Origin: Moniliella sp. 'wahieum'
Lineage: Eukaryota
Length of the DNA stretch: 64,000 nucleotides
Direction: 5' to 3'
Assembly (NCBI GenBank): GCA_003971905.1
Contig: RSEE01000063.1
Location: forward strand, 310,001-374,000
Shown here: positions 1 to 64,000 of the stretch, piece by piece
Position numbering within the stretch: position 1 is the stretch's first letter
Layout of the letters: every line of letters begins with the position of its first letter
Made by a program: the position numbers and the translations under genes
The notes under the pieces: generated by a model
Seen by the model: only the letters and a program-made list of their open reading frames with translations
Databases searched by the model: none
What the model was told of the DNA's origin: nothing

Positions 1-1048
1 TAGGTACAGAGCCTATGCGAAGGGTAGAGGGTCTTAAAGCACACTATCGCGACGTAGAGGAGCGACCGGGCGGATAAAAGACAGGTGATGCCTACCACGC
101 AGGACGGTTATTGTTGCGACGGTGACTGCCTTCATCGATCGCGGAGCACTCCCGGCCTCATTAGCCCGATGCTCCGCGGACTCGGAGGACTGCTGATGCG
201 CGCGTACCCGCGTAAGCCAACGACTAGTAGCCTTCTCCTGTAGCCTTGTCCTGCTTCCTACCATCAAGCCTATTATCTCTCGCCCGCAATCGATCGCCTA
301 CGCTACTGACCTATAAACGCTTCAGCATCCATTGCGGTCTCCATAGTCGAGTTGACGAGGACGTCGCTACACGGTGCGGAGCGTCTCGCCCCAACACAAA
401 GGCAATATGGCAGTCGTTTGAAGGCCTTAGACCTCAGACTAAGGCCTTAGGCCCCTTGGCCTTAAACCCGTTTTTATTACTGCTGCTGTTTTTCCGGGCA
501 GGTTACCAGTTACTAGTTACCAGTTACCCCGGTCACCGGTCAGTCACCCCATTCCTATGTCGGCGAGTTAGTAGACCGATAGCACTCTTGGCACAAAAGT
601 TTATTCAACGTCAGATTAATACACTAACCCAACTACCTTATGACGTCTTTCGATGATCTTGACGATCGATGATCGGGCATATAGGATTCCCTGCTCAGGC
701 ACTCAGGCGCTCAGGCCTCCGGCCTGAAATCGGGAGTGGCTTGGATTAGCGCTTAGCTGATTTCAACTACGGAGGTAAGGCCAGCAATCCCCAGGTTAAT
801 TCCTGATTATGCGCGTTGGCGTGTCTTTTACGCCCGTAGTTGGTGCATTGTTCCAACAGGCCCTCAGCAACATTCGAGATGCCGAGCCCGTCCGAGCGCA
901 TTGAGCCGCTGAACCACTCGGCCCACGAATGCCTTGCTGTAGTTGCTGGTGATACTGGTGATACGTCTGGGTATAAAGCAAACGCACCCAGACTCTCGGG
1001 TAGGCGCAGTGATTCTGCCCACCGTCTCCTTTCGTTTCTTCCATCATC

Positions 1049-2224
1049 ATGGCTCCTCCGACTATTCCTGCTACGCGCAAGTCGTGGTACTTTGTCAAGT
1101 ACGCCGATGGCCCGCTCAACCCATCCGAGTCCTTTCAGCTACGGGAAGAGCCCATCCCAGAGTTGAAAGAGGATGACGTTCTGATCCAGGTCAACTACTT
1201 GGCTACCGAACCATCGATGCGAGGCTCGATGCGCTCTACCGAGTCCTACCGTCCTCCTGCCCCGCTCAATGAGGTCTTCGGGCACTGGGTACCGGAACGG
1301 TGATTGCTTCTCGCTTTGATGGCTTGCGGTTGGCACCAGTGTCTATGGCTTCTTGGGTCTTACTACCCACGTGGTCTTCAATGGACCAGCAGCTCTGGCA
1401 TCGGGGAAAACTGGGTTTGGGCTGCACAAGGTGCCGACCCATCCCACCAAGAACGGCAGTATCCTTGACCCTAGGGAGTTTATGACCGCTTTTGGACCCC
1501 CCGGTTGGGCTGCTACGTTGGCCTGCTCCACCCGTTGGTCGGAGCTCTCGGCCAGTTCCGCGACACCAAACTGGAGGACGAAGTGGTGCTCGTGACTGGC
1601 GCGGGCGGCGCAACGGGCAACTACGTGATCCAAATCGCCAAGGCCAAGGGTGTCAAGAAGGTGGTGGGATTGCCTCGAGCCGGAAGCGCGAGGCAGTGCT
1701 TGCTTCCGGTGCTGATGCCTTTGTCGCCTACGACGAGCCAGACTTCCAAAGCAAGCTCTTCGAAGCCACCGAGCGCAAGGGTACAGTGTACGTATCCCTC
1801 CATTCGCTTGGGTTTGCTTGTGAGTTTGGGTTAAGTACTAACTTTCAATGGGGGATAGGCTGTTTGAAAATGTCGGGGTAAGGTGTTCCAAACCGCGCTG
1901 TTGGCACTCGAGGAAAACCGGGGCCGTGTGGCCCTTTGTGGGCTGGTGAGCTCCTATGACGGCATTGGAGCTGATGATGGTGTCGCTGCCAGTCTTGCAT
2001 GGGGCACTGTTCTGTCGCGCCGGCTGACGGTCAACGGATTCATTTGCATTGACCCCATGTACCAAGACATTAAGCCCATCGAAGGCCTGACGGACCTGTT
2101 GATGAACAACCAGATCCACTCCACCTACTATGAGCACCAGCCGTCGGGGATTGAACATGCTATCGATGCGATTTTGGCCATGCTTAATGGTAAGAATGTG
2201 GGCAAGACCACAATTGCCATCTGA
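1049..2224 (+). CDS. NADP-dependent medium-chain oxidoreductase (prostaglandin reductase/CurA-like); frameshifted in this assembly, one intron ~1788-1858
   Basis: Pieces in successive frames: 'VLIQVNYLATEPSMRGSM', 'VVLVTGAGGATGNYVIQIAKAKG' (Rossmann), 'LFENVG', 'GRVALCGLVSSYD', 'GKNVGKTTIAI'. Intron GTACGT..TACTAAC..TAG. Confidence 0.85.
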
Positions 2225-2865
2225 CCGCCTCTTTGACGAGTTGGAATGTATCGCGCATGCATCTGAATTGGCCCAAAATGTTCCGCTGCCTCGGCATGCC
2301 CCTTTCGCTTTCCTGTAGTTTCGTACATGACGGTATAGTAAGTACGGCACCGATGTCAGTGTGGGGACGTTGACCCATTTGGCAACGACAACAGTCACTT
2401 AGTTGTGTCTGGTCGGGGATCTGTCTCGGAACAGATGTGCTCCTGCTGACAATGTCTTCACTGGGGAAACAGCAGTAGTCTAACATCATCAAGAGTAACT
2501 GGACTGGGTAATATATTTTGGCCCAAAGGCCACACCCGCTATATATAGCTCTCAGACCACCAGTTGCAAGTTGGTTACAACTCTTGTCGACTCGTTGCTG
2601 GCCGAGACGCCGAGCACAGCCTCACTGTTCACGTGCACCCAGGTCATCGGGGGGTCTGATCCACCCCAGCAGCCGCTAGTTTGGAACATGTAGGCTCGAG
2701 CGTGCGAGTTATAATAGTAGTATGTAGCCATTACCATTGGCTGACCTAATAGTATGCATGCGTGTGTGGTGTAGCCCAGCACGGCCACGCCAGTAGGGAA
2801 CCCGGGGTGTAGAAGAGGGAAACCGGAATGGTACAAATAGAGAAACGAGGGACCAACAGGTAACA

Positions 2866-5835
2866 TTACCGTTTCGCCAAATCATCGTCCTTATCCTTAC
2901 TGGGGTGATGGGTAGGTTCCGTGCCCCAACCACTTAACCTGGCCAGGCCGCTACCTACGCCGACCAAACCGGAAGAAGAAAGCGTCGACCCGACGCCCGA
3001 CAGTAACGACCAGCTCTCTTCTTCAGGGGGAGGAGGAGGAACAGGAGTCGAAGCGTTCTGAAGAATCGGCTCAAGCTGAACATGAGGGGTTAGCATCTTC
3101 CCGCTGTTCCAGATTCCAACCAGTCAAGAGAAAACGTACCAGGGCCAAAACGTAGGCAGGAGTTGTGGGATGATAGTCAACTCGGGAAGAGGAGGTCCGT
3201 CTGCGTCCGAACGGGGAAAGGGAACTTGATTGCCCCATGCGTCCATGCCAGTCGAGCACTCAGCCTGCTCTTCGTCCGAATCCGGCTCGGATTCAGCATC
3301 CGAGTCGATGGCACCGTCGAGCGTGGCTTCCATCACCTCGTCGCGCGCCGCGCCACCAAACCCAAGGTGCCGCATCACTTCCCCAGAAAAGGCCGCATCG
3401 TCCGCCGTGCTCCACTCGTCGTCGGGGGTAAGCAAATGGTCGGCCGCATGTGCCACACGTTGGCGGATGAGTTTGCGTCGCACCTTGGCTTGGCGTACCA
3501 ACTTGGTCCGATAGGCATGGGCCACCAGTTTGTCCGTTTCGGCCAATACTGCCATCCGCTCGGCCTGGCCGGCTGGGAGGAGGATCTCGAGGTCCATGCG
3601 GCCCAGCCCGCCGCCATGCGTGGCGCGAGCATGTTCGGAAGATGGTGCCAGTTCTTCTTCCCCCTGGCCACGAACAAGGTTGATGATGCGTTGAATCCAG
3701 TCCATCAGATAATCAAACAAGCCGCCCCCGCGTGAATGAACTTGGTGCACAAAGGAGTAGAATGCTTGCTCATGGCGCGCCACCAGATCAATAAACACTT
3801 GAACGGTGTGTTGGATCGGTGCGGCCGATCCATTCGGAGACGAACCAAGCTGATCCAACGCCTCGACAGTGCTGATCAAGTCGGAAACAAAGGCTTGCAG
3901 GTCCCCGAGAGAATCGCCAATGTCGGCTGCCTTGTACACTTGCGCAAGCGGAGCATAGAAAATGGTGACGACATCCTTAATCAAATTTGCCGTCACACCT
4001 TCCGACAAGAGGGAGACCATCTGTTCCTTGTCCCGACTTCGCAAGAGGGTACCGAGCAAAGCATGTAAATTCTCATACAGCTCCGCCGCTACTGGAGGGG
4101 TCGAATCCTGGCTTGTCCTCCTGGAAGAGGAATGGACGTGATGGGCATATGCCGCTGCTGATGCAGTCAAGCGGGTCTGCTCCAGGCTCAAGGGTGGACC
4201 ACAATGGGGTGAAATCAAGATGGCAGATAAGAGATCCCACCCGGTTGGTGGCCTAGCAGACGCACCTCATCCTGCTCCTCAGAACCAAGGCTGACATACG
4301 ACACCAAACGGGAAACAAGATCAGGTTCAGCGATCTTGGCCTCCAGGGTCTGCTGTGAGACTGCCAACTCTTTAATCTCTTCACCGATGCCGGCAAGAAA
4401 CATGCGCTGGATAAGCGACTTTGCCCAAAAGGCTGGGCAAGGAAGAGATCCAGCCAGGCACGGATCATAGCGACTGGGTTGGAAATCTTGAGAATCCCCT
4501 TGAGAAGGCGATAGGGCATGAGGGAGTGAACGTGTTTGACCTTGTTCAACAATTCGACGAAGTATCTCCCCGGCGGAAGAGATGAAAGAGTGTGCTGGCA
4601 GCCGAGATCCGAGCCCAAGAAACAACGGCGCGGTACGAAGGTGGTAGCTCTTCAATCTTGGGGACGCGCTTGATCGTACCAAACAGTCTAGGCAGCCCAT
4701 CGGGTCGGTCAAGTCCCTCTTAAAATCGGCCAGGTGGGTTTGCAAAGCCTCCACTCGCTTTGTGGTCTCGGCAGCAAATCGTGCCGCCTCATCCAACCGA
4801 GCTGATCGAGTGCCTCTCGAGCGGCCGCGTCCCGCTCTTCAGACGGTGTCAGCTGCGTTGGATCGGCCGACAGAAACGTGTTCATTGCGTCCGCTTCAGC
4901 CAGCTCGGGATGAGCAAGCAAGCTCCGCAGGTACGCGCGCAACGTCAGCGGTTCTTTTCCCTTGATAAAGGAACCGTCTGGATCGTCTAGCGAGTGCGGG
5001 TGCTGCCGGGAATCAGGGACGGAAGCCTCCTGTCCGTCATCCTCTGCGTAGCGGGCTTGAGATCGGTCCTTGGCAGGTGGGCGGGGGACACGAAGGGCAG
5101 GAAACTGCGCGCGCAGCGTTTCAGCTAGGCGAGCAAAGTCGCCGTAGCGGCGAGCAACCAGGGTCTGGGTTGCACCCGCCCCGCACCACGCCTCGTCCGC
5201 ACAAGGAAAAACTCGTGGGTCTTACGGGAGACAAGGCTGCGGTGGGAAGAGATGCGGACAGCAATCACGTTCACGTCCAGATACGAGTGAGCAAGTTGCC
5301 CCGGATCGCTGCGGCCGCGCGGGCCTCTGATGCGGCCAGGCGTTCAGAATCGGCTGCGCTGAGGCAGACAACCTGTTCGGGCGGAGAGGTGGCCAGCGCG
5401 AGGACAACAGGAGGACAAAGTAGCGCTGGAGGCGCAGGGACAAGCGCCTGCGCTTCGTCTCTTCTTCACGGTCATCGGTGCTGGACAAATTCTTGGACAG
5501 GAGGTGGTCGGCGAAGACTTGGACCTTGTCTGAGTAGAAGCTGGCGGGAGCCGAGCGCAAAAGAGGGAAGGTGAGGACGAGCTGGTGGAAGATAAAGGAG
5601 AGAATGGGGAGAGATGTGTCTGGATCGGGGGAGCCGGGCAAGGGCTTGAAGGGGGGGCCGAGCAGGGCGAGGGCGTCGGGAGTAGCGAGTGCAGTCAGTT
5701 CGAGCCCACGGCGCGGCGGAGGAGCTCCTTCTTGAGATAGTGGGCGCGCAGGGGCGTCAGTGCGAGCGGGTCGGGAGGGGGGGCATCGGACGACACGGAA
5801 GGCACCGCCGGAATGGCGCCCGACGGGGAGGCCAT
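2866..5835 (-). CDS. PX-domain protein with PXB and DUF3818 regions (yeast Ypr097w/Lec1-like); several frameshifts, 3' end approximate
   Basis: N-terminal 'LTPLRAHYLKKELL', PX-like 'LRAYLRSLL', and DUF3818-like 'DVVTIFYAPLAQVYKAADIGDSLGDLQAFVSDLI...FIDLVARHEQAFYSFVHQVH'. Confidence 0.8.
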
Positions 5836-6602
5836 GGCGGACGGGAGGGGGGGAGGTGGAGGGGAGGTGGAGGTGGAGGTGGGGGCAGGGGCGTGCAAGA
5901 GAAGGGCGAATGCGCAGCCCGCCCAGGCGCGCTGAGAGCCAAGCCAAGCCAAGCCAAGCCGACGCAAGGCAGGCAAGTCTCGCCGGCTGCGCTGCCAGGT
6001 GTGCGCAGCACAGGTAACGTGGCATGACGTCACGGGGGAGTGCACTTGCAAGTTTCAAACGGATCGGGCTGGGCAAGGGGCAGCTGGCGCCTGGCGATGT
6101 TTGCGTACTGGAGCAGTTGGCTGCGCACAGGCGTCGCAGTTGGGCGAGCCTGGGTGCGCGCGTGGGCTGCGCTCACCGTTGGGGATCATCGATCATCCGC
6201 ATCGCTCAGATGCAGACGCGCTGCTCCGCCGTCTCGGTGCTGCGCGGGGGGCAGGGGGGGAAGGGCACGGTGGCTGTGTGGGGCAGCCATCCAACACGTG
6301 TGGCCGCCAGCAGGCCACTTTCGGGCAAGGGCCTCGCATGCCCTGGCCACCCTGGCGCTCAGCATCCCTGGCACGCCCTTGCTATCGGCCCCGGCCGGCG
6401 CAGCGCCACTGCTTGCAACTGGCGGCCCACACCCCCCCGCGCTTTATCATCCGCCTCTCCCACGCCCTCGCTTTCCCATGGCCCACATGCATGATCATCC
6501 TCCCAGCCCTGCCTTCTTAGACGCGCACCCCTCTCCTCCTGCTCTTCTTTCCCCTCTTCTTCTTCTCCTCCCTCTTCCTCCACACCTCACACGCCCCCCG
6601 CC

Positions 6603-7231
6603 ATGTCCGCCACCAAGTCTTCCGCTGCGACGGTCTGCTGGGCGTTGCCGCAGCCATCGCGGCGGCCGCTGGCGTCGTAGCACTGTGGTCCACACCCTCC
6701 ACGCCGAGCGTTGACCCCAACTCTGCCCCCGCGGGGGAGGAGAAGCCAGGACAGAAGCTGGATGACAAGAAGGCAAAGAAGCCGGTGCGCAAGAGTTCCA
6801 TCCTCCGTCTCGCCCCTGACACGACCGACGACCCGCCCCAAAAGGGATTGTCAAGCGGGCGTCCGTCAGTGGTCCCGACCACCGTTTCCACGGCCCAGCC
6901 CCGGCGCCAGGAGACACGCCTTGGCTGGCGTACAAGCACGAGAACGACTCGCACCCCCGCGGAGGCGGGGTGGATCTCCTATGCCCACGAGGGAGATGAG
7001 TACGAAGGAGAAAAGCATGACACGAATCGTGACCCGACGCTGGGGGATTCGTGGGTCCTCCCTTCGCCCCAAGGGTCGCAGGTACTTCGCTCCAGCAAAT
7101 CCAATTCACGCCTCAACAAGGCCCGCTCGGGCGCCAACCTGCGCCCGCCACCCGGGATCAAGACGGAGCCTGTGCCGCTTCTGCCTACCCCCCCCTCCCC
7201 CGCCACGGTTGCGGGCGGGGGCGAGCAGTAG
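6603..7231 (+). CDS. Hypothetical protein with N-terminal hydrophobic anchor (needs one frameshift)
   Basis: ATG at 6603 after a pyrimidine-rich leader. After a frameshift it reads 'LLGVAAAIAAAAGVVALWS...KKAKKPVRKSSILRL...' into ORF 6785-7231. Divergent from the PX gene. Confidence 0.4.
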
Positions 7232-8335
7232 GAACTGCAACAGGTCTCCACTATATGCGCGCTTGATATGCCATTGTCTCTCACCTTACCTGTAATGTGG
7301 CGGCCATGGCCACCGATTGGAACAACGATGCGCGACAGGAGAGCCGATTTGGATGGATTGTCTTGCCTCAGATGGGTGCTGCACCAGACGACAACAAGTG
7401 CCGGAGAAGGAGCACAACAATGTCTGTGTGCCCCCTCTCCTTGATGCCACATTCGCATTGCACGGTGTGTGCACCACAATCTCATCCAATAGGCGTTTTA
7501 CATCACTACTTTACCTACTCCGCCTTTCTACCTATATACGCTCCATCCTACTCCAAACCCATTGTCATCCATATACAATCATGAACCTTCGAGATGAGAA
7601 CAGTGTCAGGGCCGGCATGCCCTTTCTGGTTCATTGGGTCCAACCTGCAGGAGTACCTTGGGTAGCCGAAGGACAGACGAAGCATCCATCATGGGAAGAG
7701 AGCATACAAGGAATAGGTTATTTCGCATGTAGTGCTCCTTCGGCAGTTTGACCATTGGACAAATCCCTCCCTCCACACACTGCGAACAGCAAAAACTCGA
7801 TCAGTCTTGAACATGTTATACAGTGACAGCGATCACATCATGTTGGCAGGGGACTCTTGCCTTTTGCGTCAGGGCACCTCTTGGCTCCTTCGGCTTGGGA
7901 CTGCGGGTAGCATGTAACATGTAATCTAATCCCCCAACCACTGTTATCTTTTGCCCGCTTTCCATCACGCCTCTGCTTCTGCTTCGATCCCTGCTTTTCT
8001 AATAGGTTGAGCGCAATCACGTACAGCACAGCCATGACAGCATGCAACCGCCCCGACTACATTGTCATGGATCTGTGTTATGTGCATTCCGGGATGGATG
8101 GGGAGTGCGTAAGCGTTAAGGCATCTACCGAGCTCAGCGCAGCTGCAGGGGAATCGAAGAGCCAGAGTGCAGAAATAGAAACGAATACCAATGACAAAGT
8201 GATGACCAAGGATCGGAAGTGGCTCATGTTGTCCAAGCAGGACGGGGCATCCAGCGTAGCATACGAACCGAGCGAGGGATGCAATTCGAAAACAAAGAGG
8301 AGAGGAAAAAGAGCAGACGTAAAGAAAAAAGAAAG

Positions 8336-9859
8336 TTACAAGCCAATGTTGCCCAACACGTTTTGGCCTTGGTTCCAGAGGGTTTGGAACGCAGCCATCA
8401 CATTGCCTCCCAGCAAGTCATCCACTCCCAACGTCAGCAGGTTGAGCAAGGTGGGCGAAGGCGATCCACAGGGAACCGGGATAAAGAATTGGCCGTCCAG
8501 GCCAAGCACTTGGAGCGTGAACAGCATCGCGTTCAAATCGCCGCCAATGACCAACTGCGGTGCCGTGTGGGCATTGGCTTCGTACACGTTGAACTGGATG
8601 TTAGCGCCGTGTTGGCACTGTTGGTTGACATAGGCCGTACCGCGTCGTAGCTGATCACATCGTCGTGCCGACCTTGGTAGATCATACGAGGGAACTTGGG
8701 ATAGCCAACACCCACGGACGACTTGTTGTTCCACATTGTCTCCCGATTCAACACGCTGCGCACGACAGGGTCGCTGTAGGGATCGCCGCTGGGCAAGTGA
8801 GCATCTCCATATACGGAATGTTGGCATAGGCAGGGCCACGTAGGATAGCATGGCAGACAGGCGGCGCATAGATCGTAGCGAGATCGTTGAGGACGCGTTG
8901 TTGCATGCCGGGTGATGGTCCGGTTGAATTTAGGATACGCTGCCATCATGCCGTGCATGCCACCCAGGGCAAAGCCAGAAAAGGACGTGTTGTCAAAGTG
9001 GCGCAGCGTCAGCTCCATGTCGATCGTCGTGCCGCCGTGGGAGGTACCGACAATGTTCAGGTCCGGCGCATACGATGGGGCCAGGTTGGCCGCCCAACAT
9101 GTCACGTGCGCGCCCTCGGAGTAGCCAGTCATGGTGACTTTGGCATCAGCAGGCCAGTTAAGGTAGTTGCGCACCGCCCGGGCCGAGTCGAGAATAGCAT
9201 ATCCAGCCTGGAACCCGGCAAAGAGAGCAGACTTGGGACCTTCGTAGTCGGGCACAACGACCGTAATGCCTTTGGAAAGGAGGAAATCGAACCATACGGG
9301 TACATCGTCGCCTACAAAGAAAAAAAAACAACAACTGATGAGTATCAAAGCAGGAGGAGAGTCAAGATAGATACACACCGAGCACCATGATGTTGGGTGC
9401 GTCGTTGCCGAGAAGGATGGTGTACGAAGGCGCACAGTTGCGGTTGGTCGAGTCTCCCAGATGTGGTAGGACATCATGCGGGGGGCGAGCCGCTGGCGGG
9501 CTCAATGGCGGTGGTGACAGTGGCGGAGGGGTGGCCCTGTGTGTTGGTGGTGCGGTAGAGGATCTGGGTGGTGCGGCCGGCGCCGGAGACCTTGTACTCT
9601 GGCTGGATACACGACTGCGGATGACATCGCCAGGCTTGTAGAGACTAATGTTGGCTGGGCGGAGGTAGAAGGGGTCGGAGTGGGGTGGGAGGTAGGTTTC
9701 GTTGTTGGGCTTCCGGGGGGCTAGTGAGGCGCGGCGGATGGCCTGCACGCCCCTCGGCTCACGGTCCGGCTGGAAAAAGGCATCGGGCGATGGCATGGCC
9801 GAGGCCACAGCGGCCAGCAGAACCGCGAGCACAAAGGCAAGCGACAGCAGGGATCGCAT
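8336..9859 (-). CDS. Secreted lipase, LIP (CalA-like) family; intron ~9311-9378, frameshifts
   Basis: Signal peptide 'MRSLLSLAFVLAVLLAAVASA', 'DPFY..P..KPGDVIRSR', 'VVVPDYEGPKS..AG..GYAILDSARA', nucleophile elbow 'GYSEG', 'YAPDLNIVG..GG', 'IYQG..DDVI'. Confidence 0.9.
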
Positions 9860-12800
9860 TGCGCCGATCAAAAGAAGGTGAGGGGCGGGGAGGGGGAGGC
9901 AAGGGGGCGGGAGACGTGGTGGAGGCGGTGATGTGGGCGTGTTGCTGTCTTCTCAGGTGCCAACTCGTACTCAACGGCGGGCCTGGGTGGCGAGGGGGCA
10001 GGTTTGCGCAGCCTGGTCGCTGCAATTTGAGACGCAACGTATATCAACGCTGAGCGCGCTGAAGCTTGAAGCTTGAACATTCACCGGCACCAGCGAGTCA
10101 CTTCTTCTAAGATCTAAGCGCTCTCTGAGCGGGCAGGGCGGGGGGGCGGAGGCCTGGGGGGTGGCACAGGGCAGCACTCGGGCGCTGCGCTGTGCATACG
10201 CAGCTGGTGCCGCATCGGCGCCCAGTACCCAGTGCCAGTGTACCAGTTGATAATGGCGTGTGATGCATGATGCATGATGCATGATGGGAAAACGTCCTTC
10301 ACACTGGCGCCATCCCAAGCTTGATGATCGATGATCGATGATGGGGACCTGTGACAGTGTGACATGTGAGCGGCGGAGCGCTGAGCAACTGAGCGCCTCA
10401 GCCGGACGATCTGCAATCACCCGCCGATCGGCAGGGCCATAGTGGATAGTGCATGGTGCATGCATGATGTGCATCATGCGAGCTGCGTTGGAACACTCTG
10501 TACCTTCCCAACAAATACGATGGCCCGGCTGGAGCCTACACGACCTGACTATAGTGACTGGTGCTGTCGCAGGCTATCGCTCGCCTGTCGCTCGTGTCCC
10601 CGTGCAGCTTGAAGCTGGGCCTCGGCGGCTCACTTGGCAGTGGCCGGCCAGGAGCGGCACCGGCGGCCACCCCCGTCACGCGATTGGGACCATGCGTCAT
10701 GCATCATGCATCATGCATCATGTGTCATGCATTGGCGATGCCGCGGGAGCGCCGTAGCGCGTAGCGTGTAGCTGCAAGCAACGGCGACTGGCCACAGTGT
10801 CGCAGTGCTGGCTTCAAGCTCTAAGAGCTTTAAGCTTCAAGTTTCAGCGAGTTGGACCCTGTTGACCGGTTGACCGCATCGTCTGCCTGCCAAGTACCAA
10901 GCACCTGGATCAGCGGTTCGACCCCGCCGGTCAGTTGGTCTCGGTCACTCGGTCACTCGGTCACCTCGGCCACCGTCCGCGTCACTGCATCATCTTACCC
11001 CGTCGGCGTGTTGGCCAGCTGGTCGAGTAGGAGCGGCAACAGACCCACGGAGTAGGCCAACAGCAAACAGGCAACAAGAACTTCAAGCGCCGATGCATGG
11101 CTTGCATTTTCGTACGCTGCTCGATTTGCTTCAGAGCTCGCTTCCTCAGGCCTCAGGGCCTCAGGGGCCTCAGGGCCTCAGGGCAGCCATGTCACATTGT
11201 CACACCGGATTCACAATTCCGCCGGCAAAACCCGTCCCCCAACCCCAACAACAGTAGGCCCACTGAATATTCGTCAGAGAAGCTTGAAGCCCAAAATGGC
11301 ACAACCACCTCCCGCCCACTCCACCAGCCGATACCTACTACCTGTACACAGCCAGAGGGGCGTGCCAGTTGATTGCTTAATCCTAAAGCCGGAGAAGTGC
11401 TTTAATCCTATACTATAAGAGGGTGTCGAAGGCGCGGGTGCAGAATGTGGCGCGGCCATTGAACTGATGACAGCTCCGGGCCGTCATCTCCAAGAGGACG
11501 TGTGGCATCATGAAGTTTCACCGCGCGTATACAGCTAGCTTTGTTCCACTGTGTGAGACAGCCTCCGGCTGCATGGGGGTAGAAGCGGTTGGACGCGTCC
11601 GCACAGACGATGGATTTACTTGCGCGTAGACGGCACATACACCGCTCTCCCTATTAATGGCCGGTTATACCAATAGACGTGCTGATTGACAACTCTTACT
11701 TGCACCGGAACGGGAGTTTTATGTGTAGAGCCGGCCAGGACGGGAGGCCCCCAAAGGGAGACAGAGTATATATGGGACCTAGGTCTTTCCAAGCAAATCA
11801 GGCCAACGTGTGGGCCACAACTCCTCTGCCTTCGCGCTGCGTCTCGTGCTCGCTTCACAGGAGACACTCTCCCTTGGAAGAAGAGAAGTAGTGGAGTGAA
11901 GAATGATTGGTATCAATAGCATGCAACGGTCAAAAACTCCTGTCGAAAGAGAATAAAAAGGTCACGATGACGATAGATCAAGGTTAACCAAATGCAGGAA
12001 AAATGGGACATGACAGTCACTTGTGGTTCAAAAATATAGAACCAAACAGAGATCCATATTGTAAAGAGAACAAGATCACAACTCCCAACAAACCTGAGAT
12101 AGTCACGACATATAGAACCCCCGAACAACGAGAGAATTATCGATGCCCGTAGAAAAAGGGCCTCTGTGAGCTCATTGTGACCATGCTGTGTTTTTGGCTG
12201 CTGCGGAGCATAAAACCGTGCCCCAGACAATCTGGGTAGTCTCTCTATCGTCCCAGTCCTGAGCAGTTGTGGTGTTGACCTCCTTCAAAGGTGCGCACGG
12301 AGGCACACGGCCAATTTTGACCAATTTGTGTATGTTATTGCCACAGTCTTCTTCGGACCTGAGAGCGGTGCCGGGTCACCGCTGTGTTGAGCTCTTAGCG
12401 CCAGCATACGATTCTTAGAAATGGCTAGGGGAGGGCTTGTAGGGGGAAGTGTGGGGTATAGGGAAAAGGGGGGGATTTGGGTGCGGCCATATATATAAAG
12501 AGGCTGCGAAGGGACTGACGCTCGATCCGACGAATGTCCGCTTACTTAGAAGGGGGTACATAGTAAAACGGTAATGATCGCGTACTTGCATCAGAGTGTG
12601 CGTTTCAACGAGCGGTAAGGAAGTGGAAAATTTGTAGGAGAGTAGGGAGGCCAGAAGAGTATCAGAGCCATCAGGTGGTATATGTAGCGTCCGAGGTCAC
12701 CTATCCCTTTCTCAAAATGCTCCGTGGTCCACACCCATTATCCGGCTCTTCCCCCTATGCTCTGCCCCTTACGGGATGCTCTCCTGAAAGTAGTAGCATC

Positions 12801-13469
12801 ATCAATCGTTTACAAAGAGGGTTTGGAACTGTGTGGAAGGGTGTCTGGGGAATAGATATACCCGCTGAACGCGTTGAACTCACCATGTCGTAGACGTTGA
12901 GGCCTCCTGAGGCCTGAGGCCTATAAGGCTGGGAGGTGGGTACGAACTCGAATGGATGAACGCGGATGCATGATATGCATGACCACACGTCACGTGGTTG
13001 GCTGCATGACCGGCCCATGACCTTGTGTCATGTGATGCATGTGATCGATGATCAAATTTCAAAGAAGGCAGGACAGGGCGACAATCCCCTTGCCCCCGCC
13101 CCCTGTTTCCAATTGGGATGGGCGGAGCGTTGACCAATTCCGCCGGAAGCGCGTGCGGCAGGCTGCTGCCCAGGTTGGCCGGTGGAAAACGTTGTACCCT
13201 AGAGGTGACGCGTGACGCATGATGTATGACGCGTGACCACAAACGTTCAAACCCGGGCAGCCTCGGTGGATTAGAAAGAGAAAGCGACGCCGTACGAGGC
13301 TGCGCTCTCGACGGGAATTTGTAAGCTGGCTCCATACAGGCGCCGTGCGGCTGGGCGGGCCCGCCCGGGATGCCAATGCTGGTACCCGGGGGCTGGCCCG
13401 TTGGACGCCGTCGCCAAGGGGGTGGGTGGGCTGGGCAACTCCAACTTCTTTCCCGCTACCCTCTACAAG

Positions 13470-14475
13470 ATGGCCAGCCTCACACGCTTCGTGCTCAAGA
13501 AGCCCCTCAACTTGGCGTACGTGCTGCTCCTCTATTCTAACACTTGTTTTGCCCCCATGGCGTGTTGCAGTGAGGCCGGGACCTTTTTGGTCGGGTGCCA
13601 ACCTGTCTCCGGCGTCGTATCCGACGATGTGTCCCAGCCCAGCGCCCTTCCCCCGGGCTTGCGTTCATCAGCGCTGGACAGCCATGCTGACCCTACTTCC
13701 TAACAGACCAACTGTGGCCGCTACCGCTACTGGTATTCCCAAGACCACGACCCTGCAGCTGCCTTCTGTGGCGCATGGCGAGCACGGGCACCCCCGGCAC
13801 GAGGCGCCGCCCAAGTGGGCCAGCAGCTTGACCTCCAGCGGTGCCTTCAAGACCGCGCTCAACACCAACCCGAGCCGGAGTCTGGGGGGGCAGCGGTATA
13901 TGTCCACGTCGACCAAGAGCGTTGCGCCCAAGGTGCCGGACTACGACGATGTGCGGGTCAAGGACCCGCAGGCGAACCAAACCCTGTCCTACTTTGTCAT
14001 TGGCTCCCTTGGTGTTCTGACCGCGGCCGGGGGCAAGTCGGCTGTGCACGATTACCTTGCCACCCTGAGCCCGTCTGCTGATGTGTTGGCCATGGCCAAG
14101 GTCGAGGTGGAACTCAACTCGATCCCGCTGGGCAAGAACGCGGTGATCAAATGGCGTGGCAAGCCTGTCTTTGTCCGTCATCGTACCCCTGACGAGATCA
14201 AGGAGGCTGAGTCGGTCGATGTTGCCTCGCTGCGTGACCCCGAGTCGGACGAACAGCGCGTCCAGCGCCCCGAGTGGCTTGTCATGCTTGGTGTCTGCAC
14301 GCACTTGGGGTGCGTTCCCATTGGTGAGGCGGGTGACTATGGTGGATGGTTCTGCCCTTGCCATGGCTCGCACTACGACATTTCCGGTCGGATCCGTAAG
14401 GGTCCCGCCCCGCTCAACCTTGAGATTCCTACCTACAGCTTCAACGATGCGGACGGCAAGCTCGTTATTGGTTAA
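13470..14475 (+). CDS. RIP1: Cytochrome bc1 Rieske iron-sulfur subunit; intron 13517-13706
   Basis: 'CTHLGCVP' and 'GGWFCPCHGSHYDISGRIRKGPAPLNLEIP'. Presequence 'MASLTRFVLKKPLNLA' splices in frame via GTACGT..GCTGAC..TAACAG. Confidence 0.97.
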
Positions 14476-14996
14476 TGTATCTTGGTATGCAGTCCTCCTA
14501 AGATGCGAGGGGGGCGTGTTCAAAATGCATCGATCGCAGGAATCATTGCAGAACGCAGTCATGGACGGTGGTTGGAGAGTCGCGCCTGGCGTGACGTGGG
14601 CGATGGCAGGCTAGTTGATCATGCCCATATAGGACGCCAACACCTTGTTGCGACGTTGAGGATTGCGCCAAAGGTTCTATCTGCAGGATCAAGCCCTATT
14701 CCAGCGTGGCGGAACGTGCAGGCCAACCAACGTGGCGGACCTCTGGTCTGGCCGCATCCTCTTCACTTAGACTGAGCCAGATAGATTCTAGAAGGTGTTG
14801 TGTTGATACAACGACTGGGCTTCGGCAGGCTTCAGCGCTTCTGCGCAAGCAGCCAAGAAGCACACAAGAGGTTGGGTTGTACTGAACATGTGAACAAATG
14901 AAATGAGGACCGCTAATAAGCGAATCCTGGCCATCTACTGGGTTTACCCACTGGCTGGCCCCACCACCACCAGCCGAAGATCGAACACAGACAGCG

Positions 14997-17328
14997 ATGG
15001 ACATCGACAAGCTCTTTAAGGCAAGTTCCATCCTTCCATCCTCCCGCACTCCCGCCCTTCACGTCGTACGCCTTTTCTGACTCTTTCCCGCACAGCGGCC
15101 CAACCTGCCTGCATCTGCGCTCAAGACCAAACACGGCAAGTTGGCCCCAATACCCACCTCCATCGTCTCACAACCGAGCGATGCGCCAGAGGGGTCTTCC
15201 ACTGCACCTCCACCCACAGAGGCTACGGTGGTCGACATTCCGTACCAGACAGACGTGGATGACTCGATGGAGGAAGGTGTCTTCATTAACCCCGAGGAGG
15301 AGGAGGAAGATGCACGCCTATTTGGCGGCGGTCTGTCCAGCCAACAGGAACAAATTGCGCAAATCCTGGACCAAGACCAATCAGACTTGGCCACGTCGCG
15401 CTCCCAAGTGGCTATGTTGCGCAAACAACTCGTCCGATTTGAGCGCACCATCACGAAGAACCAGCAGCTGCGGATGAAGTTTGCTGACGATCCACACAAG
15501 TGCGTATGGCTGTCTTGTGACCTGTGACCTTCGACATGCGAGCTGACCCCGTTGACCTTCATCTGTCAGATTCATCGAGTCGGAGGCCGACCTGGACGGC
15601 GAAATTTCAGCGTTGGTTGTGCTTACTGCTGCACCAGACGTCCTTTACAACGAAGCACTAGCCCATAAGTTGCCGGCAACCTTGTGTGGGCTCATGTCAC
15701 ATGAGAACGAGGACATTGTGACTAGCGTGGTCAAGGTGATTGAGGAGTTGACTGATGAGGATGTACTGGATGGAGTAGACGATGAGAGTGGGCCTGATGG
15801 GAGCAGTGCTCGTCAAGTTGCCGAGTCAAGTATTGCCGCCTTTGTGAAGGAATTGGTGTGTTCTGTTCCGCTATGCCTGCACGCCCAGACTAACCATCTC
15901 CCTGCCTCCAGCGCGCCAACCAGCTCGTCGAACTTCTGGTGTCGAACCTGGACCGCTTCCGCAAAAACATTGACAAGCAGTCAGAACCTGCATCTGAGGA
16001 AGAAGAGGCCCAACGGGCTGCCGCTCGTGAGGCGGACGAGCAGGGGGTCTATCATATCTTTGCTCTTCTGGAAAACCTGATCAGTCTCGACCCAGCGGAG
16101 GTCGGTCCTGCCCTGGTGCGCAATCCTACGTTCTGGCAGCACATTATTGGTTTGCTCAAAGAAGGTCGCGATCACTATGTGGCGAAGATCAAGAACAATG
16201 GGACAGAAGCGTATTCTCAGAATGAGGCGTATGCAGCGGAGCTCCTGGCCATTGTCCTACAAGCCGTCTCCTCCGTTGCTTCTTCCCCACCAACTGGATC
16301 TGAGGCGGACGGGGCCACTGAGTCGCTGTCGGCTTTGGCAGGGTGGGACGCAGTTGGGCGGGACAAATGCGGTGTTGGAGTCAATCTCAGTCTTCCTACG
16401 TGCTGCACCTCAAAACGACGAGGCAGAGGTGGCGCAGAACTTGTTTGATGCCCTCTGTGCCCTCATGTCAGACGACCGCAACCGTCTCGAATTGGTCCAG
16501 CAAGAAGGGGCAGACCTTGTGGCGATGCTTCTTTCTGACCCAAAGCACGGTACCAAGAAGAAAAAACACGGATTAACGCTTTTGAAGAAGGCTGCACTGC
16601 GGTTGTTATCGTACGCCCTAGGTGGGCAAGGCAAGGGGACTCAAGCTGTAGCAGAAGCCTTTGTCTCCGCCGGGGGGTTGAAGCCTCTGTTTGCCATTCT
16701 AGCAGTGGTCAAGGTACGTCTTGTGTCCCCGACTGCATCAGGAAAGCTAATGCAATGCGTACGTGTGTGTGTGCAGTCCAAGCATGCCACCAGCATGGGG
16801 GCTTCCGATGAGGAGCATCTCCTCTCGGTCCTCGTGGCCCTACTGAATTGGCTTCCTCAAGAAAGTGTCGCGCGTATTCGGTTGCTAGCCAAATTTACCG
16901 AGACTGAGTATGCCAACTTGGACCGATTGGTCGCCGTGCGCACGCACGCGGCTGTTCGCTTGGCCGGAGCAGACCGGGAATTCCACCGTCCCAGCTTATC
17001 GGAGAGCTCACTTGTACCCGCGGAACGCAGTGAAGAGCAGGAGATGGACCATCTCTTGCGTTTGGAGCAAGGGTTGTTTGCGCTCGAGACGGCGGACTAT
17101 GTGATTGCTTGGCTGTGCGTCGAGGACGATGGCATGCGGTCTCAGCTTGCTCAACTACTGCGTCGTCACTCGGTTTCGCTGGCAAAGGAGGTGGTGACCA
17201 GCCTACAGGCCTACTATTACGATTTGGGTGCCACCCCCGTCCCCGTTCCGGGTGCCGTGCCTGCCGATGCGGAGGTACCGAACCAAAAGTTGGTTGTGGT
17301 GGACTTGGTCAACTCCTTGTTAGAGTAG
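14997..17328 (+). CDS. CTNNBL1: Beta-catenin-like protein 1 (spliceosomal CTNNBL1/DUF1716); introns ~15021-15095 (GC-AG), ~15500-15569, ~15856-15911, ~16714-16776
   Basis: 'MDIDKLFK', 'EDARLFGGGL', 'NQQLRMKFADDPHK|FIESEADLD', 'LMSHENEDI..V..ELTDED', 'RIRLLAKF.E'. Confidence 0.88.
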
Positions 17329-17960
17329 CAATCATCTCGAAACCATCCCATGCCTGTTGTTTTCATCAATCGTCTGGCTATAAGACTGGTTGTAATGCCA
17401 GAGACCAAGTAACTCTCTATGCCGGCCGCCATGGAAGTTAGTAGCTACAAAGGGGGTTTCCCTCGGATAGTAGAGCAGCTCTAGTAGAGCAGCTTTGGTT
17501 ATATGCATTCACAGTAACTGCTTTGTTGGTCGATATAGACTGTGCGAAGACGCAGTAGAGGCAGAAGCTGGACAGGCGAGAGCGCAAAGCGCTCTTGGAA
17601 ACAGGAATACATCAGGCCGGGGTCAGGGGTAGGGGTAGGGGGGGTAGGTAGGTAGAAGGTAGAAGAGTAGGAGGTAGGAGGTACTAGGAGGTAAAAGGGA
17701 GGGGGGTAGGCAGAGTTGTCCAAGGGATCCGAATGCATGGTTCTTTTTCAACGCCCGATAAGGGCCATACCAGGGAAGCGCATGGGGCCGCTATCCCAGC
17801 GGGTGGACCAAGGTCAGATGGTCTTTGCCATCCTCTTCTCCTTCGTCCCCAACGCGACAGGTGACAACAATGGTGCGGTCCGAGTCGCTCGAGTGGGTGC
17901 TAGTGTGCGACTCGTGACTACGACGCGTACCGTCGCGAACGTCGCTTGGCTCATCAGGGC

Positions 17961-19285
17961 CTAAAACACGAATACCGCCGTCGATAGTGCCAGCACCGTA
18001 CGAGGCGGCGCGATAAGTGTTGTACTCACTGGGATGTCCAGCTTGACACCATGTTGCGCTGACGCCCGGGAATGCTGGTCATACGTCCCCCCGGGCACTT
18101 CCTCGTCTGCCGACATAGCTTCCGGGTCATTTTCGTCAAACTCCACCGCCTCCCCTTCTGGCCCGCCAAGGAATTGCGAATCTGAGTGATTGGGTTGATG
18201 CAAGCCCGGAATGCTGGGAGCAGCGACGGCGTTGGAATCGGAAAGATGAGGCCGGTGCCCGCTCGGATACAAGTATTCAGGCTTAGCATCGTTCCCCAGA
18301 TCCATTGACTGGGCGTGGCGAGTGAACACCGTGTGAGGTGTCGTCTTGGAGGGACGGGGACGGGGGCGATGGTGGTGGGCCATGTTGACGTAAAACACTT
18401 TGAAGCCCTCGTTGGGGGAGGTGTACTGAGCTTCCTCCCCAGCCGCCGCCTCGGCCATCAAGTCAATGTCCACCATCGAGCTGTCACCCGCGGCACCCCA
18501 CGGATTTTCTCCATCTTCCTCATCATCGGCCAGATCAAAGTCCTTCTCGTCTGCCACTTGCGACAAGTACGGTCCGGGGGTGTAGGCAGGAAGGTAGTCC
18601 TCTTCATGTGTCTTGTGGTTGATGTAAGGGGGCAGCGATCCCTGCTCGGGGTCATGGGGTGGGTTCCATGGAGCAGAGCTGGGAGAGATAGCGTGCGACG
18701 ATAAGCCAAAGTAGAAAGAAGCACCAAAGGTTCCACTACTCGGGTGGTAATCCAGAGCGCTAGAACAAGGGCTTCAATGGTAGAGTACGCATGGCCGCAG
18801 CGTTGAGCCGCCAAACGGAGCGCCCCAGCTTCAAAGGCTGGGAGAGTCTGGCCTCCCGCTTCATTAGGCAAGCCAGAAAGAGTAGCGATGCACGATTGCA
18901 CCGCCTTGGCGCGGTGGGGCTTGGAAACCAGCATCCCTATTGCCACGGCTCCCAAAATGGTAGAGAGCAAATACTCGAAGGCGAGGGCGGCGGCATAGAT
19001 CGAGACCAGGCGGCGACGGCGCAGAGCAATGGCAATCAAGCCCCCGGCTGAGGCGAGGAATAGACAGAAATAGGTCATCCCGTAAACAATCGTCGGTACC
19101 ATGGCCTGGGGCGCGGACGTGAACGCAAGGGATGTGCTTCCATTGCGGGAGCGGCCTGGGCGGTGAGTGGCCAAGGCAAGAACAGCACTCCCGCCAGCGC
19201 CGGCAAGGGCGCTCAACAGGAGCAGGAACCCAGCCGCGAAAAGGGCAACCGGGCGGTGAACGGGGGCGTTGAAGTAGGCAGGCAT
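17961..19285 (-). CDS. Hypothetical four-transmembrane protein with acidic C-terminal tail (frameshift near 18560)
   Basis: Four hydrophobic segments in ORF 18458-19486 from 'MPAYFNAP', with two Cys in the large loop. Continues in ORF 17961-18566. TATA-like sequence near 19515. Confidence 0.55.
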
Positions 19286-20321
19286 TGCGGATGGGGGGAA
19301 CGCAATTGTGGGGGGGAGGGGATCGGGCAGAGCCGGCTGCAGCGAGTGGGAGGGAGGGCGAGGTGTGGCAGTCCTGCTGCGAAATGGAGAAAGTGCGTCC
19401 AGCGCGGGCAACCCTCCAGGGGTGCGTAGAGGAGAAGTAGAGGTAGAGGTGGGGGTGGGGCGAGGCCTGAGGGACAAAGCAACCAAACAAAGAGGCGCCT
19501 CGGAACACAGCCCCTTTTATAGATCCAGGCTGGGTGGGAACCAGCGGGGCAAGCCCTGCGCTGGGACTGTGTTGTAGATGTTGAGTCGGGGCGTCCTCTG
19601 CCGGATGCGGTGCGGAGCCATGGGGGCAGTCTACCGCCCTGGCATGTAGGGTTGGACGGGGATAATTTGGTGCCTGCCCCCGTGCCGCATCAATTGGCAA
19701 AACTTCTACTCTACAATACTAGAGACCATTAATGAACTTTGTTGAACGTTCAGTGTTCAGTTGAATGTTGAACGTGAGAACGTTGAACTTCGTCGTGGGA
19801 ACACACACCCTCAGTAGACCGCATACTCGCGCTACTCTTCGGCCACCCGTTGCCACCCGTTGCCACCCCTCCTTGGGGGCCCACCTACTTGTTACACGCG
19901 CTCGCCTTCATAGAGTTTTTAACGTGTTCACCGCGCGTTCATCCATATCCACACTCGCGCTATATATATCTGACTTTGGGGGACATGAAGTTGCGGGAGC
20001 CACTCTGAGAAAGAACCCTGACCGATTGACGACACATTTGGCCTTCTATTTTGCTGCGGCTGCGACAACGTCGCATGTGGCTGACTCTGACATTGTGTGT
20101 GAAATGTTTCGCTGCCCGGCCCTTAGTACTTAGTGCTTGAAAGAGGGACGTACTCATGCGGACACGAAGAAATAAAAGACGCGTAATGCCATAGGGCCAG
20201 CCCCGAGGTGGGACCCGCCCCTGTAGTTTAGAAGTACAAGTTCTTGGACGGCCAATCGGAGCCACGTATGGTATGTCCGGTATCAGATCCTGGTCGAACT
20301 GAGCGGTTGTTTTTCTAGCAG

Positions 20322-20406
20322 TGGTGGCGCTACCAAGTAACATAAGGTCGGTTTAGGTGTAGCGTTTCCTTGTCCCACAGACTTAAGCTCTGTCAATGAT
20401 ATGGAA
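20322..20406 (-). repeat. Dispersed repeat family R (starts TTCCATATCATTGACAGAGCTTAAG), copy a
   Basis: Reverse complement matches the copies at 30403 and 38771. Confidence 0.8.
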
Positions 20407-22789
20407 GCAGTATATATAGAGGCGAGATAGAGAGACCCTCTATTATAGAGGTTAGGTGTTGTTACCGGGGATTATCTCCGGACGCTGAGCCCCGCATGTC
20501 GTAGACATCTCAGCCCAACACGTGTCAGTCCCATTAGTCTAGCGAGAGAGAGCCAGTCGACACCTTATCCATCTTCCGCTGCCCGCCCTGGTCGCATGGG
20601 CTCATCGGCACGATGCTTTGTGTCCATTGCGTCCTGTCTTGGCAGAACCATTCCTGCTGTGCCCGACTACGCAGCTTCAGCGCCTTGGAGAGCACGGGCT
20701 GTGCATTAGTCTTTACCTCTCTGCAAAGTGCCCCGCATTCCGTCTACTATACCTGTCAGGAGGCACTTGAGCCCTGGTTCCTTCTGCTGTATATAAGCAG
20801 CCAACATGTCTATAAGGCTTGCTAACTGTGGCCTTTGTCGACCATCCTGTCTTTGGTCTCCCCGACTACCCGTTCTCTTGCCCTTCCACCTTCTACCACA
20901 CCCCTACACTTACGAATTTACGACTTACGTCGAGTACGCTGCAAGCTGCGGTTACTCTCATCAGTAGCGCTTGATGAGACCTCTGGAGTCCTGATGGTCC
21001 TCGAGGGTGATGCAATCGCACTGGTGGTGGTGGTGGTCTAAGCCAACCAGCAACGCCTACAGAGGAACAACAAGCAGCGAGTTGCCACCAGGGGCTAAGC
21101 TGCGGAACAGGGAAAAACAAGAGAGAGAAAACAATGGAACTCCCAGGCCTCAGTGAGGAGGAACTGAAGGGACATTGGGCAAAGCACGAGCCACCCGATG
21201 GCTCAACAGCGGCGCTTGCTCTTCTTTAGGACTCTGTCTGTTCCCGCATACTACAGGGTACCAAGTGTGGTAACGCTGCGAGGGACAAAGTAACCTCGGA
21301 GCTCCTGGGCCTATTGAGCTGGTCTAACGACCTATACGTAATAGGCGGCTCCTGCACAACTAGAGGGTCTCTCCCTCGCCTCTACACCCGCTCGGTTCAA
21401 CAAGGATCTGGAACAGGACCTAACGTACGAGATACCGATTGGCCTGTCCAAAAGGGTTTATACCCTAAACTACAGGTGGGTCTCACCTCGGGACCCTTCC
21501 CCCCCCATGACAGGTGTGGCTGCCTGCGCACAGTGCAAGGGCCGCGGCTCACACCCTCTGAGGACGGAGCAACTTGTGCAGGTATCGTCAAGACCCGTTG
21601 AAGAGGTCTACGTGCTCTGGGGTAGCGCGTAACGCGTCTTAACCATACACTCTTCGTCGCCGTGGCAAATCAGACGGAGTCCTAATTGAAGAGCAAAAGC
21701 GCTATATAATACTTGGATCGAGTAACCGCGGCTTTTGTGTGCGGTGTATATATAACCGACATGAAGAGTCTGCGTCGGTTTTGTATTAAGCTTCATATTA
21801 TGGGAGAAGGCGAAAGGGTGACCCATATCGAGTAAGCTCAACTCCCAGAGCAGGTGCCATCATCCGCTTTTCTTACTGCGACGTACACGCACATCCATTA
21901 GTGTCAAATGTTGGTGATTGCTGGGAAACGGCTAGTACTAGTATATAAACTTCTTCGTCACAGTTATATAGTACCGCCCTGTTTTCCTTCTTCCCCCTTC
22001 TATAGTACGATTGGTACATCTGTACCCTAGCGTCCCTTTCATTTCATTCCATACCAAGGTGATGGAGGCAAGCTCGGCCGGTGAGAGCCACTCCCGCCAT
22101 GCTGACTGGGTATATGGCAAACGACGCGGCAAGCAAGGGCTGGGGCTCTTGGAACTGTATTCCGGGACTGTGGCTTGGCGCACTATCGATGGAAGAAACC
22201 TCATGTGTACCAATCAGTTTTACCCTGCTACTAAGCTCGCCACTGACTTCAATTTGGTTCCCTCTTGTTAGAGGGTACTACTAGGGTTCTCCTGCGCGGC
22301 CCTCAATGGATCGGTGACGCTCGCCTAGCCGAGCGGAAGCGTTCCGCTCGCAGGCCGCGCACGCCCTGCTCGCTCCATCTCCCTTCTATCTCTCCTTTCT
22401 CCTTCCCTTCAGACGTTGCTTGAAGACTCTTGTGGCTCACCACTTTGCCTTCACGTCTTGTCTGAAGGCTGCTTTGCAGCTGATCCATAGGATCGCGAGT
22501 GCTCCCAAGTCGCACTCTAGCACCTCTGACGTGCCTCGCCCCAAAATGATCCAGGAGTCGGGCCCGGACACAAAAGGGCAAAAAATTTGTCCAGGTAGTT
22601 ATGGGGTCCTGGCGAAGTACATAGCTAATCGAAATTTCTAGTCACAACGTTGCCGCCGATCTCGCCTCAAGGTGAGAAATTGATACCGTGAGTCTATGAT
22701 TAGAAGTGCCACAACCCTGTACAAGAAAAGCTTGCGCAAGATGGTCGCCAAGGTCGAGACAATCTATACCCGACAGCTTGGCCCCAGGT

Positions 22790-22962
22790 TACCCCCACCT
22801 ATCCCCCACCTATCCCCCACCTATCCCCCACCTATCCCCGGACAGTCCGCAGCCTTGCTGGCAGGCTGGTGGCAAGGGTAGCCACAGATATTTTCACTAG
22901 GCTGGCGGCTAGGGCGGTGGCTAGGGTGGTGGCTAGGGTGGTGGCTAGGGCGGTGGCTAGGG
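22790..22962. repeat. Subterminal tandem repeats of the transposon: 11-bp ATCCCCCACCT (~4x) and 12-bp GGCTAGGGYGGT (~5x)
   Basis: Directly visible. Copy 2 (57713-57865) has only ~2 of the 11-mers. Confidence 0.9.
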
Positions 22963-23979
22963 TGCCACGATGCTATCAGATCAGGCAGTGGATTATCTTT
23001 AAAAGCATGCATTGCCATGGTTGTTTAGACACAGAGACGTAGAGGAGCGCCAAGGCAACGGCAGGTTGTTCGAGGAGCCTCAGGACGGCGGCAACCACAG
23101 AAGCTTTGCCTTCGTCGTTTAATCGCAGACCAAAAACATCATGGGGACACGGAGATGATAGGGATCGAAGGGCAAAGATACAAGAGCCTTACAACTTGCG
23201 GCGTGGGGACGAAGCGTCATCGCGTTCGAGAGGGAGAATGAGTCCCGCAACCATACGGCGAACGATGATCTGTGTGCAAGCCTGTATATGTTCCGTGGTC
23301 GTTTCCTCAGCACTTGAGCGCCTTCTCCGATCATCCTGCTTAAAGGTGTTGTCAGTATATGGGCGGATAAGGACAAAGCGCAGGTACTGACCTGGCCGGG
23401 GAAACCGTCGCCGTCGACCGTCCGCTGGAAGCGCCCCCGTCGTTGATCTTCAACTCGCCTTCGGGAGGTATGACCGGCATCTTGGCGCAAATGATATCAG
23501 GCAAGGCTGTGCCGCCAGGCGTGGCCGACTCAGTTCCGGTGGCTGCGCACAGGCCAGTCAGGACGGCAGGCATCACAGCATGGGGGGCGTGGACGTACCG
23601 AGGTCGGGCGCGTGCACGGCAGGGGGGCGTCAGTGGGCGGCGATAGCAGCACACGTATTCATGGTGATTAGTACAAGCCGTGCACACGGCAACACAGCTC
23701 TGGTAGTAGTGTGTGGCCAACGAGAGAAGAGAGGCTGTGGTGGTGGCGGTGGGGTGGTAGTCGAGAGGCAAGCGCATCGGCGCAGCTGCGTGCGGTTATA
23801 GGCGCAACCACCGGTGGCCCACCGGTGGTCCACCCGCATGGCGCCAGTGTTGCCCCCCCACGCCACCGCCCACCTGCAGCCTGAGCGTTTAGTATATATA
23901 TAGATTTTTTTAAGCTACGCACTTGAGATAGTCGTGACAGCAGCTATATACAGCACGATACTCCAGTCCAACCGTCTCG

Positions 23980-26900
23980 TTGCGAGAGAAGACCGCATTC
24001 GCACAAGTCGCGTTCCAGAGTGAAGGGAAATTGCCTCTCTTTACTCGCTCAACAAAACTAAAAGGCAATCGAGACGGTGTGCCAGCCTCGTGTGTATCGA
24101 GCAGTTTGTATCAGGAGACGATATACATTGGGTCCTTCGCGGGCGAGACCGCATTTTCCACCTCATACATGTCCTCGAACTCGTCCATCCGCTCCAAGAT
24201 GTCACAGTATCCCAATCCCTGGTCTCTCAGGGCGATTGTCCAGGCCCTCAAGGACGGGTTCATTGAAGAACCACACAAGGGACGATGGGATCTGATCGGC
24301 ACAAGGACTCAGCCGATGGTCATGCTCAATAAGCATCCACGCGATCTGGCCATTCACATGTACCTTGGCGAATCTGTTCACCTGGTCAGCATTTCGCGCC
24401 TATCTTTCCCGTCTTGTGGCAACACGACGCTGATAGCGACTCGTGGCACGGGATCGGAATCGACCTGGTCCAAGACGAGACGTCCAACCTGCGTGAAGTA
24501 CACCGGCAACAGGACACGCGCCTTCATTCTTACTCAGTTGGACATAACCAAGTTGCGCCTCTAACGACTATACCATTAGTAAGTTTTCTTGCTCTTCACG
24601 CAGCGGCAATTCTTGTCGGGTTGACTGATGACTTCCACATCCTGGTACGACACAGGAACAAGGGACGGTGAGGAAATTGGGAAGAGCGTCAATCCCCTTC
24701 GAGCCAAGGCCTGTGGCCGAGCTCTGGTCCGTCTCCAGCTAGTGGGCTGGGCTGATGGTTTTGCAGACAATGTGTCCAATCGGCCAAGCTCTCTGAACAG
24801 CATGCTGCTGGGCAACATGCACGTTTCACGGTCGCAGTCTAGATGGGCAAGGAACCTTTTCCTCTTTGCATCGGAAACGGCCAAGTCTCCTCCCGTTGTG
24901 TGAGCAGTTGGTAAAACAGCTAGAACCCTAAGTGAGTATCGCAATCTAAGCCAAGTTGCCTTTGAAGTCGCCGTGATTCCTGGGCAAAAGCAGCATGCTA
25001 ACGTCTTTTTCGAACTTGCAGGCAGTATCACGAAGACCTCATCCCTGTCTGGGATTCGACCACCGAGGGATGGATCCTTGTACAGCCCGTGCTGCGGATG
25101 ATAAAGGGCGACAACGTGGCCGCGAACGAGATGGCTTCCATTATGGGCATGACTGCCCACGTGTGCTGCCGTTTTTGCGATGGCGGACGGCAACGGGGAA
25201 CGAATACGTTGGCGGAGAACGTGGCTGACTGTCTTGTGCGTATACGACACCACTGGTGTTACTGCTGTGCATCAAAATGGGACTGAATATAACCGGCGGA
25301 TACATCAAGACGGAAAAGGCGATCTACGTTCAAGTGTCGAAACTAGGCGCGAAGTCGATCACCAATAACTCGACATGGTCGTCAAGAACGACGGCCGTGT
25401 CGACGATCGGGCGAGCCAGACCGGGGTTAACGACAAAAGTATATGAAAGACGTATCCTTTATCCTGTTCAAGTCCCGCAAGACTCTGGAGGACTCAGCCG
25501 GGGCGACGAATGGCAAGAAGCGGAAGAGGCTGCTTTCCAATTTGGACTCCGGCGTTCGTGAGCTGCTGGATGAGTTCAAGAACAACGGCTAAGTGTTCAA
25601 CCCCTTTTGACTGTCCACGAATGGCAGGGGTGCTCGAGTTTCTCGGTCGGCAAGAGCCTGGCGATCGACGTCATGCACACAGTTCTCCTTGGGCGAGTCA
25701 AGGCCTCGGTCGAGCTGCTGACGGACTCGAACTTCGATAAGGGGCCCTCGCTAGCGCTGTGGCTGGATTCGTTCAACTCGTGGGGCATGGAATCGGTGGG
25801 TCGACGGCTCAATGGCACTAAAGTGGTTCACAGCATGCGCTCAGTCATCACGGGGGTTGACTGCAAGATATTATGCCAGACTCTCCCTCTGGTGCTGCCC
25901 AAGTTGGTGGCCACTCTGCGGTTGGACTCCGCCAAGCCCGGCGTCACGGAAATGGCGAGACAGAGACTTCTGAGCAAGATTGAGAGGCTGGAGAATGTCC
26001 GCAAGTGCATTGTGGCCGCCGCACGCATTAAGTGGCTTTGCTACATCGATAGCTTCGCATTTCAAGACCGAGCTACATATGGCGTACATCTGAAACTGCT
26101 AGCTCTCCTAGGCCCGTGATCATCTTCGCTAGTCCAAGTTCACAACTTACATTCTGCCCCGTACAGATGTGCCCACAGGAACTGCTTGACAAGGCGGTGA
26201 TTCACATTTTCATGGCCATCGCTGCCATCGACCCGGCCATGCTCGTTCGTCGCCCCAAGTTCCACCTTCTGAGTCACCTCTCCCAGCAGGCGCTGTTGTG
26301 GGGTCCTCTCAAGAACGCTGACACACAGCGTGAGGAGGAGTTTGTCCGCGTCATGCGCAATGCGGTAATATTTACGAACCGCAAAGATATATGCTGCGAC
26401 TTGAACTACAAGGTAGCAGCCCAGGAGAACCTGCAAAACCTGCTATGTGGAGGGCGGGCAATCGACATGCCGCGTGCAAAACTCGTGTCCCGCGATACAA
26501 CCCCTGACGATGAAGGGGAGGATGTGACACAGGGTCTGCCCGGTGGGAACACCAAGAAATTGTCCGCAGAGGTCTGGATCGGCAGGGGCCGAGCAGCTTT
26601 GCAATTGAATGGTACACCGCCTCAAGCTGGCACGACGATTCAGCTCTTGGGCCAAGGGCTCGGCAGTGTGTGGCAAGTCCCTCCCGCACCCGGTACCGGC
26701 CGCAACAGCCCTTCCAGCGCTGGATCGTGTCCGGCTTCGATCCAGACTGTGGCTAAGGCCAAAGTCATATCGGTGCACGACAAGGTTGGGCTTCCTGAAC
26801 CAATGACAGCAGAGCGGCGTTCTGCCACTGGGCCGGTCGAAGATATTGTCGACATGCCGTTGGTCCGCGTACAGCATGGCCAGCTTTGTGCTAGGGGGGA

Positions 26901-27527
26901 CTGGGTGCTTGTTGCCCAACAGGATATTGGTGAGTCCTCCCACCCCGCCATGCCCAGAATCCTGATACGCCGCCCTTCTCCATTGGCGGATAGAACATTG
27001 CCGCCCAACGGCCTAATATGGTTGCTGTGCACCGGCGGGCCAATCCGACTCGCGAGGGGGGGTCGGGAGCAGCGAGGACTGGTTCCAACCTTGTGCTCCC
27101 TGTGCTTTGGGTCAATGTCGCTTTGGCTCGCATCATGCCTATCGACTCGGCATATGACATGCGAGGCCTTGAGCTACCGCGCGCGTCCGCCCGACAGATA
27201 CATTCCGGCTTTGCAGATCCACACATCTTTGGTTCGCTTAACGTCCAGCACAATTGCGTGAAGGCAAGTGCCGGGTTGTCCCCAACAGCATTACGGATAC
27301 AACCACTGGCTTGACGTTCGATGGGGTCCAGCACAACAACTTGTCTGGGATGTCGGCGGAACAGCGCTATACGTGCTCAACCACTTTGTCAACTCTTTCT
27401 CTCCCCACACCGATATATTCTGCGACTTGCGGACTTGGCTTTTGCCCAGGACTGGGCGGTCGAGGGCGAGAATGTCCCTTCTGCCGACGATGTTTTGGAG
27501 GCAGTACAATCCGTAATGAATGTTTAG
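23980..27527 (+). pseudogene. CMC-type DDE transposase, disrupted (boundaries approximate, introns likely)
   Basis: 'NPLRAKACGR..LVGWADG' (D1), 'IPVWDSTTEGWILVQPVLRMIKGDN..MASIMG..CCRFC' (D2 + CxxC), 'IDVMHTVLLG', 'PKFHLLSH...WGP...TQREEEF' (HxxxH + E), 'LNVQHNC'. TGA at 24901 and TAA near 25590 where copy 2 has CGA and TAC. Confidence 0.8.
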
Positions 27528-28419
27528 ATATTTCCCGAATGGCTACTAATGATGGTAGTCACCACTGTTGATGTATACTCTACACCATCAGTCTATCACA
27601 GTTGCTAGCGACTTGGCTGAAAACGAACACAGCACATGGGCTGCCCAAAGATTGCCAAATTGCTGCGGGAGGCTTAGGCTCCAATGGTGCAACGGCCAAT
27701 TCCTACTATTGGCTGGAGAAACCTCAGGTTCAATTCGTGGGTGGGCCATCTTTTTAAGATGTCTCGAGGCTGACCGCCGTTCACAATATTGTGATTAGAA
27801 TAGCGGGCAAGGTTGTGACGAGCTTTATAGGCAGCAATCTAGGGACAACTTCGCTGGGCGGCCTTGCCGCAGTGTGGTCCAAGAGGTTGGGGCTAGCTGT
27901 GTTGGCGAGGCGGCTGTGACAAGGTTGTGCCCCTCAAATCTAAAGACAAGCTTGTGGTGTGGCCGGCAAGGTTCTGGGCTAGAAATTTCGATTAGCTATG
28001 TACCCAAGCCCCGATGTACTCCCTTGCCTAACCCTCCCAATGTACTGTCTCCACCCGGCTTTCATATCTGTACTTCGGGCAGGCTGATAGTGTCGTGTGG
28101 CATAGCCCCAACTCAGAATTTGTCTTGACACTCTTCCTCGTGATATCTCCATCTCATCCTATGCGGGAGGACACAACCCCCGCCCCCCCAAACTTTAATT
28201 TGCGTTCACATTTTCCCTTCAGCGTGAATGCCATTCAAGGTTTTCAGTTATACATATACAATATGGCCTCTACTGTCGGAACAAGCTGAATGCTACAAGA
28301 ACGCAATTGCAAATACCACGGACGTACCCAATAGCCCTTCTTCTATGAAAAGGGACTCTCGGGATGTGGTTCATTCCAAGAGAGGAGCCCGCCAAGGGCA
28401 GAACATAAAAGTAAGAATC

Positions 28420-28930
28420 GGATTACGCAGTGTGGAAGGGATGTGATATGTCAGATCTACTAACGCACTGGTCTGTTACCTCTTCCAGGTTACTATGGCG
28501 ACGCGAGGACACTATATGCCGCCAGCATGGCGAACAAGATGGTGTTTGAGCGCTGGAAAGAATCAACTGCCAACAACGAGTCCCATTGGATATGTGGGTG
28601 AAGTTCACCGCTCTCAAATGTCTCTGCCACGCTATCATTCTTATCCTCACTCTTTTATGCGCGAAGGCGCTCTCTCTGCTCCATATAGTACCGTCAACTG
28701 TGTATATAAGGCCCTATCCTTCTCATAGCCTCTTATACCTCTTCTCAGAACCATATATGTTGTCTGTGATCATCCGGCTCCCAGTCGGTAGGCCAGGCTC
28801 GCCTCGGTTCCATCGGCTTCCACGCTGCGGGTATCGTCCCAATGCAGCACTTTCCCTCTTCCCTGCATTCTCCCCTGTGTGCCTCACTAGCCTTGTGCCT
28901 AGTCTGACCTCCTATATAGATGCATCTGCA
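28420..28930 (-). mobile_element. Degenerate LINE-like RT remnant related to 38600-38760 and 40815-40880
   Basis: Shared DNA CCAGGCTCGC.TCGGTTCCAT.GGCTTCCAC..GCGGGTATCGTCCCA with ~38630. Translates as 'GTIPAAWK' and 'SDISHPFHT'. Confidence 0.5.
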
Positions 28931-30402
28931 CACTAACTCAAATTTGGCTCCAATCCCCTCATCCTTCTGTCCATACGATTCCCTAGGCCGACATCATATC
29001 CTATTCCCCCACCTCATTTGGCAACACGCGCTATATCCAGCTTGGAAGCAATGGCGAGCACCAGAGTGCGTGATCTGCGGCCAGTGGACTCCCCTGATTT
29101 CCTGATTGGTGCCAACAAAAACAGCACAGGTCGGATGAGCAGCAGGTAGACAGTTTGTGCAGCATTTCTTTGTCTTTACTGCGGCCTTTTAATAAGCTCC
29201 ATAAATATGGTGATACAACTACAGCATATAATGCATCCTGCGCGGTAGAAGATGTGTATACTTTTGGTTTTTTGTCTCTGATGGTTTTTGAGAGAATGTG
29301 GTCTCTATACTATGCTATAATAGCTTTTGCAGTTGGTCTCTATGTTACTGACAGTACTACTACTGTTACGCCGACTACCCTGTATCATGTGTCACAGGTG
29401 AAGACGGGCTGGTAAGGCCAGCGGAACCTATGTGTGCACTTCGCCTTCCGAATCCCGTCCCCAAGTTGGTTATGGGGTCAGAATCGATCTGATCCGACCT
29501 CAGCTGTGAGGCCTGTCCGCTCCCCAACAATAGAGCACGCTCCCAGATTATTCAACTCAACCCTATCTTGGCTGGCAAGCCCGCCAGCAAAATTACCATA
29601 GTCTACGTATCCTCTCGACAATAGTCGCCTCTTCGCGGTGGTCACCCAATTGTCAGTATTTTCCTTTGCGACGATAATCGTACCGTTCCGTTTACTATAT
29701 ACCTCTATAGGATTCCCATGCCGCAACCGCACTCCCTGTTTTCTCCTGTCCTCCTCTATTGCGTTGTTTTCTTTTTAGTCCTTGTCTGTTAACAAATGTT
29801 CGCCTGTTTCCACCCCACGGTCCATTGGCGTCTCCTTCTACTCTCCTCGCCGATTGATCAACCCAGTACAGACAATTCTTTCTCTTTTAGTTGCTTCTCC
29901 GCTTCCCATTCTCGTCCTCCAGCTCCCGTCTTCAGCACTCCCGTCCCTCAGGCAACGCACAGTTCGCGTGTGCCTTCAGGTGCCACTCGAAGCCCAGCTC
30001 AGTTCACCGCGAGCGATCCCGTTTCCAGTCACGCCTCCTCCAGTCCCAGTCCTGAGCCTTGATACAGCTCCAGCAGTGTTTGTCTCCACTTCCCATCCCC
30101 GTCCCTGAGCTCGAAGGCTTCAGACACGCTACTGCCGCCCAAGCCGGTGCTACGCAGCCTTGTTAACTTGCAGCCGCCTCAGCAATACGCCGAGAGGCTC
30201 TCCTTTTTGTCCCTCCCTCTCGGAACCACCAATCAGCCCAAACGCGTAACTACCGGAGTCAACCATAGGACCTCCAAGATATTGTACCCCTTAACCTCCG
30301 TGACACACAACACAGTGTGGAAACCCGATTCAAATAGTGCAGCGTCTCCGCGAAGACATCATCACCAATTGAGTTGACTCCACCACTATCTCTATTCTGT
30401 AA

Positions 30403-30460
30403 CCATATCATTGACCGAGCTTAAGGCTGGGACAAAGAAACGCTGAGCCTAAACCGACCA
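30403..30460 (+). repeat. Dispersed repeat family R, copy b
   Basis: CCATATCATTGACCGAGCTTAAGGCTGGGACA..AACGCT..CTAAACCGACC. Confidence 0.8.
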
Positions 30461-30553
30461 ATTCATCGATCATCCGGCGTCTGTTGCTTGTTAGCGCCAA
30501 CCCCGCTTAAGGAGCCAGCAGGGTAATCGCCAGGAGATTATATCTTGCTCGGA

Positions 30554-30759
30554 TGTCTACCACGTTCATCCGTGTCCACACGCGCTTCCTAGGGTACGGG
30601 ACCGGATGGCGACCACCGGAGGGGTCCTGGTATCGTGGCGATCCCCCTGGTTCTTTAATCTTGGTGGCGCTTCCAAGTAACCCCCGCAAGATGAACGGTT
30701 CGGTTTATCAAACGTAGCGTTCCCCCTGTCTCAACGCCAAGCTCTGTCAATGAAATGGA
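30554..30759 (-). repeat. Dispersed repeat family R, copy c (~200 bp)
   Basis: Colinear with 38771-38972, including CGCCATCCGGTCCCGTACCCTAGGAAGCGCGTGTGG. Confidence 0.88.
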
Positions 30760-31066
30760 TGCAAAGAGACTTTACGTCATGCTTACCTATTTGTTTGCGC
30801 CAGGTGGAGTTCCCATCCCACCTCCGCGCGCTCAGCCATGCGTGTGGGTGATGAAATTCGGCCTCTCCAGCGTGGAACGGTGACCAAGGTGGCGACGGTG
30901 GAACGATGGAACGGATGGTTGCCGTGGCGACGGTGGCCCAGCACCCAAACCGGGCCGTAGGCCCGCTGGTCCCCTAGTACCAGATGATCGATGAGCGCTC
31001 AGGCTGAGCACCATACAAAGCAACAACTTTTTTTGGGAAGTGCGGAATGAATAATGAGGGAAGGCT

Positions 31067-31150
31067 AGTAACTAGTAACTAGTGACTAGTGACTAGTGAC
31101 TAGTGACTAGTGACTAGTGACTAGTGACTAGTGACTAGTGACTAGTGACT
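31067..31150. repeat. Heptamer array (AGTAACT)2(AGTGACT)10
   Basis: Directly visible. Longest example of the xy-TNA-y'x' arrays. Confidence 0.95.
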
Positions 31151-33802
31151 GCCTCTACATGTTCGCCCACATCAACGTTCAACAGTCTTAGGAAATCCTA
31201 GCCTCGGCAACCCGCGTTCTTATTCGCTCACAGTCTGTATGTCATTCAGGGTGTGTGCGCCCAGCATGCCCTCCATATGATGAAGAGTATGAGGCCGTCG
31301 GGTTAGGCTGAGGCGCCGAGGGGCCTGACATAGGCTTCAGCTTCAGCTTCAACACCTGAAGCCTGAAATTTGAAAGGGGACACGCTCGATTAATGTGGGT
31401 CATGTGGGTCAATTTCCGACACGCTCAAAAGTTGGTGTCGCATGCCACACATGTGATCTACGGCGACCCCGTATGTGTGCCTGAGGAAGGGGTTGTCGGG
31501 AACTAATGCATGTGCGACCTCATGTAACCGTAACCGGTAACCAACCGACTGTAAATATGCACAAACATATCATTAAATCAAATTAATCATTGTTCTCCCA
31601 CCGGAGCATCCCCATTTTCAGATCTGAGATCTGAGATCTGACAGCTTTACAAGCATGAGATGCATGATTATAGTATGAAGAGCCACAAAAGGTCATCGAG
31701 TGCGAGCTCTCTCGGTATTATCAGGACTTCACACATCATGTGCATCATGCATCACCGGTAACCAGTGGTTACTATACCTTGCTTGTACGTGAATCCGTCA
31801 ATCGCGACTGCCCTCTCCGACGTTCCGCACGTCAAGTTTCAAGCTTCAAGCTCTTCAAGTCTGCAGCACCGTTAATAAGCGACTGTGCTGGTTTTTGGTT
31901 ACCGGCGGTTAATACCCGTTTGACAAGCTAGTACTACTCTACTTGACGGTAACGCGGTAACCGGTAACGCCCGGTAACCGGTAACGCGTAACGTGTACTA
32001 CTTGCATGCTATACCAACAGTAGATGGCATCTATATCCTCGATCATGTCGATCATGCATCATGCATCATGCATTATGCCAATGATGCATGATATGTTGTT
32101 GTTGACAATATCGCATTGTACCTGTCACACATGTCACTCACTCATTTTATCAACGTGTCGGAGATGTCGTGCCTCCTTCTGTCCCTCGAAATGTAAGAAG
32201 CGCCCGTTCAAACGTTCATGACGTTCATGCATCATGATGCATGACATGTGACATGATGACAGGAACCGGGGGATACTCTCAATACTTTGGTACTCGATAC
32301 TCTCGTAGTACTCAGTGGGTTCTGCGGAATACTTGATACTCAGTCCGAGTGCTGAACGTACCCAACGGAACGTTCAACGCGCTCAACGACGTCAACGTTC
32401 AACATGCTCAACAGCGTTTATCATTTAATGTTCAAAACGTTGAAGTTGAACGTTGAAGCTTGAAGCTTGAAGCTTGAAGTTCAACCGCAGAGTCCGGTCG
32501 AAAGCTATACTATTACTCGTGTCAATCTATCTGTAGTCAGTATACTTACGAGTCACTCTAGTCACTAGCTAGTCAGTGCTGAGACTGTCGTCACGCGTCA
32601 GTACTCAGTGCAAGCTCCAAGTTCTTCAACAAGCTTCAAGTTCTCCAAGCTTCAAGCTTCAAGCTTCAAGCTCTTCAAGCTTCAGTATTCGGTACCAATA
32701 TCAGTGCGGAGGCGCTGAGTACTACTAAGTACTCAGTGAGTACTAAGATATAGTATGAACTTTGAACGTGAACTTGCATCCTTTTAAGTACTCTGTTCTG
32801 TTGCATTAGGGTTATGGTGCTTGGACCATATAGTACAGGATCTATCTAGAACTTATATTAAACCCTCAAAGACGTGCACAGTGTGCAAGTCACATCTGGG
32901 AGCATATGAGCGTGAGCGCTGCATGTGACACACATGTGGGCAATGTGAGCCATGTGAGCAATGTGAGCGCTGAGCGCGCGCTGCGGCTGAGCCCGCTGCA
33001 CAGTCACTTGTCACTAGTCCGTAATCACCACAGTGATCACTAGTCACTACAGCCACAACCATTTTGGTTGTGATTGAGTGGGTATTATGATTGTGGGTAT
33101 TCTATTGATGGCCTTGCGCGTTCCAATGGACCGCTGCGTGCATCTGCATCAACGTCAGCTAGGCGCCGAAGCGCGAAGCTTTGAAGTGACTAGTGACTAG
33201 TGACTACATTGGAACACAAGTGCTTCAAGCTTGAAGCCGTGCTGGGCGCTTCTGCGGCCTTTGCTTCCTAGCTGAGGCCCTGAAGCCTGAGAAGCAGGCG
33301 CTCAAGCGCTCAGGCCTGAGCCTCAGGGGGAAACAAGGTTGCGCTTGGTCACGCTCCTCTTAGAGGGACTGTGACATGTGAACGTTGAACACCGAACATC
33401 GGCAGTGCACCTGAGGCCTTGAGGCTTGACGCTGATAGTGATTGACACTTCGGTGACTTTCACAATCAGTGTATGTGTAGCCACCCGGGTGGAGTCCTTT
33501 CGAGCCCCAGTGTGTGTGGCAACTAGATTCCGCCTCAAGCTTCAAGAGTGGAACGACGGGCAACTCGAATTCTTCTTGCCTGCCACCACCTCGCCAACGC
33601 TAGTGCCCTTGCTTTTCAAGTTCCCTCGGTTCTCGACGCCGCCAAGCTGCGTCGCCACTGAACGCATCGCACCCGTTCGTGCTTTACACACGCCAGCACA
33701 ATCGTCGCACACCCGCACGGCTCTTTTTCTTCGCATAATCCGACACTATCGATACCACACTTCTTCTGCGCCTCCTTTCACCCGGGATTACATTCCTTGC
33801 TC

Positions 33803-35632
33803 ATGCTCCCTTATCCTGAAAACGACCTGTTCTTGCATGGCGCCCATTCTGGAGAATTTGCCTCATCCTCGTCTGGACTTCATCAACCGTATCTGGGGGC
33901 CGGCACTTCTAATTCCTTCTCCCGGTTCTTAAGCCCAAATGATACAGCGATTGGTCAGAAAAATCCGCAGGCAATTCACCAAGCGTCTACCTCTCCATCT
34001 TCGGGGGTTGGTCCCACTTCCAGGAGCCCCACTTGGTCTTCTGCAGTTATCCGCTCCATGAACGAAAGCCAGGGGAACCACTTGCTCCACGGAGAGAATC
34101 AGAAGGGGAGAATGAGTTCCTGTACTATTTCGGACGCTTCTGTGGGGAATATTCCCAGCGGAGGACAGAACGGACAACCTTCAAACATTGAAGTTACTAA
34201 CGAATTGAGCATTTCGTGGGTGACCTTTCTTCTACGCTTCAGGAAGAGGATCTGGTGAATCATTTCCTGAACCCACCTGCGTGGCCGTCCGGCCATCCTT
34301 GTTTAGTGGCACACGGCCATAACCACTCCCACAAGGCACAGCACGAGCTGAACCAGGCTGAGATTGGCCCTGCTCCGTTCACTGGCATCAAAGGAGCCAA
34401 AGTAAGTTTCATATCCCTTGTATGAAGGATTATGACGAGCTGATTGGGTTTCCACAGATCATGACCGATCCCGTAACCAACGCTTCTCGTGGATTTGGTT
34501 TCGTACGGTTCTACAATACGCAGGAGGCCCAAAGGGCTTTGGTTGAGATGAACGGAGTCCTGATCACTCCAGCAGATGGGCGTTCGCCAGCACGGCCTCT
34601 GCGTGTTTGCCCTGCTACCGCTAAGAGCAAGGGTCAATCTCCTACTGGACATTACTCTGGGAGCGCCAAGTTGAACTCTGGAAAGGCAGCAGTACCAGGG
34701 GGGACGCAAAATTTGCGTTCTTCCCCACCTTCCATTTCTTCGTTCACGCGTGATTATTCCAATGGCGAACCTCAACCGTTCTCATCAATCCTTATGGACA
34801 AGACGAGTCAACAAGCTGCCAATCAGGCGGCTAACGCCGCGAGCGCTTCAGACCCTCGCATTACCACCGTCTTTGTTGGAGGGTTGTCGTCCTTGGTGTC
34901 AGAGGCTACACTGAGGACCTTTTTCGCACCATTTGGGGAAATCTCATACGTTAAGATTCCCCCTGGAAGGGATGTGGTTTCGTCGCATTCCTTCGCAAGT
35001 CGGAGGCGCAAAATGCCATCGACAAGCTCCAAGGGTTTCGTTTGGCAGGATCCAGCATCCGACTCAGTTGGGGGCGGAGCCAGGGAGACAAAGCGGCAGC
35101 TGCGGCTGCAGCGGCCGCAGCCTCTGACTTCCCCAATGCAGCACCAAATCACGTTAGCCATCACGTTACCCAGTTGGCCGCCCGCTATGGTCTCACGGGT
35201 CTTTCCACCACCCAACTTACTCAGCTGCAAGAGCTTATCCGCTTTGTCCATGGCGAAGCCTGCAACGGTAATAATGTCCTGGACCCTATGCACCCTGCAG
35301 GCTCTCCGTTGGGTGGTGCGGATATGATGGGCATTGCACAGGATGCGTCTGGGGCATATGCGCGGTCTTCTAGTGATGGATCGATACCTATGCATCCAAC
35401 TCTTTCTCAAACTGGGTTGCAAGAAGGAAACGCCTCATACAACGCCTTATCGACATCGTCCTTGTTGATTGGACAAAACCATCCCCATACCGCATCGTAT
35501 TCTTCACTCAGTCCTCCCAAAGCTCTCGCTCGCTGGGGAGATTACGACTTGGCTGGCCCTTGGAGCAACGGACCCGAGTCATCACTTTTTGGTGGTTTAC
35601 CTCGGGCGCAGTCTCCTCTGTTCTCTCTCTGA
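33803..35632 (+). CDS. Nam8/Ngr1-family RRM RNA-binding protein; intron 34402-34457, two frameshifts
   Basis: 'GDLSSTLQEEDLV', 'AK|IMTDPVTNASRGFGFVRF..EAQRALVEMNG', 'DPRITTVFVGGLSSLVSEATLRTFFAPFGEISYVKIPPG', 'IRLSWGRS'. Confidence 0.85.
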
Positions 35633-37899
35633 AGAGAACCGGCAGTGATACGCAAGGCGAACGCGGTTCAGCCATGTATATGTTCGTTCAAAGGACAGAC
35701 ATACCAAGTGCAGCAACCTATCCTCGTGCGTTCGTTTACATCGGTCATGTTTGATCGATCACAGCCATTTTCTTTTCTTGTACCATCATGGTTTTGGATG
35801 CGGTCTACTATATCAGAGAGTATTAACGCATCTCATCACTGCATCACACCATTTTTAAATCGCCGAGTTTTTGTCCCTCTGTTTTTCATGCACCCCTCCC
35901 CACACCAATGCGGACTCTCTTGGTTTCTCGCTTGTTGTGGAATAAGCTTGCTCTTTGCTTTTTGTGGTTTCTTTAGCCAATGTTATCTCGCGCAAATTCA
36001 TCGCTCTCGTATATGGTACCGCAACACACCATCTTCCCCTTACCTGCTGATTTTTGCTATATCCATTCTATATGTTATTGGCTCCATCCTCAATCTGGGC
36101 GTGTTACTTAGCTCAAAGGCATAGTGTCCAGCAACGGCACGCGCAACGGGTGCCTTTGTACAACACACAACCTTGCGACAAAATACAAAGATATATGCGT
36201 GCGTTGAACGTCACTTGTGTATCAAAAAACACAGGCGTTTCAGTTCCAAAACCTGACCCTCACAGTATACAGAAAGCATAAATCAGTTCTTTCATATATT
36301 AGGTTCTGACATCGATGCCAGATGACACCCCATTGAGGCCATGATCTGCGTGACCTATACATGACTTGTGTATAATCAGAACCGCGAGAGGAAGAAGGCC
36401 TCTGTTTGACGACGTCGTGATTCATCTCTCCACATATCCAATTGACGTTGTCTATCTCTGCCTCTTTTTCCTTCTCTTATCAGAAGAGAATATATATATT
36501 TAAGCGGTTGAGCTGCACATCCACCTTATACAACATGCAGCATGTCAGCTAGATGACTCCACACTGAGAGACATACATGGATTTTTTTTGCATATACGTT
36601 AATTATGCTGCTCCTGTGACGGGGTTGCTGGCTTCCCAGGGGGAGACCTTCCCTGCCCATCGGGGCAAGACTCACGGAGGACTGAACGCGTTTCATATCT
36701 AAAATCCAAGGAGCACTGGTGTGAACATTGGAGGGTCGCGAGTAGTGCTTTACTGTTCGTAGGGCAGAGTCAGGCAGTGTCCGCGGGAGGTTGCACGTTA
36801 GGGGCCGGACGAGAAAGCGGGCAGTCCCGATGGACGAGGGAGGGCAAGCGAGCTGATTGGAAAGGTGGCTCTTATAGAGTGGAGTTTGCCTAGAAGAAGG
36901 TGAAGGGGAAGGGAAAGGAAGGAATCAGAACGGTGGGCGGCTTGGGCTATCACAATTGCATCTAAGAACAGGCAGGTTTATAGAAGGGATCGAAAGGAGA
37001 AACAAAGGGAAGATCAACAGGTCTACAGCAGAAAAGGAAACGAGTCAAAGGGGAGAAGTGAAGACCAAGCGCGAGAGAAGCACGAAGTGGGAGACGAGGC
37101 GAGAGTCAAGGGCAAAGCGCACCGACGACGAGAAACGAGGCGAGAGAGCGAGTCCAATTCATGTGTAGTGTTTTGGATTTTAGACGAGCGCGAGCGGAGA
37201 AGAGACGATTTGTTATGGATTGTAGTAGATGTGCTGATAATCCTAGTCACGGGAGGGAAAAGGATAGCAAAAACTTGAGTAGTGATAGGAAGAGAAGGCG
37301 AGAAGGGGGAGCGACGATGAGGAAGTGGAGGTGGCGCGACCTAATCGTCGCCTTGTGACAGCCTTATTATGTACCGTTGAGGTTTTTATCGACCATAGTA
37401 TATATAGGGTATGAAAATGGATTATAATACGCCAGGTGAAGCTCATGGTTGTGTTAGGGTGTATGGGTCGTTGAGAGCCTCGTCGTCTCCTCTCTATCTG
37501 TCGTGAGTGCCAGGTGAAGGAATGGATATGTCATTTTTCCTCACTCTTCAGCGACTTCATCTCGTGTAGTAGATACGACCGTTTTGTTTTGGTATACACT
37601 GTACAGGGCATAATATATCTTGAGCGTTAATGGCTGATGTCGCAGTCCCAACACTTTTGTTCCTTCGCCCCGGTCGGCGAATAAGTGATCTCATCAACAG
37701 AGACCTTGACACTTTCTGGAAGCATGGCATCAGCAAAACACCTGTGGTCGAAAGAAATCTGGACGTGATGCACTGTTGACCCAGGGCCAAAAGGAACACA
37801 GCCAAAAGGCTAGCCACCTCCGTGGTCACACAAGGTCCCACTAATCTTCTTCATCCCATTCGGGCATCCAGTACCACTTCTTCTCTCCTTCTTCCTCTC

Positions 37900-38760
37900 C
37901 TTCTGGGTTCGACCCAGCTCCGCTCTTCTCCTCTACTATGATATAATACTACATAACTGCACTTAAGGGCACCACTCCATTGGGAACGTGGATCACTATA
38001 TGTGCCTATGTCATAGGCGTGTTTAAGGGCATATATTGTTGACGGAGGTGCCCCCACAAAGATACATACAAATCCTGATGATCGATGTTGGTAGACCACA
38101 GACGGGGGGCTCCCCTAGGCTCCCGGAACAAAGATGGCCACAGTACACAGTTATAGTAGCGCATATATCACACAGCATAATATACGCATCATGAAAAACC
38201 CCTCTGCATCACGCTCTCATAGTTCCTCAACGTTACATCAAAAACGTTTTCAACACTCTCTTCTACTGATTTGAGCCGAACGAAAAACGTGATTCTAAGG
38301 AAGAGAGAAACACGTTATGCTGGAGAAAATTACGGACACAGGCTTATATATAGCCCAGGGTATAATATAGCAGAGGGAACGTCCGGGAAGATATATAAGA
38401 AGGACGACGGCTTTGCTGGTGATCTGGACAGCGACGCAACGTCTATATTTACACTTTTTTTGGCGACCAATGCAGCAATAACAAGAGAAGTATGCAAGTA
38501 TGCCCCCAGTGTGCCTCCTGGATGCAACTCCTATGGTAGGGTGAGAGATAAAGGAAATGTAGGGTATGCATGCAGAACCTTGAGGACGATGCTGTTGACG
38601 ATGATCCTCCGGCTCTTAGTCGGTAATAGACCAGGCTCGCTCGGTTCCATTGGCTTCCACACGCGCGGGTATCGTCCCAGCGAGTGTTGAGTCTGCCCCC
38701 CTGATGTGCCCTGCATAATCGCTTCCCGTATATCTCACTTGCCCTGTGCCTAGTCCGGCC
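37900..38760 (-). mobile_element. Degenerate non-LTR (LINE-like) reverse transcriptase remnant
   Basis: Ordered decayed motifs on the minus strand: 'GRYPRVWK..KSRRIIVNSIVLKVL' (~38580-38680), D-x-SKA (~38415), G-A-(stop)-GSPPS (~38110), YSD (~37997). Confidence 0.55.
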
Positions 38761-38770
38761 TCCTTTTGAA

Positions 38771-38972
38771 TTCATATCATGACAGAGCTTAAGGCTGGGA
38801 CAGGGGGAACGCTACGTCTAAACCGAACCGTTCATCTTGCGGGGGTTTTTGAAAGCGCCACTAAGGTCAAGGAACCAGGGGGATCTCGCTAGGATATCAG
38901 GACCCTCCGGCTCTCGCCATCCGGTCCCGTACCCTAGGAAGCGCGTGTGGGCACGGACGAACGTGGTTGACA
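38771..38972 (+). repeat. Dispersed repeat family R, copy d (~200 bp)
   Basis: GACAGAGCTTAAGGCTGGGACAGGGGGAACGCTACGTCTAAACCGAACCGTTCATCTTGCGGGGGTT... Confidence 0.88.
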
Positions 38973-41900
38973 GGCCTCCTTTTATAATTAGATGCCTCTG
39001 CGCCCATACCCAACTCTGGCTCCAATCCATCACCTTCTCCTCATCATTCTGCGCGCTGAGACTCAGCGCGCTCAACCGGCTTCCTAGGCCAACAGGTGTC
39101 ACATGTCACCGGTCACCAGCGGCGACACAACCGAACGAGAAAACCCAATATTTTTTGCCTTTTTGTGCGACAGCGGGGTGCACGCGCGAGTAGTACTTAG
39201 TAGCCGTGCATATATAGATGCGGCCGCGGTTGCCCGTCTAGGTACGTAGGGGCGCTGAATAAACCATATCCCCTAAGAAGGCCCAAGTGGGGGGTGAACG
39301 TGTGAACGCAGCGTTACATCCGTACGAAGACAACTAATACTAATATTGATTGCAGCGCGCACAAGACGCACTCCACATCAGTTGTTTTACTGCGCTTACT
39401 GCACCGAGGGAACAGCATCGTAAGCGTAACCCTTGAAGCTTGAAGCTTGCGGTGTGGAGCAAAGCTTCTTACAACATACGCCGCTATAGCGGCCGTCTAA
39501 GGATGCAACAGTCCGGATATACGGTCCAATACAAAGAGAAGTGACTAGTGACGCGTGACGACTAGAGGCCAGTGTGACACAAGTGACTGCAGTGACTAGT
39601 ACTAGTAGTACTTCACTAGTACCTAGTATAGCTAGTGGCTAGTGATGCATGATGCATGATGTATGATGTATGATGTATGATGATGATGCATGATGTACGA
39701 TGCATGTTGCTAGATGGAATAGCTTCAAGCTTCAAGGATATCGATCGATTGATCGATCGATCATCGATCATCCGGCACAATCGCTAATGTTAGCTTTGAC
39801 GAGTGTGTGTATTATAAAAGTACTTTGCCGAGGTCTTCTGGCCCCTCAGGCCTCAAATTCCTCAAACCGGATCCCTCCCACATATTTTCTCCCTTGTTTC
39901 TCTGTTATATATTGTTTCTGTTATATATAGATCTGGACATAAATCATATGGGGTGCGTTTCGGGAGAAGAGAGATATGATGCAATGCATGATGGGTTTTT
40001 CATCCGTCAACATAACTATGTTGTATGGTGTCGTTAAAATACTGCGAGAAGAGTACTGACTGCCACAGAGTAAGCCCTCTCTTCAGAGGCGGTGCGTGAG
40101 GCGTGAGGCGCGAGGCGTGCGGTGCGGTCAGCACAGGTGCCTGCTCTGCATTCTTTTTCTCCAACAACACCAACACATTAGTTAAAGAACAGATTCAGCC
40201 ATATCTATGGTACATCATTGCATCACCATCTTTGTACGCCTACCAAAATGGCATTGTCAGTGTTACGAAAGGGTGGAGATTATCGATCGATTTAAAGAGA
40301 GAAAAGTCCGTTAGGGACAGAGCATATATATGGGTGAGTCGCATACATATAACAGCGCCAGAGATGATGTGTGAACAGCTACATGCATATGGTGGCGTTG
40401 ACAACCTCGCCGAGACCCGACGCTAGAATCCGACGAGAGTTTGGAAGAGTGTCGGGTGTCGGGATCAGACTCGATCATAGTTGTCTGGCCCCCTTGATTT
40501 GTTCTCCACCCTGTTTCCCCCCCTTTGGATTGTGCCCTCTTTTCCTCGTGTGACTTAGCTCGCATTTCTCTTCTCCGAGACATATATATACCCCGCTCTC
40601 TTTCCACAACACTCGATGAATATGATCCCCATCCTTTCCCCCATCCCCTCCTGTTAGGTTTGATCCCACTCACAGCCTTCCGGCTTTCAGCCCAATCGCC
40701 ACCCCCATGTCCGCTGGACACATCTCTCTACCCTTCCCCTCCCCTATACACCACATGTCCGCCGCCGCACACGTGCTATTGCGTCCCACGCGGCCAGCTG
40801 AAGGAGGAGGATAAATGAGGATGTGGTTCTGAAGAGAGGTACAGGAGACTGTGAGAAGGGGAGGGGCCGTATATATAGGCGAGGTTACCAGGAGCAGAGG
40901 GAGCGTCCGGGCGGATAAGAGGTTTCATGCCTATCACGCAGGACGGCGTGTGATGATTGGGCATCCCCAACAAGAGACAGCTGGCAGAGGAGAGGGATCT
41001 GAGCCAAAGAGATGTGCTTGATGCGAGGAGCCTCTGATCCTCAGTCAAGCTATAGCTTTTTGAACAGAAGCGAGGCTGTCAACCTCTCGTCTACCCGCGC
41101 CTTTTTAGTTACCCCCGAACCAATCATCCCCAGCGCTGCATGGTGGAACTGTCAGTCCGGAAGCGCCTCCAACCAGAGCCGACAGAATTGGGCCCCCGTC
41201 AACAACTCCACAACATGTTAGCTATTGCCGCCGCCGCTGTCACCGAGCCGGCCACACCCCTACCATCGCCGCCAACGCGCCGTAGATTCTTTTCATTTTC
41301 TTTTACAGTGCGGCCGACTTTGGAGAAAGTTGCAGGGAGAACTGGGGCAAGGGAGAACGTTTAATTGTGACGACGCCACGGTACCTATATGACAGGATTT
41401 TCGGACAAAGATTAGGCATCACGGTGGCCATGCAGCGTATGAGATTTTGGATGAAGACAGTTTGAGGGCTTTTTGTCCTCTTCATTCTGTACACGCGTGT
41501 TGAACACGAGAGGGACCCACAATTCGAGAGGAGTGGCGCGTGGTCCTTAGTTCTCGCTTGGGAGATGATCTTTGTTCACGGTTGTGGCTTCGGGAAAAGG
41601 CCGCGGTCTGTGAGGCATGACATATATGCCTAAAAGATTAATGGTATTACGTATCTATTAATGGTGGTACTGTATACTCTTCAGACCAAAACATACTTAT
41701 TAACCATCGCCTGATTCGCTTCATTTAGTTGGAGAACGAACGGAATGATGAGAGTTGTGATGATCGAGATGGACGCTTTCTTCTGTACGGAGTTTCGACG
41801 GATTCTAGGGGAGACGACAATTCCCGGGGTAAGAAGGACGATAACTTTGAAGACAAGGTCATGAGAGCCAGTGTGGAGCCCGTGCCTATTCGGATGATAG

Positions 41901-42726
41901 TGTAGCGACGCAAGTATGCCAGAACGCAAGCGAGACACAACAGTCTCTACGATGCAGACAGCGAATACAGCGGAGAGAGGGGGGGAGTATTGAGTATAAG
42001 CGGGAGCGGGATACAGGTGGAGGTAAGGCAAATACAGGCGTTGCTACGAGAAGAAAACAAAAGCTTCTGAGTAGGTAAGCTAACTGAAGAAGGCCTAGCC
42101 AGCCACGTGGCAACAATAGGATGCGGCTGCCTCCTTTGTACCAGTATATTGCGCCCCACACGCGTGTGTTGAACGTTGAGAGGCCATAATCAACAAAGCC
42201 AATGCCTGTCTTATCATCACTTTCGTATAGCCCCCCCCACTACGGATGCGAGCACGATGCCACCCGCCAAAATCTTGGAGCTCAGCCTGTGAGCGACAAG
42301 CAGGTTCAGGTTGTGGTCACCAGCTTCGTACTCCAATGTGGTCTGATGCTACCGCTTGGGCACAACTCAGTGGCTATTAGGACCCGCACTCACAATCCCA
42401 TCCAAAAGTTTGATTTTTGCCACGTTTTACACGAAACTGTTCGGGAACCGATCTTCAGGCCCCATGTTCCGACGTACTGCGCTCCATCCCGGACACCGAC
42501 ATTCTCAACGAGTGGGTTCGGGAGGATGAGGACAAATGCGTTTGGGGAGGAAGGACATCATATACGTACGGATTTTACCGAGTAGTGATGCTAGTGATGC
42601 ATGATGGGACCAGGAGTGCCCGGGAGATCAGGAATGAAGCTTGAAGCTTGAAGCTTGAAGGCGGATCACACACCTTGAGGGAGAGTCCTGAATTCGGAGG
42701 TGCAATATAATGATACCAGCCATTAT

Positions 42727-42841
42727 CCCCCTGGTTCCTTGACCCTGGTGGTGCCCCCAAGTAACCCCCGCAAGATGAACGGTTAGGATTAGACGTAGCG
42801 TTCCCCCTGTGCCAGCCTTAAGCTCTGCCAATGACATGGAA
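42727..42841 (-). repeat. Dispersed repeat family R, copy e
   Basis: CCCCCGCAAGATGAACGGTT..AGACGTAGCGTTCCCCCTGT..CTTAAGCTCTG. Confidence 0.88.
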
Positions 42842-44236
42842 TCAGTGACGCGGAGGGGTCATACAAAATGTCACACGGGAGCCACACATGCTACTAGCTT
42901 CCAAGTATTTTCGCGAGACGGTAACGTTTTTTGGTAGCTAAAGGTTTTAGGCCGTTAGGCGTTATGACCCTGAGACCCGAGGGCCTGAGAGTAGCTGGTA
43001 ACCGGTACAACTGGTAACCGAAAACGGCAACTGCCTAATAAGGCTAGCAACTGGTATATATATAACCTGTGACATGTGATAACTCGATAACCCTAGTGGC
43101 TTGTGGGCATATGCGACTTGTAACGTTGACATAGTGGTGTGTGATTCTGTAGTACGGGGTGGCGACAGCGAATGTGGTGGGCGCAGCGATCTTCCAGCAG
43201 CGCAGCAGCTTGGGACGAGGCGGGGGGGCGGGGCTTGTGGGGCTAACATGCAACAACAGGCCGATGATTAAGGAGGCGCTGAGGGGTGACCTCACCGGTC
43301 AGCTGAGGCCTGAGAATCTGAGAGCGCTGAGGCGCGGAGGCTCAAATCCAGCATGCACATGGCGTGCTGTGAGCCTCAGAGCCTCAATATGCTGGACGAG
43401 CCGCAGACCTCTCGCTTCGTGTGGAACACGCTATGGCGATGATCGCTGAGCGATGAGCGATCGATGAGCGTTGTCTGTGAGCCATGCGACATGCGACATG
43501 CGAGCGGAATCATCGTCTTATCACCACTCTCGTCTGGGATTGTAGATTCCGGGGGGATCGCGGCGCGTCGGAGAGAAAGGACGATGAAGCTTGAAGCTTG
43601 GAGAGGGTGTGCTGTCGCCAATGCATCCTACGCCCACCGCCCCCAGCCTGGGAGAGGCACATAGGCCAGCACCTAGCACCTAGGCCGTAGACTTCTCCTA
43701 CTTGCGCAAACACACCTAGCGCTTTGCAGAGCGAGCTCCCTACAAACTGCTCCGCCGAGGCCAATAAGGCCGGTGGTTGGGGGCTTGAGATTTAGTTGAT
43801 GTTGAATATTGAATCCTCACCGGCCGGTCACCTGAGGCCCAGAGGCCTCAGCCTGATGATCGATGAGGTCGATTGAGATCACCGAGATCATCCTGGTAGG
43901 GACTGGTTCGTTGCTATTTGCGATAGTTACTAGTTACTAGTTACGACTGAGCTCTATAGCTACGAGCACACTCGCGAACTCAGTTGAACGTGTGTACTCC
44001 GTTACAACGCAACACGGCTGAGCAGTGCGTGGTCGACCTGCTAGAGCTCTGTTGGTCGGCGTGTTCAACGTTCAGTGGCATGTTCCTCGGCAACAGATCA
44101 CGCTGCCTCCGTGATGAGGTATGGTCCAGCAGTCAGTTCCGACTTCCGCATCCTCGCCATCTCTTGCCTTACCCGCGTCAAGCTTGGCTGTGGACTGCCA
44201 CCACCACCACCACTCCCTTCGCCCACCCTCGCCAGC

Positions 44237-45718
44237 ATGTCCCGCCTTCATTTGCCTCATCATCTGCCTCATCCTTCGCTGTCAGTCGGTTACCCGCCCC
44301 TGCACCGACACAGAATGAACACACCGCCGAGCACATCACCGAACAGAGGGCGGTGCCATCGTCAGTGACCATGGCACGCTCCCTCCGGTGCCATCGGGTG
44401 CTATGCTTGATCCTTGCCCACAGCTAAGTCATTCTCGCTCACTCTCTTCATCGCACCTTCCTCGACCCCCGTACCCGAATGGATGTTTGAAGACGAATAC
44501 CAGGTGGATGTGATCAACCACATGCTCGAGGTGGAGGTACGTGTCTATTCCGGTCTTATGCCCAGTGGATCTGCCGCTAACGACCCCTGTTTTGTGCCTA
44601 CAGGCTGCCGCCATGCCTCAGGTTGCAATGATTGACACTCAGCCTCAAGTTGGGTGGACCATGCGTCGATTCCTGATCGACTTCCTGGTTGAGGTGCACC
44701 TGAATTACAACATGGGCTGCGAGTCAGTTCTGTACCAGGCGGTCAACTTGGTAGATCGCTACATGTCCAAGCGGGTCGTGCTGCGCAAGCACTACCAACT
44801 CATGGCGTGCTGCGCACTTCTCATTGCCAGCAAGTACGACAACGCGAAGCTCACCGACCTTCATTGCAGCACTGCCGCAAATGTGCCAAGACGCGTTCGA
44901 CGACAAATCTTTCATCCAGATGAGCCAGCCATCCTTTTCACCTTGTCCTGGAGACTGGGCCAACCGACAGTGAGCGACTGGATTTCGTTGAAGTGCCAAA
45001 AGCTTCACGATCCTGTGGAGGTTGAATATGTGGCTCATTACTTAGCCCAACTCAGTCTCTACCATCGCGCGCGTTCGTCGGACTCTCTCGGCATCTTTAA
45101 TAGGGGCAGTCCACCCTATTGCTCGGGCGATCTGTGGAATTGAAGGTGCTTCAACCCCAAGCCCTTCTAATACCCCTGCGACGGATAAGTTGGCAGTCGA
45201 CATGTTGAGTCGTCTGGTGATGGATCCTTTGGGCGAGACCTCCTCTTTGCTCATCCAGAAATTTTCTAGTCCCCAGCGGGCCAAGGCAGCGTACCTGGTA
45301 CGGAAGTACGCTGAACGATTGGCGCGTCCGGCCTTGCAACAGCATCTTGTATTGGAACCCTCGCATACTGTTGGGGGTCTCGTCTCGCCTGTACCCTCTG
45401 CCATGGTTCCCACCTCATCCCGTCAATCTTCCATCTCTGCTCTGTCCATGACCTCGAGTGGGAGCTCCATTCCAGCTACCCTGCCAGGAATGTGGACATG
45501 TCCTCGGGCGGCGTCCCTGTTATTGCATCCGGGCATCACCACACGGCTCCATGGATGCTGCCTGCCCCCGCTGCAATGCCTATGCCATCGACGGAGCGCT
45601 TTCCTTCAAAACGCATCCTCCAACCGCTGAAATTCAACCACACCATCTTCACCATCACCGCCACAGCGCGTCGGGTCAAGCCGCTGCACCTGTTGCATTT
45701 CCCCATCAGACGGCCTGA
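44237..45718 (+). CDS. Cyclin, G1/S (Cln1/Puc1-like); intron ~44537-44604, ends approximate
   Basis: Cyclin box 'MIDTQPQVGWTMRRFLIDFLVEVH..AVNLVDRYMSKRVVLRKHYQLMACCALLIASKY', preceded by 'EYQVDVINHMLEVE'. Ser/Pro-rich tail. Confidence 0.85.
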
Positions 45719-47155
45719 TCTACGTATTCTTCCATTGGCAAGCGCTTCAAGCTCCTACAGGCTCTTACACTCTTTTTTTGTCGTGTCTTCCCTCTTCCGT
45801 CGTCACATATCACCCTCTCAGATCTCAGATCTCAGATCTCACCATCTCTAGCTGCTGCACACCCTAATCACAGCGCAATCAAGACCTGTCTAGTGCAAAC
45901 AATCACTACTGCACGTTGCACTCACACCCGTCCTTTAGTGCATATAATCCCTACCCTCTCGTGCCTTTCCATCGACCGTCCTTGGAACTCTCACATGTCG
46001 TCCCTCACTATACTCCGTCGCTCCTTCCTAATCACTCCGATTCGCGTCCTAGGGCCTCAACGTACAAAACAATCACAACGTATTAACCCCCCGTTTCCCG
46101 TTTCCCGTTTCCCGTTTCCCGTTTCCCCTTTCATGCCTGTGCCACATGCGTTTCCTCCACTCCACACACCGTCCTGCAAGTTCTTTTTTTTCCCGTCGGT
46201 CCCCATGGCCGCCCTTGTGTTCGGCCACACACTGCCTCTCATGCCTTTTGATCATCTGTATTCCATCTTTGGCTGGGAACTCTCCAGCATGTTCTTGTCT
46301 GAGATCTGTTCCTTTTGTTCTGTGCTTCCTGTCGTCACTAAGAATCTTCCCATCTTGTCGATCGGTCGTGAATATTGAATTGTAGGTTGAACGTCGAGCA
46401 AACACCGCCATTTACCTCGCCCCCCCCCCACACACATCAGACCTGTCTCAGGGTTTTGGCACCTTCTTTTGATGCTTGAATTTACAACTCTCCAGTATAG
46501 GTAACCATCTGGCGACGCGATTCTAGTCGACTTGGACTGCCAAACTGGCGATGCTCACACAGGGGAACATGTAGAGATCCGGAGCTGGAACCCGCGAAGA
46601 TGGGGCATACCAGGCGTGCATGATGCCTCCATGAGGCCTGAGGGCCTGAGGTCAATTTGTAGATACAAAGGGCAGGCAAATTCCGTCCCATATTGCGTCG
46701 CCATGCATCGTGGAGTCTGTCGGTCGTAGCGGGGGGCCAAGCACCAAAGGAATGGAAACCCGGCCACTAGGGTTGGAGCCAAAAGCAGAAATAATTGCGC
46801 CGACAGTGGCGGTGTGCCGGGTGCATATCCTCATGGGCACCAGGGCAGTCTCGAGGTCCCGCCGGGGCCCCCAGTTGGGCGATGGCCTCTCCTTGCGGCA
46901 ACGCCTCTTCATCTGAGCATCAAGCTTCAGCTTCGAGTACGACAGCCGGGCGGCCTCAAGGTAAGCGGATGCTCCGGACACGGATGTGGGCATACGATGG
47001 GTGGATTGCCAACCCAAGACGCCGGCACCGAGTCCCTTCCATCCTGCCTGGACTCTCCTGGCTCCACCCGCCAAGGCCGGAGCAGCGGGACAAAGTGGAT
47101 TCTGAACGCGGCGAAGCTGACTCTTCCCTGTGTGTTGGCAGGAACCGATTCGCAA

Positions 47156-47734
47156 ATGCTGCAGATTTACAAGGACATTGAGATCCCCGTCCCTGCCGAT
47201 GTGGAGGTTAAGGTCGCCTCGCGCGACGTGTGGGTCAAGGGCCCCGGGGCGAGCTGAGCAAGTCGCTCAAGCACCTCAACATGGAGGTGCGCCTGGTCAA
47301 GGACTCCAAGAGCACCAAGGTGCGCTTTGTGGTTTGGCACGGGGGCGGAAACACGTTGCATGCCTGCGTACCGCTGCCTCGGTTGTGCCAACATGATCAA
47401 GGGCGTGACAAAGGGGTTCCAATACAAGGTCCGTGCGGTCTATGCCCATTTCCCCGTCAACCTGATCATTGCAGGTGACAAGCGTGCTGTGGAGATCCGT
47501 AACTTCCTGGGAGAGAAGCGGGTACGCCACGTGCCCATGCGCGAAGGCGTGACGATCACGGAGGACAAGGCACAGAAGGACCAAGTGCTGATCGAGGGAA
47601 ACGACATCAACGCCGTCTCCCAGTCGGCTGCTGACATGCACGGTGCCTGCCTCGTGCGCAACAAGGATATCCGGAAGTTTTTGGATGGCCTTTACGTTTC
47701 GGCCAAGGGCACCATCGTCCAGGACGATGAGTAA
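47156..47734 (+). CDS. RPL9: 60S ribosomal protein L9 (uL6); frameshifted in assembly
   Basis: 'VKGPRGEL', 'NMIKGVTKGFQYKVRAVYAHFPVN', 'EIRNFLGEK', 'VRNKDIRKFLDGLYVS'. Confidence 0.96.
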
Positions 47735-48539
47735 GGAGGAACTTAGCATCCCTCCGTTGCTTATCCTCCGGGAGTGAGGGGTATGTGTCCCCTCTCCACC
47801 CCCCCTTGCTGGACTTCACATTGAGTCTGCCTTTATGTTCTGCCTGGCCACTTTGGCCTGGTCGGTATCCTGATGCCGACTACTGTCATCAGACAGGTGT
47901 CTATGATGGTATCTAAAACGACTGCATGCGGCTAGTCCCCCCAGATTATGTTGAGACTGCCTGTAGCTCTTGCGCGACAGACCGATAGCTAAGTGGCTCT
48001 GAACCAGTTCAAGATAGGGTGCTGATGAGGACAAATTAAGCGCTAGACAGTAAAGGCGAGCGAATGATGCAGGAACAGCATGCAGGGAGCAGGGGTGTAA
48101 GCTGGAGCCAACAAGGGCATTGGGGGCGGAGTGCTTTACTTTTCAGATAGAAGCAAAAGCGGTATGACGTGTGGGACAATGACGGAACGCGCTGGACAGA
48201 AGCAGGGGACATGTAGCGGGAAAATTTAGCACGGGCAATGGCGAGTCGGAACAAACGGCAACGAGGGAGAGGAGTAGAGAGAGCAGGTTGAACGTTGAAG
48301 ATCAACCACTGTCTTCCCTGCCCCTTCCCAGGAGGTGAATGTCCCCTCTTCATAGAAGGGATCGAGACGCTGAGAGGAGTGTAGGCGGGCCACAAACAAC
48401 GAACACCCTGGTATCCAAGGCACACGAGGTACGAGATGGGTTGGATGTGAAGCGATTCCATCGGGGAGATAAGAGCGGAAAGCAGGTGAGAGACTGATAA
48501 CTTGCGACGGCGCAACTGCTCGTCGGTAGTGAGCAGAGC

Positions 48540-50040
48540 TCATGACAAAAAATATTGAGAACCTATGCCGTTTGATGTGCCAACAAGGGGCGTGTCCGAT
48601 GGCCGAGATCTCGGCGCCCCTTGTGTCGGAGGCGGGCTGATAACATGGCGTCGCATGGTGCCCGTTACGCTGCCAGACCAGGGCAGGCCATTCTGCCCAA
48701 CGTGACTTTGTGGCCGGGAAGCAGCATTCTGGGCCAGAGTGGCACCCGATTGATCAACGCCACCTGACAAAGATGGCATCAAAGGCATCGAGCCCAATCC
48801 AATGGGACTGACTGGCCCTGGGCTAAGCAGACGTGGGCTCAGGGGGGCGGGACTAAGCCGATGTGGGCTGAGGGCGCCGGTAGGAATTCGGTTCCCCCCC
48901 GCCAGGCTACCTGCTTCGCCAAGACTGCTGACGCCGTTCAAAGAGCCAGGCAGGGCGGCGAGTCCAAGAGGGGTGTGGGGGGGATTGCGCATCTCAGACG
49001 GGAGAAAGTAGCGCTCGGAAGGCCGTGAAGCTACATGAGGGAAATGCGTGGAGGGTAGACTGAGGGAGGCATGGTGTCCCGGTTGCGTTGTGGCACCCAT
49101 GGCGTTCCCGGCTGGGGAGACAAAGCGTTGGTCGCCGCCATCCGGACCGACTTGGTGTGCAAATTCTTCTTGGCCATCTCAGTTTTCAGCACACATCCTC
49201 GTTCCGCATCGACAAGGCGACCATTTAAGTAGTCGCGCGCAGACATGGCCTCGGCGCGAGTGCGAAACTTGGCAAACCCGATAATTTGCTCGTTGCGCAT
49301 CCGCGGACCCGATTGCGTCCCAGCTGCACCAAGAGACGGGAAAGATTCCTCGGCTGCCGGCGGCGAAGGGAATTTCAAGGAAGCAGCTTCGAAGCGGGCA
49401 AAGACAAAGTAGTTCTGCTCACTCACGCTCAGTAACGTCCTCAGGAAAGCCAGCAAGAAAGACGGTGGTGATCTCCTCGTTGGGGTCTTGCTTGCTGGCC
49501 CGATTGGGCATGGGCCCAGGGGGGTAGGCGTGCGGGTAGGCGCGGTGACCTGGGCCGGTAGGGCCAGGCATAGAGCCCTGGCCCATGTACGCGTAAGGAT
49601 CGGCCTGAGGCAGGGGCGAGTGGGGGCTTGGCCGGCGCGCTGGCGGAGGCACGGAGGGAGGGAGGGCCAGGTGGGACAGGAGGTGGGACAGGTCGGGCTC
49701 CTGTTCGCCCCTGCTGGGCGCATTGGCCGCGGTACGAGAGGGGTCGAAGGAGGGGGCGCGGGAGTCAAGCGGGTGAGAGGGGGCAGGGCAGGAGTGGAGC
49801 GCGGGGGCGGGTCGAATGGTCCGACGGGATCGAGGCCTGGTTCGAAGGCGCGGACGGGAAGGGGGGCGGCACTGAAGGAGAAAAGGTCGTTGGGCCCCAG
49901 AAGCGGTCGCCCGGGGAGGAGACAAAGCCTAGAGGCTGGGGCGCGTCGGCGGGGGGAAGCGTGGGTGCATCGGCGGGGGCATCAGCTGGGGCATCGGGGG
50001 GCGTGTCGGCGGGTGGGGCGTGGGGGCCGTGGGGGGGCAT
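48540..50040 (-). CDS. RRM RNA-binding protein, Scw1/Whi3/RBPMS-like
   Basis: 'EEITTVFLAGFPEDVTERE', 'QIIGFAKFRTRAEAMSARDYLNGRLVDAERGCVLKTEMAKKNLHTK'. Confidence 0.8.
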
Positions 50041-50811
50041 GGGGCGAGGGCGGCATGGCCTGGGCGAGGCTTGGGGTGCGAGGGAGCGAACGCGAGGCGC
50101 GCGGCGTTCAATAGCAATCACAAGCCCAGGTGATGGTGGGGAGACGAAAAACCGGGTGCCACCTCCCTCGAGCCCCAAAGCTTAAACTGACGTCCGCCAC
50201 GTTCCGATTGCAGCGGCGGCGCAGCGCCAGTGTCGGCCGAGTGGCATGTGACATGTGACACCGGCATCACTTACACTGGGCGCGTGCCCTGGTACCTGGC
50301 TCTCATCCCTCCCCTGCAACACAGCTTCTTGCCTGGCTAGTTCCGCCTTTTCCGCTCTGATCTGATCTCACAGCCTTGAAATGTGAAAACAGACCATCCG
50401 ATCCACAACACCGTCGCCCGCCCAGAGTGCTTGTGATCCAGCGTTCAAGCTAACCTTCACCACACGTTCCATCACCGCGTGCTCGGTGAAGACAGCAATC
50501 AGCGCCTTTCAAGCAGGGTCAAGCACACTATAACAGTCAAGCGCCAAGCTTCAAGTCAGCCGCTCATGCTGGTCAAGAACAGCCATGGTTACATGAACGT
50601 GATGCTCCCACATCCCAGATGGTGTTGGCACATTCTACGCAAGGTTGAACACACGTTGATCCGACAAGCAAACCAGAAACACAGGACAGGGGTAGAGTGC
50701 GGATAGCAAATTGAAAGTTGGTTGAGCATGCACTAAGGCCCTGCTAGGGAGGCATCCTGGGCAGAGGCCCACCAAAGGAATGAAAAGGATTCATGTCAAA
50801 TGGGGAGAAAC

Positions 50812-51693
50812 TTAGGCAGCTTCCTCGGTTGCAGGCTCGGCTGGCGCTGGGGCCGCCGCCTCGGGCGCAGCCGCCTCAGGTGCGGCCGCCTCAGCCTTCG
50901 GCTCGGCCTCCTGCATGTCCGAGGTCCAGAGTGTCAGGTTGTCTCGGAGCAGCTGCATGATCAGCGTCGAGTCCTTGTAGCTCTCCTCGCTGAGCGTGTC
51001 GAGCTCGGCAATTGCATCATCAAACGCCTGCTTGGCCAGGTGGCACGCACGGTCGGGCGAGTTGAGAATCTCGTAGTAGAACACGGAGAAGTTGAGCGCC
51101 AGACCCAGACGAATGGGATGCGTGGGGCCAGTTCGGAAGCGGCCAGTCTGGAAGCAGCCTTGTAAGCCTCGAGCGACTTGTCGGCACTGTCCTTGCGCGT
51201 TTCGCGGTGGAGAACTCGGCGAGATAGCGGTGGTAGTCGCCCTTCATCTTGTAGTAGAACACCTTGCTCTCGCCCGAGGCAGCCGAAAGGAAAAGGTGCT
51301 TGTCCAGCACGCTGAGAATGTCCTCGCACACCTTGGCCAGCTCCGTTCTCAATCTTCTCGCGGTACGACTGACCATAGCCACCTGGGCCGTGTTGCCCTT
51401 GCTCTCTCCTTCTGCTCAATGGAGGAGACAATGCGCCACGAAGCACGCGGGCACCAATGACGTTCTGTAGGCGACCGGAGGCAGGTTGCGCTCCTAAACG
51501 TCAGTTCTTGGTCGGCCGATGCGACGGCCTTCATACTCTCGACAATCTCTGTGCATCCAGGCAGGGTGAGCAATGGGGGGCGAAAGCAAGAGGCGGGGCG
51601 CAGGCGCAGACGAGCAGGGCAGCACGTACCATCGTATCGCTCGGCCTGCTCGGCGAGCTTGGCCAGGTAGACATTGTCCGCGTGGGTGCTCAT
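50812..51693 (-). CDS. BMH1: 14-3-3 protein; intron 51549-51629, several frameshifts
   Basis: '[13 protein letters not shown]', '[18 protein letters not shown]', '[54 protein letters not shown]'. Confidence 0.97.
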
Positions 51694-52326
51694 TGCGGGG
51701 GAAGAAGGGGGGCGGTGTAGTGTGGGGGTGGGGTGGGGGTGGTGGTGGCGGGGTAGAGAGGGGGGTGATGGGGGTTGTGTTGCTCTGGGAGGCGGGTTGT
51801 ACAGTCAAGGGGGAAGCGTCAACGGCGAGTGGCTGGCGTGGATGGCGCAGGCGCGGTATTGGGGCTGGGAGCTGGGCCAAGACTGGCGGGGTGCCTGTGC
51901 GAGAGCCCGAGCGAGGGCGGTGTGCTGCCAGGGCGGCGCGCTGGCTGGTCTGGGCTGCTGTGCGCGCCACTTGGGTTTGCAGGCGAGAGCGCTGAGCAGC
52001 TGCGCGTCGCCTGACTCAGGCGCCGAGCTTCTTGCGCTGCGTCGGGCTGCGTCTGGCCTGCCCTGGCCTGCCCTGGCGGCCCCGGCGGCCGGCAACCCTA
52101 CCGCCTGTCTTTCCGCCCCGCCGTTCTTTCCGCCCGTCCAAGCCAAGCGCTGATCACGTGATGCGCGACCCTGCCCAGCGCTGCCCCGCACAGTCGGGTC
52201 GCAGTCTGTGCGCTACGCAGATTCCATGTCGTCGTGCAACTGAACGTTCAGGAACCCGCACCACCCCATCAATAGTACCGTGCATTTATTTGCTCTTGCT
52301 CTGCCGCCCCCGCCACCGCCACCGCC

Positions 52327-54084
52327 ATGAGGCTGCGAACACTCACCATCCGACTTCTCCGCCTGGCCCTCCTCCCGTTGGGCGCGCGCTGCAGCGGCCA
52401 ATGCTCTTTCCATCGGCTACGCCCACGCATCCCCTCCGCCTCTCTCCCACCCCGATGCCAACACCACCACCACCATCACCACTGTCACACCCCCACCTCG
52501 CGCCGCCACCCGTTGGGCCTCTTCCCGCCCCACCCCGTCGTCGTTTGGCATGGCCTTGGCGACAGTGCTCAGTCGGAGGGCATGGCAGATTTCGCAGATG
52601 CCCTGCGTGACGCCTACCCAGGCATCTACGTCCACCTCGTCCCCTCGCCGACAGTGCGGCGGCAGACCAACGCGCCACACTTTTGGCCAGGTCAACGACC
52701 AGGTTGCGCAAGCGTGCGACCAATTGGCCTCCGTCCCAGAGCTGCAGGATGGGTTTGATGCGATTGGATTTTCGCAGGGCGGCCAGTTCCTGCGGGCGTA
52801 TGTGGAGCGTTGCAATTCCCCGCCCGTCCGCAACTTGATCACCTTTGGCAGCCAGCACATGGGCATTGCCGATCTTCCCGCCTGTGCGCCGGGAGACCTG
52901 CTGTGCCGTGCCGCGTCGGGCATGCTCCGCAATGGGATCAATACAGAGTATGCCCAAACCCAGTCGTCACGGCACAGTACTACCGCAACCCGCGTCAAGC
53001 CAACGAGTTTGACGGTTACCTTGCTCACAACCGCTTTTGCTCGACATCAACAACGAGGCCCAATTCAATCCGGCGTACAAGCACCGTCTCTCCAGTCTGT
53101 ACAACTTTGTCATGGTCGTCTTTTCCGACGACGAAACGGTGGTGCCCAAGGAGAGCGGTTGGTTCAGTTCGTATCCCGTGGGGGACGGGGGCGAGGCGGT
53201 GGATCGACCGCCGGTGCCATTGCGGGAGAGTGCGATCTACAAGGATGATCTGTTAGGCCTCCATTCGCTTGATCGTCGTGGGGCACTTGTCATGGAGACA
53301 TGCCAAGGCTCCCACATGACCATTGACGCTGCATGCCAAGTCAAGATTTTAGGACGTTGGGTGGGCACCCCCAAGTCGGACCTTGTTGAATTTTATGGCG
53401 CCCTGCGGGTCGTATGCTGAGCTATTTTGGCATTCATGGAGGCTCTTGGATCGGCCCATTGTTCTGGCCTCAGTACACCTGGATGGTTAACCCAGACGGT
53501 TCGCGTCGCTTGCGCATCGAGCCAGCACGGTTTGGCAAGGTGGGCAATGCAGAAGAACCAATTTCGTTTCCCCAGATCAAACATTGACTATGACCCGGTC
53601 GAATTGTTCATTCTGGTTGTATTCCTTGTCGTCCTGGCGGTCTTGCTATGGAAGATCGTGCTGCGGTTGTCTCACCGTTCTCTTGCCTCCTGCTCCCCGG
53701 CTTTCTGGTGGGCGCAGCTTGGTGTTACCAATTGTCTTGGTGGCTTCCCTAATCGGCTACGTGGTATATCTTCCGTTTGCTCTGATCGCCTCGTGTTTCC
53801 GCCGACGGACACAGCCGCAACGCATTCTACTCCCCTACCACCTGACTTGGGACCCAAGACGTGCGGATACCTATGGTTCGCTCGCTGTCGGACCTCCTGT
53901 GTTTGTCCACAGTCGTCAGGCCCCTCCGCCTGTAACGCACCCTCCCCCTCATCTCCAACCCGCTTCCTCGCAGCCATCGTCATCAACCTTGCCACCGGAT
54001 GTGGAGGCGGCGCCGCCCAACTACTCCGACGTGGTCTTTTCTACCCTCCCCCCAACAGCAAATCCACTATATGAAGTGGGGTAG
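52327..54084 (+). CDS. PPT1: Palmitoyl-protein thioesterase with probable C-terminal membrane extension (3' part uncertain)
   Basis: 'PVVVWHGLGDS', 'GFDAIGFSQGGQFLRAYVERCNSPPVRNLITFGSQHMG', 'DINNE', 'FSDDETVVPKESGWF', 'IYKDDLLGL..LD'. Confidence 0.88.
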
Positions 54085-54651
54085 GACCCCCCCCTTCTCT
54101 TTCGTCGTCTCTGTATCTATACGTTGGACATGTTGTTGAAGGTTGAGTAAACGTATATCACGTTTATCTGATCTCTGAGCTTTCTTCTTTCGTCTCGGTT
54201 GAACTTATTGTCGCACAGTTCCATCCTTGGTTCAGAACGTTCAGACATGGTGGATGTAGATCTGTTACCATGTTACCATCCAAAATTGCAGAGGGTAGCA
54301 GAGTTGTGTACTTACAACAAGCCTCAGCGAAGGAATGCCATATCTATCATCAATAGCTGCACTGAAACAGGATAGGAGATGGCGGGGACGTATCAATGTG
54401 CTTTATCCTCCCCATACGGATTGAAGACTTCCTGGGGAGAGATAATACATGTGTGCACCGTTTCCAAACATGATGCATGGATCATGATCACCACAACCGA
54501 TCAATTTCTCCAGCAAGCGCCGACAGTGTCCCCAGTAACTAATAATTAATAACGGTTCGTCCCCTGTCATGCATGTCACCTGGCACTCCAACCAGACAAC
54601 CGCATCATTGCAATGTCCTTCAAGCTTCACCCTTAGCTCTACTTTCCATAT

Positions 54652-54735
54652 GTAACCCGCAAGATGAACAGTTCGGTTTAGACGTAGCGTTCCCCCTGTC
54701 CCTGCCTTAAGCTCTGTCACATGTCAATGATATGC
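54652..54735 (-). repeat. Dispersed repeat family R, copy f (carries a 7-bp insertion)
   Basis: CCCGCAAGATGAAC..GTTTAGACGTAGCGTTCCCCCTGTCCCTGCCTTAAGCTCTGTCA[CATGTCA]ATGATATG. Confidence 0.88.
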
Positions 54736-54956
54736 ATTCGAAAGTAGAGATTACCCGCAACGTTTGAATTAGGAGCAACGTTAGACGTTAGAATTACGCG
54801 CAACGTTGCAATTGCGCGCAAACGTTTGTAACCGTGGAATCATGATGCGTGACGCGCATGACGTCTGCAAAACGCCCTTGTGACATGTAACGTGCAGGCT
54901 GGTTGCGGTTGCCGCGTGGTGTGCTGGTGGAGCGTACGTTGAGCCCTTCGGGCAAC

Positions 54957-56682
54957 ATGCCTGCGTCCTTTAGCCACCAACCACCAGATCCCTACCACCT
55001 CCCCACTCCGTCTTCCATCCATACCCTTCGGGATAGCAGAAGCGCATGTCCAGCTTCAACAGCAGCACCCCCTCGGCCGCTTTGCTGCTGACAGCGATTT
55101 CTCTGACGCAGAATCGCGATTTTGACGCTGGCGTTATTTCGGCGATCTTTAGGTGTTGGTCAAACTGATTGCACTTGGTCTGTTTGCAAACCCGCCTCCG
55201 CATATCTTTGGTACGGGCACCGTGCCAACTGGGCCCCACGCAGCCTTACCCCTGCTGCCCCCCAGCAGGACTTGCCGGCTGTACCCACTTCAGTCCTTCG
55301 TGTGCTCATCCGCACGTGGAACGCCGAGGGGGTACGCGGGCTCCTACGTGGGGTGCGGTTGTGGACACTACGCGCCTTACTCCTTATCCTCTTCTGGAAA
55401 TTAGTCGCTCACCCTTCGCTCATGCGACACCGTGCCGATCTCGACGCCTCTTTCAGCTCCCTAACTATGCCGAGTAACTTCACCAATCTCACCACACACA
55501 TCACCCCACCCGAGCTTGACGCCATCCTCGTCACGCTCCCTCCCACATACGACCATGGTTTGATTCAAATGGCACCGCCATAGTCAGTTCCATGTTGACG
55601 GCATCCAGAATCAACGAGACTCTCTGGCCCTATGCCGTGTCTGGAGAAGAGATTCCCAATGGTTCACGAAATCGGGTCCTATTCATGTGGTGGACATCCA
55701 TGAGAATGGGTTAATGAAGACCCACGCGGAACGTGAACGATGGCACGTGCCCATGGGCGATGCATCTCTTCCGTTTCTCGCTACAGTGAGTTTGGTCGTT
55801 TTCAACTTGGCCTTGCTCCCAATCAGTATTATCACAACGCGGTTCGTCTCCCTCTTCCCTAATAGCCGCTGAGACTAACAAGTGTTCACCAGCGCCTATC
55901 TCTCCACTCATGCCTTACATATTCATACTCCATGGAAGAGCCTCAAGCTGCTAATGACAGAGCAAGAGCGTAAACGGCCCTATCTCCTCTGGACATTGTC
56001 CGGGGCAGCGTCCGCGTGGGCGATACATGCGATCGTCTTCGCTTTTTTCGTGCCCACGTTGAGCCACTGGACGTCGAGCAACGCCAGGATTTTTTTACGG
56101 AGCCATGTAGCCAAGTACGGGGCGTGGAAACCGCATATTCGCAGGAGCTTTCTCGGTTCTTGAATGGTGACTCTGCCTGGTTCGAGCGTGCGCGGCTGTT
56201 CAGCGGCACTCGTCTATTGCTGCTGTTGGTGCTAAAAATGGCTCCCTATTGGCTACGTACGTTCTGTCTTTGGCTATCGTCCCGCCCTTGGAGACCGCGA
56301 TGGTACGATTGGCGAGTCAGGGGGCCCCGGACCCAGAAGAAGAGTCCCTTCAGATGCATCGCATCGATGGGGACGAAAGTGGTAGCGAAACCGAGTTTGA
56401 CCTTACCACGGGCGTGGAGGGAGGCACACCCGCTCCGCCCGGGCGTTGGGTGCAAGGGGTGGCTACTCCGCCTGCCCCCAGGCGGTCGTGCTTCGCACAG
56501 CACGGCCCTATACTGGGCTGTGGAACTGCCTCGTTACTATGAGGCGGGAGAGAGGGATGGCGCAGTTTCTACCGTGGCTGGGGGCTAGTGTTTTTATGGT
56601 TTTTCTCGGGAACAATCCCTCATTCAACCGCATCATATTGCTAACTGAACAGCCACGGGCCTACGTCCCGCCGGCTTTTTAG
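54957..56682 (+). CDS. Divergent mitochondrial-carrier-fold membrane protein (introns and frameshifts; boundaries approximate)
   Basis: Carrier-like motifs 'VLRVLIRTWNAEGVRGLLRG', 'LPISIITTR', 'PLETAMVRLASQ', 'YTGLWNCLVTMRRE.G'. Intron ~55833-55892. Confidence 0.6.
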
Positions 56683-57544
56683 CATAACTGTCGGTGGGGG
56701 CGGCTCCTGTGCGCGACATCAGCAATAAACTCTCTGTCATCTCTGCACGTCCTCGATGCCCTGCTGTCTGATGCAGCCCCGTTCACCCACCGCCGCTTCC
56801 ACGCGGTTGCTGAGTCCCGTGGCATTCCAACATGAAGGCGAGCTGCGAGCCTAGTAATGATGGCTTCAATCATCGCATCATGACGTGCCGTGTCCGTCTT
56901 TTGGTGGAAGAGAAGTTTTATTTCTGCCCCGGCTTTCAAAAGTATACGCTCCAACTTGCAGTAGTTTAACCCAGTGTGTGTAACCCATGTAAAACCGGTG
57001 TAACTGGCGACTGAGCCGGCCGACGCCAAAAGAGACACACTGCATAGTCAGGTCCTCATGTGTTTTGCGCCAGGATTCGTCAAACGTCAGTGGAACCTAT
57101 AAAAGGGACATGCATGGATCGTGGACTCCAGAAGGACTCTTGCTACCACGCCAGTTTTAATGAGAATGTGGTGGCAGAGTACTGACCGAGGTGCTGTCAG
57201 TGCTCACAGTTTATGTCACCATGTGTTGGGGGTATTCAATTACACGACACCCGTCATCGGGGCTTTGGTTACCGGAAATGGGATCCTTTGCATGAGAGGA
57301 TACCGTAAGGAAGGGGTTGGGTTGATGTAAGATGGAGAATGAAGATTGAAGGGCGATTCATTGATAGAATGGGGTTCAGGGTTGCCAACCCCGAGAACGA
57401 TGGAGAGCCACAATATTTTTCCCGTGGGCTCTGTAGTCGCCTGGGTTCTCGACAGAGCGCATCTTTGTGTTAGGGTACGCCGCGCACTCCGCACGCGCGT
57501 CCTACGGCTATAGTCACGGCCAACCCATCCCACGTTCGTCTCTA

Positions 57545-60500
57545 CATAGCTAATCGAAATTTCTAGTCACAATGTTGCCGCCGATCTCGCCTCAAGGTGA
57601 GAAATTGATACCGTGAGTCTATGATTAGAAGTGCCACAACCCTGTACAAGAAAAGCTTGCGCAAGATGGTCGCAAGGTCGAGACAATCTATACCCGACAG
57701 CTTGGCCCCAGGTTACCCCCACCTATCCCCCACCTATCCCCGACAGTCCGCAGCCTTGCTGGCAGGCTGGTGGCAAGGCTAGCCACAGATATTTTCACTA
57801 GGCTGGCGGCTAGGGTGGTGGCTAGGGTGGTGGCTAGGGTGGTGGCTAGGGTGATGGCTAGGGTGCCACGATGCTATCAGATCAGGCAGTGGATTATCTT
57901 TAAAAGCATGCATTGCCATGGTGTTTAGACACAGAGACGTAGAGGAGCGCCAAGGCAACGGCAGGTTGTTCGAGGAGCCTCGGGACGGCGGCAACCACAG
58001 AAGCTTTGCCTTCGTCGTTTAATCCCGGACCAAAAACATCGTGGGGACGCCGAGATGATAGGGATAGAAGGGCAAAGAACAAGAGCCATACAACTTGCGG
58101 CGTGGGGGCGAAGCGTCATCGCGTTCGAGAGGGAGAATGAGTCCCGCAACCATACGGCGAACGATGATCTGTGTGCAAGCCAGCACATGTTCCGTGGTCG
58201 TTTCCTCAACACTTGAGCGCCTTCTCCAATCATCCTGCTTAAAGGCGTTGATTGTCAGTATAGGGCGGATAAGGACAAAGCGCAGGTACTGACCTGTTGG
58301 CCGGGGAAACCGTCGCCGTCGACCGTCCGCTCGAAGCGCCCCCGTCGTTGATCTTCAACTCGCCTGCGGGAGGTATGACCGGCATCTTGGCGCAAAGGAT
58401 ATCAGGGATCGCCAGGCGTTGCCGACTCGGTTCCGGTGGCTGCGCATAGGTCAGTCAGTACGACAGGCATCCGCCCGAGGGGCGTGGACATACCGAGGCC
58501 AGGCGCTAGCACAGCAAGCGCGTCGGCGGGGGGGCATATAATGGCAGCGCAACGAGCCGGACACATGTCACCAGCTCCGGTAGCACAGTGTGTGGCCAGC
58601 GAGAGAGGGGCGGTGGCGGTGGTGGTGGTAGTCGAGAGGCAAGAGCATCGGCGCAGCTGCGTGCGGTTATAGGCGCAACCCCGGTGGTCCACCGGCGGTC
58701 CACCCGCATGGCGCCAGTGTTGCCCCCGCACGCCACCGCCAGCTCAAGGCGCCCACCTGCAGCCTGGGCGTTTAGTATATATATAGAGTTTTTTAAGCTA
58801 CGCACTTGAGATAGTCGTGACAACAGCTATATACAGCACTATACTCCAGTCCAACCGTCTCGTTGCGAGAGAAGACCACATTCGCACAAGTCGCGGGCAA
58901 GAGCGAAGGGAAATTGCCTCTTTACTCGCTCAACAAAACTAAAAGGCAATCGAGAAGGTGTGCCCGCTCGTGTGCATCGAGCAGATTGTATCAGGAGACG
59001 ATGTACATTGGGTCCTTCGGGCGAGACCGCATTTTCCACCTCGTACATGTCCTCGAACTCGTCCATGCGCTCCAAGATGTCACAGTATCCCAATCCCTGG
59101 TCGCTCAGGGCGATGGTCCAAGCCCTCAAGGACGGGTTCATTGAACAACCACACAAGGGACGATGGGATCTGATCGGCACAAGGACTCAGCCGATGGTCA
59201 TGGTCAATAAGCATCCACGCGATCTGGCTATTCACATGTACCTTGGCGAATGTGTTCCCCTGGTCGGCATTTTCGCGCCTATCTTCCCGTCTTGTGGCAA
59301 CGCGACGCTGATAGCGACTCCTGGTACGGGATCGGAATCGACCTGGTCCAAGACGAGACGTCCAACCTGCCGAAGTTCACCGGCAAGAGAGGACACGCGC
59401 CTTCATTCTTACTCAGGTGGACATAACCAAGTTGCGCCTCTATGACGACTATACCATTAGTAAGTTTTTTCGCTCTTCACGCAGCGGCAATTCTTGTCGG
59501 GTTGACTGATGACTTCCACATCCTGGTACGGACACAGGAACAAGGGACGGTGAGGAAATTGGGAAGGGCGTCAATCCCCTTCGAGCCAAGGCCTGTGGTC
59601 GAGCTCTGGTCGTCTCCAGCTGGTGGGCTGGGCTGATGGTTTTGCAGGCAATGTGTCCAATCGGCCAAGCTCTCTGAACGGATATGCTGCTGAACAACAT
59701 GCACGTTTTACGGTTGTCGCAGTCTAGATGGGCAAAGAACCTTTTCCTCTTTGCATCGGAAACGGCCAAGTCTCTCTTCCGTTGTGCGAGCAGTTGGAAA
59801 ACAGCTAGAGTGAGTATCGCAGTCTAGGCCAAGTTGCCTTTGAAGTCACCGTGATTCCTGGGCAAAAGCAGCATGCTAACGTCTTTTTCGAACTTGCAGG
59901 CAGTATCACGAAGAGCTCATCCCTGTCTGGGATTCGACCACCGAGGGATGGATCCTTTTGTACAGCCCGTGCTGCAGATGATAAAGGGCGACAACGTGGC
60001 CGCGAACGAGATGGCTTCCATTATGGGCATGACTGCCCACGTGTGCTGCCGTTTTTGCGATTGCGGATGGCAACGGGGAACGAATATGTTGCCGGAGAAC
60101 GTGGCTGACTGTCTGATGCGTATACGACACCACTGGTGTTACTGCTGTGCATGAAATGGGACTGACTATTACCGGCGGACACATCAAGTCGGAAGGCGAT
60201 CTACATTCAAGTGTCGAAACTAGCGCGAAGTCGATCACCAACTCGACATGGTCGTCAAGAACGACGGCCTTGTCGACGACGGGCGAGCCAGACCGGGGTT
60301 AAGTATATGAAAGACGTATCCTTTATCCTGTTCAAGTCCCGCAAGACTCTGGAGGACTCAGCAGGGGCGACGAATGGCAAGAAGCGCAAGAGGCTGCTTT
60401 CCAATTTGTACTCCGGCGTTCGTGAGCTGCTGGATGGGTTCAAGAATAACGGCTACGTGTTCAACCCCCTTTTGACTGTCCACGAATGGCAGGGGTGCTC

Positions 60501-62873
60501 GAGTTTCTCGGTCGGCAACAAGAGCCTGGCGATCGACGTCATGCACACAGTTCTCCTTGGGCCAGTCAAGGCCTCGATCGAGCTGCTGACGGACTCGAAC
60601 TTCGACAAGGGGCCCTCGCTAGCGCTGTGGCTGGATTCGCTCTCAACTCGTGGGGTATGAATCGGTGGGTCGACGGCTCAATGGCACTAAAGTGGTTCAC
60701 AGCATGCGCTCAGTCACGGGGGTCGACTGCAAGATATTGTGCCAGACTCTCCCTCTGGTGCTGCCCAACTTGGCGGCCACGCTACGGTTGGACTCCGCCA
60801 AGCCTGGCGTCACGGAAACGGCGCGACAGAGACTTCTGAGCAAATTGAGAGGCTGGAGAATGTCCGCAAGAGCATTGTGGCCGCCGCACGCATTAAGTGG
60901 TTTGCTACATCGATGGCTTCGCACTTCAAGACCGGGCTACATATGGCGTACGTCTGAAACTGTTAGCTCTCATAGGCCCGTGATCATCTTCTCTAGTCCA
61001 AGTTCACAGCTTACATTTTGCCCCGTACATATGTGCCCACAGGAACTGCTTGACAAGGCGGTGATTCACATTTTCATGGCCATCGCTGCCATCGACCCGG
61101 CCATGCTCGCGTTCGTCGCCCCAAGTTCCACCTTCAGAGTCACCTCTCCCAGCAGGCGCTGTTGTGGGGTCCTCTCAAGAACGCTGACACACAGCGTGAG
61201 GAGGAGTTTGTCCGCGTCATGCGCAAGGCGGTCATATTTACGAACCGCAAAAAGATATTTGCCATGACTTGAACTACAAGATAGCAGCCCAGGAGAACCT
61301 GCAAAACCTGCTATGTGGAGGGCGGGGAATCGACATGCCGCTTGCAAAACTCGTGCCCCGCGATACAACCCCTGACGATGAAAAGGGGAGGAGGTGACAC
61401 AGGGTTTGCCCGGTGGGAACACCAAGAAATTGTCCGCAGACGTCTGGATCGAGGGGCCCAGCAGCTTTTTGCAATTGAATGTTACACCCGCCTCAAGCTG
61501 GCACGACGATTCAGCTCTTGGGCCAAGGGCTTGGCAGTGTGTGGCAAGTCCCTCCCGCACCCGGTACGGGCCGCAACAGCCCTTCCAGCGCTGCATCGTG
61601 TCCGGCTTCGATCCAGACTGTGGCTAAGGCCAAAGTCATATCGGTGCACGACAAGATGGGGCTTCCTGAACCAATGACAGCAGAGGGGCGTTCTGCCACT
61701 GGGCCGGTCGAAGATATTGTCGACATGCCGTTGGTCCGCGTACAGCATGGCCAGCTTTGTGCTAGGGGGGACTGGGTGCTTGTTGCCCAACAGGATATTG
61801 GTGAAGTCCTCCCACCCCGCCATGCCCAGAATCCTGATACGCCGCCCTTCTCCATTGGCCGGATAGAACACATTGCCGCCCAACGGCCTAATATGTGGTT
61901 GCTGTGCACCGGCGGGCCAATCCGACTCTCGCGAGGGGGGGTCGGGAGCAGCGAGGACTGGTTCCAACCTTGTGCTCCCTGTGCTTTGGGTCAAGGTCGC
62001 TTTGGCTCGCATCATGCCTATCGACTCGGCATATGACATGCGAGGCCTGGAGCTACCGCGCGCGTCCGCCCGACGCATGACTTACATTCCGGCTTCGCAG
62101 ATCCACACCATCTTTGGCCCGCTTAACGTCCAGCACAATTGCGTGAAGGCCAAAAAGTGCCGGGTTGTCCCCAACAGCATTACGGATACAACCACTGGCT
62201 TGACGTCCGATGGGCTCCAGCACAACTTGTCTGCGACGTCGGCGGTACAGCGCTACTTGCTCAACCACTTTGTCAACTCTGTCTCTCTCCCCACACCGAT
62301 ATTCTGCGACTTGGGGACTTGGCTTTTGCCCAGGACTGGGCGGTCGAGGGTGAGAATGTCCCTTCTGCCGACGATGTATTGGAGGCAGTACAATCCGTAA
62401 TGAACCTTTAGATCCTTCCCGAATGGCCATAATGATGGTAGTCACCACTGTTGATGTATACTCTACACCATCAGTCTATCAGTTTTTAGCGACTTGGCTG
62501 AAAGCGGACACAGCACGTGTGGCTGCCAAAGATTGCCAAATTGTGCGAGAGTCTTAGGCTCCAATGGTGCAACGGCCAATTCCTACTATTGGCTGGAGAA
62601 ACCTCAGGTTCAATTCGTGGGTGGGCCATCTTTTTTAAGATGGCTCGAGGCTGGCCGCCGTTCACAATATTGTGATTAGAATAGCGGGCAAGGTTGTGAC
62701 GAACTTTATAGGCAGCAATCTAGGGACAACCTCGCTGGGCGGCCTTGCCGCAGTGTGGTCCAAGAGGTTGGGGCTAGCTGTGTTGGCGAGGCTGTGACAA
62801 GGTTGTGCCCCTCTAAAGACAAGCTTGTGGTGTGGCCGGCAAGGTTCTGGGCTAGAAATTTCGATTAGCTATG
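57545..62873 (+). mobile_element. DNA transposon, CMC/EnSpm-like, copy 2 (5329 bp)
   Basis: Same 22-bp TIR (57545-57566 / 62852-62873), TA flanks (57543-44, 62874-75). Flanking DNA is unrelated to copy 1. Confidence 0.93.
58863..62400 (+). pseudogene. CMC-type DDE transposase, copy 2 (many frameshifts, some possibly sequencing errors)
   Basis: Same motifs as copy 1: 'GDNVAANEMASIMGMTAHVCCRFC', 'IDVMHTVLLG', 'LNVQHNC'. Confidence 0.75.
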
Positions 62874-62945
62874 TATGCATCCAAGCTGGCGTGTGCATCC
62901 ATGCTCACCGGTGCACAAAAAATCTCATGTAGATAGCACGTAAGG

Positions 62946-63556
62946 CTAGAGCCACTTGGTTTCGGGGTCAGCTAAGAACTGATCATAGAGCTCACGGTTA
63001 AAGAGGCTGACCTCCGATTCGTTCTCTGCGGTCACCATGTCAGCAAGCTGCATCGAAATAGCGAGACGAGACGTACCAAGGCCATATTCGGCAAGAGACT
63101 TGTCTGGATCAACCAGGATATACTCGGGATGATCGAGGTTGATGATAAGATTGGTTGTCTTAGCGCCATGAGCTTTAGAGTAGAGCTTGAGCGTGTCTGG
63201 GGGGGGGGGGGCCAGAGGGGGGAAGACAGGTCAGCCCAACTGGCCGGAAAGTAGATTGCAACACAATGGCACGACATACCTAGCGAGTCAATCGCAGAGC
63301 GGAAAGGCTTGAATCCAGACACAGTGCGCACCTGCTCTTTGCACAGATCGATGAGGGCGGCAGCCGTTTGTGTTGGGTCCACGTCGCGCAAAACCAGAGG
63401 TTTCATGGTGCGATACTCAAAGTTCTTGATGACGCGCACAGTGATGGTCGCATCAGTGGTAGGACGAGCCAGATTGGTGACACCAGTCTCGTCTTCCAGA
63501 ACGGGCCTGAATGGGTGGAAGCCGCCGGGCAGCAGCTCGTCGGACGGTGCGGCCAT
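62946..63556 (-). CDS. UPF0538/C2orf76 (DUF2340, yeast Aim29-like) ubiquitin-like protein; two introns (63197-63279, ~63026-63077)
   Basis: 'TNLARPTTDATITVRVIKNFEYRTMK', 'DTLKLYSKAHGAKTTNLIINLDH', 'EVSLFNRELYDQFLADPETKWL*'. Confidence 0.88.
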
Positions 63557-64000
63557 GGGTGCGCAGAGGTAGTTCGGGGACGGTAGGCAATGGATGGTGC
63601 TGGCGCGCTCAGCAAGACGGGAGGGGCGGAACGGAAAAATAGTGTGGGGGCGGAATCCTAATTTCGCTGTGGGGCTCAACTAGTCACTAGCGCTCACTAG
63701 GGGCTCACTTCGACAGGAGGTACCGCCTGTTGAACTTGACGTCCATGCCCACGACTCCCGCCATCTATCCTGCATCACTACCGTGCTATGCCACTTGCTG
63801 TACGAGACATCGGTCACCCCCCCTACCAGTCTCGGTCTTGTTAATCTGCCTGGCCGTCACATCTGCTGCATCAGTGACAATTGCATTTGTGCGGCGACCC
63901 ATGACGTCGCGCCCGTTGACCTGTTGCATTGCCGTCTCTGCAGCCAGCTTACGGCGCCTTCGAAGACGAAATTGAGGTTGATAGTCCGTTTCAGATCTGG

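Follow-up and report, generated by a model that had tools for sequence, protein, structure and literature searches.

Heptameric T-N-A palindrome arrays in gene-free DNA upstream of genes as candidate scars of a flank-hairpin-forming enzyme

Gene-free zones and the heptamer arrays they contain

The window analysed here is a single assembled stretch of 64 kb from a smut-related basidiomycete whose nearest named relatives belong to the Exobasidiomycetes, and the arrays described are known here from this assembly alone. In the window, scar events keep to gene-free DNA that lies upstream of genes, and three gene-free zones that together make up 29 % of its length hold 63 of the 85 chains (loci) in which two T-N-A triplets enclose a 4-bp palindrome. 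The first zone (31060–33430), with 26 chains at a density of about 11 loci per kb, lies upstream of a Nam8/TIA-1-like RRM gene on the + strand (34362–35632), whose product has yeast NAM8 as its best solved match (E=7e-19), in agreement with the Nam8-like label given to it in the first-pass annotation; earlier exons of this gene are probably located at about 33.4–34.3 kb. The second zone (10060–13236, 13 chains) separates a lipase gene on the − strand from a divergent Rieske gene on the + strand, and the third (39099–44074) lies upstream of a cyclin gene. The window also contains two copies of a 5.4-kb transposon, the first (22618–28002) with 24-bp perfect terminal inverted repeats and the second at 57543–62875. 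The first copy, which served as a negative control, has no TNA-palindrome-TNA site, and the 10.7 kb of transposon DNA in both copies contains no chain at all; the copies differ by about 5 %, and among the 60 indels between them the only one of 7 nt does not follow the unit rule described below. Rfam and tRNA scans of the window gave no matches. Open chromatin may be the target, to judge by the position of the scars upstream of genes and their absence in the two transposon copies.

The longest chain (31065–31150) consists of (AGTAACT)x2.7 followed by (AGTGACT)x10.4, the latter occupying 31078–31150; 11 CTAG junctions lie within it, and the unit carries on into the flank on either side. Further units of the same kind, (AGTGACT)x3.1, lie at 33185–33206. 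Between these are a TCTGAGA array with three GATC junctions (31618–31641, the TCTGAGA part also being given as 31620–31641), GGTAACC/CGTAACG arrays (31947–31993), a CATCATG array with TGCA junctions (32039–32091, CATCATG itself also being given as 32051–32073) and partly decayed CTTCAAG arrays with AGCT junctions (32611–32684, CTTCAAG itself also being given as 32646–32672). In the second zone an array with GGCC junctions (11146–11184) owes its period of 8 to indels in G-runs, and in the third a mutated unit has been expanded by slippage to (TGATGTA)x3.9 (39656–39682). All of the arrays named in the first-pass annotation were found where it had placed them, a TRF run being among the checks, and its count of at least 12 junction tetramers can be raised, as all 16 possible palindromic tetramers are present at TNA junctions in the window. 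Its description of the first zone as a full mosaic saturated with such units was overstated: strict units make up 18 % of 31060–33430 and period-7 repeats cover just 24 %.

The enrichment of this geometry was assessed against shuffled sequence. Across the whole window there are 124 TNA-palindrome-TNA matches, compared with 9.3±3.0 in 30 shuffles, and 23 perfect arrays of period 7, compared with 0.0 in 20 dinucleotide shuffles; by the same count the window has five perfect arrays of period 6 and two of period 8. When perfect heptamer arrays of at least 15 nt were collected, 23 of 34 could be rotated into an interrupted palindrome, which holds for 10.7 % of random 7-mers, and in 23 of these 23 the centre is T-N-A. 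Other centres (ANT, GNC, CNG and six more) or gaps of 2 or 6 reach at most about 1.7 times expectation where at least nine matches are expected, and control rows with only 2–6 expected reach about threefold on counts of no more than 12. Distances between TNA triplets have maxima at 7, 14 and 21 within the gene-free zones (159, 119 and 100, against about 64 expected), and no such peaks occur in the remainder of the window. Similarly, 6-bp palindromes flanked by the same base and then the repeat are enriched in the window only when they start with A: 136 such palindromes have T before the first N and 16 do not (0.4 and 0.75 in shuffles), while those starting with C, G or T number at most three per class. 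The enrichment and the comparison with other centres, spacings and periods that the first-pass annotation had called for thus come out in its favour within these 64 kb, the geometry being specific to T-N-A and to a gain of seven, with no equal enrichment elsewhere. The T-N-A heptamer-palindrome observation holds against shuffled controls.

The elementary seven-base event and the flank rule

The arrays can be reduced to an elementary event, TNApq → TNApq·q'p'·TNApq, with a net gain of seven bases: five are direct copies, and the other two, which are new, correspond to the outer flank pair in reverse complement. From a target with flanks ab and pq the outcome is either ab-TNA-pq-q'p'-TNA-pq or its mirror, ab-TNA-b'a'-ab-TNA-pq, so that the loop-less four-base junction palindrome is made of two bases of one side and their own reverse complement. 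The T-N-A triplet itself is repeated directly, as expected of a target-length duplication at an empty site: N is identical in the two triplets in 106 of 124 matches, complementary in nine and otherwise different in nine.

The 63 single events were examined for continuation of the unit into the flank, for which chance predicts 12 % on one side and 0.4 % on both. The rule was satisfied on at least one side by 50 of them (22 downstream only, 18 upstream only and 10 on both sides), the two mirror outcomes being about equally frequent, and the 13 events that satisfied it on neither side are comparable to the roughly nine chance matches expected. Two imperfect controls, palindrome-spaced pairs with other centres (15 of 63) and metagenome loci selected for their arrays (52 of 149), both exceed the naive 12 % and are far below the 50 of 63 seen in the window. 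In exact period-7 runs (5 matches), the spacer of TNApq repeats reverse-complements the last two bases in 14 of 22 cases, the other form never being found; xyTNA repeats show the mirror form in 13 of 21 and the other form once, and other 5-mers give 11 of 62. Among 145 isolated TNA-N4-TNA pairs, 40 belong to the class in which a palindrome continues the flank, whereas pure 7-bp tandem duplications number 3–4, the background level of other centres, and the class predicted for a hairpin opened with a 1-nt offset has no exclusive members. Single events involve an already palindromic target about three times as often as expected (10 of 50 events, the expected share being 1 in 16; p=9e-4), which fits the earlier proposal that each event regenerates a better, self-reinforcing target.

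Chains with two junction types provide a separate view of the same rule. Both flanks match in eight of nine such chains (p about 5e-19), which places a non-palindromic, ancestral unit in the middle of the array. Those of the first zone in which both flanks match include TGCA then CCGG at 31745–31761, with a non-palindromic middle unit; CCGG then CGCG at 31975–31991, within the GGTAACC/CGTAACG arrays; TGCA then CATG, beside a single TGCA event, at 32225–32261; CGCG then GTAC at 32591–32607; and CATG then ACGT at 33372–33388. Two-type chains also occur in the third zone, at 39099–39115 and 39542–39558. The mixed array at 32436–32479 reads GTTGAAC, GTTGAAG and then (CTTGAAG)x3, and its non-palindromic middle unit, GTTGAAG, would be the ancestral target, with the ACGT junction derived from its left pair and the AGCT junction from its right pair. 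In one instance the event can be seen before and after: alignment of the five copies of a dispersed repeat showed a 7-base insertion in one copy, giving TCA-CATG-TCA on the + strand at 54717–54726, where the other four have a single T-N-A with non-palindromic flanks (an AT-TGA-CA site). This is the one direct case of its kind in the window, and here too the gain is seven bases.

The events are young, as perfect palindromes (100) far outnumber those with one broken pair (34), the corresponding numbers in shuffles being 3.8 and 24.4. By the flank test, a mutational scar accounts for the units better than slippage or a binding motif does. As had been suggested from first inspection, the units share one geometry among many sequences, so that they are not one motif and slippage alone is insufficient, and the junction palindromes behave as hairpin-derived P-type nucleotides templated by the terminal bases of the flank, as judged by the flank rule, the mixed arrays and the before/after case.

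Possible origin of the scars

Our current interpretation, which we hold with moderate confidence, is that the scars stem from a transposase-like enzyme which repeatedly cuts nnTNAnn sites and closes the flanking DNA into hairpins, most simply through insertion and excision of an element with a 7-bp target site duplication, and that slippage extends the arrays. The direct T-N-A duplication and the flank-derived four-base palindrome can be read from the sequence itself, and the chemistry would be as follows. An element duplicating 7 bp (nnTNAnn) would insert and later excise; direct transesterification would close each cut flank end as a hairpin, and opening of that hairpin off-centre would leave a loop-less flank palindrome, the treatment that flanking DNA receives from hAT, MULE, Transib and RAG enzymes. 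If both hairpins were opened 2 nt from the tip (3 nt gives the same product), the palindromic 3' overhangs pqq'p' and b'a'ab would result, and their joining in register, with one of the two versions surviving, would always yield exactly seven additional bases and two equally frequent mirror outcomes. Such a route would convert any target into palindromic units whose overhangs pair perfectly, and arrays would lengthen through further events on the new units together with ordinary slippage. A 5-bp duplication with two one-sided P-nucleotides would give the same product, and symmetry is the one reason for preferring the 7-nt stagger put forward in the first-pass annotation. A hAT-like enzyme, also proposed there, is no more than a candidate, the target differing from the hAT consensus. 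Related schemes were also considered. A 3-bp duplication alone (+3), a 5-bp duplication alone (+5) and retention of both overhangs (+11) leave no excess at the corresponding distances, and hairpins opened at the tip or 1 nt from it leave no excess among isolated TNA pairs; a full fold-back copy predicts a complementary N, the minority class of nine matches. End-joining footprints are usually far less uniform than the product seen here, and the enzyme may be more deterministic than host repair.

No element or enzyme that could be held responsible was located in the window. Its 132 open frames contain no transposase domain according to Pfam, as the first-pass annotation had anticipated, and no transposase family emerged when the 12 transposon frames were rescanned at E values up to 5. 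A search for elements with terminal inverted repeats and 7-bp nnTNAnn duplications, which had also been proposed, came back empty for the 64 kb: none of 550 outermost inverted-repeat pairs has a 7-bp duplication, and identical nnTNAnn 7-mers bracketing inverted ends are absent from the window and from 10 shuffles alike. The chance that a resident, possibly domesticated, hairpin-forming nuclease recuts T-N-A sites in promoter chromatin with a fixed gain of seven and no mobile element is low; it is the nearly invariant product and the lack of any element in the 64 kb that leave room for this reading.

We regard as unlikely a polymerase or repair route in which no transposase takes part and template switching or fold-back priming occurs at breaks or nicks favouring T-N-A. 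The failure to find a transposon or transposase of a fitting kind in the window is congruent with such a route, and the very uniform product could reflect one fixed repair reaction. However, snap-back priming requires a loop and the palindromes of the window have none; a template switch running through the triplet would make N complementary, as in only nine of 124 matches; and in the one-sided cases the switch would have to return five bases back without microhomology. We know of no explanation for T-N-A specificity by template switching or fold-back priming.

Selection of promoter elements, in the form of arrays of sites for a dimeric protein (A-NNNN-T palindromic hexamers or interrupted 7-bp palindromes), appears improbable as the origin of the arrays. 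They do lie upstream of genes, and the great excess of perfect over decayed palindromes could reflect purifying selection, but the occurrence of all 16 junction tetramers means that no single factor fits, and selection for binding predicts neither the copying of flank pairs nor non-palindromic middle units. The arrays may have been co-opted later as promoter elements.

It is slightly harder still to accept that ordinary replication slippage, perhaps aided by hairpin formation, expanded heptamers that were palindromic by chance, with no special enzyme involved. Slippage clearly contributes to the later growth of some arrays: the mutated, non-palindromic TGATGTA is repeated 3.9 times, 11 of the 34 perfect heptamer arrays are not palindromic, and indels in G-runs account for the period-8 array of the second zone. 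Yet slippage copies existing bases, whereas two of the seven bases gained in a first event are novel and reverse-complement the flank pair; the pure tandem duplications around TNA that it should generate are at background (3–4 against 40); and both T-N-A specificity and mixed arrays with an ancestral middle unit are left unexplained.

Footprints of transposons that duplicate only TNA, of the PIF/Harbinger or Tc4/Tc5 kind, with two bases of each inverted end left behind, would have the right shape (a 3-bp direct repeat around a 4-bp palindrome) and the right target, but the bases left by an element should be constant within a family and independent of the flank, and with 16 tetramers in the window and 50 of 63 single events copying a flank pair we consider this explanation very improbable. 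An assembly or sequencing artefact is scarcely credible, given that the loci are many, diverse, partly decayed, exclusively intergenic and set in unique sequence, and that heptamer arrays of the same kinds are present in L042, a metagenome contig of separate origin.

This eukaryote-like contig came from a metagenome scan with the query (AAGCTTS)x3, which returned 121 loci, 60 of them of at least 3 kb. None of these 60 shows enrichment like that of the window; L042 was the best, its seven extra chains comparing with 34 non-palindromic ones (uncorrected p=0.013), and includes a 7-base array indel between paralogues. The remaining 7-nt indels of L042 are off-rule and a number of its loci are copies related by paralogy; the parallel is suggestive only. 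The window and the metagenome array loci have no detectable genes in common.

Should the preferred interpretation, cutting by a flank-hairpin-forming enzyme, be correct, the genome would hold a dense and legible record of one DNA-breaking enzyme at work, with each scar revealing the target (T-N-A), the length of the duplication and the position of hairpin opening. The scars would show in concrete terms how microsatellites can be born out of non-repetitive DNA, footprint first and slippage after; they would also be a source of rapid variation in promoter length and a natural body of data on how hairpins are opened and ends joined in a fungus without the vertebrate machinery. Were a resident nuclease responsible, the genome would carry a mutator that is aimed at promoters and reinforces itself, and by which tunable tandem repeats are written before genes.

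Comparison with known systems

The heptamer scars are an altered form of transposon-footprint/P-nucleotide biology, and arrays or footprints of T-N-A-centred heptamer palindromes in fungi were found undescribed in the full-text literature covered, which excludes most subscription journals. Tc4/Tc5 and PIF/Harbinger elements duplicate T-N-A, and in footprints of the Tc1/mariner type the extra bases come from the ends of the element. The window resembles these systems in having a short direct target repeat around a few extra bases and T-N-A as a target, and differs from them in that the extra bases are flank-derived and the net gain is seven rather than three to five. Slippage of the microsatellite and minisatellite kind is shared to the extent that it contributes to array growth and decay, but the two reverse-complement bases and the T-N-A rule set the window apart. 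Intergenic heptamer repeats are also found in bacteria, namely the cyanobacterial STRR and the G-rich heptamers of Xanthomonas and Nostoc (PMC4692102), and share with the window a 7-base period and intergenic location. In the portion of that source available to us, these prokaryotic repeats have one unit per array family, with opposed arrays forming long hairpins, and are described without the T-N-A or flank-palindrome grammar (PMC4692102).

Transposon footprints formed through flank hairpins differ from the scars of the window in several respects: here the product is almost invariant, with a gain of seven bases and a 4-bp palindrome every time; arrays are built up by repeated events at the same places; and in promoter-like DNA the scars number about 11 loci per kb, with no element present. 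This density is, to our knowledge, much higher than that of any transposon footprint record. Excision footprints of the hairpin type are familiar from the hAT elements Ac/Ds, Tam3 and Ascot-1. The hAT target duplication is of 8 bp with the consensus nTnnnnAn, unlike the window, with its period of seven and with T and A one base apart.

A 7-bp duplication is possible within the hAT lineage, as hAT7, which belongs to it, and Kyakuja are basidiomycete DNA transposons with 7-bp target duplications, known from Pucciniales and Laccaria and not from Ustilaginomycotina in the parts of the source at hand (PMC12730594). Their target consensus and footprints do not appear in the text and supplement available, but the hAT7 target sequences are presented there as a figure that may bear on the target claimed here (PMC12730594). 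The gain of seven and the symmetric nnTNAnn target fit such elements, a 5-bp duplication with two P-nucleotides giving the same product, and nothing similar to hAT7 or Kyakuja was detected in the window. In hAT, Transib, RAG1 and MULE systems generally, host nucleases open the flank hairpins, and the ends are joined with a footprint left behind, according to the part of the source consulted (PMC5499845). In common with the footprints of hAT, MULE and Transib elements and with the P nucleotides of V(D)J coding joints, the window retains a target duplication at the empty site and has loop-less palindromes templated by the terminal bases of the flank; such palindromes imply that a hairpin was opened away from its centre.

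Heptamer arrays in gene-free DNA

All of the arrays named in the first-pass annotation were found again in the window sequence, which holds 23 perfect period-7 arrays against none in 20 shuffles; perfect arrays at other periods number five (period 6) and two (period 8). Some rotation of the unit is an interrupted palindrome in 23/34 perfect heptamer arrays, compared with 10.7% of random 7-mers, and the centre is T-N-A in all 23 palindromic arrays. The proposed grammar of two T-N-A triplets separated by a 4-bp palindrome (the junction) held when counted: there are 124 instances, forming 85 distinct chains of one or more consecutive units, and 30 dinucleotide shuffles gave 9.3±3.0. With any of nine other centres, or with a gap of 2 or 6, counts were near expectation (at most about 1.7-fold wherever at least nine were expected), with sparser control rows reaching about 3-fold on counts of 12 or fewer. 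At least 12 different junction tetramers had been claimed, and all 16 palindromic tetramers do occur; of the 209 central triplets, 173 are TGA or TCA. Across all chains of the window, G or C occupies the palindrome centre in 65/94 junction types (background 55%) and the central N in 69/85 chains (background 67%), and AT-only junctions are scarce (6/94 junction types), which may point to a slight bias in targeting or repair.

Three gene-free zones make up 29% of the window and contain 63 of the 85 chains. All three are upstream of genes: one separates the divergently oriented lipase and Rieske genes, and the other two precede the Nam8-like and the cyclin gene, respectively. The stretch at 31060–33430, with the Nam8/TIA-1-like gene downstream of it, contains 26 chains; its description as saturated was overstated, strict units covering 18% and period-7 repeats 24%. 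Distances from one T-N-A to the next peak at 7, 14 and 21 in the gene-free zones only. Spacers in these zones comprise 100 perfect palindromes, 34 in which a single pair has been lost and 25 in which neither pair is intact, where shuffling predicts 3.8, 24.4 and 34.0, respectively; the events are young.

The elementary event and its flanks

The question put to the flanks was whether a palindromic 7-mer had been duplicated or a T-N-A had received an insertion. In the usual single event, i.e. one T-N-A doubled around one junction, five bases, T-N-A and the flanking pair on one side of it (pq being the right-hand pair and ab the left), are repeated directly, with a spacer of two bases that is the reverse complement of that pair. 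This flank rule, by which the two inserted bases are the reverse complement (q'p' or b'a') of an outer flank pair, was obeyed on one side in 40 of 63 single events (22 downstream, 18 upstream), on both sides in 10 and on neither in 13, with chance levels of 12, 0.4 and 88%; the 13 no-flank events are in line with the number of chance matches expected. Among exact period-7 five-base repeats, the spacer is a reverse complement in 14/22 TNApq and 13/21 xyTNA cases, always on the side away from the T-N-A, and in 11/62 other 5-mers. Six-base palindromes between identical bases are enriched only with A at the start and T at the end. The two N of paired triplets are identical in 106/124 cases and complementary in nine, so the triplet has been duplicated as a direct copy and not by fold-back.

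Were a non-palindromic ab-TNA-pq hit repeatedly, left junctions of b'a'ab and right junctions of pqq'p' would be expected around an ancestral unit, both flanks matching. Nine chains carry two junction types, and eight of them, among these the GTTGAAC/GTTGAAG/CTTGAAG array of the first-pass annotation, fit exactly, the chance of both flanks matching being 1/256 per chain. A before-and-after control was provided by a dispersed non-coding repeat of about 0.2–0.36 kb with five partial copies in the window (30403–30765, 38765–38972, 42725–42842 and 54644–54723, one copy being an inverted pair). Alignments show a 7-base insertion in one copy (CAT-TGA-CAGAGC to CAT-TGA-CATG-TGA-CAGAGC); in the other four the site is uninterrupted and non-palindromic, and the palindrome was therefore made by the event, not chosen as a target. 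The copy at 38768–38972 is flanked by an 11-base direct repeat; no clean target duplication was found around the copies, whose ends are ill-defined.

As had been argued from the sequence, neither a single transcription-factor motif nor slippage is adequate, and the flank rule is not something that a binding-site array would predict. Footprints keeping transposon-end bases would be flank-independent, whereas the observed bases follow the flank. Slippage as the origin copies existing bases and cannot supply two reverse-complement ones, and the 145 isolated pairs include only a background level of pure 7-bp tandem duplications at T-N-A (3–4, compared with 40 palindrome-class pairs). It does act after the events: one array consists of 3.9 copies of a mutated unit, TGATGTA, and a GGCC-junction heptamer array at 11146–11184 now has period 8 (CCTCAGGG), its spacers lengthened to 5–6 bases via G-run indels. 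A second period-8 array lies at 43302–43341 (GCTGAGGC). A period-9 array at 32923–32968 (ATGTGAGCA) has the same TGA core, and T-N-A distances of 9 show a slight excess in the gene-free zones (82 vs 64); both are left unexplained by a 7-base model.

A transposon control, the host and other occurrences

A 5.4-kb DNA transposon is present twice in direct orientation (22618–28002 and 57543–62875). The copies share 92.6% identity across 5458 aligned columns when gaps are counted, with about 5% difference at aligned positions plus 60 indels. Even so, neither copy contains a TNA-palindrome-TNA site and none of the 60 indels obeys the flank rule. The process is therefore region-specific, a pattern that would fit action in open promoter chromatin. 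The element has perfect 24-bp terminal inverted repeats starting TACATAGC, so that its target duplication is probably TA (ends CATAG..CTATG), and carries subterminal 11- and 12-base tandem repeats (22792–22964). Its frames had no Pfam match, and a word-index search found no homologue of its 402-aa frame; a full HMMER scan with that frame gave 65 distant relatives, mostly of about 1000 aa, and of the 10 relatives scanned, one reaches 27.7 bits with the CACTA-type tnp2 family, just short of the 28.6 cut-off. DUF6830 was the Atlas lead. These sequence matches suggest a candidate Plavaka/CACTA-like element.

Pfam matches on the open frames of the window are to ordinary fungal genes (PX/DUF3818, secretory lipase, Rieske, CTNNBL-like, RRM, cyclin, ribosomal uL6, 14-3-3 and palmitoyl thioesterase proteins). 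Two window proteins have their best named relatives in the Exobasidiomycetes (Tilletiopsis washingtonensis and Jaminaea rosea, 48%; Tilletiaria anomala, 38–42%), and the host is therefore, judged by sequence, a basidiomycete of or near Ustilaginomycotina, without a close annotated relative. Scanning public metagenome contigs for the commonest array gave 121 loci, and none of the 60 of at least 3 kb showed enrichment like that of the window. One eukaryote-like contig (L042, 1–20024) has arrays resembling those of the window (TCTGAGA, GGTAACC, CTTGAAG, TTGATGC) in the spacers between tandem helicase-like genes; a 5.5-kb unit encoding an intron-split AAA_11/UvrD-like helicase is repeated there about four times at 78–88% identity, and the paralogues differ by a 7-base array indel. 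This evidence is thin and partly non-independent. No description of the T-N-A heptamer palindrome pattern was found in the full-text literature, where coverage mostly excludes subscription journals, and the pattern may be published.

Proposed mechanism and relation to known systems

A hairpin formed by direct transesterification and then opened off-centre leaves, as its mark, a loop-less palindrome whose sequence comes from the flank end, and we infer such a mechanism here. One account (PMC5499845) describes hAT, MULE, Transib and RAG enzymes as forming hairpins on flanking DNA that host nucleases open and end joining turns into footprints. In our scheme, a target nnTNAnn would be duplicated as 7 bp; on excision, both flank hairpins would be opened at a point 2 nt away from the tip (a 3-nt offset would not alter the product, since T and A are complementary), and the resulting palindromic 3' overhangs, pqq'p' and b'a'ab, would join in register, one version surviving. 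This symmetric scheme fits all data: it would add seven bases every time, yield mirror products equally (22 and 18 were observed) and turn any target into palindromic units with perfectly matching overhangs, and palindromic targets are indeed about 3-fold over-represented among single events (10/50, p=9e-4). A 5-bp duplication plus two P-nucleotides on one side would give the same sequence but requires an asymmetric target. Hairpin-type scars at nnTNAnn, one heptamer per event, as the first-pass annotation had envisaged, are thus supported by the flank rule (50/63), the two-type chains (8/9) and the dispersed-repeat insertion; the enzyme, its stagger and its chromatin targeting we infer.

Several observations bear against a transposon route. 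No element flanked by a 7-bp nnTNAnn duplication was found in the 64-kb window, nor any transposase domain among its 132 open frames; products of +3, +5 or +11 were not in excess and no other hairpin-opening offset was seen, a uniformity unusual for end joining. The T-N-A target differs from the hAT consensus, and the density of events far exceeds any footprint record known to us. A transposon-free nuclease, or a repair route of a novel kind, therefore stays alive as an alternative agent, and it is a realistic possibility that the agent has yet to be described. Among basidiomycete transposons, 7-bp duplications, the length that the symmetric hairpin scheme would call for, are on record for hAT7 from rusts and for Kyakuja from Laccaria (PMC12730594). 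We place the pattern with transposon-footprint/P-nucleotide biology.

Follow-up and report, generated by a model that had tools for sequence, protein, structure and literature searches.

A seven-base-pair gain inside a SINE-like repeat copy of Moniliella sp. 'wahieum' resembles the excision scar of a hairpin-forming transposon

The footprints of Ac and Tam3 have a characteristic pattern, in which the target duplication (TSD) is kept and the bases at the junction are inverted and templated by the flank. The V(D)J coding joint, which is formed at signal sequences in vertebrate immune genes and involves no target duplication, acquires short palindromic additions, the P nucleotides, by the off-tip opening of hairpins, and this opening prefers a position 2 nt off the tip. 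Outside these systems, the Galileo/1360 elements of Drosophila (P superfamily) are described as making 7-bp TSDs; their target consensus is palindromic, and P-type cleavage leaves long staggered ends, not flank hairpins. Hairpins in the flanking DNA are described for hAT, Transib, MULE and RAG1, together with a proposed Artemis-like opening of the hairpins by the host (Artemis having a role in V(D)J joining) and with end joining that leaves footprints (PMC5499845). Among hAT elements, excision footprints belong to Ac/Ds, Tam3 and the fungal Ascot-1. Within the basidiomycetes, 7-bp TSDs are reported for two groups: the hAT7 families of rust fungi, which are described in Pucciniales and cluster with Ac and Tam3 (Kojima 2025, PMC12730594), and Kyakuja (KDZ) of Laccaria (PMC12730594).

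Here, we compare with these systems a 7-bp gain found in a single 64-kb stretch of DNA (the window), from which all of our evidence comes. The window is fungal nuclear DNA: Pfam domains encoded within it include PX-associated domains, secretory lipase, CTNNBL, Rieske, cyclin, 14-3-3, ribosomal L6 and palmitoyl thioesterase, and the best named relatives, at only 34-41% identity, are the basidiomycetes Tilletiaria, Ceraceosorus and Serendipita, so that the host can be described no more closely than as basidiomycete-like.

Read directly, positions 54711-54735 are GCTC TGTCACA TGTCAAT GATATGC. They lie in a copy of a repeat family, R, of which self-BLAST and two alignments recovered six copies in the window, not three. 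The copy that concerns us here, c54 (54644-54745, plus strand), is 5'-truncated and has its insertion close to the 3' end, with about 17 bp left to that end; this insertion is internal to R, since similarity goes on for these roughly 17 bp beyond it. The closest relatives of c54 by self-BLAST are c38 (38768-38972, minus strand), a full-length copy of 205 bp that is 96.9% identical over 64 bp, and c42 (42725-42846, plus strand), which is 89.7% identical over 68 bp. The remaining copies, likewise identified by self-BLAST and alignment, are c30p (30554-30765, plus strand), which is near full length, c20 (20345-20411, plus strand), which is truncated and more diverged, and c30m (30403-30497, minus strand). 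Across all five, identity to c54 is 79-97%.

A comparison of these copies at the c54 site fixes the direction of change. The sequence GCTC TGTCAAT GA stands at 20387-20399 in c20 and at 30741-30753 in c30p, so that the readings given in the preliminary description for c54 and for the copies near 20390 and 30745 hold base for base. The short allele is TGTCAAT in c20, c30p and c30m, TGCCAAT in c42 and TGTC-AT in c38, and the pair TGTCACA-TGTCAAT (54715-54728) is found in c54 only, with the extra 7 bp present in 0/5 of the other aligned copies. Since c54 is the only long copy, and since both of its nearest relatives, c38 and c42, are short, the short allele is ancestral and c54 gained exactly 7 bp on its own lineage. 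This agrees with the size of the gain claimed in the preliminary description, and the ancestral long allele that it had named as the observation to fear does not appear among the six window copies.

The gained unit bears a precise relation to the one beside it. The ancestral heptamer, TGTCAAT (54722-54728, plus strand), has the form nnTNAnn with TCA at its centre and is the presumed 7-bp target, as the paralogues read; the new unit, TGTCACA (54715-54721, plus strand), is its palindromised form, TG-TCA-AT having become TG-TCA-CA, where CA is the reverse complement of TG. Both the palindromised unit and the nnTnAnn site had been proposed earlier and are exact, with the qualification that the register of the seven added bases is ambiguous, several equivalent placements being available within 54715-54726. 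We also noted that c38 is one A short at the very heptamer of the c54 gain (TGTC-ATGA; 38780-38787, minus strand), which could be a coincidence, slippage in the AA pair or a sign that the heptamer is a hot spot.

What family R is can be judged from the copies themselves. An 11-bp direct repeat, AAAAGGAGGCC, flanks c38 at 38973-38983 and 38757-38767. The window also contains a low-copy repeat (38593-38770 versus 28758-28935), the first copy of which carries c38 and the second of which is the corresponding empty site: near 28900-28935 the flanks of c38 are found with a single copy of the 11-mer and with R absent, which demonstrates directly that R has been inserted. The R copies range from about 65 to 212 bp and, as aligned, share a common 3' end, with all copies other than c38 cut at the 5' side. 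Taken together, the 11-bp direct repeat, the empty paralogous site and the common 3' end with 5' truncation indicate that R behaves as a SINE-like retroposon. No tRNA-, 5S- or 7SL-derived head was found in R by ARAGORN (0 genes) or by Rfam (0 matches at the gathering score). The preliminary description had the 7-bp gain postdate the insertion of R; as the simplest reading this is likely, and it falls short of proof in that c54 would look the same if its source copy had changed earlier and c54 were the sole sampled descendant.

The same family provides a second case in which the ancestral state is witnessed. In c30m, which has the short allele at the c54 site, the R alignment shows a 7-bp insertion elsewhere: a new unit, GATGATC (30474-30468), is followed by GATGAAT (30467-30461), the pair occupying 30461-30474 on the minus strand. 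All four R copies that cover this site have a single GATGAAC, c20 being deleted there. The new unit, GA-TGA-TC, is again a palindromised form, made by the same rule as in c54. Both of the copy-specific 7-bp insertions found among the R copies of the window (2/2; c54 and c30m) thus sit at nnTNAnn and carry an inverted dinucleotide; this is the outcome, for the R copies of the window, of the check that the preliminary description had proposed. R copies also have private indels that do not follow the rule, namely a gain of 3 in c30p, the loss of 1 in c38 and the deletion in c20.

To put this rule in general form, an ancestral xyTNAab becomes xyTNA + y'x' + xyTNAab, where y'x' is the reverse complement of xy. 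We scored junctions of the form [xyTNA][rc(xy)][xyTNA][other 2 nt] on both strands of the 64-kb window and found 64 of the c54 type, against a mean of 0.28 and a maximum of 1 in 40 first-order Markov simulations. The inverted dinucleotide is present at 64/86 xyTNA junctions (74%) versus 39/476 junctions of other 5-mers (8%, near the chance level of 1/16), so that the flank-templated, inverted origin earlier claimed for the two changed bases of c54 applies as a general rule. Most of the 64 events (54) have one palindromised unit, with two units in 5 and three in another 5, and isolated single events number 13 and 14 in the two orientations, where 0.17 and 0.03 are expected. Neither strand is favoured (30 plus and 34 minus events). 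G or C occupies the centre of the target in 53/64 events, and in the ancestral heptamer no clear complementarity links the outer two bases to the first two. The two filler bases vary with xy (CA, TC, AG, GG, CC, AC and others). This tracking of xy implies that the filler was copied from the flank and is not the remnant of an element end, a source that its variation with the flank rules out.

The events are unevenly distributed, falling in intergenic clusters at about 10-13 kb, 30-34 kb, 38-40 kb, 42-46 kb and 54 kb. Such patchiness may stem from a targeting of intergenic DNA that is open, from selection that keeps 7-bp indels out of genes, or from age. The motif of c54 itself, TGTGACA or TGTCACA beside a copy matching it at 5/7 positions, recurs at 10358, 32240, 33370, 39097 and 43068, and the junction listing places another scar of the c54 type, CTTCAAG CTTCAcc, at 54618-54631 (plus strand), about 100 bp upstream of the c54 finding. 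The surroundings of c54 (54150-54900) form a local hot patch with about nine heptamer-type events in 750 bp, including forms with 9 added bases at 54230, 54565 and 54863 and one with 8 at 54263. Seven loci (31980, 32240, 32452, 32596, 33377, 39104 and 39547) are 'triples', in which a non-palindromic heptamer has its xy-palindromised form on the left and its ab-palindromised form on the right, as in TGTGACA-TGTGAAC-GTTGAAC.

These scars grade into tandem arrays. Exact tandem duplications in the window number 50 at period 7 (3.85 expected under the Markov model), compared with 47 versus 12.1 at period 6 and 9 versus 0.55 at period 8. A perfect 7-bp palindromic rotation exists for 32/50 of the exact period-7 arrays, and in 32/32 of these the third base of the palindrome is T and the fifth is A, where chance would give 2.2% per array (binomial tail 2e-40); the centre is TGA in 16, TCA in 11, TAA in 4 and TTA in 1. 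The longest array (31065-31150, plus strand) consists of AGTAACT x2 followed by AGTGACT x10, all of them palindromic units of the form xyTNAy'x'. Thirteen array ends stop on a unit that matches the inner five bases only, such as tgTGATG at 10261, cgTCATG at 10697, agTGATG at 39643, aaTGAAG at 42635 and TCTCAcc at 45816. In the array listing, the first of these is followed by CATGATG x3 (10261-10286, plus strand), so that the transition lies at the end of the array, and the last closes an array of TCTCAGA x3 as its non-palindromic final unit (45816-45841, plus strand). As a separate observation, AGTGACT arrays of 10 units (31065-31150) and 3 units (33185-33206) flank the densest scar patch of the window, about 2 kb long; no TIRs were found at the inner edges of this pair that would support an insertion of the 2 kb into one array. 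A microsatellite born by slippage would start from a pre-existing repeat and follow no rule at its ends; in R the ancestral heptamer is single, and 54/64 events are single units that bear the inverted dinucleotide. Growth of the long arrays by slippage after a first event and growth by repeated visits could each have occurred and leave inseparable products.

The spacing of identical xyTNA 5-mers bears on the length of the duplicated target. Their distances peak at 7 (172 versus 5.3 expected), followed by 9 (50 versus 5.4) and 8 (37 versus 5.0), and a plain 5-bp spacing is not in excess (7 versus 5.45). By reading of the list, many of the products with 9 added bases have the form [xyTNAab][rc(xy)][xyTNAab], in which all seven bases occur twice, and some non-palindromic heptamers are present in exact, in-phase duplication (AGTTACC x2 at 515, GTTCAGT x2 at 19748). 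The missing 5-bp excess, the duplication of all seven bases in the +9 products and the exact non-palindromic duplications favour a 7-bp over a 5-bp TSD. The class with 8 added bases is only partly explained, by 1-nt additions.

We consider it probable that the extra seven bases of c54 are the excision scar of a hairpin-type cut-and-paste element, for which a hAT-like element offers the best fit. We see the product alone and infer every step of the route. A cut-and-paste DNA element would have entered TGTCAAT in the R copy and duplicated this heptamer as a 7-bp TSD. On its later excision, each flank would have been sealed as a hairpin, which host enzymes would have opened at a point 2 nt from its tip, leaving 4-nt palindromic overhangs. 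Retention of just one of these overhangs would have removed AT from the end of the left copy and added the inverted, flank-templated CA to the right copy, and joining would have produced TGTCA-CA-TGTCAAT, a net gain of 7. The +9 products would arise from untrimmed flanks if the opening lay 2 nt off the tip in one hairpin and exactly at the tip in the other. At a heptamer that is already palindromic, the overhangs would be identical and self-complementary, so that rejoining could yield a perfect +7, rebuild the target and allow arrays to grow; this would explain both the perfect arrays of palindromic units and the array ends that match the inner five bases only. The same process may have operated at nnT(G/C)Ann sites throughout the intergenic DNA of the window.

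Two features expected of a hairpin-type footprint are found here. Both TSD copies are kept, as seen in the period-7 excess, in the +9 products and in the gains of exactly 7 bp in c54 and c30m; and the junctions resemble P nucleotides, with rc(xy) at 64/86 of them and a filler that varies with the flank. Against the scar model, the seven triples require two hits on one heptamer. Of the hairpin-excision origin put forward in the preliminary description, the product, its size, the target site and the inverted bases all find support, and the agent is the part that does not follow from the window, which holds neither an element with a 7-bp TSD nor a transposase domain.

Among known groups, hAT-type transposases fit best, particularly the 7-bp-TSD hAT7 of rust fungi. 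Like the footprints of Ac/Ds, Tam3 and Ascot-1, the scars described here keep the TSD and have junction bases that are inverted and flank-templated. They differ in being 7 bp rather than 8, in having a T(G/C)A-centred target with no element in the window, and in occurring at dozens of sites in 64 kb, where they grade into arrays of up to 12 units. The 8-bp targets of hAT elements follow nTnnnnAn, from which the nnTNAnn seen here differs, and this counts against a hAT reading. The hAT7 families, as basidiomycete hAT elements, are consistent with the scars in TSD length and in class of chemistry; the window shows duplications of the 7-bp length typical of hAT7 and has neither a hAT transposase nor an enrichment of the published hAT7 terminal motif (19 matches versus 20.4 expected). 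Kyakuja shares the 7-bp TSD and a basidiomycete host, and its CA..TG termini cannot account for fillers that vary with the flank. Galileo/1360 shares the length of the TSD but is a group of animal elements. Finally, the P nucleotides of V(D)J coding joints resemble the fillers as short palindromic additions, but they belong to a reaction that duplicates no target.

A search of the window for the agent itself returned the following. Nothing convincing was found among TIR elements with a 7-bp TSD when exact 10-bp inverted seeds 60-12000 bp apart were collected in the window with any TSD length. When TIRs were sought beside exact nnTNAnn repeats 40-12000 bp apart, with >=9/12 matches, the high scorers were the arrays themselves only. 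No transposase Pfam domain was found in the 148 window ORFs of at least 110 aa (21 of at least 200 aa and 127 of 110-199 aa), all Pfam hits being to host genes. With no such element or transposase in the window, the agent is one that we infer.

The window does contain one element in two copies, at 22620-28002 and 57545-62875, which are 92.6% identical over about 5.4 kb and have 22-bp TIRs and TA duplications on both sides. It was considered as the agent and ruled out, its duplications being TA and not 7 bp, with no peak of 7-bp indels. Together the copies make up 17% of the window and contain 0/64 of the scar events. The 60 indels between them include one 7-bp case, which is not a TNA duplication, and this counts against the scar model. 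The largest ORF of the element (26053-27261, 402 aa) has no Pfam match and found no relatives in a protein search; the element could be Tc1/mariner-like or a TA-duplicating Harbinger- or EnSpm-like element. Its two copies contain an 11-mer array (CCCCCACCTAT; 22792-22839 versus 57716-57741) of unequal length, 4.4 units against 2.4, and both also have a 12-mer array (22897-22964 versus 57798-57865). Arrays of transcription-factor sites were likewise considered as an origin of the heptamers and ruled out, the outer bases being too varied and one event lying inside a retroposon.

Several other explanations can be set against the excision of a hairpin-type element with a 7-bp TSD. One is a Transib-like element, which would duplicate 5 bp and, with no need for trimming, add two hairpin-derived nucleotides to give xyTNA + y'x' + xyTNA. 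Transib has a TSD of 5 bp. The commonest product in the window, a 5-mer followed by a 2-nt inverted filler and the same 5-mer, is just what this would leave, and Transib is described as forming flank hairpins (PMC5499845). However, plain 5-bp duplications of xyTNA are not in excess, the outer ab is also duplicated in many of the +9 products on the list, the duplications at 515 and 19748 are exact and in phase over a whole non-palindromic heptamer, and a 5-bp target would leave TNA away from its centre, an odd arrangement for a symmetric enzyme; we therefore regard a 5-bp duplication as improbable. One could also dispense with the mobile element and suppose that a hairpin-forming nuclease, of the host or domesticated, cuts nnT(G/C)Ann with a 7-nt stagger and that repair leads to the same products. 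A window devoid of element and transposase, and events clustered in a few intergenic regions, would suit this idea, but the geometry of the products is that of insertion followed by excision, and no nuclease is known to us that combines a 7-nt stagger with the sealing of both flanks as hairpins in the absence of transposon ends. Such a nuclease seems to us unlikely, though not negligible. Little probability, too, attaches to a template switch during replication, in which the quasi-self-complementary TNA would lead to the copying of two bases from the opposite strand and then to re-copying of the 5-mer, with slippage expanding the palindromic units. It would account for the position of TNA right before the inverted dinucleotide, and palindromic arrays can presumably fold in a way that favours slippage. 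Yet nothing in this model fixes an inverted tract of exactly 2 nt in 64 cases, and it leaves unexplained both the +9 products, where ab and not TNA precedes the inverted bases, and the exact duplications of non-palindromic heptamers.

Two further accounts concern c54 itself. In the first, TGTCAAT was duplicated by plain slippage, and two neighbouring substitutions then turned AT into CA and made the unit palindromic by chance. This is possible for a single site considered in isolation; but the ancestral sequence has no repeat on which to slip, and an inverted pair expected by chance at 1/16 would have to be reconciled with 64 junctions where 0.28 are expected, which makes this account very improbable. 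The idea that the long allele is ancestral and that the other R copies lost 7 bp found no support: 5/5 of the other copies are short, including the nearest, c38 and c42, and identical deletions would have been needed repeatedly, so that we give it scarcely any weight. The excision of a hairpin-type element thus stays our preferred reading.

Taken alone, the event in c54 would work like a classical hAT-type footprint, and the mechanism itself is not new. Transposon footprints have usually been seen singly, in reversion experiments, whereas here they appear to have built up to a density of about one per kb (64 across the 64 kb, in a few intergenic clusters) and to pass gradually into arrays with as many as 12 units. 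Our literature search returned no report of scar accumulation seeding heptamer arrays, and none of footprints at such density, of a T(G/C)A-centred 7-bp target or of a grading into heptamer arrays. In c54 and c30m, paralogues witness the ancestral state and fix which way the change went and by exactly how many bases, which turns a statistical pattern into an observed mutation. As a more tentative extension, which we hold to be possible though doubtful, the process may act as a ratchet, in which each visit of the hairpin enzyme to nnT(G/C)Ann adds 7 bp and the first visit palindromises the site, so that heptamer arrays in intergenic, promoter-side DNA would serve as visit counters; the enzyme might even be domesticated and act without mobile DNA. 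If the excision reading is true, it would offer a concrete way, open to test, in which visits by a transposon give rise to short tandem repeats near genes; it would specify which target (nnT(G/C)Ann, 7 bp) and which repair signature (a 2-nt hairpin offset) belong to an element as yet unseen in this genome; and it would allow the activity of that element to be dated against dated repeat insertions.
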